Shown: positions 1 through 64,000 of the stretch, piece by piece | How the letters are laid out: every line of letters begins with the position of its first letter | Numbering within the stretch: position 1 is the first letter of the stretch | From: Thermoanaerobaculia bacterium | Lineage (GTDB): Bacteria; Acidobacteriota; Thermoanaerobaculia; Multivoradales; UBA5704 | Assembly (NCBI GenBank): GCA_044226625.1 | Contig: JBGAGQ010000023.1 | Span: forward strand, 1-64,000 | DNA: 64,000 bases | Direction of reading: 5' to 3' | The notes under the pieces: generated by a model | What the model saw: the letters and a program-made list of their open reading frames with translations, nothing else | Database searches by the model: none | What the model was told of the DNA's origin: nothing | Position numbers and translations under genes: made by a program

Positions 1-237
1 GGCGCCCGCGCGCGCCACCTCGGTCCCGCCGATCGCGAGCATGGGGAACCTCGCGAGGGCCTTGCCGGCCTTCTCGAGCTCGTCCGGGTCCTCGAAGCCG
101 CGCAGGACCTCGGCGATTACGAGATCCGCGATAAAGATCGGCGCCCGGCCGAGCAGCTCGTCGAGGTAATCGGCACGCGGCGTCCGCCGGCCGGAGAAAT
201 AGTCGATCCAGACCGTGGCATCCGCGAGGACGCGCAT
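1..237 (-). CDS. vapC: VapC/PIN-domain toxin (3' end outside window)
   Basis: Manual translation MRVLADATVWIDYFSGRRTPRADYLDELLGRAPIFIADLVIAEVLRGF matches the PIN N-terminal motif. The ATG overlaps the antitoxin stop (TGATG). Confidence 0.85.
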   Translation of the reverse strand, partial: MRVLADATVWIDYFSGRRTPRADYLDELLGRAPIFIADLVIAEVLRGFEDPDELEKAGKALARFPMLAIGGTEVARAGA

Positions 238-428
238 CAGCTTCTCCCTTTCGCTGTCTCTCCTCCCTCCCATCGCAGCCGCCCGCGAAGATCGCGTACC
301 TCCCGCTGATCGTGCTTCTCGATCAGCGCCACGAGCGCCGCGCGGACCAGCTCTTTCTTCGTCCGCAGCCCCGTGAGATAGAAGGCCCGATCCGTCAGGT
401 CCTCATCGATGTCGATATTCGTCAGCAT
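237..428 (-). CDS. vapB: VapB-type type II antitoxin
   Basis: MLTNIDIDEDL...GLRTKKELVRAAL...LRGRLRWEG is typical of VapB antitoxins. Translationally coupled to the PIN gene. Confidence 0.85.
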   Translation of the reverse strand: MLTNIDIDEDLTDRAFYLTGLRTKKELVRAALVALIEKHDQREVRDLRGRLRWEGGETAKGRS

Positions 429-447
429 ATAGAGTCCCTCGTGATTT

Positions 448-790
448 GAATTGTATAGAGCGGGGCAATGTGTGTACGTATTGTTTCCTGGGAGATGCTC
501 TCGGGGAAGATTCTGTGCAATCCACTATCCATCCCATATATCTAGGGCCCTAGATTGTACAGATCTATCGCTACAGTGTGCATAATCTTGCACGATATGT
601 GCAGGCGTGTGGCCGAATTGTACATAACAGGACGATATAGCGGCTTTAGTCGGCTGATTTATATAGATATAGTGACGATCTGTATAGTGCAGAAATTCAT
701 GGGCGCTTTGGGGGAGATGGTTGTACATAGCTCCCGATGAATTGTGTGCTCCGACGGCTGAGATGTACGTCTCAGTATGTGAATTGTACA
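448..790. repeat. AT-rich degenerate array of TGTRYA-like cores at about 21-bp period
   Basis: Cores start at 452, 473, 514, 535, 556, 577, 598, 619, 660, 681, 722, 743, 764 and 785 (e.g. TGTACA, TGTGCA, TGTATA). Confidence 0.7.
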
Positions 791-919
791 ACTCAACGAG
801 CGATTGCCGGGTGGAGGAGCCTTCGCGGCCAATGGATTGCAACTCTCTCGAAGTGGGGGCAAGAGATTCGTCGTTCCGGGTTTTCGTTCAAGCCCCGCCG
901 ACACCTGAAGGAGCAGCTC

Positions 920-1309
920 ATGACGATCCAGAACGCGCTGGCGAGCGTCGCCATCCGAGACGTGAAAACCGCGGGCGATTGGTACTCCCGCCTCTTCGGC
1001 CGACGGGGCTCGATGCCGATGCCCGAGGTGGCGGAGTGGACCTTCGAACGAGGCGGGGGCCTTCAGGTCTACCAGCTCCCCGAACGCGCGGGCGAAGGAT
1101 CCTGCACCCTCGTCGTGAGCGACATCGAAAAACTTGCCGCTCACCTCGAAACGCTGGGCATCGACACCTCGGAGCGCACGTCCAGCGAGCGGGTGAAGAC
1201 GGTGATGATCACTGACCCGGACGGCAACCACCTCGCGTTCGCCGAGCCGTTGGATTCGAAGTTGGCGCAAGTAGACACCGGGCCGGTGCGCAGGCTTGCG
1301 GCGGGCTGA
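920..1309 (+). CDS. VOC/glyoxalase-bleomycin resistance family protein
   Basis: AAGGAG RBS before ATG 920. Motifs 'VAIRDVKTAGDWYSRLFG' and 'ITDPDGNHLAF'. Confidence 0.85.
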   Translation: MTIQNALASVAIRDVKTAGDWYSRLFGRRGSMPMPEVAEWTFERGGGLQVYQLPERAGEGSCTLVVSDIEKLAAHLETLGIDTSERTSSERVKTVMITDPDGNHLAFAEPLDSKLAQVDTGPVRRLAAG

Positions 1310-1381
1310 TACGCTTCTCGTCGGATCCCGAAACTACGAACGGACGAGCGGGCTTGCCCCGATCGCCGAACGGAGGAAAGC

Positions 1382-4300
1382 GTGGCCGCCGGACCGATGG
1401 CCGGTACGTCGATCGAGCTGAAGCTCGGAAAGAAGATCCTCCATCTCGCGGGGGAAGCGTGTCCGCTCGGCGACGGCGACGCCGCGCGGTTCGGCGTCTG
1501 GGCCGATCGCTACCGCAAGCTGCGGGAGCGGGATGACGGAGTCGAGACCCGCGATCTCTTCCTGGCGCTCGGGCGGGAAATGTTCGAGTGGCTCGACGGT
1601 GCCTGGGGTGGGGCGTTCTTTAGGGCGTTGGAGGATGCTCGCCCTCCGGTGCTGTTGGAAGTCGCGGTCCCCCTTCATCCCGACGCGGACGAGACGGCGT
1701 TCCTCGACGTTCCCTGGGAGTTGCTCGCCGATTCGCGTGGGCACCTGGCCGGTCTTCCCCACGCTCTGCTTTGCCTCATTCGTCGGCTGGGTCGCGCCGA
1801 TCCGCCCGAGCGGCAATCGGAGCCGTCGCCGTATCGCCTGTCGCTCCTCTTCATGGCGGCGTCCCCGCGAGGCGAGGTCGCGCTCGACGTCGATCGGGAG
1901 GAGGCGCGCATTCAGCGCGAAGCGGGGAGGATCGGAATCGACTGGGCGGTCGAAGAGAGCGGCACGCTCGAATTCCTCGCCCAACGAGTGGCCGGCGAAG
2001 CGATGGTCGGCGGGCTCGACGTGCTCCATCTCTCCTGCCATGGGCGTGGAGGCTCTCCGGCGGATGGGAAGATGCCTCCCTTGCCGCCGATACTCGCGCT
2101 CGAAACCGAGTTGGGAGACCTCGCCCCGGTGACCGCGGATGACCTCGCCGAGGAGTTAGGCGAGCACCGCCCGCGCTTGTTGTTCCTTTCCGCTTGCGAG
2201 ACCGCGTCCCCCGAACGCACCGTCGGCTCGCTGGCCGCCGGCATGGTTCAACGTGGTTTTCCCGCCGTGCTCGGGTGGGGCGGCAGCGTCTTCGAAACGG
2301 AGGCGTCGCGTTTCGCCGCGGATCTTTACGATCTGCTTGCCCGTCACCAGAGCCTGCTGGGAGCGCTCGCCTATGCGAGGAAGAAGCTCTACGGCGCGCC
2401 GGGAGAGGCGCCGTCGGCCGAGTGGCATACCGCCCGGCTGTTCCTCGGCGCGGGCGACGGACGGCGGCTGTCGGTGGGGGAGGCCAAGCGTCGCCGCGAC
2501 CCGGGGAGCGCGCACAAGGTCTTTCTCGATCGCCGGAACGACCGCGTCGAGGTCGCCGGGCCTCGCGAGTTCGTGGGCCGTCGGCGTTCCCTCCAGGAGG
2601 TCTTGCGCGCGTTCCGCGCGCCGCGCGAGGAGCGTCCCGCGGGGGTGCTGATCCACGCGATCGGCCACCAGGGCAAGTCGAGCCTTGCCGCCCGCGTCGC
2701 CCAACGGCTCGACCGCCACGAGCTTCTGGTCCTCCACGGCCGGTACGACGAAGAGGCCGTCCTCGGCGCCTTTGCGCAGGTGGCCTCGAGCGCGGAGCTA
2801 CGAAAGAGGATCGAGGAAGACCTCGCCGAGGTGCAGACGCACCCGACGACCTTCGAGTCGGCGCTTCGCGGACTGCTCGAAGGTCCCTTCCGGCAGGAGG
2901 AGAACGGAACCTCCCACCGACCGGTGCTGTTGGTGGTCGACGATTTCGAGCAGGCGCTCGTCGCGGATCCGTTGGGAGGCCTTCACCGCGTCCGCTCCGA
3001 GGCCGCCCCGGCGATGCGGGCGGTGTTGCGCGCGTTCGGTGGTGCCGAGACGGAATCGCGCCTTCTCTTCACCAGCCGCTTCGAATTCACGCTGTGGGAC
3101 GAACGTGGGGAGAAGGATCTCGCGCTCGGTCTCCATTCGATCTCACTCCCCGCGATGGGCTCAGCGGAGTCGATCCGCCAGGCGAAGGCGAAGCTCGAAT
3201 TCGGTGCCTCCGTCGCGCAGCCGGTGGACCTCGGACTGCTCAAGAGGGTTGTCAGCGCCGCGCGGGGAAATCCGGGCCTCCAGGACGTTCTGTTCGCGCT
3301 GGCGCTAGGAGATCCGAGCGCATGCGAACGCGCGCTCGGCGAGATGGAGGCCTACGTCGAGGGCGGGGAGCTGCCGGACGAAGGGACGGTTCTGGAGTTT
3401 CTCGAATCCATTGCCCTCGGCGAGATCTTGGGCCTCCTGAGCCCCGGCGAAAGGGAGCTCTTTCGCGCCTCGACCCTCTTCGCGCTTCCGGTTCCGTCGA
3501 TCGTTTTGGAGCGGGTTGCCGCGGCGCGCGGCCTCCAAGTCGGAGATCCGCCGGGCGCGCGGCTCGGCGCGCTCGGGCTCTGGGAAGGGCGGGAAGACCC
3601 CGCCGACCCGCACAGAAAGGCCGTCGCGCCGAACGCTCTCGCCGTCGCGCGGGTGGAGCCGTTGAGTGAGGCCGAGATCGCCGAGGTCGCGGCCATTGGC
3701 GCACCCGCACTTCTGAAGGCCTGGGTCGGCGAAGGCGAGAAAGCCCCCTGGCCGAGCGCACTTTCGGTCCAGATCGCACAGCTTGGTATCTGGGGACAGA
3801 TCGCCACGGTGCTCGTCGCCAGTGCCGAGGCGGCGGTACGGACTCTTGAAAAGAGGTTTGCCTATCGACCGGCTGCGGCATTGGGCAAGCGAGCCTTGGA
3901 CATCCTCGAGGAGCAAGGCGTCGTGCCGCCGATTTGGCTTCTCCACACCTCGGGCGAGCAAGCACAACAGATCGGCGAGGTCGAAACCGCTCGTGCCTGC
4001 TTTGCGAAGGCGCTGGCCGTTCTCGATGAGGAGGCGGAACGAAACGATCCCGAAGGCGCTGCCGCGATCTGCCTCGCCCAAGCGCGGATCTTGGGTCAAA
4101 GTGGGGAACCGGACGCCGCGATTCCGCATCTCGAGCGTGCCGCGCGATTGCTCAGCGAGGGCCATTTCCGCCGCGAGAGCGCGATCGTAAAGGGGGACAT
4201 CGCACGCATCCGGGTCTCGAAAGGTGAGGTGGACGAAGCCCTGCAACTGCACCAGGAAGAGCTTCGGGTGTACGAGTCCCTCGGCGACCGTCGCTCGCGG

Positions 4301-4723
4301 GCGGTGACTCTGGGGGACATCGCACGCATCCGGGCCGATCAAGGTGAGGTGGACGAAGCCCTGCAACTGCACCAGGAGAGGCTCTCCGTCTTCGAGGCCC
4401 TCGGCGATCTCGACGGCAAGGCGCATGTACTTTGGAGCGTGGCGCGGCTAGAGATTCGTCGCGGGGATTGGCGAGAAGCGTTTGATCACTTGGCCGAGGC
4501 GTATCAGCTCAACCTCAAGCTCGGGCGTCTCGATGGGATCTGTTTCGTCGGCTGGGACCTGGGCAGCTTGCTCTGCCGGGCGGGCGAAGTTTCCCAGGGG
4601 ATGGCGATTCTCGAGCGGAGCCGCGCGGGATTCGCGCAGCTTGGCCGGTCCAACCTCGTCGAGGCCGTCGAGAGTTTGATAGGTCAGTTTCGTCCGGAAA
4701 GCGATCCTGTCGAAGCACCTTAG
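1382..4723 (+). CDS. CHAT (caspase-like) protease + P-loop NTPase + TPR protein
   Basis: CHAT motifs 'VPWELL', 'VLHLSCHG' (His) and 'FLSACET' (Cys). 'FVGRR', Walker A-like '[10 protein letters not shown]' and Walker B 'LLVVDDFE'. C-terminal 40-aa TPR repeats. GGAGG RBS before the GTG. Confidence 0.85.
4192..4407 (+). repeat. Two near-identical 120-bp-period TPR-coding repeats
   Basis: GGGGGACATCGCACGCATCCGGG...AAGGTGAGGTGGACGAAGCCCTGCAACTGCACCAGGA occurs at about 4192 and again at about 4312. Confidence 0.9.
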
Positions 4724-4745
4724 GCTTCGAGCCCGAAATTTCCTT

Positions 4746-7331
4746 TCACTCCCCCTGAAGCGCCAGCACCGGACTGATCCGCGTCGCCCTTCGCGCGGGG
4801 AGCCAGGCCGCGAGAGCACCCAAACTCCCGAGGACCAGCGCCGTCCCCGCGTAGGTGGCCGGGGCGTGGGAGTCGACGCCGTAGAGCGAGGGATAGGGCT
4901 AGGCCCCGAGCGAGAACCTGCCCGACGATGCGGCCGGGGGAGGCTCCGAGGGCGGCGCGGACCGCGAGCTCGGGCGTCCTTCGGGTGACGTTGTAGGCGA
5001 CGAGCCCCGCGATGCCGATCGCGGCGAGAAGGAGGGCGAGGCCCGCGAAGAGGCCGACGATCCAGGTCTGGAGGCGGGGCTGGGTGACGCTTCCGGCGAC
5101 CACGGAGTTGAAGGTCTGAACGTCGAATAGGGCGACGTCGGGGTTGATCTGGCGCAGGGTCCGGCGGACGTCCGGCGTGAGCGCGGCGGGATCTCCCGCG
5201 GTGCGGAGGGCGAGCGTCATCGTCGGCCAGAGGGACCAGGTGGTGGGCATGTACATCGTGGGAGTGACGTCCTCGCCCAGGCCGAGCTGGCGGACGTCGC
5301 CCACGACGCCGACCACCGTGCGCTCCTGGTTGTTCGACAGGTAGACCGTCCGGCCGATCGGATCGGCGCCGTTCGGGAAGAGGCGCTTGGCGAGCCCCTC
5401 GCTGAGCAGGAGCGAATGGTAATTCTCTCCCTGGGCGGCGAATCCGCGGCCGCGCAGGAGCGGCACGCCGAGCGTCGGCAGGTAACCGTCGGTCACGATG
5501 CGCCAAGAGGCCTGGACGCCTTCGCGGTTCGCGGTCGCCTGGCCGGTCTCTCCGGGGAGCGGCGCGACGGAGGAGACCTCCATGCTCGTGTCGACCGAGC
5601 CGAGCGGGATCTCGCTGGTGAGCCCCGCGGAGGTGACCCCTGGGAGCGTACGCACCCAGTCGAGCAGCGAGGCGTAAAGCGCGATGCTCGCGTTGTAGAC
5701 CGCTTCGTTCTCCTCGGAGTCCTGCAGGGTCATCCGGGCGGTCAGCAGGTGGTCGGGACGGAAGCCGAGCGACTCGTTCTGCAGCCGGCCGAAGCTCTGC
5801 GCGAGCAGCACCGCGCCGATCACGAGCGCGGTCGCGAGCGCGAGCTGCGCTATTACGAGGCCCTCGCGCAGCGGCGTCCGGCGCGCGTCGACCGCGGAGC
5901 GCCCTCCCTGGGCGAGGGCGGTCCGGACGTCGGTCCGCCCGGCGAGCGCCGAGGGGAGAACGCCGAAGGCGAACGCGGCGAAGCCCGTGAGCAGGAACGC
6001 CACGAGCACGACCGGCCCGTCGAGCGCGACGGACGAGAGCCGCGGCAGCGTCGCGGGGAGCAGCGCCGTCGCGCCGCGCAGGGCGGCCCAGGCGAGCGCC
6101 AGGCCGAGCGCGCCGCTCAGGAACGCGAGCAGCAAGTTCTCGGTCATCAGATGGCGGACCACCCGGGCGGGGCTCGCGCCGAGCGCGCGGCGGATACCGA
6201 TCTCCCGCACCCGCGCCGTCGCCCGAGCGAGCTGGAGGTTCGCGACGTTCGCGCAGGCGACGAGAAGCAGCACTCCCACGGCGGCGAGCAGCACGAGCAA
6301 ACGGTCGCGCAGCTCCCCGCCGACGATCCAGTCGCGCACCGGCTCGACCACCGCCTGCCAGCCGAGGTTGGTGTCGGGGAAGTCCTTCTCGAGCTGGCGG
6401 CTGATCCCGCCGATCTCCGCCTGCGCCTCGGCGAGCGTCGAGCCGGGAGCGAGGCGGCCGAGCACGTCGATCCGGCGGTCGCCGCGGTTCGCTCCGGTGT
6501 GCTCCAACGCGAGCGGCAGCCAGAGGCCGACCTCGGAGGAGAAACCGACGTCCGCCGGAGCGATGCCGACCACCGTGCGCTCCTCGCCGTTGACCCGGAT
6601 CGTGCGGCCGAGAATCGAGGTCGAAGCGCCGTAGCGTCGCCGCCAGAGCCCCTCGCCTAGGATCGCCACGGCCGGGCCGCCGGGGGCGTCTTCCTCGGGC
6701 GTGAACGCCCGGCCGGCGACCAGCGGCGTGCCGAGCAGCTCGAACAGGTTCGCCGTGGCGGCGAAGGCGTCGACCCGCTCCGGAGCGCCGTCGCCGGAAA
6801 GGTTCACTCCCACCCCGGAGAGCGCGGCGAGTGAGGAGAGGCTCCGGGAGCGCTCCTGCCAAGTCTGGAAGTCGGGAATCGAGACCGAAAAGCGCGGCAC
6901 GTCGTGGGTCGGATTGGCGGCGGCGAGATGGACGACCCGCGCGGGCTCCCGGTAGGGCAGCGGCGCGAGCAGGATCGCGTGGACCAAGCTGAAGATCGTC
7001 GTCGCGCCGCCCAGTCCCAGGGCGAGCGTCGCGACCGAGGCGAGGGTGAACGCCCGGTTGCCGCGGAGCGCGAGCGTGCGCGCCGCCTGAGCGAGGTCGC
7101 GGGCCGCTCGGTGGCGATGCTCGGCAAGCGCGGTCGCGAAGGCGTCTGCCGCCGCGGCGAGGCAGACGCCGCCGGCGGCGAACGGACGGCCGCCTCGGCG
7201 CGCCTCCGCCCACCGGGCCGAGAATGCCGCCGTCATCTCGCCGCCGTACTCCTCGCGAAACGAGCCGGGATAGAGCCAGAGGAGCGAGGCGTACGCCCGC
7301 TCCGCCCATGAGGCCCGAGGCGTCGCGTTCA
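4746..7331 (-). CDS. ADOP-type duplicated MacB/FtsX ABC permease, frameshifted near the C-terminus
   Basis: Motifs '[14 protein letters not shown]', '[15 protein letters not shown]' and '[14 protein letters not shown]'. The canonical tail '[12 protein letters not shown]...[19 protein letters not shown]' lies in another frame ending at 4746. Confidence 0.8.
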
Positions 7332-7336
7332 TCGCT

Positions 7337-7714
7337 TCACCGCCCCTCGAACAGCAGGCCAGCCCGCCGGCCCAGATTAAGGAGGTCGCCCAGCCGCTCG
7401 AGCTCGAGCTCGGCCACCTCACGGCCGAACGGAGTCAAGCGATAGTGACGGCGGCGCTCGTCGGAATTCGCGGCGACGTCCTTGGCGTCGAGCTCGACGA
7501 TCAACCCCTGCTCGAGCAGGCGATGGAGCGTCGTGTAGAGCGTGCCGGGGTTGAGCTTCGTGCGGCCGCCGGTCCGCTCGGCGACCTCCTGCATGATCGC
7601 GTAGCCGTGTCGGTCTCCCTCGGCGAGAGCGACCAGGATGTGGAACGTCGCACTGGGCAGCGGAAGCAGCGAGGCGGCGGTGGGATCGTCGGAGGTCTCG
7701 GTCGGCTCGGGCAT
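7337..7714 (-). CDS. PadR family transcriptional regulator
   Basis: '[21 protein letters not shown]...[11 protein letters not shown]...RRRHYRLT'. Lies directly upstream of the ADOP permease. Confidence 0.92.
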
Positions 7715-7737
7715 GCCGAGAGTGTATTGGTGTCAGG

Positions 7738-7756
7738 TATATCTGGTCAAGATATA
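7738..7756. promoter_or_regulatory. Putative PadR operator (TATATCT-N5-AGATATA)
   Basis: Perfect 7-bp AT-rich inverted repeat just upstream of the padR start. Confidence 0.55.
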
Positions 7757-7788
7757 ATTTGAGGCGCCCGATCTTCCTCTGACTCCTC

Positions 7789-8361
7789 CTAGTCGACCGA
7801 ATACTCGATGAGCTCGACGGGGCACAGCTTGTTGAGTAAGACCGTGTACGTCCCCGAGCTTCCGGGTCCGGACGCGATCGGTGAGTCGATGAAGAGGTAA
7901 TAGTCGCCGGCCGGCAGGGAGCTGAACTCGAAAGGAATCTGCTCGGAGACGCCCGGCCCGCCGTTGTTGACCGCCCGGACGCAGTTGGTCACGGCATTGG
8001 TCATCCCGGCGGGGCAGCCCGGGGCGGCGCTGCTCAACACGTAGAGCGCGACATCGTACCCGGCCGACGGAAACACGATGAACGTGGGGAAGGTGACGTC
8101 TTGAATGCCGACCTTGATCTTATAGGCCACGTCGGGGCCGGGCATCGAGAACACGCCCTGGCAGCCGTTGACGAGCTGGCTCACCGTATCGTTTGCGCCG
8201 ACCGTGGTGCCGGAGTCCTGGGTTGGGGACAGGCACGAGAGGGCGGCCGAGGCGGGGCAGTCGTCGCTGCCGAGGCGGGGCGAACCGTCTGGCATCCCGG
8301 CCGTGGCCGAGGCGGACGATGCCGAAAGCGACGCGAGGAGGAGGACGAAGGCGGATCGCAT
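7789..8361 (-). CDS. Secreted Cys-containing PPC-like domain protein with C-terminal PVELxxY motif
   Basis: Signal peptide. PPC-like strands 'YDVALYV...LPAGDYYLFID...GTYTV'. Ends in CPVELIEYSVD. GGAGG RBS. Confidence 0.7.
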   Translation of the reverse strand: MRSAFVLLLASLSASSASATAGMPDGSPRLGSDDCPASAALSCLSPTQDSGTTVGANDTVSQLVNGCQGVFSMPGPDVAYKIKVGIQDVTFPTFIVFPSAGYDVALYVLSSAAPGCPAGMTNAVTNCVRAVNNGGPGVSEQIPFEFSSLPAGDYYLFIDSPIASGPGSSGTYTVLLNKLCPVELIEYSVD

Positions 8362-8399
8362 GGGACCTCCGTGCCGATTGGATCAGAATTTTAGATTCC

Positions 8400-9140
8400 T
8401 CATCGTAGCATGACGGCTCCCATCGAACCCCACAGGCTGTTCATCCCCTCGATCCCCTCCGCCCGAGCGAGATCCGCGACCGTCAGGATCCGTTCCTCGA
8501 TCTCCCCCCGTTCGAGCCGCCTTCTCCGCACCGTTCCCGGCAGACAGCCGGTGGAGAGTGGCGGCGTGAGCCAGCGGCCTCCGATGCGAAGCGCCAAGTT
8601 GCAGCGCGAGCCCTCGCACAGCTCGCCGCGCTCGTTGAGGAGGATCGCCTCGTCCGCGCCGAGGGCGAGGGCTCGTGCGTGGGCGAGCCGGTTGGCCTGG
8701 TAGGAGAGGCTCTTGAGCCCCGCGAGGGGACCTCGGGAGTCGACGCGGATCTCCGGGATCACGACGAATTGGAGCGGCCGGGCTGGATCGGGGGGAACGT
8801 AGGGAAACGCCTCGATCAGGCGCGTCGGTCCTTCGGTGGAGGTTCCGCGGGTGACGGTGAGACGCAGCCGGGCGTACGGGCGCGGGGCGTCGGCCGCCAC
8901 CTCGGCGATCGCTTGGGCGAGTCCGTCCGCACCGTCGGGGAGGTCCATCGCGATGCGCGGCAGCGAGGCGAACAGGCGGTCGAGGTGGGCGGGGACGTCG
9001 AGGGCCGCGCCGGCGTCCACCCGCAGGGTCTCGAACAGCCCATCGCCGAAGCGGAAGCCAGCGTCGTCGGGGGAGATCTTGATCTCGGCCCGGGGGACGA
9101 GCCGGCCGTTCCACCAGGCAAGCTCGGCCGTTTCGCTCAA
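8400..9140 (-). CDS. pabC: Aminotransferase class IV / 4-amino-4-deoxychorismate lyase
   Basis: 'GFRFGDGLFETLR', 'GLKSLSY', 'CEGSRCN' and 'GCLPGTVR'. Coupled to pabB. Confidence 0.8.
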   Translation of the reverse strand: MSETAELAWWNGRLVPRAEIKISPDDAGFRFGDGLFETLRVDAGAALDVPAHLDRLFASLPRIAMDLPDGADGLAQAIAEVAADAPRPYARLRLTVTRGTSTEGPTRLIEAFPYVPPDPARPLQFVVIPEIRVDSRGPLAGLKSLSYQANRLAHARALALGADEAILLNERGELCEGSRCNLALRIGGRWLTPPLSTGCLPGTVRRRRLERGEIEERILTVADLARAEGIEGMNSLWGSMGAVMLR

Positions 9141-10564
9141 TCGAACTCCAGGCCGCCGATCGCTTGGAGGAAAGCCGCGGCCTTTGCCTCACTCTCTTCC
9201 CGTTCGAGCGTCGGGGTCGAATCCGCGGTGATGCCGCAGCCGGCGTGGTAGGCGATCTTGCCTTGGGCGAACGCGGCGGTGCGGATGGCGACCGCGAGCT
9301 CGAGGTCGCCGTTCATCGAGATCCAACCGAACGCCCCCATCGCCGGGCCGCGCCGGCGCTCCTCCTCGGCCGAGATCACCGTCATGGCGCGGATCTTCGG
9401 CGCGCCGGAGATCGAGGCGGCGGGAAAGGTCGCGCGCAGCAGGTCGGCCGGGCCGACGTCGGCGCGCAGCGTGCCCCGCACGGTGGCGACCAGGTGATGG
9501 ACGGTCGGCAGAGTCGCGAGCTCACCGAGCGCCGGGGTCACGATCGAGCCGGGCTGCGCGACGCGGCCGAGGTCGTTCCGCGCGACGTCGACGATCATCG
9601 CGAGCTCCGCCCGGTCCTTGGCGCTTTCGACCAGCTCGCGGGCGAGCGCGCGGTCGTCGTGCGGGGTCCTGCCGCGCGGACGGGTCCCCTTGATCGGCCG
9701 CGTCTCGACGTTTCGTCCGCGTACCGAGAGAAAGATCTCGGGGGAGATCGATAGGAGAGCGCGCCCCGCCCCGAGATCGAAAAACGCGCCGCGGATCGCC
9801 GGGCTCGCGGCGCGCAACCGGCGATAAAGCGGCCAGACCTCGGCGGCCGAGCAGGGAGCTTCGAGGCGGCGGCAAAGGTTCGCTTGGAAGATCTCCCCGC
9901 GGGCGATCCGCTCGACCGTCCGCTCGACCGCCGCCTCGAAGCCGTCGCGGGTCGGCCGGCTCGCGACGTGGAGCCGAGTGGGGACCGCGGCCAAGGGGGA
10001 CACGGCGATCGCCGCCGCGCGTTCGAGCAGCGCCTCGGCGTCGCGGATCGGGTCGCCGCCGCGCCAGCCGTTCGACGATTCGAGCGCCCAACCCTTGCCG
10101 TCCCAGAGCAGCACGCGGTCGAACAGCGCGAGCTTCAAGTCGGGAAGCGACAGGTCGTCCCGTGGCGGGGTAGGTAGTTTTTCGATCTCGGCGCCGAGCT
10201 CGTAGCCGAGATAGCCGATCAGCACCCCCCCGGCGCCCTTCCAGGCTTCGAGCGCGGTTTCCAGAAGATCGAAGCCGCGGATCGAAAGGGCGGATTTGCC
10301 TTGTGCCGAGGAGACCGTGGCCCGGCCCGCGCGGACGGTGAGCTCGGCGAGCGGCTCGACCGCCAACCGGTGCCCCTCGCCGCCGCCGTCCAGCCAGACG
10401 AAACCGGGCGAGGTGCGAAGCAGCTCGGCCACCCTCTCGGGCGTGGCCTGACCGCGCAAAGGGGTTTTCGCCCCGCGCGCGCCCTCGCGCGGCGGCGGCA
10501 GGAGCACCCGGAGCTTGGCCGTGCGGCGGGCACGGACGGCTTCGCTGGGGCGATCCGACCACAT
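9137..10564 (-). CDS. pabB: Aminodeoxychorismate synthase component I (chorismate-binding)
   Basis: 'SISPEIFL', 'TRPIKGTRPRG', 'KDRAELAMIVDVARNDLGRV' and 'SISGAPKIRAM'. Confidence 0.85.
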   Translation of the reverse strand: MWSDRPSEAVRARRTAKLRVLLPPPREGARGAKTPLRGQATPERVAELLRTSPGFVWLDGGGEGHRLAVEPLAELTVRAGRATVSSAQGKSALSIRGFDLLETALEAWKGAGGVLIGYLGYELGAEIEKLPTPPRDDLSLPDLKLALFDRVLLWDGKGWALESSNGWRGGDPIRDAEALLERAAAIAVSPLAAVPTRLHVASRPTRDGFEAAVERTVERIARGEIFQANLCRRLEAPCSAAEVWPLYRRLRAASPAIRGAFFDLGAGRALLSISPEIFLSVRGRNVETRPIKGTRPRGRTPHDDRALARELVESAKDRAELAMIVDVARNDLGRVAQPGSIVTPALGELATLPTVHHLVATVRGTLRADVGPADLLRATFPAASISGAPKIRAMTVISAEEERRRGPAMGAFGWISMNGDLELAVAIRTAAFAQGKIAYHAGCGITADSTPTLEREESEAKAAAFLQAIGGLEFD

Positions 10565-10581
10565 GGCGCGGCGATCCGCCG

Positions 10582-11112
10582 TTAGAGCCGGCCGAGCGCG
10601 GCGCGGGCGATCTTCTCGGCTCCGGCGAACGAGGTGGCCGGATCGGCGAGCTGGCAGGTGATCAGGAGCTGCTTCTCTCCCTTCCGGACGTGGAGCTGCA
10701 TCAAGCTCCCTCCCGCCCAGAAGGCCCCGTCGCCCAGATTCGGCACGTCCTTCAAGTCGCCGCGGGTCAGCTTTTCGAGCGAGCCGCGGGTGCTCGCCAG
10801 GGTCCGCTCCGCGCGCTCGGGGCTCGCGTGCAGGCGCACCAGAAGGCTCAGGATTCGCGGCTGCTCGGTCGAGCCCGCGTTATAGGCGCAAGAGAGCGGA
10901 TCGCGCCCCTTGGCGTCCTCGAGCGTGCTGCTCATCCCCGAGACGTACCCGCCCGCGATCGTCGTCGCCTCGTCCTGGGGGAAAAGATCGCAGGCGTCGA
11001 TCGAGGGTTGCGGGGCAGCCGCGCCTCGCTCCGCGCCCCCTTTCGAAGGGGCGGGACCGCCGCAAGCGGCGAGCAGGAGCGGGGCGAGCAGCAAGGCGAA
11101 TCTGGGATTCAT
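10582..11112 (-). CDS. Lipoprotein of unknown function (DUF3558-like)
   Basis: Lipobox LLLAAC after the MNPRF start. Paired Cys motifs 'IDACDLF' and 'SCAY'. Confidence 0.65.
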   Translation of the reverse strand: MNPRFALLLAPLLLAACGGPAPSKGGAERGAAAPQPSIDACDLFPQDEATTIAGGYVSGMSSTLEDAKGRDPLSCAYNAGSTEQPRILSLLVRLHASPERAERTLASTRGSLEKLTRGDLKDVPNLGDGAFWAGGSLMQLHVRKGEKQLLITCQLADPATSFAGAEKIARAALGRL

Positions 11113-11303
11113 GACGTGGCCTTTCCGAAAGGATCGAGCGGATTCTAGCCTCGGAGCGCGGGGAGTGTCCTCGTTGGAGGCGGCTTGGGAGTTCTCGTGG
11201 GCCGCCCTCGGCGCCCTTTTCGCTCGCGCGAGGTCATCCAAGAGACGAATGGATCGCGAAAGCGTGGCGCCGGTTCCCCGGGTTCAGGCTAGAATTCCGC
11301 GTC

Positions 11304-12167
11304 ATGAGATGGGAAGGCCGGCGAGAGAGCACGAACGTCGAGGACGTCCGCGGTAGTGGCGGGGGCGGGCGGCGCGGATTGGGCATCGGATGCGGCGGCA
11401 TCGTCCTGGTGATCATCTTCGCCCTGGTCACGGGCAGGAACCCGCTGCAGCTCCTGCAGACGATCGAAGAGGTCCAGGGCGGCTCGGGTCAGACGGCGCC
11501 GGTGGGCGATGGCGGTACGCCGCCTCCGGACGACCAGGAGGGCAAGTTCGTGCGCACCGTGCTCGCGAGCACGGAGGACGTCTGGACGAAGCTCCTCGCG
11601 AACACCCAGACGCCCTACGAACAGCCGCGGTTGGTTCGCTACTCCGGCTCGATCGGTTCGCAGTGCGGCATGGCCTCGTCGGCGGTCGGACCGTTCTATT
11701 GCCCGGCCGACCAGAAGGTCTACCTCGACACGGCCTTCTTCGACGAGCTCGCGCAACGCTTCGGCGCCCCGGGTGAATTCGCCGCGGCGTACGTGGTCGC
11801 GCACGAGATCGGCCATCACGTCCAGAACCTGCTTGGGATCGACCAGCAGGTCCGCGAGGCGCAGCAGCGCGCCTGGAACGAGTCGCAGTCGAACGAGCTG
11901 TCGGTCAAGATGGAGCTGCAGGCCGACTGCCTGGCCGGAGTTTGGGCGTACCACGCCGACCGCGACGAGCAGATGATCGAACCGGGCGATTTCGAATCGG
12001 GCCTGACCGCCGCTCAATCGATCGGCGACGACGAGATTCAGAAGCGGACGCAGGGCTACGTGGTCCCCGAGAGCTTCACCCATGGGACGGCCCGGCAGCG
12101 CACCGAGTGGCTCCGCCGCGGTCTCCAGTCGGGTGACCCGAACGACTGCGACACGTTCAGTCGCTAA
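11304..12167 (+). CDS. ypfJ: Neutral zinc metallopeptidase (YpfJ family)
   Basis: 'MRWEGRRESTNVED', 'GPFYCPAD', HEIGHHVQ, 'ELQADC' and 'PESFTHG'. Confidence 0.92.
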   Translation: MRWEGRRESTNVEDVRGSGGGGRRGLGIGCGGIVLVIIFALVTGRNPLQLLQTIEEVQGGSGQTAPVGDGGTPPPDDQEGKFVRTVLASTEDVWTKLLANTQTPYEQPRLVRYSGSIGSQCGMASSAVGPFYCPADQKVYLDTAFFDELAQRFGAPGEFAAAYVVAHEIGHHVQNLLGIDQQVREAQQRAWNESQSNELSVKMELQADCLAGVWAYHADRDEQMIEPGDFESGLTAAQSIGDDEIQKRTQGYVVPESFTHGTARQRTEWLRRGLQSGDPNDCDTFSR

Positions 12168-12250
12168 GCGGCTCCCCCGCCGAAGGTCTCCGGTCCGGGA
12201 CCGGGAAAAATACCCCACCAACGAGGGGGCTCTACCTCTTCGCCCGGTCT

Positions 12251-12752
12251 GTGTCGAATTCACCGTTCTTGGCTTACTTCGCCCGGCCCGGTGCGAACAC
12301 GCAAGATGGTTGCTGGCTGGTCGACGTGAATCAAAACGGCAACGTCGACGCAGCCCTCTGTTTCACTCTTGCAAACGACCCGGTAACTCTTACCCAGACG
12401 CGGTACTTCAGCTGCGGCGATTCCGAGCACCTCGACCTGCGCGAGCGCGACGGAGCAGATCCCGGTTCCCACCGGAACGAGCTGCGCGGCGAGTGACAAC
12501 GTGACCTCGCCGGACATCCTGTTCAGCTGCCCGTCCGACACCCGCGATTCCGGGGTCGAGTGTTCGGTGCCGCTGGCCGCGATGGGCTGGACCAGCGGTA
12601 CCGTGTCGTTGCTCCGCGGGTGCACGTTCGCCAGCGCGCAGCCGAACTCGAACTCCAGCGATTGCCTCGCCGACGTGGGAACGCCGTTCGTCGTCGATCC
12701 GGAAGGGGGCGGCAACACCCCGGTCGAGCTGATGGGCTTCTCGATCGAGTAA
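12251..12752 (+). pseudogene. Frameshifted, 5'-truncated Cys-rich secreted-type protein ending in PVELMGFSIE
   Basis: The first frame (...TRYFSCGDS) continues in another frame (STSTCASATEQIP...TPVELMGFSIE*) after about 12425. No clear start or signal peptide. Confidence 0.55.
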
Positions 12753-12765
12753 GCCGGGGAACGAA

Positions 12766-12797
12766 AGAGGGGGCCCTCCGCCTGGGGGCACCCTCTT
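12766..12797. terminator. GC hairpin between convergent genes
   Basis: AGAGGGGGCCCTC-CGCCT-GGGGGCACCCTCT imperfect stem. Confidence 0.45.
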
Positions 12798-12966
12798 CCC
12801 TCGGAAGAACTTCTTACTGCATTTCTCCGGCTGCGCCTTTCGCTGCGCATCGGCGATGAGCCGCACCTCGAGCCCGAGCCGCCGGCCGACGGCGTCGAAC
12901 GGACGACAGTTTCGAAACGTTCCTAGATCGGCGCCTGGATGGCTCTTAACCGCGCGGTCCGCGGAT

Positions 12967-14934
12967 TCAGAACGCGGTTCGATCCGCGCGGCTGTCGATC
13001 CGTCCAGAAGGATTGGCGTAGAGCTTCGTCTGGCCGGTTTCGAGGTCGGTGACCTTGACCTTATATCCCTTCGGCGCGAGGCCGCCCAGATAAACCCAGA
13101 ACTTGCCGTTCGCCGCGCGGCCGTCCGTCATCGTCAGCACGACGAGGGGGATCTCCGGAGCGCTCGGAAAGGCGAACATGCCGCTTCGATCCGTACGGAG
13201 GATGGCGAGCGCCGGACGCGGGTTTGCTCCGGCGAGCAGCTCGGCGCGGAACCGGCCGCCGAGCAGGCAGAGCGCGCGGCTCGTGGGGACGCAAGGCTCG
13301 CCGAGCGCCGGGGCGGCCGCGGGCGCCGCCGCGCTATCGGCAGCGGATCCAAGAGGTTCTCCAAAAGTGGCCGAAATGCTCGGCAACGCGCCGAGGAAGC
13401 GCTGGCTCGCGAACCGCCCGGCCGGCTTGGCGAACGTGCGCACCATCCCGGTCGTCTTGTCCGTCACGCGAATGTCGAGCGCGGCGCCCGTCGTGGCGGA
13501 GAACGTCAGATCGCGCGCGCCGGGGCCGGAGAGAAGCACGGCGACTTCGTGATCGGCGACGTTGCGCAGACCGAACGTCGCGACGTTTCCCGCGAGCGGC
13601 AGAGGCTTTGCGGTGCCGCTCTGCGAGCCGTTTCGCCAGGCGATCTCGACGGCGTACCGTCCGTCGGGACCGAGGCAGGCGGCGTTGCCGCCCGGGAGGC
13701 AGGGGATGGTGAAGATCGCGCCGAACAGATCCGCGCTGCCCGGCACCGACGGATCGAAGCCGGACCAAGCCACTTGGAAGCTGGTCGCGCCGCGATCCGG
13801 GAGCGTGGCGCTCACGAACGACAGGCTCCCCTCCGAGAGCGGGAACGGCGCGGTCGCGGAAAGGCCCGTGCCATCGAACAGGCGGCCGACGATCTTGCCG
13901 TCGGGGCTCCGACCGAGAAGCAGGGCCCGGTCCGCGCTGTCGGTCCCGATCGCGGGGCGGCTCTGATTCGATCGTGGTACCCCGAGGGACTGCTCCGCCA
14001 CCACGGGCAAGCCGTCCGGTCCCAGACGGACGATCCGAGTCTCCCCCGGCTGGTCGGTCGCCCCAAGGCTGGTCCATGCGGCCCACCAGCCGCCGGAGGC
14101 TCGAGAGACGACCCGTACGTCGACCTTCTGTTGACCAGCCTGCTGCGGGCTGATTGGAAAGGCCTCGGACGTCGGGTGGCCAGCGGTGTTGAATCGGCGC
14201 CCGTAGATCCCGCCGTAGGTGGTGAAATCGGAGGACTGCGACCAAACCGCGAGCGCGGTCGAGTCGGCGGCGAAAGCGATGTCGGGCGTGGCCTGGAACC
14301 CCGTCTCGATGGCTGCCAGAGGAAAGGCGTCGGTAAACGGGGTGAGGGTCGAATCGTAGAAGCGGCCCATCACGAAGAAGAAGCCCGGAAAGCTGACATT
14401 CGACGAATACCAGACGACCGCCACGTTGCCGTTCGGCGCCACCGCCAAGCGCGGATCGGAGCTGTAGGCGAACTCGTCGTAGTCGAAGGCGACCTGAACC
14501 GGCGCGCCGACCGGACGCCCCAAGGCATCGAGGCGATGCAGCCGGATCGCGGTTTGGAGCGATGCCGGACTGTCGATCGGCTCGCGAGCCGATACGGCGA
14601 GGAATCCCCCGTCGGGAAGAGCGACCAGGTTGGCCTCGGACCCTAACGGATGCTCGACCTCCCCTCCCAGCCGCCGCCCCGCGGCGTCGAACCGGAGAGC
14701 TCGGTGGAAGCCCGTGGTTGTGCCGGCGCAGCCGCCACCCGACCAGAGGAGCAGAAAGGAGCCCCCGGGCTGAGCGGCGATCTCCGGAGTCGTCTCATAG
14801 CAAGGTGCCGGATCTCCCGCCGTGAACGAGCCGACCCGGTCGAGCTGGGCGTCGAGCGCGGGCGACGCGCAGAGCGATGTGGTGATCAGGAAAGCGAAGA
14901 TGGCCAAAAGCGATCCGTGGCGAGATGTGCGCAT
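12967..14934 (-). CDS. Secreted repeat protein, paralog 1 (duplicated C-terminal domain, ends DRTAF)
   Basis: Signal peptide. 'PxIAxxPxG...RFDAAG' repeats. Two 'C-x(7-8)-CL..RF' domains and 'DGRAANGKFWVYLGGL'. Confidence 0.85.
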   Translation of the reverse strand: MRTSRHGSLLAIFAFLITTSLCASPALDAQLDRVGSFTAGDPAPCYETTPEIAAQPGGSFLLLWSGGGCAGTTTGFHRALRFDAAGRRLGGEVEHPLGSEANLVALPDGGFLAVSAREPIDSPASLQTAIRLHRLDALGRPVGAPVQVAFDYDEFAYSSDPRLAVAPNGNVAVVWYSSNVSFPGFFFVMGRFYDSTLTPFTDAFPLAAIETGFQATPDIAFAADSTALAVWSQSSDFTTYGGIYGRRFNTAGHPTSEAFPISPQQAGQQKVDVRVVSRASGGWWAAWTSLGATDQPGETRIVRLGPDGLPVVAEQSLGVPRSNQSRPAIGTDSADRALLLGRSPDGKIVGRLFDGTGLSATAPFPLSEGSLSFVSATLPDRGATSFQVAWSGFDPSVPGSADLFGAIFTIPCLPGGNAACLGPDGRYAVEIAWRNGSQSGTAKPLPLAGNVATFGLRNVADHEVAVLLSGPGARDLTFSATTGAALDIRVTDKTTGMVRTFAKPAGRFASQRFLGALPSISATFGEPLGSAADSAAAPAAAPALGEPCVPTSRALCLLGGRFRAELLAGANPRPALAILRTDRSGMFAFPSAPEIPLVVLTMTDGRAANGKFWVYLGGLAPKGYKVKVTDLETGQTKLYANPSGRIDSRADRTAF

Positions 14935-14968
14935 ACCGAATCCTTTTCCATGGGGCTCGAGACAGCGG

Positions 14969-16924
14969 TCAGAAAGCGGTCCGATCCGCCCGGCTCTCCA
15001 GCCGGCCGACGGGGTTCGAATAGACCTTCTCCGCCCCGGTCGACAGGTCGGTGATCTTCACCTTGTAGGCCGCGCGCGAGAGGCCGCCCAGATAGACCCA
15101 GAACTTGCCGTTCGCCGCGCGGCCGTCCTTCATCGTCAGGACGACGAGAGGCGTTTCCGCCGCGCTCGGGAAAGCGAACGTACCGCTTCGATCGGTGCGG
15201 AGGATGGCGAGCGCCGGACGCGGGTTCGCTCCGGCGAGCAACTCGGCGCGGAACCGCCCGCCGAGCAGGCAGAGCGCGCGGCTCGTGGGGACGCAAAGTT
15301 CGCCGATCACCGGGGCGATCGCGGGCGTCGCGGCGGTTTCGGCGGCGGACGGGAGAGCTTCTCCGAAAGCCGACGAGGCGCTTGGTAATGCGTCGAGGAA
15401 GCGCTGACTGGCAAACCGCCCAGCCGGTTTGGTGAACGTGCTCACCATCCCGGTCGTCTTGTCCGTCACACGGATTTCGAGCTCCGCGCCGGTGGTGGCC
15501 GCGAAGGTCAGATCGCGCGCGCCGGAGCCTCCGAGGATCACGGTGACCTCGTGGTCGGCGACGTTGCGCAGGCCGAACGTCGCGGCGTTGCCGGCGAGCG
15601 GCAAAGGTTTCGCGGTGCCGCTCTGTGAGCCGTTTCGCCAGGCGACCTCGACGGCGAATCGTCCGTCGGGACCGAGGCAGGCGGCGTTCTTCCCTTCGAG
15701 ACAGGTAGGGGCGACGAGGGAACCGGCCAGGTGAAAGCCGGATTGGGGAAGGGAGCCGGCCCACGCGGCAAGGAATCCGGCGGTGCGGCCACTGGTGAGC
15801 GTCGGGTCGCGTACGGTCGCGGTCCCCGAGATTTCGATCAGGTTCGAGCTCTCGTTCCCTTCGTGGTCGAACATCCGTCCCACGGCCAACTCGTTGCGGC
15901 TTCCCAGGACGAGGAGCCGGCCCGCTTGATCGACGGCGGCGGAAAACGGAAAGGCCGCATGGAGGTCGGGCACCGGCCTCTCGGTACCGACGGGTCTGCC
16001 GTCTCCGTCCAGTCGAACGAAGCGAATCTCCTCCGTCGCGAGAAGAGGCGCGCGAAACGTCGGAGTAAGAATCCTGTGCGACCAGACCGCCCACCAGCCG
16101 CCCCCGGGACGAGCGATCAAGCGGGGCGAGAAGTCGCCGTGGCTCGGCTCCAGGGTGCTGATCGGAAAAGGCTCGGAAAGCGGTTGCCCGGTGACGGCGA
16201 ACCTGCGGCCGAAAATCTGGGTTTGCGACGGCGAGAGATATCGTCGCCAGGCAACCAACGCCGTGCCGTCCGGGGCGAAGGCAACCTCGGGATCGAATTC
16301 GCCGACTTGGCTCTCGGGGCTCGACAGATGAACTCCCTCGGCGATGGGGCGCAGGTTGGCGTCATAGAAGCTGGCTTTGAGTTTGCCCTGAAAGTCCGTG
16401 GAAGGAGTCGGGTCGAGCCAGACGACCGCGACAGCTCCGGCGGAGGAGACGGCGACGCGCGGCTGGAGATTGAGGGTGAAGGAGCTCGTGTCGTAAGCGA
16501 CGGCGATCGTCGCGCCGACTTGCCGACCGAGCCCGTCGAGACGATGCAGGCCGACTCCCTGGGGCGTGAGGGAAAAATCGAACCAACCGAGGGCGACGAA
16601 TCCGCCGTCCGGAAGCGCCGCGGTCTTTAGTTGGACCAAGTGCCCGAGCGAATTGGCCGGAGCGAGGGGCCGGCCCGCGGCGTCGAACCTCTGGGCGAGC
16701 CCTACATTGCAACCGAAGCAGGTCGCGCCTTTCGAAGTTAGGAGGTACGAGCCTCCTGGCTGGACCGCGAGATCCGGATCGAGGTCGTAGACGTGCGCGG
16801 ACCTCCCCGCGGTGAAGGAAAAGAGTCGTTCGATCTCCGCCGCGCCGAGGGGCGCGGCAAAGAACGAGGCGGCGATCAGGAAGCTGAGGGAGGCCGAAAG
16901 CCATTTGAGGCGAGATGTGCGCAT
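14969..16924 (-). CDS. Secreted repeat protein, paralog 2
   Basis: Same architecture as paralog 1. C-terminal region nearly identical to paralog 3. Confidence 0.85.
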   Translation of the reverse strand: MRTSRLKWLSASLSFLIAASFFAAPLGAAEIERLFSFTAGRSAHVYDLDPDLAVQPGGSYLLTSKGATCFGCNVGLAQRFDAAGRPLAPANSLGHLVQLKTAALPDGGFVALGWFDFSLTPQGVGLHRLDGLGRQVGATIAVAYDTSSFTLNLQPRVAVSSAGAVAVVWLDPTPSTDFQGKLKASFYDANLRPIAEGVHLSSPESQVGEFDPEVAFAPDGTALVAWRRYLSPSQTQIFGRRFAVTGQPLSEPFPISTLEPSHGDFSPRLIARPGGGWWAVWSHRILTPTFRAPLLATEEIRFVRLDGDGRPVGTERPVPDLHAAFPFSAAVDQAGRLLVLGSRNELAVGRMFDHEGNESSNLIEISGTATVRDPTLTSGRTAGFLAAWAGSLPQSGFHLAGSLVAPTCLEGKNAACLGPDGRFAVEVAWRNGSQSGTAKPLPLAGNAATFGLRNVADHEVTVILGGSGARDLTFAATTGAELEIRVTDKTTGMVSTFTKPAGRFASQRFLDALPSASSAFGEALPSAAETAATPAIAPVIGELCVPTSRALCLLGGRFRAELLAGANPRPALAILRTDRSGTFAFPSAAETPLVVLTMKDGRAANGKFWVYLGGLSRAAYKVKITDLSTGAEKVYSNPVGRLESRADRTAF

Positions 16925-16955
16925 GGTGATCCTTTACCGTGGGTTCGAGAAACGG

Positions 16956-18926
16956 TCAGAAAGCGGCTCGATCGGCGCGGCTCTCCAGCCGGCCGACGGG
17001 GTTCGAGTAGACCTTCTCCGCCCCGGTCGACAGGTCGGTGATCTTCACCTTGTAGGCCGCGCGCGAGAGGCCGCCCAGATAGACCCAGAACTTGCCGTTC
17101 GCCGCGCGGCCGTCCGTCATCGTCAAGACGACGAGAGGCGTTTCCGCCGCACTCGGGAAGGCAAACGTGCCGCTTCGATCGGTGCGGAGGATCGCGAGCG
17201 CCGGACGCGGGTTCGCTCCGGCGAGCAGCTCGGCGCGGAACCGCCCGCCGAGCAGGCAGAGCGCGCGGCTCGTGGGGACGCAAGGCTCGCCCAGCGCCGG
17301 GGCGATGGCGGGCGTCGCCGCACCTTCGGCGGCGGATGGGGAAGCCTCTCCGAAAGCGGACGAGGCGCTCGGTATGGCGTCGAGGAAGCGTTGACTGGCG
17401 AACCGCCCAGCCGGTTTGGTGAACGTGCCCACCCTCCCGGTCGTCTTGTCCGTCACACGGATTTCGAGCTCCGCGCCGGTGGTGGCCGCGAAGGTCAGAT
17501 CGCGCGCGCCGGGGCCGGAGAGGATCACGGTGACCTCGTGATCGGCGACGTTACGAAGACCAAACGTCGCGGCGTTGCCGGCGAGCGGCAACGGTTTCGC
17601 GGTGCCGCTCTGTGAGCCATTTCGCCAGGCGGCCTCGACCGCGTACCGTCCGTCGGCACCGAGGCAGACGGCGCTCTTGCCTTCGAGACAGGTGGGGGCG
17701 ACATACGTTCCGGTAAGAGGCGTCGGCGACTGCTGCGGCGATAGGGCCCAAGAGGCCAGGAAACCGGTGGGGAGACTTTGGCCGAGGACCGGATCGAATG
17801 CGGCCGAGCCATCAGAGAGGGGAATCCGTTCGGAGACCGCGTTGCCGTCGCGATCGAAGAGTCGACCGACGATCGCATTGCCGTTGATTCCAGCCACGAG
17901 AAGTCGACCTCTCCCGTCGACCGCGGCGGAAAAAGGCGCGAACGGGTCGAGGTCGGCCACCGCCTGCTCGCTGCCGACCGGCTTCCCGTCGGCGTCGAGC
18001 CGAACCAGACGAACTTCACCTATCGCGGCGAGAGGCGTGCGGATCGGCGGAGGGGAAAAGCCCCGGACCGACCAGATCGCCCACCAACCGCCCTCGGGTC
18101 GAGCCACGAGGCGGGGCTGGTCCTGCTCTCGATTCGGTTCGGCTACGCTGATCGGAAAGGGCTCCGACAGGGGATGGCCGGTCGAATCGAAGCGTCGTCC
18201 GAACATCTGCGACGCGAACGGCCCGACGAAACGCATCCAAGTGACGAGCGCCGTGCCGTCCGTGGCGAAGGCGACCTCGGGACGGTATTCGCCGCCGACT
18301 GGGATCTCGGGCACCGACAACTCAACGCTTTCCGCGATCGGTCGCAGGTTGGCGTCGTAGAAGCTGCCCTTGAGGCCTTCGGCAGTCGTGAACTGGGTCG
18401 TGTCGTCCCAGACGACAGCGACCGTGCCGGTGGGAGAGACGGCGATCCGGGGATCGAGGTTGAGGGTAACGAAGCTCGTGTCGATCGCGACGACGATGGG
18501 ATCGCCGATGGGGCGGCCGAACGCGTTGAGCCGGTGGAGGCCGATTCCTGAAAGAACGTCGGGAGAGCGCAGCGAAAGGTCGAACGCCGTGACAGCGACG
18601 AATCCTCCGTCCGGCAAAGCCGCCAACCCGAGGTGACCGCCTTGCCAGAGCGAGTTGGATGGGGCGATCGGTCGGCCCGCGGCATCGAATCGCTGCGTAC
18701 GGACCGAATCGCACCCGACGCAACTGGTGGCCTGCGACGCCAGAAGAAAAGAGCCTCCCGGCTGGATGGCGATAGCCGGACCGTAGTCTCGGAGGCTTGC
18801 GGGATTGCCGGCCCCGAAGGAGAAGATGCGGTCGACTCCCGCCGCGTCGGCGGGTGATGCGAAAAGCGAGGCGGCGCTCAGGAAAACGAGGGCGTTCGAA
18901 AGCGATCTGTTGCGGAACGTGCGCAT
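16956..18926 (-). CDS. Secreted repeat protein, paralog 3
   Basis: Same architecture. Ends ADRAAF. Confidence 0.85.
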   Translation of the reverse strand: MRTFRNRSLSNALVFLSAASLFASPADAAGVDRIFSFGAGNPASLRDYGPAIAIQPGGSFLLASQATSCVGCDSVRTQRFDAAGRPIAPSNSLWQGGHLGLAALPDGGFVAVTAFDLSLRSPDVLSGIGLHRLNAFGRPIGDPIVVAIDTSFVTLNLDPRIAVSPTGTVAVVWDDTTQFTTAEGLKGSFYDANLRPIAESVELSVPEIPVGGEYRPEVAFATDGTALVTWMRFVGPFASQMFGRRFDSTGHPLSEPFPISVAEPNREQDQPRLVARPEGGWWAIWSVRGFSPPPIRTPLAAIGEVRLVRLDADGKPVGSEQAVADLDPFAPFSAAVDGRGRLLVAGINGNAIVGRLFDRDGNAVSERIPLSDGSAAFDPVLGQSLPTGFLASWALSPQQSPTPLTGTYVAPTCLEGKSAVCLGADGRYAVEAAWRNGSQSGTAKPLPLAGNAATFGLRNVADHEVTVILSGPGARDLTFAATTGAELEIRVTDKTTGRVGTFTKPAGRFASQRFLDAIPSASSAFGEASPSAAEGAATPAIAPALGEPCVPTSRALCLLGGRFRAELLAGANPRPALAILRTDRSGTFAFPSAAETPLVVLTMTDGRAANGKFWVYLGGLSRAAYKVKITDLSTGAEKVYSNPVGRLESRADRAAF

Positions 18927-18959
18927 GAGGGGTTCATTCCATGTTCCTAAGAACGGCGA

Positions 18960-21035
18960 TTAGAAAGCGGTCCGATCTAACCGGCTCTCGAGCCGGCCGA
19001 CGGGGTTCGAATAGAGCCTCACCGCCCCGTTCGTTAAGTCGGTGATCTTCACTTTGTAGGCACCCGAGGCGAGACCGCCCAGCTGGACCCAGAACTTGCC
19101 GTTCGTCGCCCGGCCGTCGACCATCGATAGGAGGACGACGGGAGACTCGGGAGCCCTGCCGAGAGCCAACCCGCCGCTCCTGTCGGTGCGCGAGAGGGCC
19201 GAGGTCGGCCGGGGATCCTGCTCCGCCAGTAGCTCGGCCCGGAATCGGCCGCCGAGCAGGCAGAGCGCGCCGCTGGTCGGGACGCACGCTTCACCCACCG
19301 TCGCGACAGGGGGGACCGGGTCGATCGCGGAGAAAACCTCGGCGGTCGCCTCCCGCTCGCCCGCGACCGGAGGAGGGAACCCACCGTCGAGCGCGGCGGT
19401 CGGCAGGGCGTTCACGATCCGCCGGCTCTCGAAGCGTCCCGCGGCTTTGGCGAAGGTGCGCAGCATTCCGCTCGTCCGGTCGGTGACCCGAATCTCGAGC
19501 GCGAGGTTGGTGGTCGCGGCGAAGGTAAGGTTCTTCCCCCCGGGGCCGGCGAGAAGCACCGTGACGTCGTGGTCGGCCGTGTTCCTGATTCCGAACGTCG
19601 CGACGTTGCCCGAAAGCGGCAGCGCCTTCGCCGTGCCGCTGCCAGCGGCCGATCGCCAGACGACCTCCACCCGGTAGCGCCCGCCCAGGCCTAGACACGC
19701 TGCGCTGGGCCCCCCGATGCATGGGGGCGACAGAAGCGACCCGGAGAGGTCCGTGCCTGCGACCCCTGCGGAGGTTAGGGACCAGGTCGCCGGGATCGCG
19801 CCGGACGATCGATCGGGCAACGCGGGGAGAGCGGCCGTCTGCGGAGCGGGCCCGGAGAGCCGGACGCGGTCCGAAGCCGGCAGGCCGGCGGAATCGAACC
19901 ACCGGCCAGCGACCGCTCCGGATTTTTCGCCGACCAGCACCAGCAGATTGCCCGCGGCCTCCCCGCCGAGCGCGAAAGATTCGATCGCGTCGGAATCGAC
20001 GAAGGGCTGTTCGCTTCCCATCGAGGCACCGTTCGTTGCCAGGCGTTCGATCCGGACCTCGGAGATCGGCGGTGGGCCGGCGGGAAGCCCCTGCTGGCTT
20101 TTCCACCCCACCCACCAGCCGTCGGCGCCGCGCCGTACGACCCGCGGCTCGACGTTGATCCGAAACCGCTCGGACCGGCTGATCGGAAACGCCGGCGACA
20201 GCGCGACGCCGCTGGAGCTGAATCGACGGCCGACGACCTGGTACTCGTTCGTGTCGACGAAGTGTGCCCAGACCGCGAGCGCCGTGCCGTCGCTCTGGAT
20301 CGCGACGTCCGGATCGGTTTCGCCGAACGGAGGCGCGGCGAGCGGCGATAGGGCGAGGGCGTCGGTCAAGGGGCGGAACGCCACATCGAAGAACCGGCCG
20401 CGCGGGATCCCCGCGGAATCCCGCCAGACCACGATCACCGAACCGTTGGGCGCGACGGCGAGGCGGGGTTGGGTATTGGGGTTGAGGTCGTTGGGGTCGA
20501 TCGCGACGACGGTCGCTCCTCCCTTCGGCCGCCCGAACGCGTCGAGCCGGTGGAGACCGATCCCCGCGGGACCTTGGGGGCGCAGGGACGACTCGAATTC
20601 GGAGACCGCCGCGAACCCACCATCGGGCAAGGGAACGGTCCGCGGCTGAGCTCCGTCCCAGAGCTCGATGGCGGGGGCTGCCGGCCGTCCCACGGCGTCG
20701 AAACGCTGGGCGCGGATCCTGCGCGTCGCCCCGTTCGGACAGCCGCTCCGCTGCCAGATCAGGAGGAACGAGCCGCCCGGCTGGACCGCGACGTCGGGAG
20801 CCCGGTCGGCGCAGGGCGCCGGATCGCCGGCCGAGAGCGGGGCGATCCGGTCGATGTCGACGCCGAAGGCGGGCCAAGCGGCGAGCGTCATCGAGAGGGT
20901 GAGAGCGCGGCGCAGCGCGCCCGCCGTTGCGCTATGGAGGGGAAGCGCCCTCGGAGGCGTCACACGCCGGCTCGCCGGCGGCTCGATGCCGCCGCGTTGG
21001 AGTCTCTCTTCGATCGACATCTCTTCGGACGGCAT
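18960..21035 (-). CDS. Secreted repeat protein, paralog 4 (start uncertain)
   Basis: Same architecture. Ends LDRTAF. Confidence 0.8.
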   Translation of the reverse strand: MPSEEMSIEERLQRGGIEPPASRRVTPPRALPLHSATAGALRRALTLSMTLAAWPAFGVDIDRIAPLSAGDPAPCADRAPDVAVQPGGSFLLIWQRSGCPNGATRRIRAQRFDAVGRPAAPAIELWDGAQPRTVPLPDGGFAAVSEFESSLRPQGPAGIGLHRLDAFGRPKGGATVVAIDPNDLNPNTQPRLAVAPNGSVIVVWRDSAGIPRGRFFDVAFRPLTDALALSPLAAPPFGETDPDVAIQSDGTALAVWAHFVDTNEYQVVGRRFSSSGVALSPAFPISRSERFRINVEPRVVRRGADGWWVGWKSQQGLPAGPPPISEVRIERLATNGASMGSEQPFVDSDAIESFALGGEAAGNLLVLVGEKSGAVAGRWFDSAGLPASDRVRLSGPAPQTAALPALPDRSSGAIPATWSLTSAGVAGTDLSGSLLSPPCIGGPSAACLGLGGRYRVEVVWRSAAGSGTAKALPLSGNVATFGIRNTADHDVTVLLAGPGGKNLTFAATTNLALEIRVTDRTSGMLRTFAKAAGRFESRRIVNALPTAALDGGFPPPVAGEREATAEVFSAIDPVPPVATVGEACVPTSGALCLLGGRFRAELLAEQDPRPTSALSRTDRSGGLALGRAPESPVVLLSMVDGRATNGKFWVQLGGLASGAYKVKITDLTNGAVRLYSNPVGRLESRLDRTAF

Positions 21036-21080
21036 GACACCCTTTCTTCGGACTCTTTTGAGCTCCAATCCCTCAGTGGG

Positions 21081-22628
21081 TCACCGGACCGCCGACGCGG
21101 CGGCGAACGCCGCCCCCGCCGGATCGAGCGCGTCGAACGCCCGCGACCAATACGGCGTGGGCACCGGCCCATAATGGCCGATCCCCGGCACCTCGACGTA
21201 CGCCGTGTGGGCGAACCCTTCTCGCTCGAAGGCGTGGAGAACCTCGCGGGTCTGGACCCGATTGAAATCGCGCTCGGCGGTGAGGAAGACGTAGCGATTG
21301 CGGCTCTTGGCGAGGTCGAGGTCGTGCTTCGCCGGCTTGGGATAGAGCGCGGGCCAATTGGTCCCCGGCCGGTCGGGGATCGGCAGCGGTCGAAACCAGT
21401 CGCATCCGACCATCATCAAACCACCTCGAAAGACCTCCGGATAGGCGACCGAAAGGACGCTCGAGACCCGGCCGCCTCCCGAGTAGCCGGCGATGTAGAT
21501 CCGCTCCGGATCGATCGTGTAGAGCTTCGCAGCGGCGTGCGCGGCGTCGAGCGCGAGCGCGAAGCGGTACCAGCGCGGGCGCTCGTTGCCGGCGTCGTTG
21601 GCGCCGACCCAGATCAGCCGGCGGCGCGCCATGTCCGCGAGAAGGTCGGGGCGCGAGGCGCCGCCGATCGGGCTCGGGCTCACCCAGATGATCAAGCCGT
21701 GCGCGACGCTCGGTGAATAGCTTTCCGGCACGACGAAGCTGAAGCTCTCCCGCGCGAGGTCGTAGCGCCCGCGGTTCGGATCGGCGTCCAGCTCCTTGCG
21801 TGCGATTCCGGTACGGCGGGCGAGCTCCGAGAGGTCGGATCGAGGGCTCCTCTCGGCGAGGCGGGCGGTGATGATCCCGGTGCGATGCGGGCTCGCTACC
21901 GTGAGGACGGGCGCGGCTTCGCGGTTCGGGGTCGCTGGAGGGGACGCTGGAGCGGCTTCGGGGCCGGATTCGGATCCGCCGCCCGCGGCGTCCGCCATCA
22001 ATAGCTCCAGCAGGCGGGCCGACTCCGCGTCGTTACGGTCGGCCGCGATCGCTCGTTCGAGGGCGGCGATCGCCTCGGCGCGGTTCCCCTCTTCGAACCA
22101 GGCGCGGGCGATCGCGCGCAGGACGGGAGCTTGGCCGTCCGGCGGCAGCTCCGGCAGGGCGCGCTGCCACAAGGCACGCGCCTCCGCCCGCTTCCCTTCG
22201 GCGAGTCTCCGGTTTCCCTCGTCGATCCAGCCGCGCACGACCGACCGATCGGTCTCGTGCGCCCCGGCCGCGATCGAGGCAAGCGGGCGGAGCTCGAAGT
22301 GAAGCTGCGGCCCGGGCCCGTCCTCCGGCACCTGGGCTTGCCCCTCGGCGCGAAGGTATCCCTCCGCGTCCACCGTCGCAAACCAGGTCCCGGCGCCGAG
22401 GCCGAGCGCGGACCAGCGGCCGCGCGCGTCGCTCTCGGTCGTCGGTCCGGGACCGTCAGGGCGCTCGAAGTGGAGCGCGACGCGGGCCTTCTCGATCGGA
22501 CGGGAGCCGGCGTCGGATACCTGCCCCGAAAGCCGGCCGACTCCGGTCCACGACTGGGCCGGAGTCGCCTGGGGCAGGAGGAGCAGCCCGGCGAGCAACG
22601 ACAGTCGGGCGGCCGAACGGGGCTGCAA
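21081..22628 (-). CDS. Secreted carboxypeptidase-regulatory-like + TPR + alpha/beta-hydrolase protein
   Basis: Signal peptide. 'LSGQVSD...ESDARGRW' beta-sandwich and TPR-like helices. Nucleophile 'IYIAGYSGGG' and 'PGIGH'. Confidence 0.75.
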   Translation of the reverse strand: MQPRSAARLSLLAGLLLLPQATPAQSWTGVGRLSGQVSDAGSRPIEKARVALHFERPDGPGPTTESDARGRWSALGLGAGTWFATVDAEGYLRAEGQAQVPEDGPGPQLHFELRPLASIAAGAHETDRSVVRGWIDEGNRRLAEGKRAEARALWQRALPELPPDGQAPVLRAIARAWFEEGNRAEAIAALERAIAADRNDAESARLLELLMADAAGGGSESGPEAAPASPPATPNREAAPVLTVASPHRTGIITARLAERSPRSDLSELARRTGIARKELDADPNRGRYDLARESFSFVVPESYSPSVAHGLIIWVSPSPIGGASRPDLLADMARRRLIWVGANDAGNERPRWYRFALALDAAHAAAKLYTIDPERIYIAGYSGGGRVSSVLSVAYPEVFRGGLMMVGCDWFRPLPIPDRPGTNWPALYPKPAKHDLDLAKSRNRYVFLTAERDFNRVQTREVLHAFEREGFAHTAYVEVPGIGHYGPVPTPYWSRAFDALDPAGAAFAAASAVR

Positions 22629-22640
22629 CGATCCTTCTCC

Positions 22641-24578
22641 TTAGAAAGCCTGCCGGTCGATCCGAGTGGTGGGGTGGCCCGCGAGCTGGTGGTAGACCTT
22701 GATTTTTCCGGTTTGGGTGTCGGTGACCTTGACCCGATAGGCCGCGTCCGAGAGCCCGCTCAAGGAGACCCAGAACTTGCCGTTGCTCGTGCGTCCGTCG
22801 ACCAGCCCGACGACGAGGCCGAGGCCGCCGTAGCGTTCGTCGAATCGAAACGTCGCCCGCTTGTCGTCGAACAGAGCGCCGCGAGACTTCTGTTTCGTCC
22901 CGTCCGGCAGTGTCCAGTTGACGTCGACGCGGAAGCGACCGCCGAAGAGGTCGATCGGCAAAGCCATCGCCGCGGCCGCGGGGCTTTCGGCGAGCGGCTC
23001 GGTCTCGGCGGTCGCCGCCGTGCGTGCCGCGTTGCTAGCGATTCCGAGCCGGCCGCTCGCGAAGGCCCCGGGCGGTTTCGTGGCCGTGGCGGTCGCGCCG
23101 GTCGCGCGATCGATCAGCCGGATCGTGATGCCCACGCTGGTGGCCGCCGCGTAGGTCAGGTCCAGGTTGGGCTCACCCCCGAACCGCAACCGAACCGCCA
23201 CCTCGGGTGCCCGCGCGCCGAACGCGAAGAGCGCGCCCGTGGCGTCCAGGACGATCGGCCGCGCGTGCTCGATCGAGCCGCCGGCGCCGGTGCGCGAAAT
23301 CTCGACGCCGATCTGGTCCCCGAGAAGGCACGCGGCGTGTTGCGACACGGGGCAGCTCGGACGGAACGTCCGTCCGCTGATGTCCATTTCCTCCGGGTCC
23401 GGGAGGTCGCTTTCTTCGTTCACTCGCTCTGCCTTCGTCCAGGCCGCGACGAGGGTGCCGGTGGAGGAACGAGAGATCGCTGGAGCGTCGAACACCCACA
23501 CCGGTTTCGGCGCCACCTCGAACGGTTCGGTGAGGGCGGCGCCGTTGGGATCGAACCGTCGGGCGACGAGAGGGGCTTCGAGCGGTTGGACGAGCACCAG
23601 GACGTTGCCTCCCGGGTCGAGCCCCAGGTTTACCGCGGTGCTGTCGAGCCGGGGAGCGCCGCCGACGTAGGTGCCCGAAATCTGGCCGCTTTCCACGCCC
23701 TGCGCGGGAAGGTGGGCGAAGACCGAGCCCACCTCGAAGCCGAGTCTGCGCTCCCAGGTGAGCGACCATCCGCCATACGGGCTCCCGCCGATCAGGCGGG
23801 GGTTGAGATTGTCGCCGAAGCCGGGCACGGTGATGAGGAACGGCGGGCCTGCGGGCGAGCCGTCGGCCGGATAGCGACGGCCGAAGATCGGCGTAAAGGC
23901 GTAGGGGAATTCGGCGACGCTGCGAGCCCAAACGACCAGCAGATCGCCGCGATGGTCGAACGCGAGATCGGGCGCCTCGAAGGCATTCGGGAGATCCTCG
24001 AGCGGAATCGGTGCGGAGGCCGGCGTGAGGTCGGCGTTGAATCGCCGGAGCATGATTTCCTGGCGGTACGGCTGCTGCAGCTCTCGGATCCAGGTGATCG
24101 CGAAATTCCCCTCACCGCTGACCGCGAGCCGGTGCCGAAGCTTCTTGCTCGGGTCGGTCTCGCCTGCGTCGACGGACCTCGGCGAACCGAGCTGCCACCC
24201 CCGGGCGTCGAGGCGGACGAGCTCGAGGTCGGAGCTGAAGGCGGACCGCGAACGGGTCCAAGCGATCGCGAAGCCGCCGTCGGGAAGGGCGATGAGAGCG
24301 GGCGACCGGCCCGTCCCGAGGTCGAGCTCCGCTCCGATCGGTCGGACCTCGGCGTCGTAGAGCTGACCGACGAGCCGCGTTTCGAACCCCTCGCAGACGC
24401 GGTTCCATACGAGCAGAAAACTGCCGCCCCGCGAAACGGCGACGTCCGGCGCGATGTCGTCGCAGTCGACCGATCCGGCCGCGAAGGTGCCGATCGAGAA
24501 GTCTTGCGCGGGGAGCGCGGCGGGGGCGAGGCTGGCGGCACCTAACAGGATCGTGGCAAGCCCAAGGATCGAGCGCAT
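22641..24578 (-). CDS. Secreted repeat protein, paralog 5
   Basis: Same architecture but more divergent. GAGGAGG RBS. Ends IDRQAF. Confidence 0.85.
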   Translation of the reverse strand: MRSILGLATILLGAASLAPAALPAQDFSIGTFAAGSVDCDDIAPDVAVSRGGSFLLVWNRVCEGFETRLVGQLYDAEVRPIGAELDLGTGRSPALIALPDGGFAIAWTRSRSAFSSDLELVRLDARGWQLGSPRSVDAGETDPSKKLRHRLAVSGEGNFAITWIRELQQPYRQEIMLRRFNADLTPASAPIPLEDLPNAFEAPDLAFDHRGDLLVVWARSVAEFPYAFTPIFGRRYPADGSPAGPPFLITVPGFGDNLNPRLIGGSPYGGWSLTWERRLGFEVGSVFAHLPAQGVESGQISGTYVGGAPRLDSTAVNLGLDPGGNVLVLVQPLEAPLVARRFDPNGAALTEPFEVAPKPVWVFDAPAISRSSTGTLVAAWTKAERVNEESDLPDPEEMDISGRTFRPSCPVSQHAACLLGDQIGVEISRTGAGGSIEHARPIVLDATGALFAFGARAPEVAVRLRFGGEPNLDLTYAAATSVGITIRLIDRATGATATATKPPGAFASGRLGIASNAARTAATAETEPLAESPAAAAMALPIDLFGGRFRVDVNWTLPDGTKQKSRGALFDDKRATFRFDERYGGLGLVVGLVDGRTSNGKFWVSLSGLSDAAYRVKVTDTQTGKIKVYHQLAGHPTTRIDRQAF

Positions 24579-24671
24579 CGAAACCTCCTCAGAATGGACT
24601 TTTGGAGGAAAGGCGCAATCGCCGTTGGAAGGGGGCCAGCTCCGTCTCGACCGCCATCTCGGCTATGGGTC

Positions 24672-26600
24672 TCAGAACGCCTGCCGGTCGGCGCGGCTTT
24701 GGCGCTGGCCGGCCGCGTTCGAATAGGTCCGCGAAGCGCCCGTGGTCACGTCGGTCACCTCGACGTGGAACGAGGCGTCGCTGAGGCCGCCGACGTAGAC
24801 CCAGATCTTGCCGTTCTTCGACCGTCCGTCCACGACGGAAAGCGCGGCGCCGCCGGCCGCGCCGGGCAGATCGAAGTAGACCTGGCGATCGGCGTAGGCA
24901 AGCACCTGGGCCGCGCGCTCGACGCCGTCGGCCCCGGTGGAGAAGGCGGAGACTCGGAACCGCCCGTCGAACAGGCACCCGGAGGTCGCCGAAGGAGCGC
25001 AGGTCCCCGTCGGCGGTGGGGCCTCCGGGAGGATCGCGTCCGTCACCGCGGCCGCGGGGAGCGGCGCGCTCGTCGGGGCAGGCAATGCGAGATGACCGCT
25101 CCGGAACGGGCCGCGCGGTTTCTGGGCGACGAGCGTCGCCCCCCCCTCGGTCCAGCGGATCTCGACCTCGGCGTTGGTGGTGGCCGCCCAGTCGATCGCA
25201 CCCCCAAGAAGGTCGACGGCGACGTCGAACCGCCCCGGGTTCTCGAGCGCGAAGAGGAGATGCCTGCCGAGCCGGAGGCCGCGACCGGTCCCGGCGAGCG
25301 CGCCGAGCTTCCACCGGACCTCCACTTGGGCTTGAACGGGGGACTGCACGTCGCCGAGGCGAGCGCAGAGCGCGGCGGGGTTCGGACAGGACGCGGCGAG
25401 CGTCGCGCCGCGGAGGTCCCATCCCGCCTGCGCGACCGGAGGCGGCGGATAGTAGTCGACGTCTCCCTCCCAGATCGCGGTGAAGCCGGACGGGGAGGCC
25501 GGCGCCAGGTCGACGCGCCCGAGCGGACGCGGATCGGGACCCGCGGTGCGCAGGAGGTTCGAGGCGGCGGCGCCGCTCGGTTCGAACAGCCGCGTCGTAA
25601 CGCTTCCATCGGCGGCTCGTCCGGCGACCAGAACGAGGGCGTCCGGATCGAGCGCGACGACCGGTTCGGCGAAGTTGCCGATCAGCCCGACGTCGATTCG
25701 CGGACCCGCGAGCCCGCCATCCGGTCCGAGGGCGCGCAGGAAAGTCTTGGTGACGACCGACTGCCCTCCCTCGCTCTCCTCCCACACCATCCACCAGCCG
25801 CCGCCGCGCCGGGGTGCCAACCGGGGATTGGCCGCGAAAAGGCCGCCGCCGCTCACGTCGACGGCACTGCCGACCTGAATTCCCGAGGCATCGAAACGGC
25901 GGGCCGCGACGTTGCCGAGCGCGAGGACGGCGATCGCGCGCCCCTCCTCGTCGAACGAAACGTCGAGATCGTCGAGGAGGCCCGCGTAGCCGAGCTCGAA
26001 CGACGAACCGGCCGGCTGGGCGTTCGCATCGAGCAAGCGGCCAGCGGCCAGGAGCTGGCTGATCGGGATCGGAATCGGCGTGAGGAAGACGTAGCGCCAG
26101 GCGGCGAACAGCCGGCCGTCAGGCGCCACGCTCAGCCGGGGGGCGCTGTAGTCGACCCTCGTGCTCTCGGTCGTCTCATCAAGCCGGACCGCGGCGCCCA
26201 GCGGGAGCCCCGTCGAGGCGAGCCGCCGCGCGTGCACGGTGAACAGCCCCCGTTCCCGGTCTTCGAGCAGGTAGGCGAGGGCGAAGCCGCGATCGGGAAG
26301 GGGTACGACCTGGGGAAGCAACCCTTCGCCGAGGTCGATCGGCGCTCCGAGCTTGCGGCCGAGAGCGTCGAGCCGCTGCGCGCGAAGGAGAGTAGGGAAA
26401 TAGCAGCGCTGCCAGACCGCGAGGAACGAGCCGTCGGGCTGCGCGGCGATCTTCGGCGCGACGTCGTCGCAGGCGTCGTCGCCTAGGGCGAACGAGGTGC
26501 GGCGGGCGACCTCGAGGGCGGAGGCCGGCGGCGCGGTCCAAGAGGTCGCGCAAAGCAGGAGGACGGCGACGAACGGCAGAAGGGCGCGGCGGCTCGGCAT
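24672..26600 (-). CDS. Secreted repeat protein, paralog 6
   Basis: Same architecture. AGGAG RBS before MPSRRALLP. Ends ADRQAF. Confidence 0.8.
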   Translation of the reverse strand: MPSRRALLPFVAVLLLCATSWTAPPASALEVARRTSFALGDDACDDVAPKIAAQPDGSFLAVWQRCYFPTLLRAQRLDALGRKLGAPIDLGEGLLPQVVPLPDRGFALAYLLEDRERGLFTVHARRLASTGLPLGAAVRLDETTESTRVDYSAPRLSVAPDGRLFAAWRYVFLTPIPIPISQLLAAGRLLDANAQPAGSSFELGYAGLLDDLDVSFDEEGRAIAVLALGNVAARRFDASGIQVGSAVDVSGGGLFAANPRLAPRRGGGWWMVWEESEGGQSVVTKTFLRALGPDGGLAGPRIDVGLIGNFAEPVVALDPDALVLVAGRAADGSVTTRLFEPSGAAASNLLRTAGPDPRPLGRVDLAPASPSGFTAIWEGDVDYYPPPPVAQAGWDLRGATLAASCPNPAALCARLGDVQSPVQAQVEVRWKLGALAGTGRGLRLGRHLLFALENPGRFDVAVDLLGGAIDWAATTNAEVEIRWTEGGATLVAQKPRGPFRSGHLALPAPTSAPLPAAAVTDAILPEAPPPTGTCAPSATSGCLFDGRFRVSAFSTGADGVERAAQVLAYADRQVYFDLPGAAGGAALSVVDGRSKNGKIWVYVGGLSDASFHVEVTDVTTGASRTYSNAAGQRQSRADRQAF

Positions 26601-26728
26601 GGGAGCTCTCCTGGGCGACATGTTGTTACAGCATATCAAGGAGCGAGCGTATCGCGCGACAAGGGCCGTCGCTATCGAATTCTTGCGCGGCGAGGGCACC
26701 CGGGGAGGGGGGAGAGCCAAAACGAAAC

Positions 26729-26755
26729 CGGGCGGCCGTTTCGAACGGCCGCCCG
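26729..26755 (-). terminator. Rho-independent terminator of csbD
   Basis: CGGGCGGCCGTT-TCG-AACGGCCGCCCG stem, followed on the minus strand by GTTTCGTTTT. Confidence 0.8.
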
Positions 26756-26784
26756 ACGGAGGGAGAAGGTTACTTCGGAAGCGG

Positions 26785-26991
26785 CTAGGCGGTCTGGTTC
26801 CGCTCTTCCCAGGCGGAGACCTCGCGCTCAGCCTCTTCGCGGGCCTTGCCGTACTTCTGCTGGATCAGACCGACCAACTGGTCGCGTTGCCCCTCGATCT
26901 TGTCCAGCTGGTCGTTGGTCAGCTCGCCCCACTGTTCCTTGACCTTGCCCTTCATCTCGTTCCACTTGCCGGTCGCCCAGGTCTGATTCAT
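26785..26991 (-). CDS. csbD: CsbD/YjbJ family stress protein
   Basis: 'GKWNEMKGKVKEQWGELTNDQLDKIEGQRDQLVGLIQQKYG'. AAGGAG RBS. Confidence 0.93.
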   Translation of the reverse strand: MNQTWATGKWNEMKGKVKEQWGELTNDQLDKIEGQRDQLVGLIQQKYGKAREEAEREVSAWEERNQTA

Positions 26992-27153
26992 GGTCTCGCT
27001 CCTTTGAGAAAAAGCGGTGCCGCAGGCTGGCTGCGGCACCGGGGACGTGGCGACCCGGCATGACTGGGAGTTCATCTCGGAGGACTGCCGGATCGTTGGA
27101 GTGCAGCCGCTCGGCGCACCGTAAGGCTTGCTCCGCGACACTACCTGGATAGG

Positions 27154-27168
27154 GCAAAGCCCATGCCA
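27154..27168 (-). promoter_or_regulatory. Putative sigma-54 (-24/-12) promoter of csbD
   Basis: TGGCATGGGCTTTGC versus consensus TGGCACG-N4-TTGC. Confidence 0.6.
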
Positions 27169-27216
27169 CATGCCATGCGCCACGAGCCCGCCGGCGTGGA
27201 GCCCTCGAACCGCCGC

Positions 27217-27519
27217 CTACCGATGCTTCCGGATCGCCTCGATCAGATCGCTCTTGTTCATGCGCCCTCGCCCGGCGATGTTCCTCTCGCGCGCCCGGTT
27301 GCGCAGCTCGATGACCGTGAGGTCCTCCAGCCGGCCGTTTGGATTGCCCGTTGCGCGGCTGGTCTTGCTCTTTGTCCGGCCCTCGGTCCGCCGCTGTTTA
27401 TTGACGGTTCGGGCCGCGATCTCTTCCGCCCGATCGTTGCTCCGACCGCGATCGAGCTCGCTTTCCTTGACGTGGTCGTATTGCCGCTCGTCCTTACTGT
27501 TCCAAGCTCCTTGAGGCAT
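27217..27519 (-). CDS. Small basic protein with Rho-N-like C-terminal domain ('plasmid stabilization'-annotated family)
   Basis: 'WNSKDERQYDHVKES...AEEIAARTVNKQR' and 'LTVIELRNRARERNIAGRGRMNKSDLIEAI'. GAGGAGG RBS. Confidence 0.8.
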   Translation of the reverse strand: MPQGAWNSKDERQYDHVKESELDRGRSNDRAEEIAARTVNKQRRTEGRTKSKTSRATGNPNGRLEDLTVIELRNRARERNIAGRGRMNKSDLIEAIRKHR

Positions 27520-27568
27520 GGCGTCGTTCCTCCTCGCCCACCGTCGGGCGTTTCGCGAAGAGGAAAAC

Positions 27569-27583
27569 GCAGTGCGCATGCCA
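27569..27583 (-). promoter_or_regulatory. Putative sigma-54 promoter
   Basis: TGGCATGCGCACTGC about 50 bp upstream of the 27519 start. Confidence 0.5.
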
Positions 27584-27671
27584 GGCGAGATCGTCCGCCG
27601 GTGCCGCAACGCACAAGGCGTCCAGCGGAATGAGTTGCTACCCCGCGGAAAAGGTTGCCGAGAAGGAGTTG

Positions 27672-28760
27672 TTACCGAACCCGCTTGCGCCGATTGCGAA
27701 TGTAGTCGGCGAGCAGGAACTCCCCAAGGTTGTACGGGGAGGCGAAGTAGGCGCGGCCGCGGTTGATCTGCGTGAGCTTCTCGACGAAGTCGGTGAGCAT
27801 CGGATCGGTCGCGAGCATGAAGGTCGTGATGACGATTTTCTGGCGCCTGCAGATGTCGGCCTCTTTCAAGGTGAGGTTGACGATCCGCATGTCGAGGCCG
27901 AAGGGATTCTTGTAGACGTGATCCCCTTCGGTGATCGCCGAGGGCTTGCCGTCGGTGATCAGGAAGATCTGCTTGTTCGGCTGCTTCTGGCGCGACAGCA
28001 TCCCTCGGGCAAGCTGGAGCGCCTCGCGGGTGTTCGTGTGGTACGGCCCGGCCTGGAGGTAGGGGAGGTCGGCGAGCTTCATCGGCTCGGCGCGGTCGCC
28101 GAACTGGAGGACGCCGAGGTGATCCTTCGGGTACTTCGTGGTGATCAGCTCGGTGAGGGCGAGCGCCACGGTCTTTGCCGGGGTGATCCGGTCCTCGCCG
28201 TAGAGAATCATTGAGTGGCTAACGTCGATCGCGACGATCGTGGCGCAGGAGGTGAGGTGCTCGGTTTCGAAGACCTCGAGATCCTCTTCGGCGAGATCGA
28301 GCTCGCCTTTCGTCCGCCTCATCGCGTTCTGCAGCGAGCGGGCCGAATCGATCAGGTTCAGGTCGTCGCCGAAGCTCCAAGGCTTCGTCTCGGGCTGGCG
28401 CTCGATTCCCTCGCCGGAGGCCTGGATCGGGTGGTAACCCGCGGTCGAACGGTCGAGCCCGCCGAAAATCTCCTCGAACGCGCTCCGCCGGATCTTTCGC
28501 TCGCCCCCGTAGGTGAGCGACATACCCCCCTCCTGGTCGCGGCCGATCAGGTTCTGCTGCTCCAGGCTCTCGAAGAACTCCTCGAGGTCGAGGTCTTCGG
28601 GAAGATACCCCTGGGACTGGAGCTCCCGCATCCAGTTCATCGCCTCTTCGGGATCGCCCCCGGCGGCCAGCACCAACTGATTCCACAGGCGCAGCAGATC
28701 GAGCCCCGCCATGATCGCGCGGAGCAGTTCGGGGTCGAGCCAGGTGTACTTGTGGCGCAT
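27672..28760 (-). CDS. VWA domain protein (partner of AAA ATPase)
   Basis: MIDAS 'IDVSHSM', 'HTNT' and 'LITDGKPS'. Confidence 0.88.
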   Translation of the reverse strand: MRHKYTWLDPELLRAIMAGLDLLRLWNQLVLAAGGDPEEAMNWMRELQSQGYLPEDLDLEEFFESLEQQNLIGRDQEGGMSLTYGGERKIRRSAFEEIFGGLDRSTAGYHPIQASGEGIERQPETKPWSFGDDLNLIDSARSLQNAMRRTKGELDLAEEDLEVFETEHLTSCATIVAIDVSHSMILYGEDRITPAKTVALALTELITTKYPKDHLGVLQFGDRAEPMKLADLPYLQAGPYHTNTREALQLARGMLSRQKQPNKQIFLITDGKPSAITEGDHVYKNPFGLDMRIVNLTLKEADICRRQKIVITTFMLATDPMLTDFVEKLTQINRGRAYFASPYNLGEFLLADYIRNRRKRVR

Positions 28761-29000
28761 GAAGGGATCTACAAGCTCGAATCGAAGGTCATTGAACGGC
28801 GCGGTCTCCTCGGGGCAACGGACATGGGGAGATCATCGCACGGCGTTGCGGAAGCGGAAAGGGCGACCGACTTTCGGGTCCAGGGAGGATGGGGCGCGCC
28901 GAGGACGAGAGGATCGATCGGAACGAAAAGCCGAGCCATGTGCACATTACTGGTAGAGAGGCGAACGGATCGCCTCCGTTCGGGGTAAGGAGAGGGAGAG

Positions 29001-29177
29001 ATGAGAAAGCGTGCCTTGAAGCTCAACCTGTCGAAGGAAACCCTGCGCAGCCTGGCCGACGAGGAATCGGTCGAGGTCGGCGGCGCCACCCGGCGAACCT
29101 GCGTGTTCACCTGCACCGGCAGCGCGGTCGCCTGCTGCGTGACGGGCGGCGAGCTGTACAGCTGCCCCTGCTCGTAG
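29001..29177 (+). CDS. Putative RiPP (lanthipeptide-like) precursor peptide, 58 aa
   Basis: Manual translation MRKRALKLNLSKETLRSLADEESVEVGG-ATRRTCVFTCTGSAVACCVTGGELYSCPCS*. Purine-rich RBS AAGGAGAGGGAGAG. Absent from the ORF track because it is under 60 aa. Confidence 0.8.
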   Translation: MRKRALKLNLSKETLRSLADEESVEVGGATRRTCVFTCTGSAVACCVTGGELYSCPCS

Positions 29178-29278
29178 ACGAACCTTCGCGGGCGCCGGAC
29201 CTCCCGACGCCCGCGCCCCCAGAGCGATGAAGAGGCTCGTCGTCGCCGACTCCATCTTGGGACTTTTCGGTACAGTCT

Positions 29279-29920
29279 TTAGATCTGGCCGAGCTCGATG
29301 CCGCGGAGCACCGCACGGGTACGGTCGCGGACGCCGAGCTTCGAGAGGATGCTCGAGACCTGGTTCTTCACCGTCCCTTCCGAGGTACCGAGAGCGGAGG
29401 CGATCTCGCGGTTGCTGTATCCGCCGGCCATCAGTCGCAGCACGTCGATTTCCCGGGGCGTCAGCGGATCGGCGCTTTCGAGGCTCTCGAACGTGCGGGC
29501 CGCCCCTTCGATCAGGCTCACGACCCGCTCGGTGACCGCGGGACGGATCAGCGTCTCGCCGCGGGCGATGGCTCGAATTGCCTCGGTCAACCGCTCGAAC
29601 GAGACGTCCTTGAGCAGGAACCCTTTTGCGCCTGAACGCAGCCCCGCGAACAACGCCTCGTCGTCGTCGAAGGTGGTGAGCAGCAGCGTGGGGGGAAGCT
29701 CGTTCGTCCGCCCCAGCTCCCGCAGCACGTCGAGACCCGAGACTCGCGGCATGCGAACGTCGAGCAGCAGGACGTCGGGCCGCTCGCAGCGCGCGGCTTC
29801 GATCGCCTCGCGGCCGTCCGCCGCCTCGGCGACGACGCGCAGATCGGGGGTCAGCTCCAGCAGGCCGCGCAAGCCCGCGCGCATCAAGGTCTGATCGTCC
29901 GCGAGGAGGATGCGGATCAC
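29279..29920 (-). CDS. NarL/LuxR family response regulator
   Basis: 'IRILLADDQ', 'LLDVRMP' and HTH 'LTPREIDVLRLMAGGYSNREIA'. The GTG start overlaps the kinase stop. Confidence 0.92.
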   Translation of the reverse strand: MIRILLADDQTLMRAGLRGLLELTPDLRVVAEAADGREAIEAARCERPDVLLLDVRMPRVSGLDVLRELGRTNELPPTLLLTTFDDDEALFAGLRSGAKGFLLKDVSFERLTEAIRAIARGETLIRPAVTERVVSLIEGAARTFESLESADPLTPREIDVLRLMAGGYSNREIASALGTSEGTVKNQVSSILSKLGVRDRTRAVLRGIELGQI

Positions 29921-31103
29921 GAGGCGCCTCCCGCGCTCCGGGGTACGCGCACGCGGACCGCGAAGCCCGAGGTACCCTCCTCTCCCCGGGGCTCGATCTC
30001 GACCGAGCCGCCGTGTACGCCGAGCCGCTCTCTCAGCCCCGCGAGTCCATGCCCCTCGGCGAAGTCGGCCGCGCCCCGCCCGTCGTCCGTCGCCGACAGC
30101 TCGACCGTCTCGGAATCTGCCGAAAGAGCGATCCGAAGTGTGGTCGCTTCGGAGTGACGGATCGCGTTGGTGATCAGCTCCTGCGCCGCTCGCACGAGGT
30201 CGGCCGCGATCTCGGGGTCGAGCGGCGGCAGCTCGTCCGGCAGCCGAAGGTCGACCTTCAAGGAGGGGACGCCCGCGGTGAGTAGCCGAAGTCCTTCGGA
30301 GAGATCGAGCCGGCTCGCAGCCGAGCGACCACGTCTCGCACCTCCTGAAGCAGCGCCCGGGCGACCCCCTGCGCACGGCGAAGCGTGGCCGAAAGGGGCG
30401 CATCCGGCTCGCCGGACGCCCCACCGAGCTGCTTCGCCAGCTCCAGATGAACCGACAGCAGCGCGAGGTGATGGCCGACCCGGTCGTGCAGCTCGCGCGA
30501 GATGCGGAGCCGCTCCGCCGTCCGGCTCCCTTCGGCGAGGCGGTCCTGCGCGGCGGAGAGGTCGGCATTCGCGCGTTCGAGGTGGCGCCGCGCCCGCTCC
30601 TCGCTCGCCGCGGCGTACCCGGCAAAGAACGCGAACGCCTGCCAGGCGAGCGCGCCGAGCGCCGTGAGCAGGGTGGCCTCGACCGCCGGGAGGCCCCGGG
30701 CGGCCTCCCAGACGACGACGTTCTCGCTGCCGGCTGCCGCGAGCAGGAGGGCGGTCATCGCGATCCCTTGGCCGGCGAACGCCGCGATGCCGAACCCGCC
30801 GGGGAGGACGAACGGGATTTCCGCCGCAAGGACGACGAGGAAATTCGTATGCATCGCGAGCGCCGTTGCGAGCTGGAGACCGAGCAGGACCGCGCTCGAA
30901 CCCTGCGGCCGATCGACGCTCCGCCGCGTGTTGCGCACGAACGCCCAGGCGAAGAACAGGCTGAGCAGGATGAGGAGGACGCGCGGGACCCAGATCCTTC
31001 CGGATCCCGCCGGAACCGAAAGCTTGAGCTGGTTCCAAAGATCGACGGAGAGGGTTGCGATAGCGCACAACCCCGCGATCTGCAAAAGGCGCCGGGGACG
31101 CAT
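29917..31103 (-). CDS. Membrane sensor histidine kinase (HisKA_3), frameshifted near 30315
   Basis: TM helices and 'ERLRISRELHDRVGHHL' in one frame. 'QELITNAIRHS', 'DDGRG' and 'GHGLAGLRER' in another frame. Confidence 0.8.
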
Positions 31104-31145
31104 GACGGTTCGGATTGTAAGAGCGCTGGACGGAGCGGCGCATAG

Positions 31146-31180
31146 GCCGAAAGTCATGCCGTACGCCCACGACTTTCGGC
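31146..31180. promoter_or_regulatory. Inverted repeat, putative response-regulator site
   Basis: GCCGAAAGTC-N15-GACTTTCGGC between the divergent kinase and serine hydrolase genes. Confidence 0.6.
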
Positions 31181-31278
31181 ACGCGACGGGGTCGTAGGAG
31201 GGCGCCTACGCTGCTCGCGTCGATTCGGAGACTTTGTTCGTCGATCGGCGTGAACCGAAAAGGAAAGGAACTCCCTCT

Positions 31279-32487
31279 ATGCGTCCGAATTCTCGCCACA
31301 GAAGAGCCCGGCGCCTCGTCTGGCTGCTCGCCGGTTCTCTCCTCGTCTCCTATGGGACCTCTCTGGCGGCCGAGGAGCCGACCGTCGCTCCGACCCCTAG
31401 CGCCGAACTGACCCTCGACCAACTTTTGTCGTTCGTCGTCGCCCACCGCGACGACATGGCCGTCGCGAGCTTCTCCGCCGACTCCACCGGATCGCCCGAC
31501 GCGGCCGCGCCGGTCCTGGTCCACAACGCCGCGAGGCCGCTGCCGCTGGCCTCGACGATCAAGATCGTCCTCCTCGCCGCGTTCGAGCGTTCGGTGGCGG
31601 CCGGCCGGATCGATCGAGGCGCGACGGTGCGCGTCGGCGATTGGGATCTCCTCTACCTCCCCGGGACGGACGGCGGCGCGCACGCCCGCTCGCTCGTGGA
31701 ATTGGGGATTCCGACCGACGACCTCGGGTTCGCGCGCGATCCGGAGAGGAGCGTGACGCTCGATCAGATCGCCCGCGCGATGATCCGCCAGAGTGACAAC
31801 GCGGGCGCAGACTTGATCGCGGAACGGGTGGGTGTCTCCACGATCCGCGCGACCCTCCGCGCTGCCGGCATGCCGGGCCAAGAGGAGCCGATCTCAATCC
31901 TCGGCCTCAAGCTTGTGCTCCACAACTGGCAAGACGGGCCTCTCTCCTGGCCGCGCGTCCAGGCGATCCGCGCAATGTCGCGCGCTCGCCTTGCCGCCAT
32001 CGCGCGCGGCTACGCGAACCGCTATCGCCGGCCGGCCTGGCGCAACGCGCAGATCGCCTGGCTGCTTTCGACGCCGGCACCGAGCTATCGGCTCCAGGCC
32101 GCGGGACTTCAGGCGGTTTGGCCCAAGGGGACCGCGGCGGACTACGCGAGCGTGCTCGCGCGGCTCTCGGCGGGGCGTTTCCTCTCGCCCGCGATCTCGA
32201 CCGCGATGCTCGACAAGCTCGCGATCCCGCTGGCGGATCCGACGGTCTTCTCGTTCGTGGCGGAAAAGGGCGGCTCGGAGCCGGGTCTTATCACCGAAAC
32301 CGTCTTGGCGGTTCCGAGCGTCGGGCCGTTCGCTGGCACCCCTCGGATCTCGGTGATCTTCCTCCGCCGGCTGGACGAGCCCGAGTGGAACGCTGCGCTC
32401 GACGGGGCCGCGCCGTTCCAGCTGGCGGGGTTGCTCGCGCTCGATCCGTCGGTCGTGGAGGCGGTCCGGCAGGCGCTGGGGGAGTGA
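31279..32487 (+). CDS. Secreted class A beta-lactamase-like serine hydrolase
   Basis: SxxK 'LASTIK', 'SDN' and 'KGGS'. Signal peptide. Confidence 0.85.
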   Translation: MRPNSRHRRARRLVWLLAGSLLVSYGTSLAAEEPTVAPTPSAELTLDQLLSFVVAHRDDMAVASFSADSTGSPDAAAPVLVHNAARPLPLASTIKIVLLAAFERSVAAGRIDRGATVRVGDWDLLYLPGTDGGAHARSLVELGIPTDDLGFARDPERSVTLDQIARAMIRQSDNAGADLIAERVGVSTIRATLRAAGMPGQEEPISILGLKLVLHNWQDGPLSWPRVQAIRAMSRARLAAIARGYANRYRRPAWRNAQIAWLLSTPAPSYRLQAAGLQAVWPKGTAADYASVLARLSAGRFLSPAISTAMLDKLAIPLADPTVFSFVAEKGGSEPGLITETVLAVPSVGPFAGTPRISVIFLRRLDEPEWNAALDGAAPFQLAGLLALDPSVVEAVRQALGE

Positions 32488-32505
32488 GGGGCGGCCCAAA
32501 ACGAA

Positions 32506-32532
32506 ACGGCGGGCCGAGATCCGGCCCGCCGT
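32506..32532. terminator. Terminator hairpin between convergent genes
   Basis: ACGGCGGGCCG-AGATC-CGGCCCGCCGT with a minus-strand U-rich tail. Confidence 0.8.
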
Positions 32533-32553
32533 CTTCAGGAGCTTCGAACCGCT

Positions 32554-34059
32554 CTAGTTCAGATCGCTCTCCGACCGCCCGCGCGAGCGTCGCGGTTTCA
32601 GAAGCTGGAACTTCACCAGCTCTTTGTAGCTGATCCGGCTGTCGAGGTCGTGACGGGCGAGCTTCATGTGCTGGTGGAGCCCTTCGAGCACGATCTCGGC
32701 GGCGAGGGTCCGCTCCGCGTCCGTCGTGCTCTGGCCGCGATAGCGCTCGACCAAGGCGAACAGCCCGGGCACGCGGTCCAGTTGGGCTCGGTACTCCTCT
32801 CCCGTCTGCTCGTCGGAAAGCGCAACCTCGTTGCCCGCCGCGAACCAGTGGACGATCTCCGCGTACGGACCGTCGTCCTCGCCCCCCCGGCTGCCGACCT
32901 CGCGGCCGACCTCAGGGAATCCCGCGTCGAAGACTTTCTTGACCGCGAGGCCCACGAGCCGCCTGGCGACCACTTCGGCCCCCTGCTGCTCGCCTTCGTA
33001 GACCATCTCGACCTTGCCGGTGATCGCGGGCAGGAGCATCTGCAGATCGGCGAGGCGTGGGTAGACCTTTGCCTCGTTCGTCCGCAGCTGGCGGCGTTCG
33101 AGATTCGAGACCAGCAGCTCGAGCGCGGCGATCGCCACGCGGGCCGAGACTCCCGAGGATTGATCGACCAACTCGCTCTCGCGCGCCACGATCGAGATCT
33201 CTTCGATCAGCGTGCGGATCTCGTCCGGGATCTCGAGCCCCGTCACGCCGCGTTCGGTCCAGGCTTCCTGGGCGGTGATCGCCGCGGAGGTCTCGGCGTC
33301 CGGCGGGTAGTGGGTCAGGATCTGCGAAGCGATCCGATCTTTGAGCGGCGTGATGATCGAGCCGCGGTTCGTATAGTCCTCGGGGTTCGCCGAAAAGCAC
33401 ATCAGCAGGTCGAGCGGGATGCGCACGGGGAATCCCCGGATCTGGAGATCGCGCTCTTCGAGCAGGTTGAACAGGCCGACCTGGATGCGGGGTGCCAGGT
33501 CGGGCAGCTCGTTGATCGCGAAGATCCCCCGATTCGTTCGCGGGATGATGCCGAAATGGATCACCTCCGGGTCGGCGAACGTGAGCCGCCGGGTCGCCGC
33601 TTTGATCGGGTCGATGTCGCCGAGCAGGTCGGCGATCGAGACGTCGGGCGTCGCGAGCTTCTCGTTGTAGCGCGCCTCGCGCGGCAGCCATTCGATCGCG
33701 GCGTCGTCGCCCGCCTCGGCCGCCGTCCGCTGTCCGGGCACGGAGATCGGTGCGAGCGGATCGTCGTTCAGCTCCGAGCCCGCGAGGATCGGAACCTCCG
33801 GATCGAGGAAGTCGATCAGGCCGCGCAGGATGCGCGTCTTCGCCTGGCCGCGTAGGCCGAGCAGGATGAAGTCGTGCCCGGCGAGCAGCGCGTTCACCAC
33901 CCCGGGAATGACCGTCCGGTCGTAGCCCAGGATGCCGGGAAAGAGCGATTTGCCGGATTGGAGCCGCTGTCGAAGGTTTGCGCGCAGCTCGGTCTTGACG
34001 GAACGGGGGCGGTAGCCGGTTTCGCGCAGGGCGCCAAGCGTGTTCGGTCGCTTCGTCAT
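32554..34059 (-). CDS. Mg-chelatase-like AAA+ ATPase
   Basis: 'GLRGQAKTR', 'LLGDIDPIKAA', 'FAINELPDL' and 'SANPEDYTNRG'. Confidence 0.88.
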   Translation of the reverse strand: MTKRPNTLGALRETGYRPRSVKTELRANLRQRLQSGKSLFPGILGYDRTVIPGVVNALLAGHDFILLGLRGQAKTRILRGLIDFLDPEVPILAGSELNDDPLAPISVPGQRTAAEAGDDAAIEWLPREARYNEKLATPDVSIADLLGDIDPIKAATRRLTFADPEVIHFGIIPRTNRGIFAINELPDLAPRIQVGLFNLLEERDLQIRGFPVRIPLDLLMCFSANPEDYTNRGSIITPLKDRIASQILTHYPPDAETSAAITAQEAWTERGVTGLEIPDEIRTLIEEISIVARESELVDQSSGVSARVAIAALELLVSNLERRQLRTNEAKVYPRLADLQMLLPAITGKVEMVYEGEQQGAEVVARRLVGLAVKKVFDAGFPEVGREVGSRGGEDDGPYAEIVHWFAAGNEVALSDEQTGEEYRAQLDRVPGLFALVERYRGQSTTDAERTLAAEIVLEGLHQHMKLARHDLDSRISYKELVKFQLLKPRRSRGRSESDLN

Positions 34060-35060
34060 CCGTGGGCCGCCGTTTCCGCCATCACGTGTTCCAAGGTCGG
34101 CTCGACGCCGTGCTCCGCGAGGTGGCGCTCGGCATCGATCGCCGCCTTGCAGCCGCTGCCGGCCGAGGAGATTGCCTGGCGGTAGGTCGGATCGGTGACG
34201 TCTCCCGCCGCGAAGACCCCCGCCACTTTCGTCCGGGTCGAGGGCTCGTCGACGATCAAGTAGCCGCCTTCGGTCATCTCGAGCTTGCCCCGGAAGAGCT
34301 GGGTGTTCGGTACGTGGCCGATGGCGTAGAACAGCCCTTGGGTCGGGTAGTCGCTCTCGGCGCCGGTGACCGTGTCGCGGACGCGGATGCCGGTGACTCC
34401 GGTTTCGCGGGATCCGTGGACGTGGATCACCTCGGAGTTCCAGAGCCAGGCGATCTTCGGGTTGGCGAACGCCCGGTCCTGCATGATCTTCGAGGCGCGC
34501 AGCTCGCTCCGGCGGTGGACCACCGTCACTTTCGAGGCGTATTTGGTGAGGTAACTGGCCTCTTCCATCGCCGAGTCGCCGCCCCCCACGACCACGACCT
34601 CCTTGTCGCGGAAGAAAAAGCCGTCGCACGTGGCGCAGGCCGAAATGCCGTAGCCCATCAGCTCGAGGTCGGCCTCGAGCCCGCCGAGCTTCGCCGAGGC
34701 TCCCGTCGAGACGATCAGCGAATGGGCTCGATAGGCCCCCTCGTCGGTCCGGACGGTGAACGGCCGCTCGGAGAAGTCGACGTCGATCGCCGCCTCGAAC
34801 TTGACCTGGGCGCCGAATTTCTGCGCCTGCTCCCGCATCTTTTCCATCAGCTCGGGGCCGAGGATCCCTTCGGGAAAGCCGGGGAAGTTCTCGACCTCGG
34901 TGGTGATCGTGAGCTGGCCCCCTGGCTGGTTCCCTTCGAGCACCAAGGGGGCGAGGTCGGCACGCGCCGCGTACAGCGCGGCGGTCAACCCCGCCGGGCC
35001 GGAACCGAGGATGATCAGGCGATGCACAGGAACCTGGGCGTTCGCATCGGAATTGGACAT
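34056..35060 (-). CDS. trxB: Thioredoxin reductase
   Basis: 'GSGPAG', CATC active site, 'GGGDSAMEEA' and 'FAAGDV'. Confidence 0.96.
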   Translation of the reverse strand: MSNSDANAQVPVHRLIILGSGPAGLTAALYAARADLAPLVLEGNQPGGQLTITTEVENFPGFPEGILGPELMEKMREQAQKFGAQVKFEAAIDVDFSERPFTVRTDEGAYRAHSLIVSTGASAKLGGLEADLELMGYGISACATCDGFFFRDKEVVVVGGGDSAMEEASYLTKYASKVTVVHRRSELRASKIMQDRAFANPKIAWLWNSEVIHVHGSRETGVTGIRVRDTVTGAESDYPTQGLFYAIGHVPNTQLFRGKLEMTEGGYLIVDEPSTRTKVAGVFAAGDVTDPTYRQAISSAGSGCKAAIDAERHLAEHGVEPTLEHVMAETAAHG

Positions 35061-35197
35061 GGGAAAAGCGAACCTCCTGGAAATCAGATGGCGCGGCGGC
35101 CGGAAGACGGCCCTCGAAAAAGTCGAGACGTCAGTATATCCGCGGCTGCCGGTCCGTCCGGTGAGAACAGGAGGAGGGCGGGAGTTGTTCCAGGGGG

Positions 35198-36394
35198 TTA
35201 GGGACCGGCAAACCAGCCGTCGAACCGCGCGGCGTCGATCAGCCGAACCCCTTGGGTCCCACGTGGCGTGTGAGAGTGGCGGGTCCGGCTCGCCACCCAG
35301 TTCTCCGTCTCAACCTGGTCGCCGAGGAGGTCGCGCACCGCTAGCAGCGGCTTGAGCGCCCGAGGATCGGAGAAGGTTTCGGTCCATTTCGCCTCGATCA
35401 GGCGGAGCCGGCCGTTGCGCTCGATCACGAAATCCACTTCGACGCCGCGGGTGTCGCGCCAGAAGAAGACGTTTCCCGCCGAACCCGCGGCAGTCTTCGC
35501 CCGAAGGATCTGACCGAGGACGAACGTTTCCCAGATCGCGCCCGAGAACGGCGAGGCGGCGAGCGAGGCCGGCGACTCGAGGCCGAGGAGGAAGCAGAGC
35601 AACCCCGTGTCGCGGAGGTAGAGCTTCGGCGACTTGATCATCCGCCGGGTCGGATTGTCGAAATACGGCTCGAGTAGAACGATCTGGTTCGACGCTTCGA
35701 GCACCGAGAGCCATTCGCGCGCCGTCGAGCCGGCGATCCCCACGTCGCGCGCAAGCTCGCTCAGGTTGAGTAACTGCCCGGAGCGAAGGGCTGCTGCGCG
35801 GAGGAAGCGCTCGAAATCGCGCAGGCTTCCGACTCGGAGGGCGAGCCGCACGTCGCGTTCGAGGTAAGTCGCCACGTAGCTCGAATAGAACAACCGCGGC
35901 TCGTTCTGCCGGTCGCGCCAGAGCTCGGGGAAGCCGCCGCGCCACAGGATCTCTTCCGTCAGGATCCCCTCCTTCGGCCACGCTGCGTGGATCTCGGCGC
36001 TCGCGAGGGTATCCAACTCGAGGACGGCACATCGGCCGGCGAGGCTCTCGGAGAGCGCCTGCATCAGCGCGAACTTCTGCGAGCCGGTCATCAGAAAGCG
36101 CCCGCGCCCTCCGCGGTCGGCGTCGATCGCGACCTTCAGATACCGGAAAAGGCCCGGCGCGTACTGCACCTCGTCGAGGATCACCGGCTCGGAAAACCCC
36201 CGAAGGAACGCCTCCCCGTTCTCCTCCGCCTGAGCCGCCGCCGAAGGAAGGTCGAGTGAAGCGAAATCCGCCGCCGGAAAGAGGTGTCGAAGGAGCGCGG
36301 TCTTACCCGTCTGCCGCGCCCCGGTGATGACCACCGCCGGGTATTGGCGCGCGGCGGAATGGACCTGGTCCGCAAGGCGACGGGAAATCCACAC
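35198..36394 (-). CDS. AAA_14 ATPase with DUF4143
   Basis: 'GARQTGKT', 'ILDEVQY', 'KSPKLYLRDTGL' and 'EVDFVIE...IEAK'. Confidence 0.9.
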   Translation of the reverse strand: MWISRRLADQVHSAARQYPAVVITGARQTGKTALLRHLFPAADFASLDLPSAAAQAEENGEAFLRGFSEPVILDEVQYAPGLFRYLKVAIDADRGGRGRFLMTGSQKFALMQALSESLAGRCAVLELDTLASAEIHAAWPKEGILTEEILWRGGFPELWRDRQNEPRLFYSSYVATYLERDVRLALRVGSLRDFERFLRAAALRSGQLLNLSELARDVGIAGSTAREWLSVLEASNQIVLLEPYFDNPTRRMIKSPKLYLRDTGLLCFLLGLESPASLAASPFSGAIWETFVLGQILRAKTAAGSAGNVFFWRDTRGVEVDFVIERNGRLRLIEAKWTETFSDPRALKPLLAVRDLLGDQVETENWVASRTRHSHTPRGTQGVRLIDAARFDGWFAGP

Positions 36395-36463
36395 GGAGAC
36401 AGTTTATGGTTGGTAGGCTGAGATATCCAGGATTCGGGGTGAAGATCTTCCCCCAAGAGGGGG

Positions 36464-36931
36464 CTAAGGCCGTCGGCGCTCCCTCGCCCTCCGGAGATGC
36501 GAGAGATCGGCGAAGTCTTGTGGCCGGCTCGCGGCCTCCTTTTCGCGGATCAGGTCATCGAGGTCGAGGAACCAAGTCGGAACTCTGCCGAAGCGTGCGC
36601 CGGATCTTCGCTCCCATGCCTCTTGGAAGTCGATACGGCTTGCCAGCCTGTTCATCAGGTCGATCCGATGGGGAGATACACCGAGTTGGACAATACGGCC
36701 GGGCTCGCGGAGATCTTGGGCCGTGATCGACAGGGTCTGACCTCCAAAGAACTCCCGAATCGCGTCGAGCGAGGCCTCGACGTTTCCGGGCTCGGGGTCG
36801 AGGAAGAGGTCGAGGTTCTTGGTCGCTCTTGGGATCGCGTGGTATGAGAACGCGAAACCGCCGACGATCAGATATCTAACACTCCTCGCGTTGCACGACT
36901 CGAGAAACTCCTCGTAATCGGGGTAGTTCAT
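36464..36931 (-). CDS. Minimal nucleotidyltransferase (DUF6036-like)
   Basis: 'YLIVGGFA...PRATKNLDL', 'RIDL' and 'KEAASRPQDFADL'. Confidence 0.8.
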   Translation of the reverse strand: MNYPDYEEFLESCNARSVRYLIVGGFAFSYHAIPRATKNLDLFLDPEPGNVEASLDAIREFFGGQTLSITAQDLREPGRIVQLGVSPHRIDLMNRLASRIDFQEAWERRSGARFGRVPTWFLDLDDLIREKEAASRPQDFADLSHLRRARERRRP

Positions 36932-37109
36932 CGATCCCCTGTGCCTTGAGGCTGTCCATGAGGCAATCCATTGCGACCACCACCCGCTGCTCGGGCGTCA
37001 TCTCGTCATGCCAGAAGCGGAAATCCTCCTCCTCCGCCTCCTCGAACGTCAGCACCCGCGCCTCCCAAAGGCGTCCGTGACGATCGGCGGCTCGGCCACG
37101 TGTTTCCAT
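36876..37109 (-). CDS. Small hypothetical partner of the nucleotidyltransferase
   Basis: 'EAEEEDFRFWHDEMTPEQRV...PRLRGVSRVV' overlaps the NTase start, an arrangement commonly seen for such pairs. Confidence 0.6.
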   Translation of the reverse strand: METRGRAADRHGRLWEARVLTFEEAEEEDFRFWHDEMTPEQRVVVAMDCLMDSLKAQGIDELPRLRGVSRVVQREEC

Positions 37110-37297
37110 AGGGTGACTCTATCGTGGACCTTGAAAGAAGGTTCGGCAAACGCGACCACCGACACGGAGCGGCTCCGGCCTCTCCCGACGCACCGGTGTC
37201 ACGAGCGGGATCACCTTTGCAAGGTCGGGGTGCTTCAGAGGCCCGACCGGCCAAACGCCATCGCGTATGATCCGTCGTCCGGTTCGGGAAGCCCCCC

Positions 37298-38683
37298 ATG
37301 GCCATCAGCGTTTTCGACCTGTTCACGATCGGCATCGGCCCTTCGAGCTCTCACACGGTGGGGCCGATGCGGGCTGCGAAGCGTTTCGTGGAGCGGTTGG
37401 AGCGGCTCGGGCGGATGGGTGCCCTCGCGCGGATCGAGGCGACGCTCTACGGCTCGCTCGCGATGACTGGCAAGGGGCACGGGACCGACAAAGCGGTCCT
37501 GATGGGGCTCGAAGGGGAGACGCCGGAGGAGGTCGATCCGAGCGCGGTCGTTCCGCGCGTGGCGGCGATTCGGGAGACGGCGAGGATTCGGCCGTTGGGC
37601 CGGCTGGAGCCCGAGATCGGGTTCGAGGAGAAGCGCGATCTCCTCTTCAATCGCAAAGAGGTGTTGCCGCTCCATTCGAACGGCATGCGGTTCCGGGCGT
37701 TCGACGCCGCGGGGACGATGCTCGAAGAGCGGATCTACTACTCCGTAGGTGGCGGGTTCGTGGTCGATGAGTTGTCGGCAGGGGCCGACCGGCTGGTCAA
37801 GGACGAGACGCCGCAGCGGTATCCGTTCTTCTCGGGCGAAGACCTGTTGCGCCTGTCGAAGGAGAACGGCCTCGCGATCTGGCAGCTGATGCTCGAGAAC
37901 GAGAAGGCCTGGCGGAGCGAGGAGGAGATCCGCGCCGGTCTAATGAAGATCTGGGGGGCGATGCAGGCCTGTGTCGCTCGCGGTTGCGCCGAGCATGGGG
38001 TACTGCCGGGGAGCCTCCACGTGCGGCGGCGCGCCTCACGCCTGTACAAGGAGCTGGTCGCCCGGCCGGAGGCCGCTCTCCAGGATCCTTTGACGCTCCT
38101 CGACTGGGTAAACCTCTACGCGCTCGCGGTGAACGAAGAGAACGCAGCCGGCGGGCGGGTGGTGACGGCGCCGACGAACGGCGCAGCGGGGATCATCCCG
38201 GCGGTGCTCCATTACTACCGGCGCCTGACCCCGGGAGCGGACGACGAAGGGGTGATCCGCTTTCTGCTCACCGCCGGCGCGATCGGAATCCTCTACAAGG
38301 AGAACGCCTCGATCTCGGGCGCCGAGGTCGGATGCCAGGGGGAGGTGGGCGTCGCCTGTTCGATGGCCGCGGGCGGGCTCGTCGCCGCCCTCGGCGGGCC
38401 GACGATCCAGGTCGAGAACGCCGCCGAGATCGGCATGGAGCACAACCTAGGCCTCACCTGCGATCCGGTGGGCGGTCTGGTGCAGATCCCCTGCATCGAG
38501 CGGAACGCCATGGGCGCGGTCAAGGCGATCAACGCCGCCCGGCTCGCCCAGCGCGGCGACGGCTCGCACAAGGTGTCGCTCGACCGGGTGATCAAGACCA
38601 TGCGCGAGACCGGAGCCGACATGAAAACCAAGTACAAGGAGACGTCGCGCGGCGGCCTCGCGATCAACGTCATCGAATGCTGA
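37298..38683 (+). CDS. sdaA: L-serine dehydratase (Fe-S, single chain)
   Basis: '[14 protein letters not shown]', '[10 protein letters not shown]' and '[18 protein letters not shown]'. Confidence 0.96.
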
Positions 38684-38717
38684 TAGGTTCCCGCCCGAAC
38701 GTCCCCGAGGAGATCCC

Positions 38718-39233
38718 ATGTACGCTAGCGAACGACTGATTGCCGCCTTCAACGCCCAGATCGCTCATGAGATGGGTGCCTCGATCCAATACGTGGCGCT
38801 TGCCGCCTATTTCGACTCGGCGACCCTGCCGCAGCTTGCGAGCTTCTTCTACCGCCAGGCGGACGAAGAGCGGATGCACGCGATGAAGTTCGTCAAGTTC
38901 GTGGTCGACGTGGGCGGGCGTGTGGACATTCCGGCGATCGAGAAGTCGAAGTGCGACTTCACCTCGGCCGAAGAGGCCGCAGCGCTCGCGCTCTCCTGGG
39001 AAAAGCAGGTGACGCAGCAGATCTACGACCTGCTCGACATCGCGCAGGATGACAAGAACCACATGGCGCGCCGCTTCCTCGACTGGTTCGTCGACGAGCA
39101 GCTCGAAGAGATGAGCTCGATGGGGAACCTGCTCCAGGTGATTCAGCGTGCCGGCACTGACCGGCTGCTCGCGGTCGAAGACTTCCTCTCCCGCCAGGGC
39201 GGGAAGGCGAGCCCACTCGCGGGCGGCGAGTAG
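38718..39233 (+). CDS. ftnA: Non-heme ferritin
   Basis: 'QIAHEM', '[12 protein letters not shown]' and '[12 protein letters not shown]'. Confidence 0.9.
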
Positions 39234-39303
39234 CCCGTCTCGAAACGCGCGGTCCGAACCCGGTACCAACTCGGAGGGCCAGGCTCGGCCGCGCGGCTTA
39301 CCC

Positions 39304-41856
39304 CTATTCGTAGCGCAGCGCCTGCACCGGGTTGACCCGGGTCGCCCGCGCGCCCGGCACTGCGCCGGCCAGGACCGCGACCGCGAGCAGCACGGCGGTC
39401 GCGACGGCGATCGTCGCGGGGTCGGTCGCCGTGAGCCCGTAGAGTCGGCTCTCGACCGCCCGCGTCGCGGCGAGCGCGGCGGGGAGGCCGATCGCGGTGC
39501 CGGCGACCGCGAGGATCAGCGTCTCGCGGAGGACCATCCACAAGACCTTGCCGCGCTGCGCGCCGAGCGCCATGCGCAACCCGAGCTCGTGGGTGCGCCG
39601 CGCGATCGTGTAGGAGATCACGCCGTAGAGGCCGATCGCGGCGAGGCTAAGGCCCAGCAAGCCGAAGATCGACGAGAGGCGGGCGATCAGTCGCTCGGCC
39701 TCGACCTGCGACCCGAGGGACGTCGACAGCGGATCGAGATCCTCGATGGGGACGTCGGGGTACGCCGCGAGGAGTGCCTTCTTGACCGGTTCCTTGAGCG
39801 CGGCCGGTTTCGCGCCGCGGATCTCCAGGTTGAGTCGCGACGGCGGGCGTTCTCCTTGGAGGATCGAGCTGAAGAACCGAGGCGGAACGTCGCCCCGCAG
39901 CTCGTGATCGCGGGAGTTGGCCGCGACCCCTACGATCTCGTAAACGCGTTCGGGGGCGTTGTTTTCGTCCAGAACCGAGATGTGCCGGCCGATCGGGTTC
40001 TGCCCCTTGAAATAAGTTTCGACGAGCGCCCGGTTGACGACGGCGACGCGCGCACCGCCCTGGCGGTCGGTCTCCGAAATGTCGCGGCCGGCCTGAAGCG
40101 GAATGCCCACGACTTTGAAATAGCCCGGGGCGACTTCGTCCGAGTTGACGTCGGGGAAGCCGTCCGCGGCGGGCGCGAATCCTTCCAGGCTTACGGTCTG
40201 CGACGACTCGGTTCCGCTGAACAGTCCGTTTTCCGACGCGGTGACCGCGGTGACGCCGGGGATCGCTCGGATCCGCTCGAACAGGTCACGCTGGTAGGTC
40301 TCGAACCGTTCGAGCGTGATCCCGCCGCCGACCGGATCGAGACCCGCCATCAAGATCCCTTCGCGTTCGTAGCCGAGATCGAGCCGCTCGAGGTTCGAGA
40401 GCGTCCGCACGAAGAGGCCGGCTCCCACCAGCAGCAGGAGCGACAGCGCGAACTGGGCGACCACCAGGAGCTTGCCGAGCGGCCAACGGTTGCCCGAAGC
40501 GCCCGCGAGGGAACGCGAGCTCTCCTTGAGCGTCGGCGCGAGCTCGACGCGGGTGGCGGTAAGTGCCGGGGCGAGGCCGAACAGCACCGCCGAGATCAGC
40601 GCGAGAAGGGCGGTGAAACCGAGGACCGTCGGGTCGGGCCTTAGATCGAGCGCGCTCGCCGACCCGGCGACCAGACGAAGCAGAGCGACATCGGCCCAGT
40701 ACGCGGAGGCGAGGCCGATCCCGCCGCCCAGGACCGAGAGGACGAAGCTTTCGGCGAGCAGCTGTCGGATCAGCCGGCCGCGCCCGGCGCCGAGCGCCAG
40801 GCGGACGCCGATCTCTTTCTTTCTTCCAGTCGCCCGTTCGAGCAGAAGGTTTGCGACGTTCGCCGAAGCGAGCAGGAGGACGACACCAACGATCGCCAGC
40901 AGGGTGAAGAGCGAGCGGCCGAACTGCGGCCGGAGGTAGGAGAACCCGCTGGCCCCGGGGGAAACCGGCACCTCGGCATGGAGCAGCTCGGGCGCGTCGG
41001 CCGCGGAGACGAGATCCGGCGGCTGCGCTGCGATCAAGCGATGGAAAATCCCCTGCATCTCGGCGCGAGCGGCGGACAGGGTGACCCCGTCGCGGGTTCG
41101 GCCGATCAAGAGGAGCCAGCTGATGTCCCAGTGGGTGCCGAACGAGCGCCCCGGGTTTACCTGCTCTTGCATCGAAAGCGGAATCCAGATCTCCGTCGGG
41201 GTGCCGACGATCTCGCCGGTGAATCCCGGCCGGGCGATGCCGACAATCGAGAAAGGCGAGCCGTTGAGGGTGATCTTCCGTCCGATCGCATGCGGGTCGG
41301 ATTCGAGCCGTTTGGTCCAGTAGCCGTGGCTCACCACGACGTACGGCGATGCGCCGGGGGCTTGATCGTCCGCGTCGGAGAGCGTCCGCCCGCGAAACGC
41401 CGGAACGCCGAGAACCGAGAAGTAGTTGCCCGAAACCAGCCGGCCGCGCGCGTAGGCGGAGGCGTCGCTCGCATCGGCCGGGGCCGCGCCCTCATCGCTC
41501 GAAAGGCCGACCCGCAGCCGCCCCGCGCGTCCCGAGGCGAGCAGCCCCGAGAACGACCGGCTCTGGGCGCGTAGCTCTCGGTACATGGGCACCGAGAAGA
41601 TGTCCTCCCGGAGGCTGCCGCTCGAAACCGACCCGACCATCGAGCCGTCGCCGACTACCACCAGCGATCGGGGGTCCTCCACCGGCAGCGGGCGCAGGAT
41701 CAACGCCGAGATCAGGCTGAAGATCGCCGTGTTCGCCCCGATCCCCAGCGCGAGGGAAAGCGCCGCGATCAGCGTGAACCCGGGGCTCTTGCGCAGCGTG
41801 CGCAGTGCGTACCCGAAGTCCTGAACGGTCGTTTCGAGAAAAGAAGTCGAGGCCAT
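39304..41856 (-). CDS. ADOP-type duplicated ABC permease
   Basis: 'QDFGYALRTLRKSPGFT', 'LALGIGANTAIFS' and 'VNPVQALRYE'. Confidence 0.92.
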   Translation of the reverse strand: MASTSFLETTVQDFGYALRTLRKSPGFTLIAALSLALGIGANTAIFSLISALILRPLPVEDPRSLVVVGDGSMVGSVSSGSLREDIFSVPMYRELRAQSRSFSGLLASGRAGRLRVGLSSDEGAAPADASDASAYARGRLVSGNYFSVLGVPAFRGRTLSDADDQAPGASPYVVVSHGYWTKRLESDPHAIGRKITLNGSPFSIVGIARPGFTGEIVGTPTEIWIPLSMQEQVNPGRSFGTHWDISWLLLIGRTRDGVTLSAARAEMQGIFHRLIAAQPPDLVSAADAPELLHAEVPVSPGASGFSYLRPQFGRSLFTLLAIVGVVLLLASANVANLLLERATGRKKEIGVRLALGAGRGRLIRQLLAESFVLSVLGGGIGLASAYWADVALLRLVAGSASALDLRPDPTVLGFTALLALISAVLFGLAPALTATRVELAPTLKESSRSLAGASGNRWPLGKLLVVAQFALSLLLLVGAGLFVRTLSNLERLDLGYEREGILMAGLDPVGGGITLERFETYQRDLFERIRAIPGVTAVTASENGLFSGTESSQTVSLEGFAPAADGFPDVNSDEVAPGYFKVVGIPLQAGRDISETDRQGGARVAVVNRALVETYFKGQNPIGRHISVLDENNAPERVYEIVGVAANSRDHELRGDVPPRFFSSILQGERPPSRLNLEIRGAKPAALKEPVKKALLAAYPDVPIEDLDPLSTSLGSQVEAERLIARLSSIFGLLGLSLAAIGLYGVISYTIARRTHELGLRMALGAQRGKVLWMVLRETLILAVAGTAIGLPAALAATRAVESRLYGLTATDPATIAVATAVLLAVAVLAGAVPGARATRVNPVQALRYE

Positions 41857-41948
41857 GGCGGATGCTCTCCCTGACGAATCGGGTCAGGGAAGCATACGCA
41901 AGGGGAAGGGGGAGGTTTAGGAAGAGTCCCTGTACCCGACGTTTCTTC

Positions 41949-43712
41949 CTACATCTGACCGGTGATCCACCGTACGACGTTCTTCTCCAACAGGTCGAGC
42001 GGAACGGAGCCGCTTCCCAGGACGACGTCGTGGAAGGCGCGGACGTCGAACTTCGCGCCGAGCGCCTGTTCCGCTTTCCGGCGGAGGCTCTTGATCTGGA
42101 TCTCGCCCAGCTTGTAGGAGAGCGCCTGCCCCGGCCAGGAGATGTAGCGGTCGGTCTCGGTCTCGCACTCATGGAGCGGGAGGGCGGTGTGGCTCGCGAG
42201 GTAGTCGATCGACTGCTGCCGGGTCCAGCCCATGGCGTGGATTCCGGTGTCGACCACCAGGCGGCAGGCGCGCCACATCTCGTAGGTCAAGCGGCCGAAG
42301 TCGTCGTACGGATCGGTGTAGAAACCGGCTTCGACTCCGAGCCATTCGGAATAGAGCCCCCACCCTTCGCCGTAGGCCGAGATGTAAGAGTGGCGGCGGA
42401 AGTTCGGCAGGTTTTCCATCTCTTGGGAGAGCGCGCCCTGTAGATGGTGGCCGGGAACCGCCTCGTGGAGGGTCAACGCCGGCAGGTTGTAGAGCGGACG
42501 GCTCTCGAGCATGAAGGTGTTCACCCAATAGATACCCGGCTGGGTTCCGCCGTACGGGGCTCCGACGTAGCGACCGCTGGTGTATTTCGGCGCGAGGTGG
42601 TCGGGGACCGGCTGGACGGTGTAGGGGAGTCGCGGCAGCCGGCCGAACAGCGAGGGGAGCTTGCCGTCCATTCGCTTTGCGATCCAGGCGGCGCGCATCA
42701 GCAGCTCTTCCGGTGTCTTCGCGTAGAAGCGCGAATCGGTCCGTAGAAACTTGAGGAACGCGGGCATGTCGCCGGTAAAGCCGGTCGATTTCATGACCCG
42801 CTCCATCTCCTGACCGATCCGCTCGACCTCGGCGAGGCCGATGCGGTGAATCTGCTCCGGCGAGAGGTCGAGCGTCGTGTACTTCCGGATCTGCTGTTGA
42901 TAGTAGTCCGCGCCGCCGGGCATCTCCGAGGCGCCGAGGGTCGTACGGGCTTTCGGGTAGTACTCGTTCGAGTAGAACTCGAGGAAAGTCCGATAGCCCG
43001 AAACCGCGCGTTGCACCGCCGCCCGACCGCGCGCGAGAAGGCGCTCGCGTTCCGGTGCGGGGAAGGTTGCGGGCAGGTGGGCGAGCGGCGCCCAGAAGAC
43101 GCTCTTCGTCGGATCTTCGACGACGTGCGCCGAGATCGTCTTCTCGTACCCGGCGAGCGTCGCCTTTGGTACCGTGAAGCCGCGCTCGAGCCCGTGCCGC
43201 ATCAGGGCGATCCGCTGCATCACGATCGTTGGCCAGGCTTCGAGGCGCGAGAGGTAGTTGTCGTAGTCGCGCACGGAGCCGAGCGGTACCGAATCCGGCA
43301 GCTGGGCGAACTCGCTGTGGAAACCCGAGTCGGCGTTGAACGGCATCTCGTCGTCGTCGAGGTCGAGATCGGCGAGCCGCGTCTCCAACTGACGGCGGAA
43401 GACCTGGGCGCTTGTCTGGTCGTCGGGCGAAAGCGTCGCGGTGTCGATCGCCTTCAGCTCGGTGAGAAATCCCTTCGTGGCTTCGGCCCGCCGCGCGAGG
43501 TCCTCGGGCGCGACGGTCGTCAATCGGTCGTCGTACTCGTGCCGTCCGACCGAGGTGGCGAGCTCCGGAAACTCCTTGATCCGCCATTCCCACTCGCGGT
43601 CGAAAAGCTCATGGAGGCGCGTCGTGGGGGCCGTCGCGTCCGCGGCGTAGGCCGAAAAGGGCGCGGTCAGAAGGCAGCCGAGGAACAGACCGAGAAGGGA
43701 ACGTCGAGGCAT
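41949..43712 (-). CDS. DUF885 family secreted protein
   Basis: 'HEAVPGHHLQ', 'EGWGLYSE', 'RLVVDTGIH' and 'PGQALSYKLG'. Confidence 0.92.
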   Translation of the reverse strand: MPRRSLLGLFLGCLLTAPFSAYAADATAPTTRLHELFDREWEWRIKEFPELATSVGRHEYDDRLTTVAPEDLARRAEATKGFLTELKAIDTATLSPDDQTSAQVFRRQLETRLADLDLDDDEMPFNADSGFHSEFAQLPDSVPLGSVRDYDNYLSRLEAWPTIVMQRIALMRHGLERGFTVPKATLAGYEKTISAHVVEDPTKSVFWAPLAHLPATFPAPERERLLARGRAAVQRAVSGYRTFLEFYSNEYYPKARTTLGASEMPGGADYYQQQIRKYTTLDLSPEQIHRIGLAEVERIGQEMERVMKSTGFTGDMPAFLKFLRTDSRFYAKTPEELLMRAAWIAKRMDGKLPSLFGRLPRLPYTVQPVPDHLAPKYTSGRYVGAPYGGTQPGIYWVNTFMLESRPLYNLPALTLHEAVPGHHLQGALSQEMENLPNFRRHSYISAYGEGWGLYSEWLGVEAGFYTDPYDDFGRLTYEMWRACRLVVDTGIHAMGWTRQQSIDYLASHTALPLHECETETDRYISWPGQALSYKLGEIQIKSLRRKAEQALGAKFDVRAFHDVVLGSGSVPLDLLEKNVVRWITGQM

Positions 43713-43809
43713 CGCGAGGCTCTCCGGGAAGTGGGCTTTCCCGGAGACTATCGCGACGAAGGGTCGAGTGAATCAAGAGGGCGGGCGGCGAAGGAGCGCC
43801 CAAGGGGCG

Positions 43810-43826
43810 CGGGGGCTTCGGCCCCG
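43810..43826. terminator. GC hairpin with UUCG loop downstream of the S8 protease
   Basis: GGGGC-TTCG-GCCCC within a larger GC-rich fold-back. Confidence 0.45.
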
Positions 43827-43880
43827 TGGGCTCTCCCCGGGGCAGACGGCCGCCGGGGGGATGGGCTCGCGTCGATCGCT

Positions 43881-46847
43881 CTACTGCTGGACGATCTTCA
43901 CCTCGTCGACGCCCGCCTCGACCAGGCTCGCCGTCGCGGCGTCGGCGGCCGAGATGAGGATGCGGACCGTCTGGCCGGCAAACGACGAGATGTTCGCTGT
44001 GCCGATCGCCCAGACCGCATTGTCGCTGGTCGCCGCGCCGAGCTCCTGAAGGACCTGGGTGGTCGTGGCTCCGACCACCTGGACGCGGAAGAAGTCCGCC
44101 GAGGTCGAGTTCGTCGAATGCGAGAAGTAGTAGGAGAAGGTGAGCGTGAGCGTGCCCGTCGCGGGCAGTGCGATCGCCGGCGAGCGGATCGAAGTCGTGC
44201 CGCCGTCGATGTCGAACGCTCCGGCGGAGGTGCCGGCGAGCCGGCCGGTCGACAGGTCGTTCAGGCCGGAGACGGTGGTGCCCAACTGACGTGCGCCCGT
44301 GTCGGTCGTGGCCTCCGGATCGCCGCGCTCCCACTGCCCCGTGGTCGCCGTGTCGGCGCTGGACGGGTTCGTGGTCCACCCCTTGTTGGTCTCGAAGTCG
44401 TCGAAGAATACGGTGACCGGCCCGGTGCTCGCGACGATCGAGACGGAGTCCGTGGCGGAGGCGAGGCCGTCGCTCACCTGGAGTTGGAAGACGTAGGTTC
44501 CGGCGCTCGCGGCGACGAAGCTCGCCGTGGCCGAGGTCGGGTTGGTGATCGTCGCCGCCGGGCCGGAGAGCTGGCTCCAGGCGTAGGTGAGCGGGCTCGG
44601 CGAGGCGTCCGGATCGGACGAGCCGGTGCCGTTCAAGGTGACGGTGGCGTTCACACCGGCGTTCTGATCGGGGCCGGCGTTCGCGATCGGCGTCTGATTG
44701 CCGCCGCTCTCGGTGGCGTTGCCGGTGACGACGAGCGCGAAGGGCTGCGTCCCCTGGGGCACGTTGAACGCCTTGACGGTCACCGTGTAAGTGCCCGCCG
44801 CGGGGCTCGCGATCAGGACCTGCTCGAGCGTGTTCTTCCGATCGGCTGTGCCGCCGGTGGTCGAGGAGCCGCCCGAAAAGACGTTGCCGAGGTAGGTTCC
44901 CGAGGGGCCGGAGACGGTGAGGTCGAGGTCGTTGATCAGGTTCGTCGAGGCCGCCGGGGTCGAGGGAAAGTCGGTCCAGCCGAGCGTCACCTTGAGCGAC
45001 TGTCCGGTCGCCACGGTGAACGTGTAGGTCTTGGTCGCGGTCGAGCCGGTGGCGAAGCCGGGATCGTCCTTCACCCAGAGCTTCCGCGCGTCGCCGGTGA
45101 AGAAGAGCGCGTCGTCGAGCAGCACCCGCCCCCACCCCTGGCAGTTCGCCGGGATGGCCGTCGTACCGGTCATGTTGACCGCGGAGTTGATCAGCATCGT
45201 CCGCACCAGCGCACCCGACGGGGTGAAGGCGTTGCCCGAGTTGGCGGCGCCGGAGGGATAGAAGCCGTCGGCGAAGTATTGGCGAGTGAGCGCCGCGAAG
45301 CCCGCCGCGCCCGGCGTCGCCATGCTGGTGCCGGACAGCGAGAGAGTGTTGCAGTTGTTGGTCGCCGTGTTGTTGTCGGCATTCGCCGAGATGATGCTCG
45401 ATCCGGGGACCGTGATCTCCGGTTTCAGGCGGCCGTCCGTGGTGGGGCCGCAGCTCGAAAACGAAGCCATCGAGTTCGCTGAGGTGCTGCGTAGCGTGGC
45501 GCCGACGGAGATGACGCTCTTCGCTGTCGAGGGGCTACCGACCGAGCCGGTACCGGGGCCGGAGTTTCCGGCCGCGAACAGGATGACGAAATCCTTGTGA
45601 TTCCAGAGGAACTCGTCGACGTCCTGGCTGCCGGCCGAGTAGTTGTTCTGGACCGTCGCGTTCTCGTTGTCGCCCCACGAGTTGGTGTGAATGCGCGCGC
45701 CCTGGTCGTAGGCCTGCTGGAACACCGGATTGAGGTCGACGATCGGGCAGCCGATGCCCGGCAGGTCGCCGCAGTTGTCGACCTGGTAGCCGGCGTCTTG
45801 GGCGATCAGCTTCGCGCCCGGCGCCATGCCGTCTGCCGTGTTGTGGGTGAGGAGGTTCGCGAAGTTGTCGCCGGTCGCGGTTCCCGCGACGTGCGTGCCG
45901 TGGTCCTGGGTGTCCCACTCGTTGCTCGCGATCCCGCCGTTGCACTCGGTCTGCCAAAGAAAGTCGACCGCGATCACTTTGCGCTGCGCGGTGTCGACGA
46001 CCGTTCCGCCGTTGCAGGCGTTGGTCGGCGGCAGACCGCGCGCCGGATCGCGGAAGAAGCACATGTCGGCGTCGAGGCCGGTGTCGAGCACGGCGATCGT
46101 CTGACCGACACCGAAAATCCCCTTGGAGAAGATCGGCGTCGTCATGCCGCCCGAGAGCCCGGACTGGCCGACCCAGACGGTCGTGTCGTTGAGCAGCGCG
46201 CGGCGCGGCTCGAGGTCGATCCAGAAGATCTGGGGAATCCGGGCGAGGTCTTCCCGGTAGGCGGCGATCTCGGCGTTCGAAAGGAGCAGGCGGATGCGCG
46301 AGAAGTACGAGTTCGGCGAGGCGCCCGCGATCGCCTTGATCCCGAGGTTTCTGATCCGCTCGATCGTGTCGCGCAGGTCGACGTCTGGATAGACCTGCAG
46401 CATCAGCGAGCGGAACTTCGTCTCGCTCGCCTTCTCGAACAGGGGAGGCACGACCGAGGCGGCGTCGCGCGAGATCTTGTAGGCCGGCTGGTAGGGGCCG
46501 ATCCAGCTCGCGCCGACCTCACGCGCGACCTCGGCGCTCGCACGCCCGGACGGAAGGCGGACGACGAACGCGTTGTCCGGCAGATAGGCGAAGACGGACT
46601 GCGTCGCCGCGTCGAGCTTCGCGCGCTCTTCCGTGCTGACCGGACTAGGGAACTGGACCAACACGACGTCGCCGTCGAGGCCGTCGCCCGGCTTTACCTG
46701 CAACGCGTCCGGAATCGCCGGGAGACGCTGGGTGTCGAGGAGAATCGAGTTGAGTCGGATCGCGGTCGAAGCGAAAGCCGCGTGCGAGACGGAGATAGCG
46801 CAACACAGGGCGAAGGCCGTGGCGGCGGCCCACCGGACGATCGACAT
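43881..46847 (-). CDS. Secreted S8 subtilisin-like protease with beta-sandwich/PKD-like C-terminal domains
   Basis: 'LDTG', 'HGTHVAG', 'AAGNSG' and 'SGTSMATP'. 'PIANAGPDQ' PKD-like segment. Confidence 0.93.
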   Translation of the reverse strand: MSIVRWAAATAFALCCAISVSHAAFASTAIRLNSILLDTQRLPAIPDALQVKPGDGLDGDVVLVQFPSPVSTEERAKLDAATQSVFAYLPDNAFVVRLPSGRASAEVAREVGASWIGPYQPAYKISRDAASVVPPLFEKASETKFRSLMLQVYPDVDLRDTIERIRNLGIKAIAGASPNSYFSRIRLLLSNAEIAAYREDLARIPQIFWIDLEPRRALLNDTTVWVGQSGLSGGMTTPIFSKGIFGVGQTIAVLDTGLDADMCFFRDPARGLPPTNACNGGTVVDTAQRKVIAVDFLWQTECNGGIASNEWDTQDHGTHVAGTATGDNFANLLTHNTADGMAPGAKLIAQDAGYQVDNCGDLPGIGCPIVDLNPVFQQAYDQGARIHTNSWGDNENATVQNNYSAGSQDVDEFLWNHKDFVILFAAGNSGPGTGSVGSPSTAKSVISVGATLRSTSANSMASFSSCGPTTDGRLKPEITVPGSSIISANADNNTATNNCNTLSLSGTSMATPGAAGFAALTRQYFADGFYPSGAANSGNAFTPSGALVRTMLINSAVNMTGTTAIPANCQGWGRVLLDDALFFTGDARKLWVKDDPGFATGSTATKTYTFTVATGQSLKVTLGWTDFPSTPAASTNLINDLDLTVSGPSGTYLGNVFSGGSSTTGGTADRKNTLEQVLIASPAAGTYTVTVKAFNVPQGTQPFALVVTGNATESGGNQTPIANAGPDQNAGVNATVTLNGTGSSDPDASPSPLTYAWSQLSGPAATITNPTSATASFVAASAGTYVFQLQVSDGLASATDSVSIVASTGPVTVFFDDFETNKGWTTNPSSADTATTGQWERGDPEATTDTGARQLGTTVSGLNDLSTGRLAGTSAGAFDIDGGTTSIRSPAIALPATGTLTLTFSYYFSHSTNSTSADFFRVQVVGATTTQVLQELGAATSDNAVWAIGTANISSFAGQTVRILISAADAATASLVEAGVDEVKIVQQ

Positions 46848-46946
46848 ACGAGATTCTCCCCTCCTGTTTGGAGCTTGCGAAAGCTGAGGGAGGGTACCAC
46901 GAAGGCCGCCCCCTCCGGCCGTCGCGCAAGCGGCTTACGAACCGCC

Positions 46947-47249
46947 TCAGGCCGGCAGCCGGATCTTCCGCTTCTCCGGGTCGGACTGCTCCCGGTAGAG
47001 GATGAAGATGTGGCCGACCCGGCCGACCACTTGCGCGTCGAGCTCGCCCTCGAGATGGGCCGCGAGCTCGTCCTTTTCCTCCCGCGGAATCGCCGCCTGG
47101 ACCTTGATCAGCTCATGGTCGGAAAGGGCGGCGTCGATCTGGGACAGCACCGCGGGCGAAGCGCCGTTCTTGCCGAGCCGAACGATCGGCTCGAGGGCAT
47201 GGGCGAGGCCGCGAAGGTATTTGCGCTGGGAACCTTTGAGCTGGGGCAT
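46947..47249 (-). CDS. yhbY: CRM-domain RNA-binding protein
   Basis: 'LRGLAHALEPIVRLGKNG', 'HELIKV' and 'VGHIFILYR'. Confidence 0.92.
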   Translation of the reverse strand: MPQLKGSQRKYLRGLAHALEPIVRLGKNGASPAVLSQIDAALSDHELIKVQAAIPREEKDELAAHLEGELDAQVVGRVGHIFILYREQSDPEKRKIRLPA

Positions 47250-47478
47250 GGCGTCGGATCTCGAGTGGGTAAAGAGTGTCTGCGAACGGCGAAGAAGCGC
47301 CAGGTTAGCACGCGGATTCGGGGGCCTGCCAAGGGCGAAGCGGGCGACCAGCGCCAGGGTTACAAGAATCTGGAAGAGGTCCGAGCCGCGGAGCTGCGGG
47401 AGAGCTTGCTCGAGGTCTTCGCCGCGCGCGGGCTCGCGGTCGTCGATGCGGCACGTGCCGCCCGCGGCGGCGACGGCC

Positions 47479-48015
47479 CTACAGGATCAGCCGCTCGATC
47501 AGCGCCTTGGCGTCGCGCTCGACTGCGGCCATCGCTCGGTGCTCCGGGCGGACGAAACCCTCGGCGACGAGGTGATCGAGGAATGCGAGCAACGGATCGA
47601 AGAAGCCTTCGAAGTTGAGCAAGCCGATCGGTTTCGCGTGGAAGCCGAGCTGCGCCCAGGTCCAGATTTCGAACCATTCGTCGAGCGTGCCGAGGCCGCC
47701 GGGGAGTGCGGCGAAGGCGTCGGAGAGAGCGGCCATCCGCGCCTTGCGCTCGTGCATCGAATCGACCAGCTCCAGCTCGGTGAGGCCTCCGTGGGCGACC
47801 TCGAGGTCGGCGAGCGCCCGGGGGATCACGCCGATCACCCTCCCGCCGGCGGCGAGCGCCCCGTCCGCGGCCGCCCCCATCAGGCCGGTGCGGCCGCCGC
47901 CGTAGACCAGGCCGATCCCTCGGGAGGCCAGGATCGAACCGAAGGCTCGCGCGACGTCCATGTAGTCGGACGCCACCCGGGGGCTGGAACCGCAGAACAG
48001 GCAGATCCTCTTCAT
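47479..48015 (-). CDS. LOG family nucleotide phosphoribohydrolase
   Basis: 'LFCGSS', 'VYGGG', 'MHERK' and 'PGGLGTLDE'. Confidence 0.93.
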
Positions 48016-48211
48016 CTCGCCCCTGTCATCTCGTCTTTTGGAATGCCCGTTCGGGCCCGAGATGAGACCACTCGCGGAGGCGGTAAAAAGGCGGAGAAAA
48101 AAAATTCGAAAAACGTGTCACGCTAGAGGCACCTTGTCGCACTCATTCACCGACCCGAACGGGAATGGATTCTTGGGACCGGTCGTTCGACCGGTGTTCC
48201 GGAGGGATTCT

Positions 48212-49606
48212 GTGCGCAAAGTCGCGATCGTGGGGGCCGGTCAGGCGGGGCTTCAGCTCGGTTTCGGCCTTTTGTCAAAGGGCTATGACGTTACCCTGTA
48301 CTCAGATCGTACCTCGCGAGAGGTCTTCGAGGGGCGGTGCACGGCGACTGCGTTCCTGTTTCACCAGGCCGTCGAGCACGAACGCGCGCTGGGCTTGAAC
48401 TTCTGGGATGCCGAGGTCGAGGCGGGAGAAGGCGTTCACCTCGACTTTTGCCCGACGCCGGGCAACATCCTAGTAACCGTCTCAGGCCGGTTTCGGCGTC
48501 CGGGGATGGCGATCGACCAGCGGCTCAAGTTCTCCCGTTGGATGGACGAGTTCGAGGCGCGCGGCGGACGCCTGATCATCCAAGAGATGACGGTCGCCGA
48601 CGTCGACGCGGTGGCCGCGCGCAATGACCTGGTAGTCGTGGCGACCGGTAAAGGGGAGCTCTCGGGTCTGTTCGACCGAGATGCGTTGCGCAGCTCCTAT
48701 GCCCGGCCCGCACGGCGCCTGGCGCTCCTCACAGTGACGGGTCTCAAAGAGTGGAGCCACGTGCCGTTCCATCCGGCGAAGTTCACCCTGGTCGGGTCGG
48801 ACGGCGAGATCTTCTGGATTCCGTTTCATGACAAGACCGCGGGCTCGTGTTGGAGCCTGGTATTCGAGGCGAAGGCCGGCTCGCGTTTCGACCGGTTCGG
48901 CGGCGTGCGCTCGGGAGAAGAGGCCATCGCCGCCGCCCGTGCGGTCGTTGCCGACGTCGCACCTTGGGAGCTGCACCGGCTGGACAACATCGAGCTGACC
49001 GATCCCAAGGCGTGGGCGATCGGCGCGATCACGCCGACCGTGCGTAAGCCGGTGGCGCTCCTGCCATCGGGGCGCGTCGCCCTGGGGCTCGGCGACGCGG
49101 TCGTGTTGAACGATCCGATCGCCGCCCAAGGTGGGAACCATGCCGCCAAGGCGACGCACGCGTTGTTCCAGAAGATCCTCGAGCGGGAGGATCGTCCTCT
49201 CGACGGCGCCTGGATGGCAGCGACGTTCGAGGATTTCTGGCAGCGGGAAGCGCGCTACATGACTCGCTTCTCGAATCTCTTCCTGGAGCCGATCACCCCG
49301 CCCGCGCAGGAGATCCTGCTGGCCGCCTCTCTGGGTACGGCGGTCGCCGAGGATTTCTTCGAGGGGTTCAACGCGCCTCACACCCTCTGGCCCTGGATCG
49401 ACGACCTACGCCTGGCGCGTCGACGTATCGCCGAGCGCACGGGCTTGCCCTGGATTGGCACCGCCGTAGCGTCGCGATTCTCGGTCTTGAAAGGTCAGGT
49501 CGGCCAGCGTCTTGGCAGTCGGCGGCCGGCCAAGCTTCCCGCGTTCGGCGGCATCGGCTCGACCCCGCTCGACCCCCGGCCGATGGCGGGCCCGTCCACC
49601 CAATAG
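48212..49606 (+). CDS. Styrene monooxygenase-like flavoprotein
   Basis: 'IVGAGQAGLQL', 'DQRLK' and 'GDAVVLNDPIAAQGGN'. GGAGG RBS before the GTG. Confidence 0.8.
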   Translation: MRKVAIVGAGQAGLQLGFGLLSKGYDVTLYSDRTSREVFEGRCTATAFLFHQAVEHERALGLNFWDAEVEAGEGVHLDFCPTPGNILVTVSGRFRRPGMAIDQRLKFSRWMDEFEARGGRLIIQEMTVADVDAVAARNDLVVVATGKGELSGLFDRDALRSSYARPARRLALLTVTGLKEWSHVPFHPAKFTLVGSDGEIFWIPFHDKTAGSCWSLVFEAKAGSRFDRFGGVRSGEEAIAAARAVVADVAPWELHRLDNIELTDPKAWAIGAITPTVRKPVALLPSGRVALGLGDAVVLNDPIAAQGGNHAAKATHALFQKILEREDRPLDGAWMAATFEDFWQREARYMTRFSNLFLEPITPPAQEILLAASLGTAVAEDFFEGFNAPHTLWPWIDDLRLARRRIAERTGLPWIGTAVASRFSVLKGQVGQRLGSRRPAKLPAFGGIGSTPLDPRPMAGPSTQ

Positions 49607-49841
49607 ATACCTCGCGCCCGATCGCGTACGACGGGGTCGGACTGTCTCCGTCGTCCTCCGATTGGCGATTTGGCCGCGGTTCGCTCGGCGGTGCCGTTCG
49701 GGCTGGGGCGACGATGCCGCTCGGGGTGCGGTGCCGAAGGCCCGGTAGCCTTCGCAGAATCGCTCGTCCGTTTTCCAGGTATGATTTACGCCTCAGAAGC
49801 TTAGGTTTGAAGGACGGCGAACCGCCAAGAGGAGAGTTGAA

Positions 49842-51536
49842 ATGCAAAATCCAGTGGGGATTCTTACGCGCGTGGGGCGCGTCGCGGGGCTGGCCGCCTT
49901 GGGAGTCGGCGCCCTTGCGCTGGCGTCGGCGATGCCGGCCCAAGCGGCGGATGCGGCCCCGGCCTGTAAGGTGTCGACGCGTCAACAGACGATCACCCGA
50001 ATGGGTCGGAGCCCGTTCGTGAAAGGTGGAGTGACCACCCGCGAGGGGCTCTCTGCCCTGTTCGTGGACCAGAAGGATGCCATTTCTTGCATCCTTGAGC
50101 AGCACGGAGTCGAGCGTTTGGAGGGAGCCCTCGCGCAGGCGGCAGGCGGCTCCGCGGTGACCGAGCGCGACCTGCGCTCCGACGAGTGCTTTGACTGGAT
50201 GGCCTGGAAGAACCGCAAGGGCGTTCCGATGAGCGGACCGCTCTGCCTGAAGGTGAAGAAGACCTACGGCGCCTACGAGGTGCCGGTCGACGAGATGATC
50301 TCCGAGACGCTTCCCGAGGTCCGCTGCGAGATCCAGGCGAGCGGCGACGCCTCGGCCAAGCCTCCGACTCTTAGCGCCAGCATCAACGGCAGCACCCCGG
50401 GGGCCACGGCGTCGTGGACCTCGACCAACGGCACCTCGGGCGAGCTCACCGGTCCCGGTCCCTGGCAGATGGAGTGGAAGGACCTGTGCACGGCGGACTA
50501 CACGTTCACGGTCAAGGACACCGACCAGGGAACCCAGACCTGGGTCACCCACACCTTCGTCGTGCCGAAGATCTGCGCCAACCTTTCCTATTCGGGCGTG
50601 AGCGCGCCGCGCACCGTGCCGGGCAAGAGTGACGAGTGCACGAGCAGCGTCGAGGTGAAGCGCTTCGTGCCGCCGCCGCCGGCGGTCACGTTGGCGGTGA
50701 CGCCCGATCGGGCCGAGACCGGTGAGGTGATCGTGGCGCAGTCGGCCGCGACGTCGGTCTGCTTGAAGTCGTGCGACGCCTTCGTCACCGACGGCAGCGG
50801 CGCGGAGATCGACCGCGCGGTTTGCAGCCCGTCGTGGGAGAAGATCTACCGCGTCCCGGGCATCTACACGTATCGCGCGAAGGCGGAAGACGCGATCGGC
50901 CAGACTGGCGAGGCGGGCCCGATTTCAGTTCGCATCCACCCGCGTTGGATCGTGCGCGGCTTCGGCGCGTTCGTCGATCCGAAGGACGATGTGGTGCGGA
51001 CCGACCGCTTCCGGACCCCGAGCCAGGTCGAGCGCACGTCGTGGCAGCTCGAGAAGGGCGTGGGCGTCGGCGCCACCGTCGAGCGTCGGTTCAGTGAGAT
51101 CGTGGGCCTCGAAGGGGGATTGATCCTGTCGCGCGTGCAGTCGTCGTTCAAGCTCGACCTGAACAGCGCCTGGGCGATCGCCAAGAAGAAGGTCGGATTC
51201 AACCTCCTGACCCTCGGCCCGAACTTCCACGTCATGCACGAGCCCGGCCGGGCCGACCTCTACATCGGTCCGTTCCTCGGCTACGCGTTCTTCAACGGCA
51301 AATCGTACGGGGTGCTCGGCGAGTCGCACAGCCGCGATCTCGACGACAAGCTCGGCTTCGGGCTCCAGCTCGGCCTCGACCTGCCGATCCATCGCGCGGC
51401 GAGCGGCATCTGGAACTTCCACACCGGCCTGCGCTACATGAAGCTCTCGACCGACGTCGACCTCGGCGTGAACGGCTCGAAGAGCATCGACGTCGATCCG
51501 CTAATGGCGTCGGCGGGCATCAGCTACTCCTTCTAA
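49842..51536 (+). CDS. Secreted Cys-rich/Ig-like protein fused to an OmpW-like outer-membrane beta-barrel
   Basis: Signal peptide and many Cys. 'YRVPGIYTYRAKAED' PKD-like segment. Alternating beta-strands ending 'DVDPLMASAGISYSF'. Confidence 0.7.
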   Translation: MQNPVGILTRVGRVAGLAALGVGALALASAMPAQAADAAPACKVSTRQQTITRMGRSPFVKGGVTTREGLSALFVDQKDAISCILEQHGVERLEGALAQAAGGSAVTERDLRSDECFDWMAWKNRKGVPMSGPLCLKVKKTYGAYEVPVDEMISETLPEVRCEIQASGDASAKPPTLSASINGSTPGATASWTSTNGTSGELTGPGPWQMEWKDLCTADYTFTVKDTDQGTQTWVTHTFVVPKICANLSYSGVSAPRTVPGKSDECTSSVEVKRFVPPPPAVTLAVTPDRAETGEVIVAQSAATSVCLKSCDAFVTDGSGAEIDRAVCSPSWEKIYRVPGIYTYRAKAEDAIGQTGEAGPISVRIHPRWIVRGFGAFVDPKDDVVRTDRFRTPSQVERTSWQLEKGVGVGATVERRFSEIVGLEGGLILSRVQSSFKLDLNSAWAIAKKKVGFNLLTLGPNFHVMHEPGRADLYIGPFLGYAFFNGKSYGVLGESHSRDLDDKLGFGLQLGLDLPIHRAASGIWNFHTGLRYMKLSTDVDLGVNGSKSIDVDPLMASAGISYSF

Positions 51537-51549
51537 ACTCGGCACCGGC

Positions 51550-51580
51550 CGCCGGGGGCGATCCCTTCTCGCCCCCGGCG
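51550..51580 (+). terminator. Rho-independent terminator
   Basis: CGCCGGGGGCGA-loop-TCGCCCCCGGCG followed by ATATTT. Confidence 0.75.
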
Positions 51581-51672
51581 ATATTTCCCTCCGCCGTTCC
51601 CTCCGCTTTGCAACCCATCCTGCCGGCGTCCGTACGCTCTACTCGAGCGAACGACTCCAAAGGAGGTCCTCC

Positions 51673-53148
51673 ATGCATCGCCGATTTCCGACCGCCGCCG
51701 CACTGCTCGCTGTCTTATCGACCCCGGGGTGGGCAGCCGATCCGGTTCCCGTTGCCCCCCGCCCCTGCAAGATCGAGAGCGTCGAAGGCTCGGTTCTCTG
51801 CGCGTCCTTCCCCGTCTGGGAGAACCGACAGACTCGAAAGGGCCGAAAGATTCCGATCAACGTCGTGATCCTTCCGGCCTCGAGCAACTCCGCGAGCAAA
51901 CCGAAAAAGCCCGATCCCATCTTCTATTTCGCCGGAGGCCCGGGCCAGGGGGCGACGACTACGGCCGAAGGGTGGGCGAAGGCTTCCGCGCTGCGGGCCG
52001 AGCGCGACATCGTGCTGGTAGACCAGCGCGGCACGGGCGGGTCGAACAGGCTCGATTGCCAACTGTTCGGCAATCCGATCGACTTGAAGCTCTTGGCCTC
52101 GACTTTCCTCGAGAAGAGCGCGGTGGAGGCCTGCCGGAAAGAGCTCGAGAAAAAGGCCGACCTCGCGCAGTACAACACCGAATACTCGGCCGACGACGTC
52201 GAAGAGGTCCGCCGATTCCTCGGTTACGGCAAGATCGACGTTTTCGGCGGCTCCTACGGTACGACCTCGTCCCAGGTCTTCATCCGGAGGCATCCAGGGT
52301 CGGTGCGGGCCGCGGTGCTCGACGGGCTCGCGCCGGTCGACGAGCCGATTCCCCTCCATCATGCGTCCGCCGGCCAGCGGGCGGCCGACCTGTTGTTCGC
52401 CGAGTGCGCCGCGGACGCCGCCTGTCACACGGCGTTTCCGGATCCGGGAGGGGAGCTCCAACGGGTGATGGCGAAGGTCGACGAGGGTATCGAAGTCGAG
52501 GTCCTCGATCCGCGAACCAAGGAGAAAGTGAAAGTCCGGCCGAATCGCGGCGTCGTGGCGGACGGCATCCGCCTCTTCCTGTACGGCGCAGAAGAGGACG
52601 GCAAGAATTCGTTGCCGCTGCGGATCCACCTCGCCGCCCAGGGGAACTACCGGCCGCTGGTCGAATCCGCGCTCCAGAGTCGGCTCTGGATCGACGAGGC
52701 CCTGGAGATCGGCATGTGGCTCTCGCTCACCTGTGCCGAAGACATCCCGCGGATCGATCCGAAGATCGTCGCCCGGGAGACCGCGGGAACCTACCTCGGC
52801 GACTATCGGATCCGCACCCAGATCGAGGCGTGCGAAGTGTGGCCGCGCGGCAAGGTCTCTCCGGGCTACTGGGACCTTGTCCGATCCGACGTTCCCGCGC
52901 TCCTGATCTCGGGCGAGCGCGATCCCGTGACTCCGCCCGCCTTCGGCGAAAGGGTCGCCGCGGGATTCCGGAACGGTCTCCACCTCGTCAAACCGCATGG
53001 CGGACACGGAGCGGACGACGAGTGCGTGGAGCGCATCACGCTCGACTTCTTGAATCGCGCCTCGACGAAGGGGCTGGATCTTTCGTGCTTGAAGGGGAGT
53101 GGACCGGCGAGGTTCGCGCTCGAGCTACCGAAGGAAGAAAGCCGATAG
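51673..53148 (+). CDS. Secreted alpha/beta hydrolase (TAP-like peptidase)
   Basis: 'GGPGQG', 'DQRGTG', 'GGSYGT', 'RDPVTP' and 'GGHG'. Confidence 0.88.
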   Translation: MHRRFPTAAALLAVLSTPGWAADPVPVAPRPCKIESVEGSVLCASFPVWENRQTRKGRKIPINVVILPASSNSASKPKKPDPIFYFAGGPGQGATTTAEGWAKASALRAERDIVLVDQRGTGGSNRLDCQLFGNPIDLKLLASTFLEKSAVEACRKELEKKADLAQYNTEYSADDVEEVRRFLGYGKIDVFGGSYGTTSSQVFIRRHPGSVRAAVLDGLAPVDEPIPLHHASAGQRAADLLFAECAADAACHTAFPDPGGELQRVMAKVDEGIEVEVLDPRTKEKVKVRPNRGVVADGIRLFLYGAEEDGKNSLPLRIHLAAQGNYRPLVESALQSRLWIDEALEIGMWLSLTCAEDIPRIDPKIVARETAGTYLGDYRIRTQIEACEVWPRGKVSPGYWDLVRSDVPALLISGERDPVTPPAFGERVAAGFRNGLHLVKPHGGHGADDECVERITLDFLNRASTKGLDLSCLKGSGPARFALELPKEESR

Positions 53149-53224
53149 GTCGGAGGAATCTCGGGCGGAGACGAGTCTCCGCCCGAGGCCCGCGCGGGCA
53201 GGGGCGAGGCGTTCCGAGAGCGGC

Positions 53225-53662
53225 CTAGAACGGAATGTCGTCGTCGTCGCCGCCGCCGTAGCTCGGCCCGTCGTCGTAGGAAGGGCCTCCGCCGGGGCTC
53301 GCGGAGTGGCTGCCGTGGTCCATGTCGCCGCCACCCTTGGTGCCGAGCATCTGGAAGTTGTCGCAGACGATCTCGGTCCGATATTTCTTCTCGCCGCTCT
53401 GCTTGTCGTCCCAGGAGCGGGTCTGGAGTCGCCCTTCGAGATAGATCTGCTTGCCCTTGGTGAGGTATTGCCCGGCGATCTCCGCCTGCTTACCCCACAC
53501 CACGATGTTGTGCCACTCCGTCTGCTCTTGGCGCTGGCCGCCTTTGTCGCGCCATCGGCGGGTCGTGGCGAGACTGAAGCTCGCGACCGGTTGGCCCGAG
53601 GGAGTGGAGCGCACCTCGGGGTCGCGGCCTAGATTGCCGATCAGGATCACTTTGTTGACCAT
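53225..53662 (-). CDS. ssb: Single-stranded DNA-binding protein
   Basis: '[16 protein letters not shown]', 'TEWH' and C-terminal DDDIPF. Confidence 0.97.
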
Positions 53663-53781
53663 GGGGTTGGTCCTCCTTTGCTGCGAGTGAGTTACGGTAT
53701 CACAGGGCCTTCGGCGAGAGACCGCGGGCCGCGCCGTCGGCACGCCGCCGCCGGCTGACATTCCCAGAAAGACGGAAGACG

Positions 53782-54219
53782 ATGCGTTTGATCTTGCAAA
53801 GGGTCACCCGGGCCGCAGTGCGGGTCGCGGGAGAGACCGTCGGAGCGATCGACGGGGGCATCTTGGTCCTCGTCGGCGTCGAGCGCGGCGACGGGGCGAA
53901 GCAGGTCGCAACGGCGGTCGAGAAGCTCTCCGGCGTCCGCATGTTCGACGATCCGGCGGGCAAGATGAACCTCGATCTCGCGACCGTGGGCGGGGCGTTC
54001 CTGGTGGTCTCGCAGTTCACGCTCGCCGGATCGCTCGCCCGCGGCCGCCGGCCGTCTTTCGACGACGCCGCGCCCCCCGACTACGCGGCTCCGGTTGTCG
54101 AGGCGTTGATCGAGGGCCTACGTGGCCGCGGGCACCGGGTGGAGACCGGCCGGTTTCGAGCGGCGATGGAGGTCGAGCTCATCAACGACGGACCGGTGAC
54201 CTTCCTGCTCGAAATCTGA
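53782..54219 (+). CDS. dtd: D-aminoacyl-tRNA deacylase
   Basis: 'LQRV', 'VSQFTL' and 'NDGPVT'. Confidence 0.96.
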
Positions 54220-54237
54220 GGAGGTCGCGCGCTCCTT

Positions 54238-54296
54238 ATTACACGGGCTCTTTTTGCCCGGGTGATATTGACTCCATGTTTCACCCGGGTAATACT
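54238..54296 (+). promoter_or_regulatory. Sigma-70-like promoter overlapped by CCCGGG-centred palindromic operators
   Basis: TTGACT (54268) and TAATAC (54290). Boxes ATTACACGGGCTCT, TTTGCCCGGGTGAT and TTCACCCGGGTAAT. Confidence 0.65.
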
Positions 54297-54351
54297 CCGC
54301 CGTCGATCGATCCCGAGGTTCCGTTCCGGGCTCGATTCCTGGGAGGAATCC

Positions 54352-55728
54352 ATGAAAGACCTGACGAAAGGGCCGATCTCCCGCCACATCCTGGAGATGG
54401 CGGCACCGATGGCGATCGGGATGCTGATCCAGACCTTCTATTACCTGGTCGACCTCTATTTCGTCTCGAAGCTGGGGGACGCCGCGATCGCCGGCGTGAG
54501 CGCCGGGGGGAGCGCGACCTTCGTCGTGCTGGGCCTGACGCAAATGCTCGGCGTGGGAACCGTGGCGCTGATCGCCCAGGCGGTAGGCCGGAAAGACGCG
54601 GCCGACGCGAACTTGGTGTTCAACCAGTCGCTCGTCCTGTCGGCGATCTGTGGCCTCGCGACCCTCATCGGGGGCTACGTCTTCACCGGCACTTTCATGG
54701 ACACTCTGGGAGCGGGCGCCGCGGCGACTTCAGCGGGAGTGACCTACCTGCACTATTTCGTCCCCGGCCTCGCGCTGCAGTTCGCCTTGATTGCGATGGG
54801 GTCGGCGCTCCGGGGCACCGGGATCGTCAAGCCGACGATGACCGTCCAGGTCCTGACCATTCTTCTCAACATCGTCCTCGCCCCGATCCTGATTGCCGGC
54901 TGGGGAACGGGCGTGCCTCTCGGGGTCGCCGGAGCGGGGCTGGCGACCTCGATCGCGGTCGGGATCGGCGTCGTGCTGATGGCGTTCTACTTCGCCCGTC
55001 AGGAGAAGTACGTCACGTTTCGCGCTGCCGAGTGGCGCCCGCGGCTGGAGACCTGGAAGCGCATGCTCGCGATCGGCCTGCCGGCAGGCGGCGAGTTCAT
55101 GCTCATGTTCGTCTACATGTCGGTGATCTTCCGGATCATCCGCGACTTCGGCCCGGCGGCCCAGGCGGGTTTCGGGGTCGGTTCGCGGGTGATGCAGGCG
55201 ATCTTCCTGCCGGCGATGGCGATCGCCTTTGCGGCGGCGCCGATCGCCGGTCAGAACTTCGGCGCCCGTCAACCGGCGCGAGTGCGCGAGACGTTCCGCA
55301 CCGCGGCGCTGCTCGGCAGCGCCGTCATGTTTGCGCTTACGCTGGTCTGTCAATGGCGCCCCGAGGTCTTCGTGCTCGCATTCACCCGGGAGCCGGAGGT
55401 GGTCGCCGTGGGGGCCCAGTTCCTCCGTTTCATCTCGTGGAACTTCGTCGCGTCGGGGTTGATCTTCACCTGCTCTGGAATGTTCCAGGCTCTGGGCAAC
55501 ACCTGGCCGTCCCTGATCAGCTCGGCCACCCGGCTGCTGACGTTCGCCCTGCCCGCGCTTTATCTGTCACGCCAGCCGGGGTTCCACATCGAGCAGGTTT
55601 GGTACCTCTCGGTCGCGACCGTGGCGGCCCAGGTGGTCTTGAGCCTGCTCCTCGTGCGCGTGCAGCTGCGGAAGAAGCTGGGCCCCGTATCGAACGAACC
55701 CGAGAACCTCCAGGGGGTGGCTGCATGA
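54352..55728 (+). CDS. MATE family efflux transporter
   Basis: 'MKDLTKGPI', 'YLVDLYFVSKLG', 'LGVAGAGLAT' and 'GQNFGA'. Confidence 0.92.
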   Translation: MKDLTKGPISRHILEMAAPMAIGMLIQTFYYLVDLYFVSKLGDAAIAGVSAGGSATFVVLGLTQMLGVGTVALIAQAVGRKDAADANLVFNQSLVLSAICGLATLIGGYVFTGTFMDTLGAGAAATSAGVTYLHYFVPGLALQFALIAMGSALRGTGIVKPTMTVQVLTILLNIVLAPILIAGWGTGVPLGVAGAGLATSIAVGIGVVLMAFYFARQEKYVTFRAAEWRPRLETWKRMLAIGLPAGGEFMLMFVYMSVIFRIIRDFGPAAQAGFGVGSRVMQAIFLPAMAIAFAAAPIAGQNFGARQPARVRETFRTAALLGSAVMFALTLVCQWRPEVFVLAFTREPEVVAVGAQFLRFISWNFVASGLIFTCSGMFQALGNTWPSLISSATRLLTFALPALYLSRQPGFHIEQVWYLSVATVAAQVVLSLLLVRVQLRKKLGPVSNEPENLQGVAA

Positions 55729-56348
55729 GCGCCGAATCGAATCCTTCTTCGTCCCCTTCTTCGGGGCCCACGTGCACCGCGTTCCTCGGCTCGGAGCGCG
55801 TCGCCTCGGGCGATCTGCGCTCGGTCGCGGCCGAGGTCAAAGCTCGCGTCGACCGGGACGCTCCCGCTCCGCTCCTCGTCTTCGACGACGTGACGAGCCG
55901 TCCGATCGAGCTCGACCTGCGCGGATCGCTCGACGAGGTCCTCGCCCGACTCCCGGAGGAGAGGCCGGAGGGGGCCGGAGAGGAGCGAGCCGAGGCTCGC
56001 ACCCCCGGCCGGCCGAAGCTCGGGGTGGTCGCACGCGAGGTGACGCTGTTGCCGCGGCACTGGGAATGGTTGGCGACTCAGCCCGGGGGGGCTTCGGTCA
56101 CCCTGCGCAAGCTCGTCGAGGCGGCGAAGAAGACCAGCGCGGAGGAGGATCGCATCCGGTTGCGCCGGGACGCGGCCTACCGTTTCATGTCGGCTATCGC
56201 CGGCAACGAGATCGGTTTCGAGGAGGGGATCCGGGCTCTCTTCGCTGGGCAAAGGGACGCCTTCGAGCGCTCGCTCGCCGCCTGGCCGTCCGACGTGGCC
56301 GACCACGCTCGATCTCTTGCCGAGGGGTCGTTTTCTCCAGAGGAGTGA
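55725..56348 (+). CDS. DUF2239 family protein
   Basis: 'GRPKLGVVAREVTLLPRHWEWLATQPGGASVTLRKLVE'. ATGA overlap with the MATE gene. Confidence 0.88.
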   Translation: MSAESNPSSSPSSGPTCTAFLGSERVASGDLRSVAAEVKARVDRDAPAPLLVFDDVTSRPIELDLRGSLDEVLARLPEERPEGAGEERAEARTPGRPKLGVVAREVTLLPRHWEWLATQPGGASVTLRKLVEAAKKTSAEEDRIRLRRDAAYRFMSAIAGNEIGFEEGIRALFAGQRDAFERSLAAWPSDVADHARSLAEGSFSPEE

Positions 56349-56356
56349 AGCCTGCG

Positions 56357-59300
56357 TTACGGCGCGAGGACGGTGGGACCGTCGGTTTTCCCGTCCCGCG
56401 GGGCGCCGCCGAAACGCCAGGCCATTTCGGGCATCAGGATCAGGTTGAGCAGAGTCGAGGTCGCGAGGCCGCCGAGAACCGCCACCGCCATGGGCCCCTC
56501 GATCTCGTGCCCGGGGCGGCGAAGGCCAAGGGCGAGCGGAACGAGGCCCAGCGCGGTGACAAGGGCGGTCATCAGGATCGGTACCAGACGCTCGGCGGCG
56601 CCGCGGCGTAGAGTCTCGCGATTCCAGGGAGCCCCCTCGCGATCGACCAAATGCTCGAAATGGGCGAGCAGGAGGATCGAATTGCGCGCGCCGATCCCGA
56701 ACACCGTGACCAGGCCGACCAGGGCGCCGAGCGAGAGCCCAATGCCGGTCAGCCCGACCGCGAGAACGCTGCCGATCAGGCAGAACGGTAGGCCTGCGAG
56801 CACCAGCCAGGGATAGGTGCGACGGCGGAACGCCAGGAAAAGGATCAACAGGACGAGGGCGACCGCGAGGGCGGTGTCGGCGAGCAGCTCGCGCAGCGCG
56901 GCTTTCTCCGTCTCGGCGGCGCCGGCGAAGCTCAATTCGACCCCGGCGGGCAGACGGAGTGCGGCGAGCCGTGCTTTCGCCTCGGCGACGACGCGGTCGA
57001 ACGGCCGGCCGCCGACGTTGAAGGTCACCGCGACGCGGCGCCGGCCCCCTTCGTGCTGGATGCTCGCGCGCCCCTCGGCGAGCGACACCGCGGCGACACG
57101 GGAGAGAGGTACGCGACCCGAGGAGCTGGAGATCCAAAGGGCGGAGAGCTCGTCGAGTCGGCCGCGCCGGTCGGCCGGCAGGAGCAGGACGGCCCGCACG
57201 GTCCGTGCCCCGTCGAAGGTCTCGCCGACCTCCTGGCCCGCGTAGGCGGTCGAAATCACGTCGGTCACGTCTTCTGCGCGGAGGCCGTAGGTCGAGAGCG
57301 CGCGGGGATCGAGCGCGATCGAAAGGGTTGGAGTGCCGCTCGCCTTCTTGAGCTGCAGATCGACGACGCCGGGAACGCGCGCGAGCTCGCGGTAGACCGC
57401 TTCGGCCGCGAGGTCGAGGTCCTCGAGACGATCGCCCAGGACGAGCACCGCGACTTGGGCGGTCTCGCCGGTGAGGCTTTCACTGATCCGGTCGCCGAGG
57501 AAGGTGAGCACCTCGCCGCGAATGCCGGGATACGAAGCGACCACCTCGCGCAGGCGTTCCTGAACCGAGGTCTCGTCGATCCGTGCGCTCTTCTTGAGCT
57601 CTAGATGGAGCTCGCTCCGATCGGGTCCCCAGGTGTCTTCTCCGAGCTCGGCCCGGCCGACCTGTTGCTCGACCGTCGCGACGTAGGGAAGCTCGAGGAG
57701 CTCGCGGCTCAACCGTGCGCCGAGCGAGGTCATCTCGGCGAGCGAGGTGCCAGGGAGGCGGCTCGAGATCTGGAGCACGAAATGCCCCTCGCGGAACATC
57801 GGCAGCAACTCGCCGCCGAGCGACGGGAGCCAGACGAACGCTCCGGCCAGAGCCATGCCGAGCGCCACGACGAATCCCATGAACCGCAGTTCGGCGAGAG
57901 CCAGTACGCGAGCGTGGAGACGGGCGAGCCCGGCGAGCCAGCGGGGGGATCGTTGCCCCTTCGGCTCGGGCAAGAGGAGCGCGCAGAGCGCCGGCGTGAC
58001 GGTGAACGCGACGCCGAGTGAGGCGAGAACGGCCAGTGCGAACGCGAGCGCGAGCGGCCGGAGGAAACGTCCCTCGACTCCGGAGGCGAGGAGGACGGGA
58101 AGGAACGCGATCAGGACCACGAGCGTCGCAAAGAGAACCGCGCCGCGGATCTCGAGCGAGGCGTCGCGGATTACCGTCCATCGGGGGTGGGGCGTGGATA
58201 GCGCCTGATTTTCGCGCAGGCGGCGAAGGATGTTCTCGACGTCGATGATCGCATCGTCCACCAGGACGCCAAGGGCGACCGCGAATCCGCCGAGCGTCAT
58301 CGTGTTGAGCGTCTGGCCGAAATGGACGAGGACGGCGACCGCGGCCAGCAGCGAGAGCGGGATGGTGAGAAACGAGATCAGTGCCGAGCGTGGATCGCGG
58401 AGGAAGAGGAGGAGAACCGCGAAGATCAGGAAAGCGCCGATGCCGAGAGCGCCGCCCAGGTCTGCGAGGGCCCGCTCAATGAAGTTGGCCGGTCGATGAA
58501 GCGCGGGGTAGACGTCGATTCCGCCTGCCCTGAGCCGAGGCGTGATCTCCGCGAGCGCGGCCTCGACCCCCTCGGTCGCCTCGAGAGTGTTTGCGCCATA
58601 CTGTCCGGAGATCGAAAGGAGCACACCGGCCTGCCCCTGGACGTTGGCGTCGCCGACCTTCAGCTCTTCTCCCAGCGCGACGCGGGCCACGTCGCGCAAG
58701 CGGATGGCGGCTCCGGAACGGACCGCGACCACGGTCTCCGCGAGCGAGGCGGGATCGGGGCTCGGGGTTGGAGTCGAAATCGTGATCCGTTGCGCCGCGA
58801 GATCGACGAAGCCCGCGCCGCGGAGCGCGAGCGCGCCGCGCGCGGCGGCGGCGAGGTCGGAGAGGCCGAGGCCGTAGGCGGCCATGCGTTCGAAGTCGGG
58901 CAATATCTGGATCTGCCGCACGGAGCCGCCGTAGACGGTGATCCGCGCGACGCCCGGAACTGCGAGCAGTCGAGGCTTGAGCGTCCAATCCGCGAGGTCG
59001 CGTAGCTCGAACGCGTCGACACGGCTCGAGACCAGCCCCACTTTCAGGAGGTCCATGGTGCTCGACACGAGCGGCGAGACTTTCGGCGTGGAGATTCCCG
59101 CGGGAAGCTGGCCCGCCAGACTCGCGAGGCGCTCCGCGACCCCTTGCCGGGCCGCCTGCACGTCGCTCTCCTCGGCGAAGATCAACGTGACCACCGACAG
59201 GCCGGGAATCGATTCGGAGCGGATCGACGTGAGGCCCGGCGCGCCGTTGACCGCCGATTCGACCGGTCCGGTGACGAGCCGCTCGACCTGCTCCGGGGAG

Positions 59301-59467
59301 AGGCCGGGTGCTTCGGTTTGGATCGAGGCTTCCGGGGGCACGAACTCGGGAAAGACGTCGAGCGGGGCGCGCCGCGCGACGCCCGTGCCGATCCACAGCC
59401 CGATGAGGGTGAGCGCGGCGACCGCACCTCGATAGCGCAGGCTCCATTCGACCAGACGGCCGCCCAC
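56357..59467 (-). CDS. CusA/CzcA-like RND efflux permease
   Basis: 'LDVFPEF', 'GVLVDDAIIDVENI' and 'ERLVPILMTA'. Confidence 0.92.
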   Translation of the reverse strand: MGGRLVEWSLRYRGAVAALTLIGLWIGTGVARRAPLDVFPEFVPPEASIQTEAPGLSPEQVERLVTGPVESAVNGAPGLTSIRSESIPGLSVVTLIFAEESDVQAARQGVAERLASLAGQLPAGISTPKVSPLVSSTMDLLKVGLVSSRVDAFELRDLADWTLKPRLLAVPGVARITVYGGSVRQIQILPDFERMAAYGLGLSDLAAAARGALALRGAGFVDLAAQRITISTPTPSPDPASLAETVVAVRSGAAIRLRDVARVALGEELKVGDANVQGQAGVLLSISGQYGANTLEATEGVEAALAEITPRLRAGGIDVYPALHRPANFIERALADLGGALGIGAFLIFAVLLLFLRDPRSALISFLTIPLSLLAAVAVLVHFGQTLNTMTLGGFAVALGVLVDDAIIDVENILRRLRENQALSTPHPRWTVIRDASLEIRGAVLFATLVVLIAFLPVLLASGVEGRFLRPLALAFALAVLASLGVAFTVTPALCALLLPEPKGQRSPRWLAGLARLHARVLALAELRFMGFVVALGMALAGAFVWLPSLGGELLPMFREGHFVLQISSRLPGTSLAEMTSLGARLSRELLELPYVATVEQQVGRAELGEDTWGPDRSELHLELKKSARIDETSVQERLREVVASYPGIRGEVLTFLGDRISESLTGETAQVAVLVLGDRLEDLDLAAEAVYRELARVPGVVDLQLKKASGTPTLSIALDPRALSTYGLRAEDVTDVISTAYAGQEVGETFDGARTVRAVLLLPADRRGRLDELSALWISSSSGRVPLSRVAAVSLAEGRASIQHEGGRRRVAVTFNVGGRPFDRVVAEAKARLAALRLPAGVELSFAGAAETEKAALRELLADTALAVALVLLILFLAFRRRTYPWLVLAGLPFCLIGSVLAVGLTGIGLSLGALVGLVTVFGIGARNSILLLAHFEHLVDREGAPWNRETLRRGAAERLVPILMTALVTALGLVPLALGLRRPGHEIEGPMAVAVLGGLATSTLLNLILMPEMAWRFGGAPRDGKTDGPTVLAP

Positions 59468-60517
59468 TCAGGGTTCCTCTTCGGCAGCGTCGCCCAGCGT
59501 CGCTCCCACTTCGCGAGAGAGCAGCAAGCCCGCGCCTCGAACGACCACCGAGTCCCCGGGAGCGAAGCCGGTCGCCGCGAAGTAGCCGTCTCCCTCCGCC
59601 GCCGGGCCGTCGGTCCCCAGGGCGAGGGCGATGGGACGGCGAACGAAACGGCGCGCCCTGCCTTCCGACCCGGTCGCCACGAAGCACCAGGCGCCGCCGG
59701 CCGAGAGAACGACCGCACTCTCAGGGATCGATACGCCGCTCCGTCGAGTCGACAAGTCGGCAGTCGCCCGTAGCCGTTCCCCCGTCCGCGGCAGGTGGGG
59801 CCCTAAGAGGAGCGCAAAGAACGACGGTCCGGGAAGCGCGGGATCTTCGGCAGCGGGCCAGATCGCCTCGGCGACCGGCGCGCCTTTCGGGGCGGAGCCA
59901 GCCGGGGCCAGGCGTTCGAAGCGAAGCGTCGGAGTTCGCTCCGGCAACTCCGTGCCGAGGGGAAATTGCACGCGGGCGAGAACCGCTTTCCCGGCGGCGA
60001 GCCGGTCGAGCCAGCGCCGGCGCGTCGCGCCGTCCGTCAAGGGGGATCCCGAGGCACGAGGCCCCCAATCGAGCGCGAGGATCCGCTCCAGCCGCTCGAC
60101 CTGCGTTATGTCGGTTGTCCTTTGCCGGCGCGCCGCTTCGACCGCGGCGAGAGAAACGCTGGTCTGGTCGGCGTAGAGCGCCTCGGCGCGATCTAGAGCC
60201 GCCCCGCTCGCGGCGCTCGCCGCCTTGGCCGCGGCGAGGTCGGCGTCGAGGTCGGAGAGGGCCGCGACCGCGACGATCGTCGCCATACCCTCGGCCCGTG
60301 CCTGGCGTGCCGCCGGTTTCAGCTTCGCCAAGGCGAGCCCGAGGTGCTCCTGATCGGCCGCGCTCAGAACGATCCCCTCCGGTTCTGCCGCCGCGGCGGG
60401 CCGTTCCGCCGCGGATTTTCTGGGCTCAGACTCTTCTGCTGAATGGCCGCAGGAGCCGAACAGCACCAAGGCCAACAGCGCCATGGGCTTCCAAGGGGAG
60501 CCGGCTCCTTTTCTCAT
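59468..60517 (-). CDS. RND membrane fusion protein (lipoprotein)
   Basis: Lipobox LFGSC, alpha-hairpin, 'IPESAVV' and 'GDSVVVRGAGLL'. Confidence 0.8.
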   Translation of the reverse strand: MRKGAGSPWKPMALLALVLFGSCGHSAEESEPRKSAAERPAAAAEPEGIVLSAADQEHLGLALAKLKPAARQARAEGMATIVAVAALSDLDADLAAAKAASAASGAALDRAEALYADQTSVSLAAVEAARRQRTTDITQVERLERILALDWGPRASGSPLTDGATRRRWLDRLAAGKAVLARVQFPLGTELPERTPTLRFERLAPAGSAPKGAPVAEAIWPAAEDPALPGPSFFALLLGPHLPRTGERLRATADLSTRRSGVSIPESAVVLSAGGAWCFVATGSEGRARRFVRRPIALALGTDGPAAEGDGYFAATGFAPGDSVVVRGAGLLLSREVGATLGDAAEEEP

Positions 60518-61935
60518 CGTTTGGGCTCCGGCCAGATGGGGCTCTGCACCCCGGTTTCGAGACGCGTCAGCGCCTCGACCGCGGCGCGGCGAACCGAGAA
60601 AACGGCACGCCGGCCCTCGAGCTCGGCTAGGGCGGCCGAGAGGACGTCGCCGCGATCGGCCGCGCCCACGTCGCGGCGGCGCTCCGCGTTGGCGACCGCG
60701 GCGGACCGTTCTCCCTGCGCTTGCTCCACCTTTTCGAGCACGGCGTGGATCGCGGCGTAGCTCTCGATCGCCGCGGCCGTTTCGGCGAGCGATCGCGCTT
60801 GGAGACTCTCCAACGCCGCGCCCGCCTCGGCGACGTGGGCGGTCGCTCGTTCGATCTCCGCGTGTGCGGCGGCGGCTCGCGGCAAGGTGAGCCCGACTCC
60901 GAGCACGACCTTCCGGTCGCCTTGGTCGTAGGTGAGCCCCGGGCCGAGCGTCCAATCCGGGAATCGCGCCGCCACGGCGGCGCGCAGGTCCGCGATCGCC
61001 GCGGCGTAACGGGTGAGCGGACGTCGAAGGTCGATGCGGGAGATCGTCGCGAGAGCTCTCAGCTCGTTGGACCGGCTTTCGGCGAACGGTCGAGGGAGCA
61101 CGTCCAGATCGGGAGGCTCGAAGAGCACATCGGACACCGCTTCGGGTCCGACGCCGAGCGCCACCGCAATGCGACCTCGCGCGGCGGTCTCCTCGAGGTG
61201 CGCCAGCTTGGCTTGGCCGGTCGCTCGCGCGAGGTCCGATTCGGCGGTCGCGAGGTCGGGCCGGGAGACGGCGCCCATTGCGAGTTGCGTCGACAGCCAT
61301 CGAGAGAAGTCCCCGCGCAGCCGAGCCTCTTCGTCCGCGAGCGCGCTCTCGCGGCGGGCTAGGGTGAGGTCGATCAGCGCCTGGCGAACCTCGGCTCGAA
61401 CCGCCCAAAGTGTGGCGGCGAGGTCCGCCTCGGCGAACGCCGCGTCCGAAGCGGCGCGCTCGGCGCGGAGCTGCCGCTTGCCATGGGTTTCGAGCGTCGC
61501 TCCGAGTGCAAGGGCGACGATCCAAGGAGAGAGGCCGCCAAGGGCCGAGGTGACAACTTCGGGGGTGAGCGAGATCGAGATCGGAGGCTTGGCCGCTGCG
61601 ACCCGAACGCCCGCGTTCGCCGCTTCGCTAGCCGCTCGGGCACCGGCCACCTCGCCTCGGAATCTCCATGCGACGACCGTGAGGGCGTCGAGGTCCCACG
61701 GGCCTGTGGACGTTTCGGCGGCCGGAAGGCCAGCCGCCGCCAGGACTCGTCGGACTTCGGGCATGTCGAGCCTTCGGCTGGCGATCGCGTTCGCGCTCCG
61801 CGCCGGGTCGAACGACGGCGGATTGAGGGGTGGAACGCTTGCGCAGCCGAAGAGGACGAGGAACACGACGCACGAAACGGAGAGCTTCAGGCCGAGAAGC
61901 CGACTGGTCCGCGATCTTCCGCCTCGGGGGCTCAT
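60514..61935 (-). CDS. TolC family outer membrane efflux lipoprotein
   Basis: Lipobox LFGC. 'LETHGKRQLR' and 'ARFPDWTLGPG'. First gene of the RND operon. Confidence 0.85.
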   Translation of the reverse strand: MSPRGGRSRTSRLLGLKLSVSCVVFLVLFGCASVPPLNPPSFDPARSANAIASRRLDMPEVRRVLAAAGLPAAETSTGPWDLDALTVVAWRFRGEVAGARAASEAANAGVRVAAAKPPISISLTPEVVTSALGGLSPWIVALALGATLETHGKRQLRAERAASDAAFAEADLAATLWAVRAEVRQALIDLTLARRESALADEEARLRGDFSRWLSTQLAMGAVSRPDLATAESDLARATGQAKLAHLEETAARGRIAVALGVGPEAVSDVLFEPPDLDVLPRPFAESRSNELRALATISRIDLRRPLTRYAAAIADLRAAVAARFPDWTLGPGLTYDQGDRKVVLGVGLTLPRAAAAHAEIERATAHVAEAGAALESLQARSLAETAAAIESYAAIHAVLEKVEQAQGERSAAVANAERRRDVGAADRGDVLSAALAELEGRRAVFSVRRAAVEALTRLETGVQSPIWPEPKR

Positions 61936-62034
61936 CGAGGAATGCTAGAAGGCCCTCCATGAGGGAAGGATGAATCGAGATCGGCGCACCTGACCTTCGC
62001 ATACACTGCCGGTCATCGACACGCGGGAGGGCCG

Positions 62035-62505
62035 ATGAAGCGCCAGGCGACCTATGAAGATTCCAATCTGATCCTCAAGCTGTACGAGGCGCGCCGGGAG
62101 GAGCGTCTGCGTAAGGCACGCGCCTGGCTGGTGTCGTCGTTCCATGCCAGGACCTATGCCGAGTTCCAGTCGCTCTGTCCCCCCGGGTCGGAGGAGAATG
62201 CGTCCTTTCGCATGGTGACGGGGTATTGGGAGATGGCGGCCTCGTTCGTCGCGAACGGAATCCTCCACCCGGAGCTCTACTTTCAGAACCATCAGGAGAT
62301 GTTGTTCGTCTGGGAGCGGATTCGCGACGTGGTCGCCGAGGCTCGAGCTCAGACGAAGAACCCGAACCTGGCCGTCAACATTGAGCGGGTGGCCCGCGAT
62401 CAGGTCGCGTGGCTCGAGCGGACGAGCCCCGGCTTCTTCGCCCTCTTCTCCGAGCGGGTTCGCACCCGGCCGGCGGCCTCCCCGCCCCCCGCCGCGCCCG
62501 GCTAG
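62035..62505 (+). CDS. Hypothetical protein (DUF4760-like)
   Basis: GGAGG RBS. 'LILKLYEARREERLRKARAW' and 'YWEMAASFV'. Confidence 0.65.
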   Translation: MKRQATYEDSNLILKLYEARREERLRKARAWLVSSFHARTYAEFQSLCPPGSEENASFRMVTGYWEMAASFVANGILHPELYFQNHQEMLFVWERIRDVVAEARAQTKNPNLAVNIERVARDQVAWLERTSPGFFALFSERVRTRPAASPPPAAPG

Positions 62506-63821
62506 CGCGCCGGCTGCTCGAGGGCGCTGCGCCCGAGACCGGGAAACGGCAGATCCGGGCTCGGCGCGGGGCGGCTCGAGTCGTTCGATCGTCCGATCGA
62601 GCGCAGAAAGGCGTCCGCCTTCTCCGCGAGATCCCCCGCCTCGCGGCTCCGGTTCTGTCGCAGCAGCACGTCGGCGAGCTCCAGGCCCACCTGGGCCGCC
62701 TCGCGCTGGAGTCCCTCGCGCTCCAACGCTTCATGGGCGAGGCGAAGCGCGCGCTCGGCGCTCGCAAGTTGGCCGAGCCCCTGGGCGATCCGCCCTTCGA
62801 TCCAGAGCCGGCGGCTTTCGACCGGAGGATGAGGGAATCGCTTGTAGGCGGGCCGTGACTCGGCGAGCATCCGGCGCCCCGCCAGGTAGAGGCCGGCCTC
62901 GGCGAGCATCGCGATCAGGTTGTGGCGGACGACCAAGCCGAGCCCCGGCTCGAGATTCGGATCGAGCAGCGGTAGGGCGAAGCGCAGCCGCTCGATCGCC
63001 CGCCCGCGGTCGTCGGCTTGGCGCGAGAGGTCGGCCAAGGCGACCTGGCAGCGACCGGCTCGGTGCTCCTCGCCCCCCGAGCGGAAGATCTCGAACGCGC
63101 GGACGAGAAAGTGCTCGGCTTCGGTGGCCCGTCCCTGGCGACGAAGGAGGGCGGACTTGAGGTTCCAAAGCTCCGCCCTTTCCAGGGGATCCCGGGTGCC
63201 CGATCGGAGGAGTCCCTCGGCGTCGGCGAAGCAACGCTCCGCCCGGTCGAGGTCGCGTTGTTCCTGGCTCGCGTAGGCGATGCGGCCAAGGCAGCGTGCG
63301 GCCAGATCCGCGAGCCGTGCCGTACCGTAGAACGTCGCGTCCAGGCGGTCCACCTGGAGGCGAGCCAGATGGGCGAGGCGTTCGGCCATCTCGGGCTCAC
63401 CGGCGAGCCGCTCGCGGCTCGCCTCGAGCAGCGTCTCGACGAACCCCCAGGAACGGCAGCGCGCGTCCCGTTCGAGCGCCTGTTCGATCTCAGCCCAAGG
63501 AAGTCCCGCGAGCGCCTTCCAGCACGCCGCGGCGTCGGCCCGTTCGTGCTCGAAGGAGGCAGCCCGCTTTAGCAACTGGTGCGAGCCGCGCCAAAGCACC
63601 GAGGCGTAATCGACACCGGCGGGCCAGGCGAGCACTCGACCGCCCCGTCGCTCGTGCCCGTCGATCCGATCGGAGCCGACCGGCCCGCGGGTGAGAGCCC
63701 GCGCCCGGGTTTGACAATCGCGGCACGAGGTCAAATGTGCCAGGGCGCGGTCGAGACCGGCGCCGCGCAACGAGTCGACGAGGCTTCGTAAAGTCAGCTC
63801 GTCGGGGTGGATACGCGGCAT
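62502..63821 (-). CDS. Zinc-finger (HxxxCxxC) + TPR protein
   Basis: 'HPDEL...HLTSCRDC' anti-sigma-like Zn motif followed by TPR-like helical repeats. Confidence 0.7.
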   Translation of the reverse strand: MPRIHPDELTLRSLVDSLRGAGLDRALAHLTSCRDCQTRARALTRGPVGSDRIDGHERRGGRVLAWPAGVDYASVLWRGSHQLLKRAASFEHERADAAACWKALAGLPWAEIEQALERDARCRSWGFVETLLEASRERLAGEPEMAERLAHLARLQVDRLDATFYGTARLADLAARCLGRIAYASQEQRDLDRAERCFADAEGLLRSGTRDPLERAELWNLKSALLRRQGRATEAEHFLVRAFEIFRSGGEEHRAGRCQVALADLSRQADDRGRAIERLRFALPLLDPNLEPGLGLVVRHNLIAMLAEAGLYLAGRRMLAESRPAYKRFPHPPVESRRLWIEGRIAQGLGQLASAERALRLAHEALEREGLQREAAQVGLELADVLLRQNRSREAGDLAEKADAFLRSIGRSNDSSRPAPSPDLPFPGLGRSALEQPAR

Positions 63822-64000
63822 CGAAAACCGGCCCCGGGAGTTCGAGAGAACGCGGAGAGGAGCCAACGAGGTGTGCTCATGGGTGAAGAGTTGCGCGAGG
63901 AGGCCAAAACCGAGACACGCGACGGAGAATCCAACGGGTTCGGTCAAGGGGCGATGGGTCCCGCCCACGTCGACCGGCGCGGTCCAGTCGGGGTTTCGGA

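Follow-up and report, generated by a model that had tools for sequence, protein, structure and literature searches.

The solved structure closest to the heads of the exported proteins described here is the C-terminal propeller of CylK (PDB 7RON), a Friedel-Crafts alkylating enzyme of cylindrocyclophane biosynthesis. Secreted seven-bladed propellers include the lectins of Photorhabdus (PLL/PHL), Chromobacterium (CV39L), and Burkholderia (BP39L), which are non-catalytic, multivalent binders, and the ligands of propellers are usually bound on the face that carries the B-C and D-A loops. The second half of the proteins has its nearest parallels among modules shared by unrelated exported proteins, such as the T9SS C-terminal domain and dockerin, the latter being an internal duplication, as is the module described below.

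Acidobacteriota, the class Thermoanaerobaculia among them, abound in soil, sediment, and sludge; to our knowledge, little is known about the organization of their exported proteins. We analyzed a tandem array of paralogous genes in the window, a 64,000-nucleotide stretch of DNA from a member of this class. The host is an uncultured soil or sludge bacterium.

Organization of the array

The ORF list places six co-oriented paralogs, A to F, on the minus strand between positions 12967 and 26720 (Table 1). The six genes and their short spacing, as described in the first-pass annotation, were recovered (gaps of 34 nt for A|B, 31 nt for B|C, 33 nt for C|D, and 93 nt for E|F), with the correction that a single esterase gene interrupts the series. 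Identity to paralog A is 55% for B, 56% for C, 49% for D, 33% for E, and 34% for F. Profile HMMs of the head and tail domains retrieved matches among the genome's own ORFs with E-values from 1e-22 to 1e-141, far past chance. The start codon assigned to F is the probable one, since a same-genus orthologue begins at the matching position. A terminator-like hairpin marks the upstream limit of the array transcription unit or units. The signal peptides noted earlier for each protein resemble, by eye, Sec-type leaders (basic start, hydrophobic core, small-x-small end), and the same inspection of the six leaders found no lipobox Cys.

The assembly was compared with Logan contigs of run X1, possibly the source sample itself. 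These contigs match the heads and, with 0-2 differences, cross three of the intergenic junctions (A|B, B|C, and C|D); the pairing of heads with tails rests on the genome's own assembly, as no listed X1 contig piece covers a whole tail.

Table 1. Coordinates of the paralog array and adjoining features in the window
Feature	Position	Strand	Length	Remarks
Paralog A	12967..14934	minus	655 aa	ORF
A, leader		minus
A, head	13711-14853	minus
A, D1	13381-13710	minus
A, linker	13303-13380	minus
A, D2	12970-13302	minus
Paralog B	14969..16924	minus	651 aa	Copy used for modelling
B, leader	16844-16924	minus
B, head	15713-16843	minus		Predicted seven-bladed propeller
B, D1	15383-15712	minus
B, linker	15305-15382	minus		Ala/Pro/Ser, disordered
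B, D2	14972-15304	minus
Paralog C	16956..18926	minus	656 aa	Closest relative is B
Paralog D	18960..20963	minus	667 aa	From probable GTG start at 20963; ORF to TTG at 21068, 702 aa
Embedded gene	21081..22628	minus	515 aa	Not a family member; between D and E; exported CarboxypepD_reg + TPR + PHB-depolymerase-like esterase
Paralog E	22641..24578	minus	645 aa	Deep subfamily of its own
Paralog F	24672..26600	minus	642 aa	From probable ATG start at 26600; ORF to TTG at 26720, 682 aa; third deep subfamily
Hairpin	26727..26757	minus		Terminator-like, of upstream CsbD-like gene; 14 pairs, 10 G-C, T-rich tail

Fold and variation of the heads

The head of paralog B (residues 28-404) was modelled by AF2 with high scores (pLDDT 91.3, pTM 0.91). 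The model contains 26 strands of at least 3 residues and two short ones, giving seven blades of four strands, and the N-terminal strand appears, from the strand order, to close blade 7. The top VIA-align matches are all seven-bladed propellers (Z 25-36, over residues 1-377 of the model). We therefore assign the head to the seven-bladed beta-propellers; its type of blade has no name. The proposal of propeller-like heads on a shared module is thus borne out by the prediction, with seven blades in B replacing the initial estimate of about six repeat units. No family in Pfam or NCBIfam was matched by the head.

The blades share the motif P-x-[VI]-A ... [PD]-G-G-[FS] ... W ... G-R-R-F-D-x-x-G-x-P, whose structural elements occupy the strands and, on one face, the A-B and C-D loops. 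Nearly all variation and insertions map to the other face, in its B-C and D-A loops. Among 36 family members, mean entropy was 2.67 bits in the B-C loops and 2.49 in the D-A loops, against 1.49 in A-B and 1.70 in C-D, and the inserted residues were similarly distributed (54 in B-C and 19 in D-A; 3 in A-B and 1 in C-D). Conservation in at least 75% of the members was seen at 90 positions; none of these falls in the B-C loops and three (Gly, Leu, Ser) fall in the D-A loops. The conserved polar residues of the head are those of the repeated blade motif, and no conserved polar position was found on the variable face among the 36 members, so that no active-site-like cluster is kept there. Blades of this type also make up the extracytoplasmic portion of P0050, a Trans_reg_C regulator, and in another protein (P0038) they are joined to ricin-type lectin domains; both contexts fit binding or sensing.

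The tail pair and its distribution

The tail consists of two diverged but homologous copies (D1 and D2) of a ~110-aa domain. Most copies begin with a C-x6-7-C pair of disulfide type, and the identity between D1 and the D2 of paralog A is 20-27%. The first-pass annotation had described two C-terminal copies ending in DR[TAQ]AF. The duplication holds; the ending is confined to the second copy in the array proteins, and the D2 of paralog E lacks the Cys pair. The tail model (pLDDT 85, pTM 0.80) comprises two all-beta domains and a disordered linker. Comparison with PDB folds gave no clear match, the best (Z 6.9 over 79 residues) being at noise level, and searches of the six proteins against Pfam-A and NCBIfam at E<=1 assigned no family to the tail, nor was any PDB sequence matched. 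When 40 and then 10 other tail carriers were scanned, matches fell on passenger domains only and none over the tail, and in the ESM Atlas the tail matches only unnamed Acidobacteriota clusters. The tail is therefore an undescribed and unnamed domain family, as had been proposed.

The suggestion to count this domain by HMM and list its fusion partners proved productive. The tail profile retrieved 8617 clusters at 50% identity with E<=1e-3 (5727 with E<=1e-10). It occurs in 28 of 61 Thermoanaerobaculia genomes, with up to 76 scored matches per genome; elsewhere in the phylum it was found in 5 of 151 sampled genomes, with 1-3 matches each. All of the best 80 tail loci are titled as Acidobacteriota-group MAGs. 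The family is thus concentrated in Thermoanaerobaculia. Passengers are exported and highly diverse: 40 carriers include Laminin_G_3, Calx-beta, Sortilin/BNR, Peptidase_M23, S8, sedolisin prodomain, lipase, GSDH, beta-helix, ricin, and PKD domains, and a second scan added cupredoxin, PPC, and Vgb-lyase. The tail is also fused to glycosidase-like propellers, and the present genome encodes further tail proteins of the glycosidase-like, esterase, LamG (two), and Calx-beta types.

Exactly two domain copies are present in 143 of 146 carriers. The tail ends within 5 residues of the C-terminus in 122 of the 146, and 86 of the 146 end exactly in AF. More than 100 aa follow the pair in 19 carriers, and in 13 the pair is N-terminal with a passenger of 104-672 aa behind it; a clear signal peptide directly precedes 12 of these 13. 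The N-terminal cases show that the tail works at either end and is not an obligate C-terminal signal. The terminal Phe, with an invariant 'NGKFWV', had been taken to suggest a dedicated sorting or assembly domain; however, the internal first copy of canonical pairs elsewhere likewise terminates in ADTxAF, and the Phe is thus a feature of the domain and not of a free end. The marked C-terminal preference would also fit recognition of a free end.

Evolution of the family

Proteins combining this head and tail were found in 4 of 81 genomes of the order, all from one genus (g1), with three copies in G041, at least four in G088, six in the present genome, and seven in G097, one of the latter lacking D2. 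Orthologues in G041 are 70% (paralog D) and 60% (paralog F) identical. The esterase-type gene embedded in the present array has a counterpart at the same place in G097 (75% identity), whereas G041 and G088 have none at that place. Since the embedded genes differ between genomes (esterase, MBL-fold hydrolase, RidA-like), the context offers no hint of function. Within this genus, the family shows birth-and-death evolution.

Initially, the array had been read as a diversified repertoire of heads on a constant module; neither diversifying selection on the loops nor stronger constraint on the tail was supported. The dN/dS of the G041 orthologues (0.27-0.34) exceeds that of flanking genes (0.06-0.12) at similar dS. 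For the top-face loops, we obtained values of 0.33-0.38 from orthologues and 0.74-0.83 from parsimony counts, and 5 of 368 sites showed a nominal nonsynonymous excess. No dN/dS above 1 was detected in loops or at sites, although the tests have little strength given nearly saturated synonymous positions. Loop variation thus shows no excess over neutral divergence, the outcome that the first-pass annotation had named as refuting it, and diversifying selection is unsupported; the variation may reflect relaxed constraint.

In orthologue pairs, tail and head have equal dN/dS (0.23-0.29). Within the A/B/C group, dS is 0.15-0.47 for the tails and 0.9-1.4 for the heads, and nucleotide identity jumps where head meets tail, rising from 0.45-0.57 to 0.81-0.98; B and C, for example, are 57% identical in their heads and 91-97% in their tails. 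The low tail dS, the high head dS, and the sharp step at the domain border indicate that the near-identical A/B/C tails result from gene conversion and not from stronger constraint. These three paralogs form a young group, in which conversion has kept the leaders, like the tails, nearly identical and in which the heads are old and diverged.

Proposed function and alternative explanations

We favor, with about even confidence, the interpretation that the array encodes Sec-exported, non-catalytic binding heads carried on a shared binding or anchoring module. Each head would be a ligand-binding module whose specificity differs by paralog; glycans, other polymers, and surface ligands are the most likely targets. 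The tail would be an autonomous extracytoplasmic binding or anchoring module that tethers or targets diverse Thermoanaerobaculia exported proteins to one common partner, for which a cell-envelope polymer, a matrix polymer, and a receptor protein are candidates. In diderm bacteria, a Sec leader alone carries a protein only to the periplasm, and the proteins may reside there or at the surface. A more specific and less probable version is that the tandem Cys-pair tail constitutes a Thermoanaerobaculia-specific docking or anchoring system, functionally equivalent to dockerin-cohesin, SLH, or the T9SS CTD, that holds dozens of exoproteins per cell (proteases, lipases, glycosidases, cupredoxins, and lectins) on one envelope receptor or polymer; the array would then supply interchangeable heads, and conversion would keep their tails fitting the receptor.

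The fold alone gives no preference for binding over catalysis, because CylK, virginiamycin B lyase, glycoside hydrolases, and lyases among the structural matches are enzymes. The heads might be propeller-type lyases, hydrolases, or alkyl-transferases; the array would then encode isozymes, with the tail binding substrate in the way of a CBM. CylK indeed leads the structural matches (Z 36.0), the Foldseek and VIA-align results include sialidases, GH and PL propellers, and Vgb, hydrolases are frequent among the tail fusions, and an esterase gene lies within the array both here and in G097. We nevertheless consider catalysis rather improbable, given the lack of a conserved polar residue on the variable face in 36 members, the lack of Pfam, NCBIfam, or PDB-sequence matches to enzyme families, and an identity to CylK of only 13%. 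Furthermore, according to PMC8916777, the CylK active site requires an N-terminal Ca-binding domain contributing Arg105, whereas here the propeller directly follows the leader.

Likewise unlikely, although marginally less so, is a tail that serves solely for secretion or sorting in the manner of the T9SS CTD, read by outer-membrane machinery and perhaps removed or covalently attached after export, with the six proteins as ordinary cargo. The lineage restriction and high copy number of the tail, its very varied exported passengers, and the usual location at or near the C-terminus, often with a final AF, agree with such a role, as does the uniformity of the array tails under conversion, which is expected for fit to one machine. 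Against it stand the carriers with more than 100 aa after the pair or with an N-terminal pair behind a signal peptide, the ADTxAF end kept by internal first copies, and the size of the pair (~250 aa), which far exceeds that of known sorting tags. No match to Por_Secre_tail or another NCBIfam sorting domain was obtained, the genome contains a single marginal TIGR04183 match (27.1 bits), and candidate machinery was not found. The earlier suggestion of an S-layer or adhesin, which may be extended to other self-assembling surface lattices with the tail as an assembly or anchoring unit, is very improbable: beyond a general look (many exported all-beta paralogs with a common C-terminal module) nothing favors it, whereas the family was found in one genus only among 81 genomes of the order, its copy number varies, one G097 copy lacks D2, the tail is common to enzymes and redox proteins, unlike lattice domains, and the six proteins match no S-layer family.

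With its 8617 clusters, the tail is among the larger still-nameless protein modules, carried by many exported hydrolases, binding proteins, and redox proteins of the class. A name and a known partner for this module would give thousands of "hypothetical" proteins an annotation and could reveal how Thermoanaerobaculia keep enzymes at the surface or in the matrix. In the array, nature offers a clear case of diverging heads with tails made uniform by gene conversion, and a tractable one for the evolution of binding repertoires; should the heads be no more than paralogs of a single binding protein under relaxed constraint, it represents an ordinary lineage-specific expansion.

Comparison with known systems

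The only named family with a sequence signal in the heads is NF053835, the 'PDIAV motif-containing lipoprotein' (15 of 36 members at E<=1, best 1.9e-6), and this signal covers the blade motif P-[DE]-[IV]-A-[VF]. Membership was rejected, as the array proteins score ~11 bits, all scores are far below the 90-bit cut-off, and the leaders have no lipobox; a literature search found no paper on the family.

The B head and the CylK propeller both have seven blades of ~55 aa. VIA-align ranked CylK (7ron_A) clearly first (Z 36.0 with 339 of 377 residues aligned, rmsd 2.9 A, 13% identity; Foldseek TM 0.70), followed by YncE (Z 30.1). The 36-member head profile, searched against PDB sequences at E<=1, found no CylK chain. 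In CylK, catalysis depends on a Ca-binding beta-roll at the N-terminus, from which Arg105 reaches over the top face of the propeller (PMC8916777). Because the B propeller starts at residue 28, directly after the leader, there is no room for such a domain, which speaks against a CylK/BrtB-type enzyme. CylK and BrtB are further marked by a conserved Tyr473/Asp440, and CylK by blade-bridging Ca sites; unlike the array proteins, CylK has no tail pair. The heads share secretion and seven blades with the propeller lectins (Z 27.4 for 5c9o, 26.0 for 6gxs, and 25.6 for 6gxr; Foldseek TM 0.55-0.60), although these Z values are not above those of WD40 proteins and the sequences are unrelated, so that the likeness is one of working principle only.

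Two described C-terminal signals were rejected for the tail. The T9SS sorting domain (TIGR04183) gave no match at E<=1 in the six proteins and 10 canonical carriers, and its obligate extreme C-terminal position is ruled out by the carriers with long extensions or N-terminal pairs. The C-terminal Phe signal of outer-membrane beta-barrels disagrees with the AF that also ends the internal first copy, with a model of soluble all-beta domains, and with the lack of an OMP family match. Like the T9SS CTD, dockerin, SLH, PPC/PKD extensions, and CBMs, the tail is a lineage-typical, mostly C-terminal module found on unrelated exoproteins, often in dozens per genome. It differs from them in having no sequence match to any of them, in its larger size (two ~110-aa domains), in the Cys pair of most copies, and in its ability to work at the N-terminus as well.

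Organization of the paralog array

Paralogs A-F form a tandem family of Sec-exported proteins that is genus-restricted and fast-evolving. They were located in a 6.6-Mb genome (133 contigs, completeness 97.9%, contamination 5.5%); the closest named relatives are Thermoanaerobaculia/Acidobacteriota MAGs. The six minus-strand ORFs between 12967 and 26720 encode proteins of 645-702 aa that can be aligned end to end, in agreement with the six co-oriented exported paralogs described at 12967..26600 by the first-pass annotation. Protein A shares 55, 56, 49, 33, and 34% identity with B, C, D, E, and F, respectively. The A|B, B|C, and C|D gaps (34, 31, and 33 nt) each contain an AAGGA-like motif, and the E|F gap is 93 nt long. 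An exported esterase is encoded between D and E, and G097, another genome of the genus, has an esterase gene at the same array position that is 75% identical to the present copy. Since the array interior contains no site comparable to the strong terminator-like hairpin upstream of F, co-transcription of the array genes is plausible.

Judged by eye, the leaders of A-F look like Sec signal peptides and have no lipobox. In D and F, twin arginines precede the hydrophobic core, and these two leaders of the six could be candidate Tat-like signals; those of A, B, C, and E have no such pair. Sequencing run X1 may come from the source sample; its Logan contigs match the heads and cross three junctions (A|B, B|C, and C|D) with no more than two differences each, and no tail is spanned by any contig piece among the matches listed. 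Many short Logan "joints" (side of 21-33 letters) look like repeat or other-organism noise and were set aside. The array is flanked by housekeeping genes (PabB-like, class IV aminotransferase, Zn peptidase, CsbD, vWA) and its embedded genes vary by genome, and genomic context was dismissed as a functional clue. Elsewhere in the window we observed two MacB-like ABC permeases and, near them, an AcrB-type RND pump and a MatE transporter.

Coordinates of the array features and related loci. Positions without a contig handle refer to the window (C10:1-64000); other contigs belong to the same genome unless stated.
Feature	Location	Strand	Description
A	12967-14934	-	
B	14969-16924	-	
C	16956-18926	-	
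D	18960-21068	-	GTG at 20963, later than the listed start, is probably the start
E	22641-24578	-	
F	24672-26720	-	ATG at 26600, later than the listed start and matching the orthologue start, is probably the start
Twin arginines, D leader	20903-20926		…LRRALTL…
Twin arginines, F leader	26552-26590		…SRRALLPF…
Esterase gene	21081-22628	-	515 aa, CarboxypepD_reg + TPR + PHB-depolymerase/S9-like esterase motif
Terminator-like hairpin	26757-26727	-	Ends upstream CsbD-like gene
MacB-like permease	4720-7434	-	904 aa, MacB_PCD + FtsX
MacB-like permease	39304-41883	-	859 aa, MacB_PCD + FtsX
MatE transporter	54220-55728		
AcrB-type RND pump	56357-59467		
Subtilase	43881-46934	-	1017 aa, Peptidase_S8 + PPC + K319L-like PKD, no tail domain
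Single-copy tail variants	C5:14638-15900, C48:13021-14184, C66:2270-3385, C43:4675-5568		
Tail carrier with interrupted frame	C55:20247-22883		At least 876 aa, unknown passenger
Blade-type ORFs without tail (L002-L009)	C35:18439-21539, C6:60473-62662, C126:41121-42398, C24:1275-3284, C4:65957-67954, C68:26109-28184, C58:175340-176644		
Array copy L090 in G097	C70, locus positions 1677-3359		561-aa ORF

The head is a seven-bladed propeller varying on one face

The head was modeled for B residues 28-404 from an alignment of 36 family members (pLDDT 91.3, pTM 0.91). The model contains 26 strands of at least three residues and two short ones, giving seven four-stranded blades, and the strand order indicates that the N-terminal strand appears to complete blade 7. 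The first-pass annotation had proposed about six beta-propeller-like units; the propeller is upheld, and the count is revised to seven in the B model. Foldseek and a VIA-align search against representatives both returned seven-bladed propellers. CylK, with its C-terminal propeller, gave the top VIA-align match (Z 36.0; 339 residues aligned at rmsd 2.9 A; 13% identity), followed by YncE (Z 30.1), and WD40 proteins and Photorhabdus and Chromobacterium lectins matched at Z 25-28. Among solved structures, a sequence search with the head profile found no sequence-level relative, the sole match being hydrazine synthase beta at E 0.012, and the head matched no Pfam family. The only named family with any signal was NCBIfam NF053835, "PDIAV motif-containing lipoprotein", matched by 15 of the 36 members at E<=1 (best 1.9e-6), far under its 90-bit cut-off; its single weak match in the genome, a 5196-aa ORF, was uninformative.

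The same blade type occurs in eight more ORFs of the genome that have neither a tail nor a Pfam name for the propeller; two of them adjoin each other on contig C35, and two carry FG-GAP-like repeats. Beyond this genome it is found in stand-alone propellers of ~400 aa, in double propellers, and in two proteins of composite architecture. One, P0038, has the propeller fused to ricin-type lectin domains and a tail. The other, P0050 (metagenomic, 779 aa), combines an OmpR/PhoB-type Trans_reg_C domain (residues 51-125) with a blade-type propeller (residues 328-687) and looks like a one-component membrane sensor whose propeller would be the extracytoplasmic ligand-binding part.

Mapping of the 36-member alignment onto the strands of the B model separated two faces. 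The A-B and C-D loops, which share one face, were the most conserved, with mean entropies of 1.49 and 1.70 bits and 3 and 1 inserted residues, respectively; the B-C and D-A loops of the opposite face had 2.67 and 2.49 bits and 54 and 19 inserted residues. The B-C/D-A face is the usual ligand-binding side of propellers. Ninety positions are conserved in 75% or more of the members; none of them lies in B-C loops, and three (G, L, S) lie in D-A loops. The conserved polar head residues are all part of the repeated blade motif, and the variable face therefore has no conserved cluster that looks catalytic.

The variable-face loops evolve faster than the strands and never faster than neutral. In orthologue pairs, dN/dS was 0.33-0.38 for these loops and 0.24-0.26 for strands; in pooled parsimony counts over 9 or 18 genus copies, it was 0.74-0.83 and 0.55-0.63, respectively, with 0.48 for the other face. 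A nominal nonsynonymous excess (p<0.1) was detected at 5 of 368 sites, four of them in strands. These ratios, all below 1, did not bear out the suggestion of loop variation beyond neutral divergence, although the tests are weak because synonymous sites are near saturation. Diversifying selection has no support, and relaxed constraint is sufficient to explain the loop pattern.

The tail is a pair of domains from a very large unnamed family

The tail consists of two tandem copies of an all-beta module, typical of the class, which belongs to a very large family without a name and is common to many unrelated exported proteins. In B, residues 405-514 (D1) and 541-651 (D2) are two copies of one domain; D1 shares 20-27% identity with the D2 of A. 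An Ala/Pro/Ser linker between the copies is disordered in the tail model (pLDDT 85.0, pTM 0.80), and the pTM value hints that D1 and D2 pack together. The canonical copy, which occurs twice in tandem, reads C-x7-LCL-x-GGRF-x-V-x-V-x-W ... DTGYFWFF ... N-x-ELVVKVLDGR-x-x-NG-x-FWVFYGALS-x-VEYTITVTDT-x-TG ... Y-x-NP-x-G-x-LAS-x-ADT-x-AF. The window tails are a diverged variant in which D1 is without the aromatic motifs and D2 retains NGKFWV. A single-copy variant, found on LamG-like, esterase, and Calx-beta proteins, ends ...AF-x-x-C-P (or ...F-K-T-C-S-L) and contains an additional internal Cys (D-x-C ... GK[FY]), a pattern that suggests a second disulfide pinning the C-terminus.

No Pfam or NCBIfam model covered the tail domain, either in A-F or in another 50 carriers, and the ESM Atlas returned solely unnamed Acidobacteriota clusters. 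The tail profile had no match under E 1 among PDB sequences, and the tail model had no Foldseek match in the PDB at E<=1e-3. Against 48,161 chains, the best VIA-align score was at noise level (Z 6.9 over 79 residues), with four chains at Z>=5; the weak likeness to beta-sandwich accessory domains and levivirus coats was set aside. Published descriptions of the head or tail module were not found in the non-subscription literature searched.

The first-pass annotation had called for a profile of the C-terminal domain and a count of its occurrences and passengers; both turned out to be extensive. A profile of twelve copies, searched against 1.84 billion cluster representatives, matched 8617 proteins (E<=1e-3), of which 5727 reached E<=1e-10 and 1515 reached E<=1e-30. 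For the 168-536 aa band alone, a second search counted 3763 proteins (E<=1e-10), all annotated as "hypothetical" or after their passenger. Passengers in 40 scanned carriers included Laminin_G_3, Calx-beta, Sortilin/BNR propellers, Peptidase_M23, S8, sedolisin prodomain, lipase/alpha-beta hydrolase, GSDH, beta-helix, SBBP, ricin lectin, and PKD; the second search added cupredoxin, PPC, and Vgb-lyase propellers. In the genome studied, twelve ORFs carry the tail: A-F, two LamG-like proteins, one Calx-beta, one esterase, one glycosidase-like protein with Ig, and one with an unknown passenger. A carrier on contig C55 has one in-frame TAG that breaks the second tail domain and could be a pseudogene or a sequencing error. 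The tail is not on all large exported hydrolases of the genome, as seen from the subtilase in the window.

The tail was found in 28 of 61 genomes of the class sample, with a maximum of 76 scored matches in one genome, and in 11 of 151 genomes of the phylum sample, five of the 11 being outside the class with 1-3 matches each; one positive in either sample is G004, an unpublished genome. At least 608 tail loci were confirmed in the species-representative collection, and the MAG titles of the best 80 are all Acidobacteriota, Thermoanaerobaculia, or "Holophagales".

The tail module functions at either end of proteins. Among 146 representative carriers, 143 have exactly two copies, 122 have at most five residues beyond the second copy, and in 86 the last two residues are AF; more than 100 aa follow the pair in 19. 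The pair is N-terminal in 13 carriers, with a passenger of 104-672 aa behind it, and in 12 of these a clear signal peptide directly precedes the pair. The tail is thus non-obligate as a C-terminal signal, although its C-terminal preference is strong. In canonical pairs, the internal first copy also ends in ADTxAF, so the terminal Phe is a feature of the fold and, given also the N-terminal pairs, not a free-end signal. T9SS sorting was rejected, the genome having one marginal Por_Secre_tail match. Of 112 proteins from the second search, 17 look like a leader plus pair only; all except P0226 have leaders resembling parts of a passenger, suggesting misplaced start calls or fragmentary proteins, and the group was not used as evidence.

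Evolution of the array

At E<=1e-15, the head family was detected in 4 of 81 genomes of the order, all from the genus to which the window belongs, with three array copies in G041, at least four in G088, six in the present genome, and seven in G097. Head and tail trees agree on three deep subfamilies (E-type, F-type, and A-D-type), each spread across several genomes. The array of G041 is syntenic and consists solely of orthologues of F (60% identity) and D (70%) and a single copy of the A-D type, and the genes flanking the array are 80-94% identical between the two genomes. Against G041, D and F had dN/dS of 0.27-0.34 (dS 0.6-1.1), and the flanking vWA and Zn-peptidase genes 0.06-0.12 (dS 0.6-0.75). 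Embedded genes comprise the esterase in this genome and G097, an MBL-fold hydrolase at the esterase's place in G088, and a RidA/YjgF-like gene in G041 and G097. The L090 copy retains only the first tail domain, and the next ORF overlaps its start; it looks truncated or decaying, which would fit birth-and-death evolution.

Among A, B, and C, dS was 0.15-0.47 in tails vs. 0.90-1.37 in heads. Precisely where the first Cys pair lies, nucleotide identity jumps from 0.45-0.57 to 0.81-0.98. Third-codon-position identity, ~0.3-0.5 before this point except for one outlying window pair (0.67), rises to 0.62-1.0, and identity is raised in the leader region as well. In orthologue pairs with G041, tails are no more constrained than heads (dN/dS 0.23-0.28 vs. 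0.26-0.29), so the constancy of the A/B/C tails has another cause than constraint. These identity profiles bear the mark of gene conversion or, what amounts to the same, of recombination that placed old heads on a single young tail.

Functional interpretation

With about even confidence, we infer that the heads are ligand-binding rather than catalytic and that the tail serves as a shared module for binding or anchoring, not as a secretion tag. The heads are read as binding because they have no conserved polar cluster, because the blade type occurs in sensor and lectin contexts, and because the partner domain of CylK is missing. The tail is read as a binding or anchoring module because it is position-independent and large and because a Cys pair opens most copies. 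Carried on such a tail, each head would bind a ligand in the periplasm or at the surface.

A secretion or sorting module would suit the C-terminal preference of the tail, but the tail's independence of position, including pairs directly after a signal peptide, its size, and its Cys pair count against a secretion tag and make this reading unlikely. Enzymatic heads, for which the closest structural match might speak, are quite unlikely given that the variable face shows no conserved catalytic-looking cluster across 36 members and that the N-terminal Ca-binding partner domain reported for CylK is missing in A-F. The lattice or S-layer, offered by the first-pass annotation beside a receptor or adhesin, is very unlikely.

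Exported proteins that combine a propeller with C-terminal beta domains in modular fashion are an already known kind. New here are two nameless modules, a tail family of this size and lineage focus, and the pattern of conversion between heads and tails. In CylK, the chemistry requires an N-terminal Ca-binding domain that gives Arg105 over the face of the propeller equivalent to the variable one (PMC8916777). In contrast, the propeller of A-F directly follows the leader, and A-F were therefore not classed with CylK.

Follow-up and report, generated by a model that had tools for sequence, protein, structure and literature searches.

The window, a stretch of 64,000 nucleotides corresponding to positions 1-64000 of contig C10 of the assembly G000 (6.6 Mb, 67.7% GC, 97.9% complete, 5.5% contaminated), contains a short open reading frame whose translation of 58 aa agrees with the peptide given in the original prediction. 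A strong ribosome-binding site and a region rich in Cys, Thr and Ser had also been claimed, and both are borne out, because the TAAGGAG element lies at a spacing of 8 nt from the ATG and the 30-aa stretch after the GG has the stated composition of 6 Cys, 5 Thr and 3 Ser. The positions of the gene, of its parts and of the enzymes discussed below are collected in Table 1. A Pfam search of the peptide gave no match at E values up to 10, and the NCBIfam model NF038153 (class I lanthipeptide leader) scored it at 14.5 bits, with a curated cut-off of 22. The literal L-x-L-x-K-x5-L motif is present in the leader (L8, L10, K12, L18) and is followed by the double-glycine-type pair G28-A29. The stem-loop past the stop codon (-27.7 kcal/mol, z -2.43; 4 of 200 shuffles were equally good) is likely a transcript end or stabiliser. 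A consensus scan for a sigma-70 promoter and an intrinsic terminator around the gene returned no site, and an AA...GCAC pattern at window positions 28925-28950 (+), 55-75 nt upstream of the ATG and common to all five orthologous upstream regions, may be the promoter. As a hint of expression, a 155-nt RNA contig from one metatranscriptome run spans 28967-29121 with two differences, of which the one listed, at 29090, is synonymous; this run, the sole one containing any of the window (a share of 0.07), consists of contigs only, with neither strand nor gene ranking, and DNA carry-over is possible.

Table 1. Precursor gene, surrounding features and enzymes proposed to act on its product. Plain numbers are window positions; all other positions give assembly, contig and coordinates.
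Feature	Position	Strand	Basis or remark
Ribosome-binding site TAAGGAG	28986..28992	+	Sequence; purine-rich GGAG-type site in all 5 orthologous loci
Precursor gene (LanA), 58 aa	29001..29177	+	Same-site orthologues in G001, G003, G004, G007
Leader, 29 aa, basic N-terminus	29001..29087	+	Alignment of 56 leaders
Leader strand L8-x-L10-x-K12-E13-T14-L15-x-x-L18			Presumed LanB/LanC docking strand
Transporter register in leader: L18(-12), E22(-8), V26(-4), G28(-2), A29(-1)			
Core, 29 aa (TRRTCVFTCTGSAVACCVTGGELYSCPCS)	29088..29174	+	6 Cys, 5 Thr, 3 Ser
GC-rich stem-loop past stop codon, no U-tract	29187..29215	+	Fold calculation
Flanking VWA-domain gene	27672..28760	-	Pfam VWA_2; marks insertion site, outside the pathway
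LanB, 1123 aa	G000:C93:86992-90363		Glutamylation and elimination domains; PF04738 572 bits, PF14028 229 bits
LanC1	G000:C4:58628-59944		Standalone; directly after three precursors
LanC2	G000:C114:7232-8530		Standalone; alone
C39 transporter and membrane-fusion partner	G000:C93:130014-134380		

A DNA search for the locus in 24 relatives found orthologues at the same site, adjoining the VWA gene, in four of the seven congeners; the precursor was not found at the VWA site in G002 or G006, and the region was unmatched in G005. The five orthologous copies retain all six Cys as well as six Ser/Thr positions, and, besides the peptide itself, a protein database search yielded just two close homologues, both of which keep the six Cys. 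Over 26 codons, the core has a dN/dS ratio of 0.14 when compared with G004 and of 0.17 with G007, and the pair G004-G007 gives 0.02; for the orthologues that are more distant, the ratio is 0.8 (G001) and 0.5 (G003). The 58-aa ORF is a real gene, and both its leader and its core appear to be under purifying selection. In G002 and four of five family-level loci, none of which was found to hold a precursor, the VWA gene comes immediately after its ATPase partner; this direct adjacency makes it probable that part of the genus acquired the precursor by insertion between the two genes, in the opposite orientation. Two congeners, G007 (L051:983-1627) and G001 (L052), have another gene of ~200 aa between the VWA gene and the precursor, implying that the junction took several insertions. 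The neighbours of the precursor in the window are the VWA gene, a response regulator, a sensor kinase and a beta-lactamase-fold protein, with the two-component pair and the beta-lactamase-fold gene sitting between the precursor and the ATPase gene, and the neighbours scanned include no local tailoring enzyme. The sensor kinase (window 29917-31103, -) is read as two overlapping frames of 281 aa and 114 aa, which could be a frameshift or a split gene. Farther upstream, the window carries six near-tandem, paralogous-looking genes of ~550-650 aa with N-terminal signal-like stretches (12967-26600, -), of which two share identical last five residues and two that were tested had no Pfam match.

The original prediction had envisaged a dispersed precursor library, and the genome holds one, whose 56 precursors are distributed over 44 regions of 33 contigs. 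When short ORFs were scanned genome-wide with a leader regular expression, the real six-frame set gave 33 matches, 32 of which have at least 2 Cys, compared with 1 match in the reversed set and 2, 0 and 0 in three shuffled sets, none with 2 Cys. The library was built with this expression and an iterated leader HMM, which together gave 55 matches at E<0.05 (the HMM gave none at this threshold on reversed frames), and the 56th precursor (C76:26506, E 1.6, 9 Cys) was added by eye. All 35 matches of NF038153 in the genome fall within the 56, and 6 of them exceed its cut-off. Across the 56 leaders L10 is invariant and L8, E13, T14 and L18 are each conserved in at least 90%; the cores are unlike one another, only 2 within-genome core pairs scoring at least 0.55. 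A GGAG, AGGA or GAGG ribosome-binding site is present in 51 of the 56 genes, and the 60 nt past the stop codon fold with a mean of -28.7 kcal/mol (55 precursors) vs -21.9 kcal/mol for 300 other genes (p=2.5e-10). Comparison of the 56 upstream regions with 2192 background regions revealed no k-mer or gapped pair above about a quarter of the genes and none that was convincing after multiple testing. The nearest neighbours are mostly unrelated housekeeping genes (83 of 88 scanned, four more separately; one 2043-aa protein and neighbours extending beyond the fetched loci were left out). The 56 genes look like separate small transcription units. Libraries of 17-56 copies are found in all seven congeners.

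Two of the precursor loci have genes of another kind at hand. A 399-aa methyltransferase with a PRMT_C match lies between two precursors (L037:2758-3957, G000:C84:15792-16991) and has a 43% identical homologue inside the lanB cluster of G030, making it a candidate tailoring enzyme. On contig C96, a 744-aa protein of the Trp-halogenase family with a 225-aa N-terminal extension (L042:404-2638) is encoded directly upstream of a Trp-rich precursor that shares its strand and runs off the contig end, and this protein is a candidate dedicated halogenase.

The 56 cores are 15-57 aa long, with a mean of 5.8 Cys, and consist of 16.9% Cys, 14.6% Thr and 8.6% Ser, compared with 0.7, 5.0 and 5.8% in the proteome; Ser and Thr together equal or outnumber Cys in every one of them. 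A sample of leader loci from four congeners (30 of 37 in G001, 30 of 53 in G007, 25 of 25 in G004 and 30 of 56 in G002) gave 117 precursors, of which 2 truncated ones were dropped. At a normalised score of at least 0.55 (the shuffled maximum was 0.49 in 280 trials), counterparts were found for at least 28 of the 56 cores, a number that is a lower bound since the sampling of congener loci was partial, and flanking synteny is seen in 15 of the 28 pairs. Over these pairs the Cys are kept in 169 of 169 cases and the pooled dN/dS is 0.21 for cores and 0.13 for leaders, although the selection of pairs by similarity inflates the Cys conservation and lowers the dN/dS. Ser/Thr are kept as Ser/Thr in 208 of 221 cases (94%) vs 392 of 564 (70%) for the other residues.

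The leader end is of the double-glycine type, as the original prediction had it, and the position of the cut most likely has to be shifted by one residue, from Gly27-Gly28/Ala29 to Gly28-Ala29/Thr30, so that the proposed 30-aa core becomes one of 29 aa. The shift comes from the transporter register. Passages of PMC6363468 give the consensus of PCAT substrates as Leu(-12)-x3-Glu(-8)-Leu(-7), Val(-4) and a Gly-Gly, Gly-Ala or Gly-Ser end, and describe position -7 as important. Of 171 precursors, 56 of them from G000 and the other 115 from four congeners, 109 have a GG or GA whose end is at a distance of exactly 12 residues from the conserved Leu, and these in-register leaders have Leu at -12 in 107, Leu, Met or Val at -7 in 81 and Ala, Val or Ile at -4 in 105 cases. 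The window peptide fits the consensus at five of six positions, with Ser at -7; the orthologues of G004 and G007 have GG at the positions of G28-A29, and that of G001 has no in-register site. Given the register formed by L18, E22, V26 and G28-A29, the leader is most likely cut after Ala29, giving a predicted 29-aa core that starts with Thr30 and has a calculated monoisotopic mass of 2974.26 Da, or 2866.19 Da with six dehydrations.

Maturation enzymes had been reported as lacking around the gene, and profile searches of the whole contig C10 likewise gave no match for LanB, LanC, C39 or radical SAM enzymes. Maturation in trans, which had been postulated for this reason and which we also predict, would be possible with the enzymes of the genome, since one LanB, two LanC and one C39 transporter are encoded on other contigs. 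The LanB aligned over most of its length to the solved lanthipeptide dehydratases 9g04 and 5ehk, and its residues Y114, R117, R121, T123, R158 and D350 are invariant among 72 homologues. Its closest relatives, at 82-85% identity, come from records labelled Thermoanaerobaculia, Acidobacteriota and Holophagales, and myxobacterial ones share ~47-52%, which points to Acidobacteriota of the Thermoanaerobaculia type as the lineage of the genome. The two LanC proteins (438 and 432 aa, 41% identical) both have the motifs GVAHG, WCYG and LCHG, comprising the zinc-binding Cys-Cys-His set (CCH) and the catalytic His. The transporter, of 756 aa, matches PF03412 at 91 bits and keeps the Cys, His and Asp in an alignment to 6mpz; its membrane-fusion partner (698 aa; L007:7014-9110, G000:C93:130014-132110) shows a weak GAF match before the HlyD part. 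Precursors come no closer than 72 kb to lanB and 27 kb to the transporter. LanM was searched for in two ways: PF13575 had no match in the genome, and likewise none in its control, and the cyclase model PF05147, which does find LanM-sized frames in relatives, found only the two standalone LanC, both of the CCH type. A LanM route was therefore set aside.

The distribution of the enzymes over the genus points to a division of labour between the cyclases. LanB, LanC2 and the transporter are each single-copy in all eight genus genomes, and in all eight LanC2 has no precursor within ~1.5 kb; nine of the 12 accessory LanC loci have a precursor, and LanC1 is accompanied by the same precursor in G007. 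The CCH motif was returned for 17 of the 20 LanC genes of the genus and not for the other 3. From this gene context, LanC2 is likely the general, genus-core cyclase, and hence the likely cyclase for the window peptide, and LanC1 is more likely dedicated to its own neighbours. Given the completeness and contamination of the assembly, another enzyme could be missing from it.

The three precursors directly before lanC1 on C4 tie the leader type to lanC within the genome, and the relatives extend this tie to lanB. Precursor, lanC and lanB stand together in six of 15 LanB loci from relatives (G024, G030, G027 twice, G025 and G016), which represent five other genera, and four of the six also have the transporter. 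Among the remaining nine, G002 has a precursor by lanB alone, three have lanC or the transporter with no detected precursor and five have lanB alone. More distant LanB loci (n=76) have a precursor within 4 kb in 16 cases and none within that distance in 60. With a match of at least 450 bits counted as a strong LanB, 20 of 40 relatives have LanB together with precursors, 16 have neither, three have precursors and LanB in pieces and one has LanB only, a count that overstates the co-occurrence because kin are not independent. In the genomes G018 and G022, which have 55 and 26 leader matches, lanB (contigs C13 and C3) is spread over several frames, which could be due to assembly errors or a broken gene. 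At least 17 precursor copies are present in 16 of the 40 relatives, 15 of which belong to family f1, and in a class-wide sample of 150 genomes 17 had a match, with only 1-2 copies outside the order. In G027, six tandem, closely related precursors lie between the transporter and lanC (L065:10494-12160, contig C7), possibly an early stage of expansion. We infer that an ancestral compact cluster may have broken up as the precursors multiplied.

The original prediction left open whether the peptide is a lanthipeptide or another thioether or disulfide product. The library, the enzyme inventory and the linkage of the leader to lanBC in relatives support a lanthipeptide-type precursor and narrow it to class I. 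With considerable confidence, we propose that the window gene encodes a class I lanthipeptide on which the shared LanB and LanC2, the cyclase of the genus core, would act in trans before its export, each chemical step being predicted from class I lanthipeptide biochemistry. The precursor gene would be transcribed as its own short unit, and the LxLxKETL strand of the leader would dock on the single LanB; this enzyme, drawing on glutamyl-tRNA(Glu), would dehydrate conserved Ser/Thr of the core, up to about six in number. Two tRNA-Glu genes are present in the genome. If Thr30 were dehydrated, the product could carry an N-terminal 2-oxobutyryl group, as in Pep5-type peptides. LanC2 would then add the six Cys to the dehydrated residues to form (methyl)lanthionine rings, and the C39 transporter would read L(-12), V(-4) and G-A, cut after Ala29 and export a 29-residue polycyclic peptide.

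The extent of this modification could be smaller than proposed. Cys are even in number in the core, which also shows adjacent CC and CPC motifs, and two of its conserved Thr immediately precede a Cys with which they could not form a ring; moreover, one enzyme pair facing 56 unlike cores may act incompletely. The LanB/LanC substrate could thus be a mixed product: thioethers would involve only part of the Cys, the others (for example those of CC or CPC) being joined as disulfides once the peptide is exported, or LanB would leave free dehydro residues. However, the six conserved Ser/Thr match the six conserved Cys in all orthologues, which suggests full use and fits up to six thioether rings. We consider a mixed product unlikely, and it would share its pathway with the favoured reading and differ from it in extent only.

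A more radical departure is an unmodified disulfide peptide of the class II bacteriocin or microcin type that uses the double-glycine transporter only, with LanB and LanC serving the C4 precursors. The transporter register is indeed the best conserved part of the second half of the leader, and the window gene has neither LanB nor LanC nearby. However, the N-terminal LxLxxET lies outside this register, is present in nearly all 56 leaders and stands beside lanBC in relatives; an odd number of Cys is found in 31 of the 56 cores, which speaks against all-disulfide products; Ser/Thr are retained better than the other residues, as described above; and LanB and LanC2 are kept throughout the genus, mostly without adjacent precursors. 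The disulfide reading is therefore quite improbable.

Other thioether or azole chemistries were considered as well, because the genome has 25 radical SAM matches and one YcaO, and a SPASM-type enzyme is encoded at a distance of 1.4 kb from one of the precursors. The models that this enzyme matched best were those of the heme b synthase AhbD and of NirJ2, without reaching either cut-off; only two of 24 radical SAM positions are within 5 kb of a precursor, and the genome, in which only the precursor-adjacent enzyme was typed individually, gave no sign of a SPASM maturase dedicated and linked to the precursor family. The YcaO gene is likewise flanked by two small ORFs of another type, and the compact clusters of relatives contain lanBC. 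It is thus very improbable that the peptide carries radical SAM thioethers, as a sactipeptide or ranthipeptide, or azoles made by YcaO. The YcaO locus itself (G000:C5:23592-26850), with the two small ORFs upstream and a downstream partner of 467 aa that we take to be TfuA-like, is probably a separate thioamide-type system. Equally slight is the chance that duplication scattered a copy that is now silent or decaying, or that the gene is an artefact of bin contamination, for while the 56 genes lack a common upstream motif, G002 and G006 lack the gene at this site and the bin is contaminated to the extent given above, the leader and core are under purifying selection, the ribosome-binding site and hairpin are kept, four other species have same-site orthologues, all seven congeners have many copies and an RNA contig, as weak evidence, covers the gene.

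To return to the class I lanthipeptide, purifying selection on single cores suggests a specific outside target, and the product is most likely a secreted molecule with such a target. In our judgement, antagonism is about as probable as all other roles together, and signalling on the one hand and metal binding or another role on the other share the rest about equally. Among the types of lipid II-binding motif quoted in passages of PMC7268733, none occurs in the window core.

The system resembles several known ones in part. The LxLxKx5L/Gly-Gly class I leader is described from Bacteroidetes clusters in passages of Walker et al. 2020 (PMC7268733), and the NF038153 or Bacteroidetes type shares with the present system the L-x-L-x-K-x5-L motif, the double-glycine-type end and the set of LanB, LanC and C39 transporter. 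According to the same passages, seven genes on either side of lanC were searched, 62% of class I precursors were alone in their cluster and the maximum was 10; in contrast, the present system is from Acidobacteriota, has its 56 precursors over 44 regions and has enzyme genes that are themselves unlinked. The two-domain LanB and zinc-ligand LanC, aligned to structures, are shared with class I systems of the nisin and microbisporicin type (4wd9, 5ehk, 2g02), which, as far as passages of PMC12328550 describe them, differ in having one clustered precursor, an FxLx leader and a separate protease and transporter. Within the same bacterial class, the tha and "the" clusters, presented in parts of PMC13083261 as compact class II clusters with LanM and a GMC oxidoreductase, also have Cys-rich lanthipeptide-type precursors, whereas G000 has no LanM match.

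The closest parallel in organisation is provided by the prochlorosins and synechococsins (ProcA-ProcM, SyncA-SyncM), in which, according to parts of PMC10783134, scattered precursors numbering 29 or 79 go with a single promiscuous LanM. As far as these accounts go, both systems have tens of scattered precursors with a conserved Gly-Gly leader, unrelated cores and one shared modifying system, but the prochlorosins are class II, with a bifunctional LanM carrying a CCC triad and a long Nif11 leader. The system of G000 instead has a separate LanB and LanC with a CCH triad, a leader of less than 30 aa and core plus accessory cyclases, and half of its cores (28 of 56) have counterparts in other species, a contrast that the accessible text on prochlorosins does not firmly establish. 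Identity with the prochlorosins was rejected, as there is no LanM and no Nif11 leader and the cyclases are of the CCH type.

A dispersed class I lanthipeptide library was not found in the full-text literature, of which the coverage was partial, with most subscription papers outside it, and its novelty is therefore provisional. A Thermoanaerobaculia genome with dozens of lanthipeptide precursors may already have been described. Where passages of PMC10783134, PMC12328550 and PMC11251773 describe a single enzyme system that serves tens of natural lanthipeptides, the enzymes are of class II and come from marine cyanobacteria, and parts of PMC11251773 and PMC12328550 link the tolerance of ProcM-type enzymes to the CCC zinc triad. 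A class I pair with an ordinary CCH site that serves a library would directly test this idea, and a tolerant macrocyclisation tool with a short leader could come of such a LanBC pair. Since the enzyme genes and precursors are unlinked, tools that look a few genes around lanC would miss ~53 of the 56. The conserved orthologous cores, unlike those of the prochlorosins, would be stable single products with a traceable function, and the 29-residue, six-Cys core of the window is a good first target.

For the family as a whole, the balance tips slightly in favour of a near-housekeeping, fully unclustered class I system of Thermoanaerobaculia, in which one LanB, a core CCH LanC and a transporter process 20-56 separately regulated precursors with 2-10 Cys each, and accessory cyclases or tailoring enzymes, such as the PRMT-like methyltransferase and the Trp-halogenase-like protein, stand beside single precursors. 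As individual cores would be under purifying selection across species, the library would be a set of distinct conserved products and not a random diversity generator. If this is true, the LanBC pair would be the most substrate-tolerant natural one, and the family would make hundreds of polycyclic peptides, a pool hidden from cluster-based mining.
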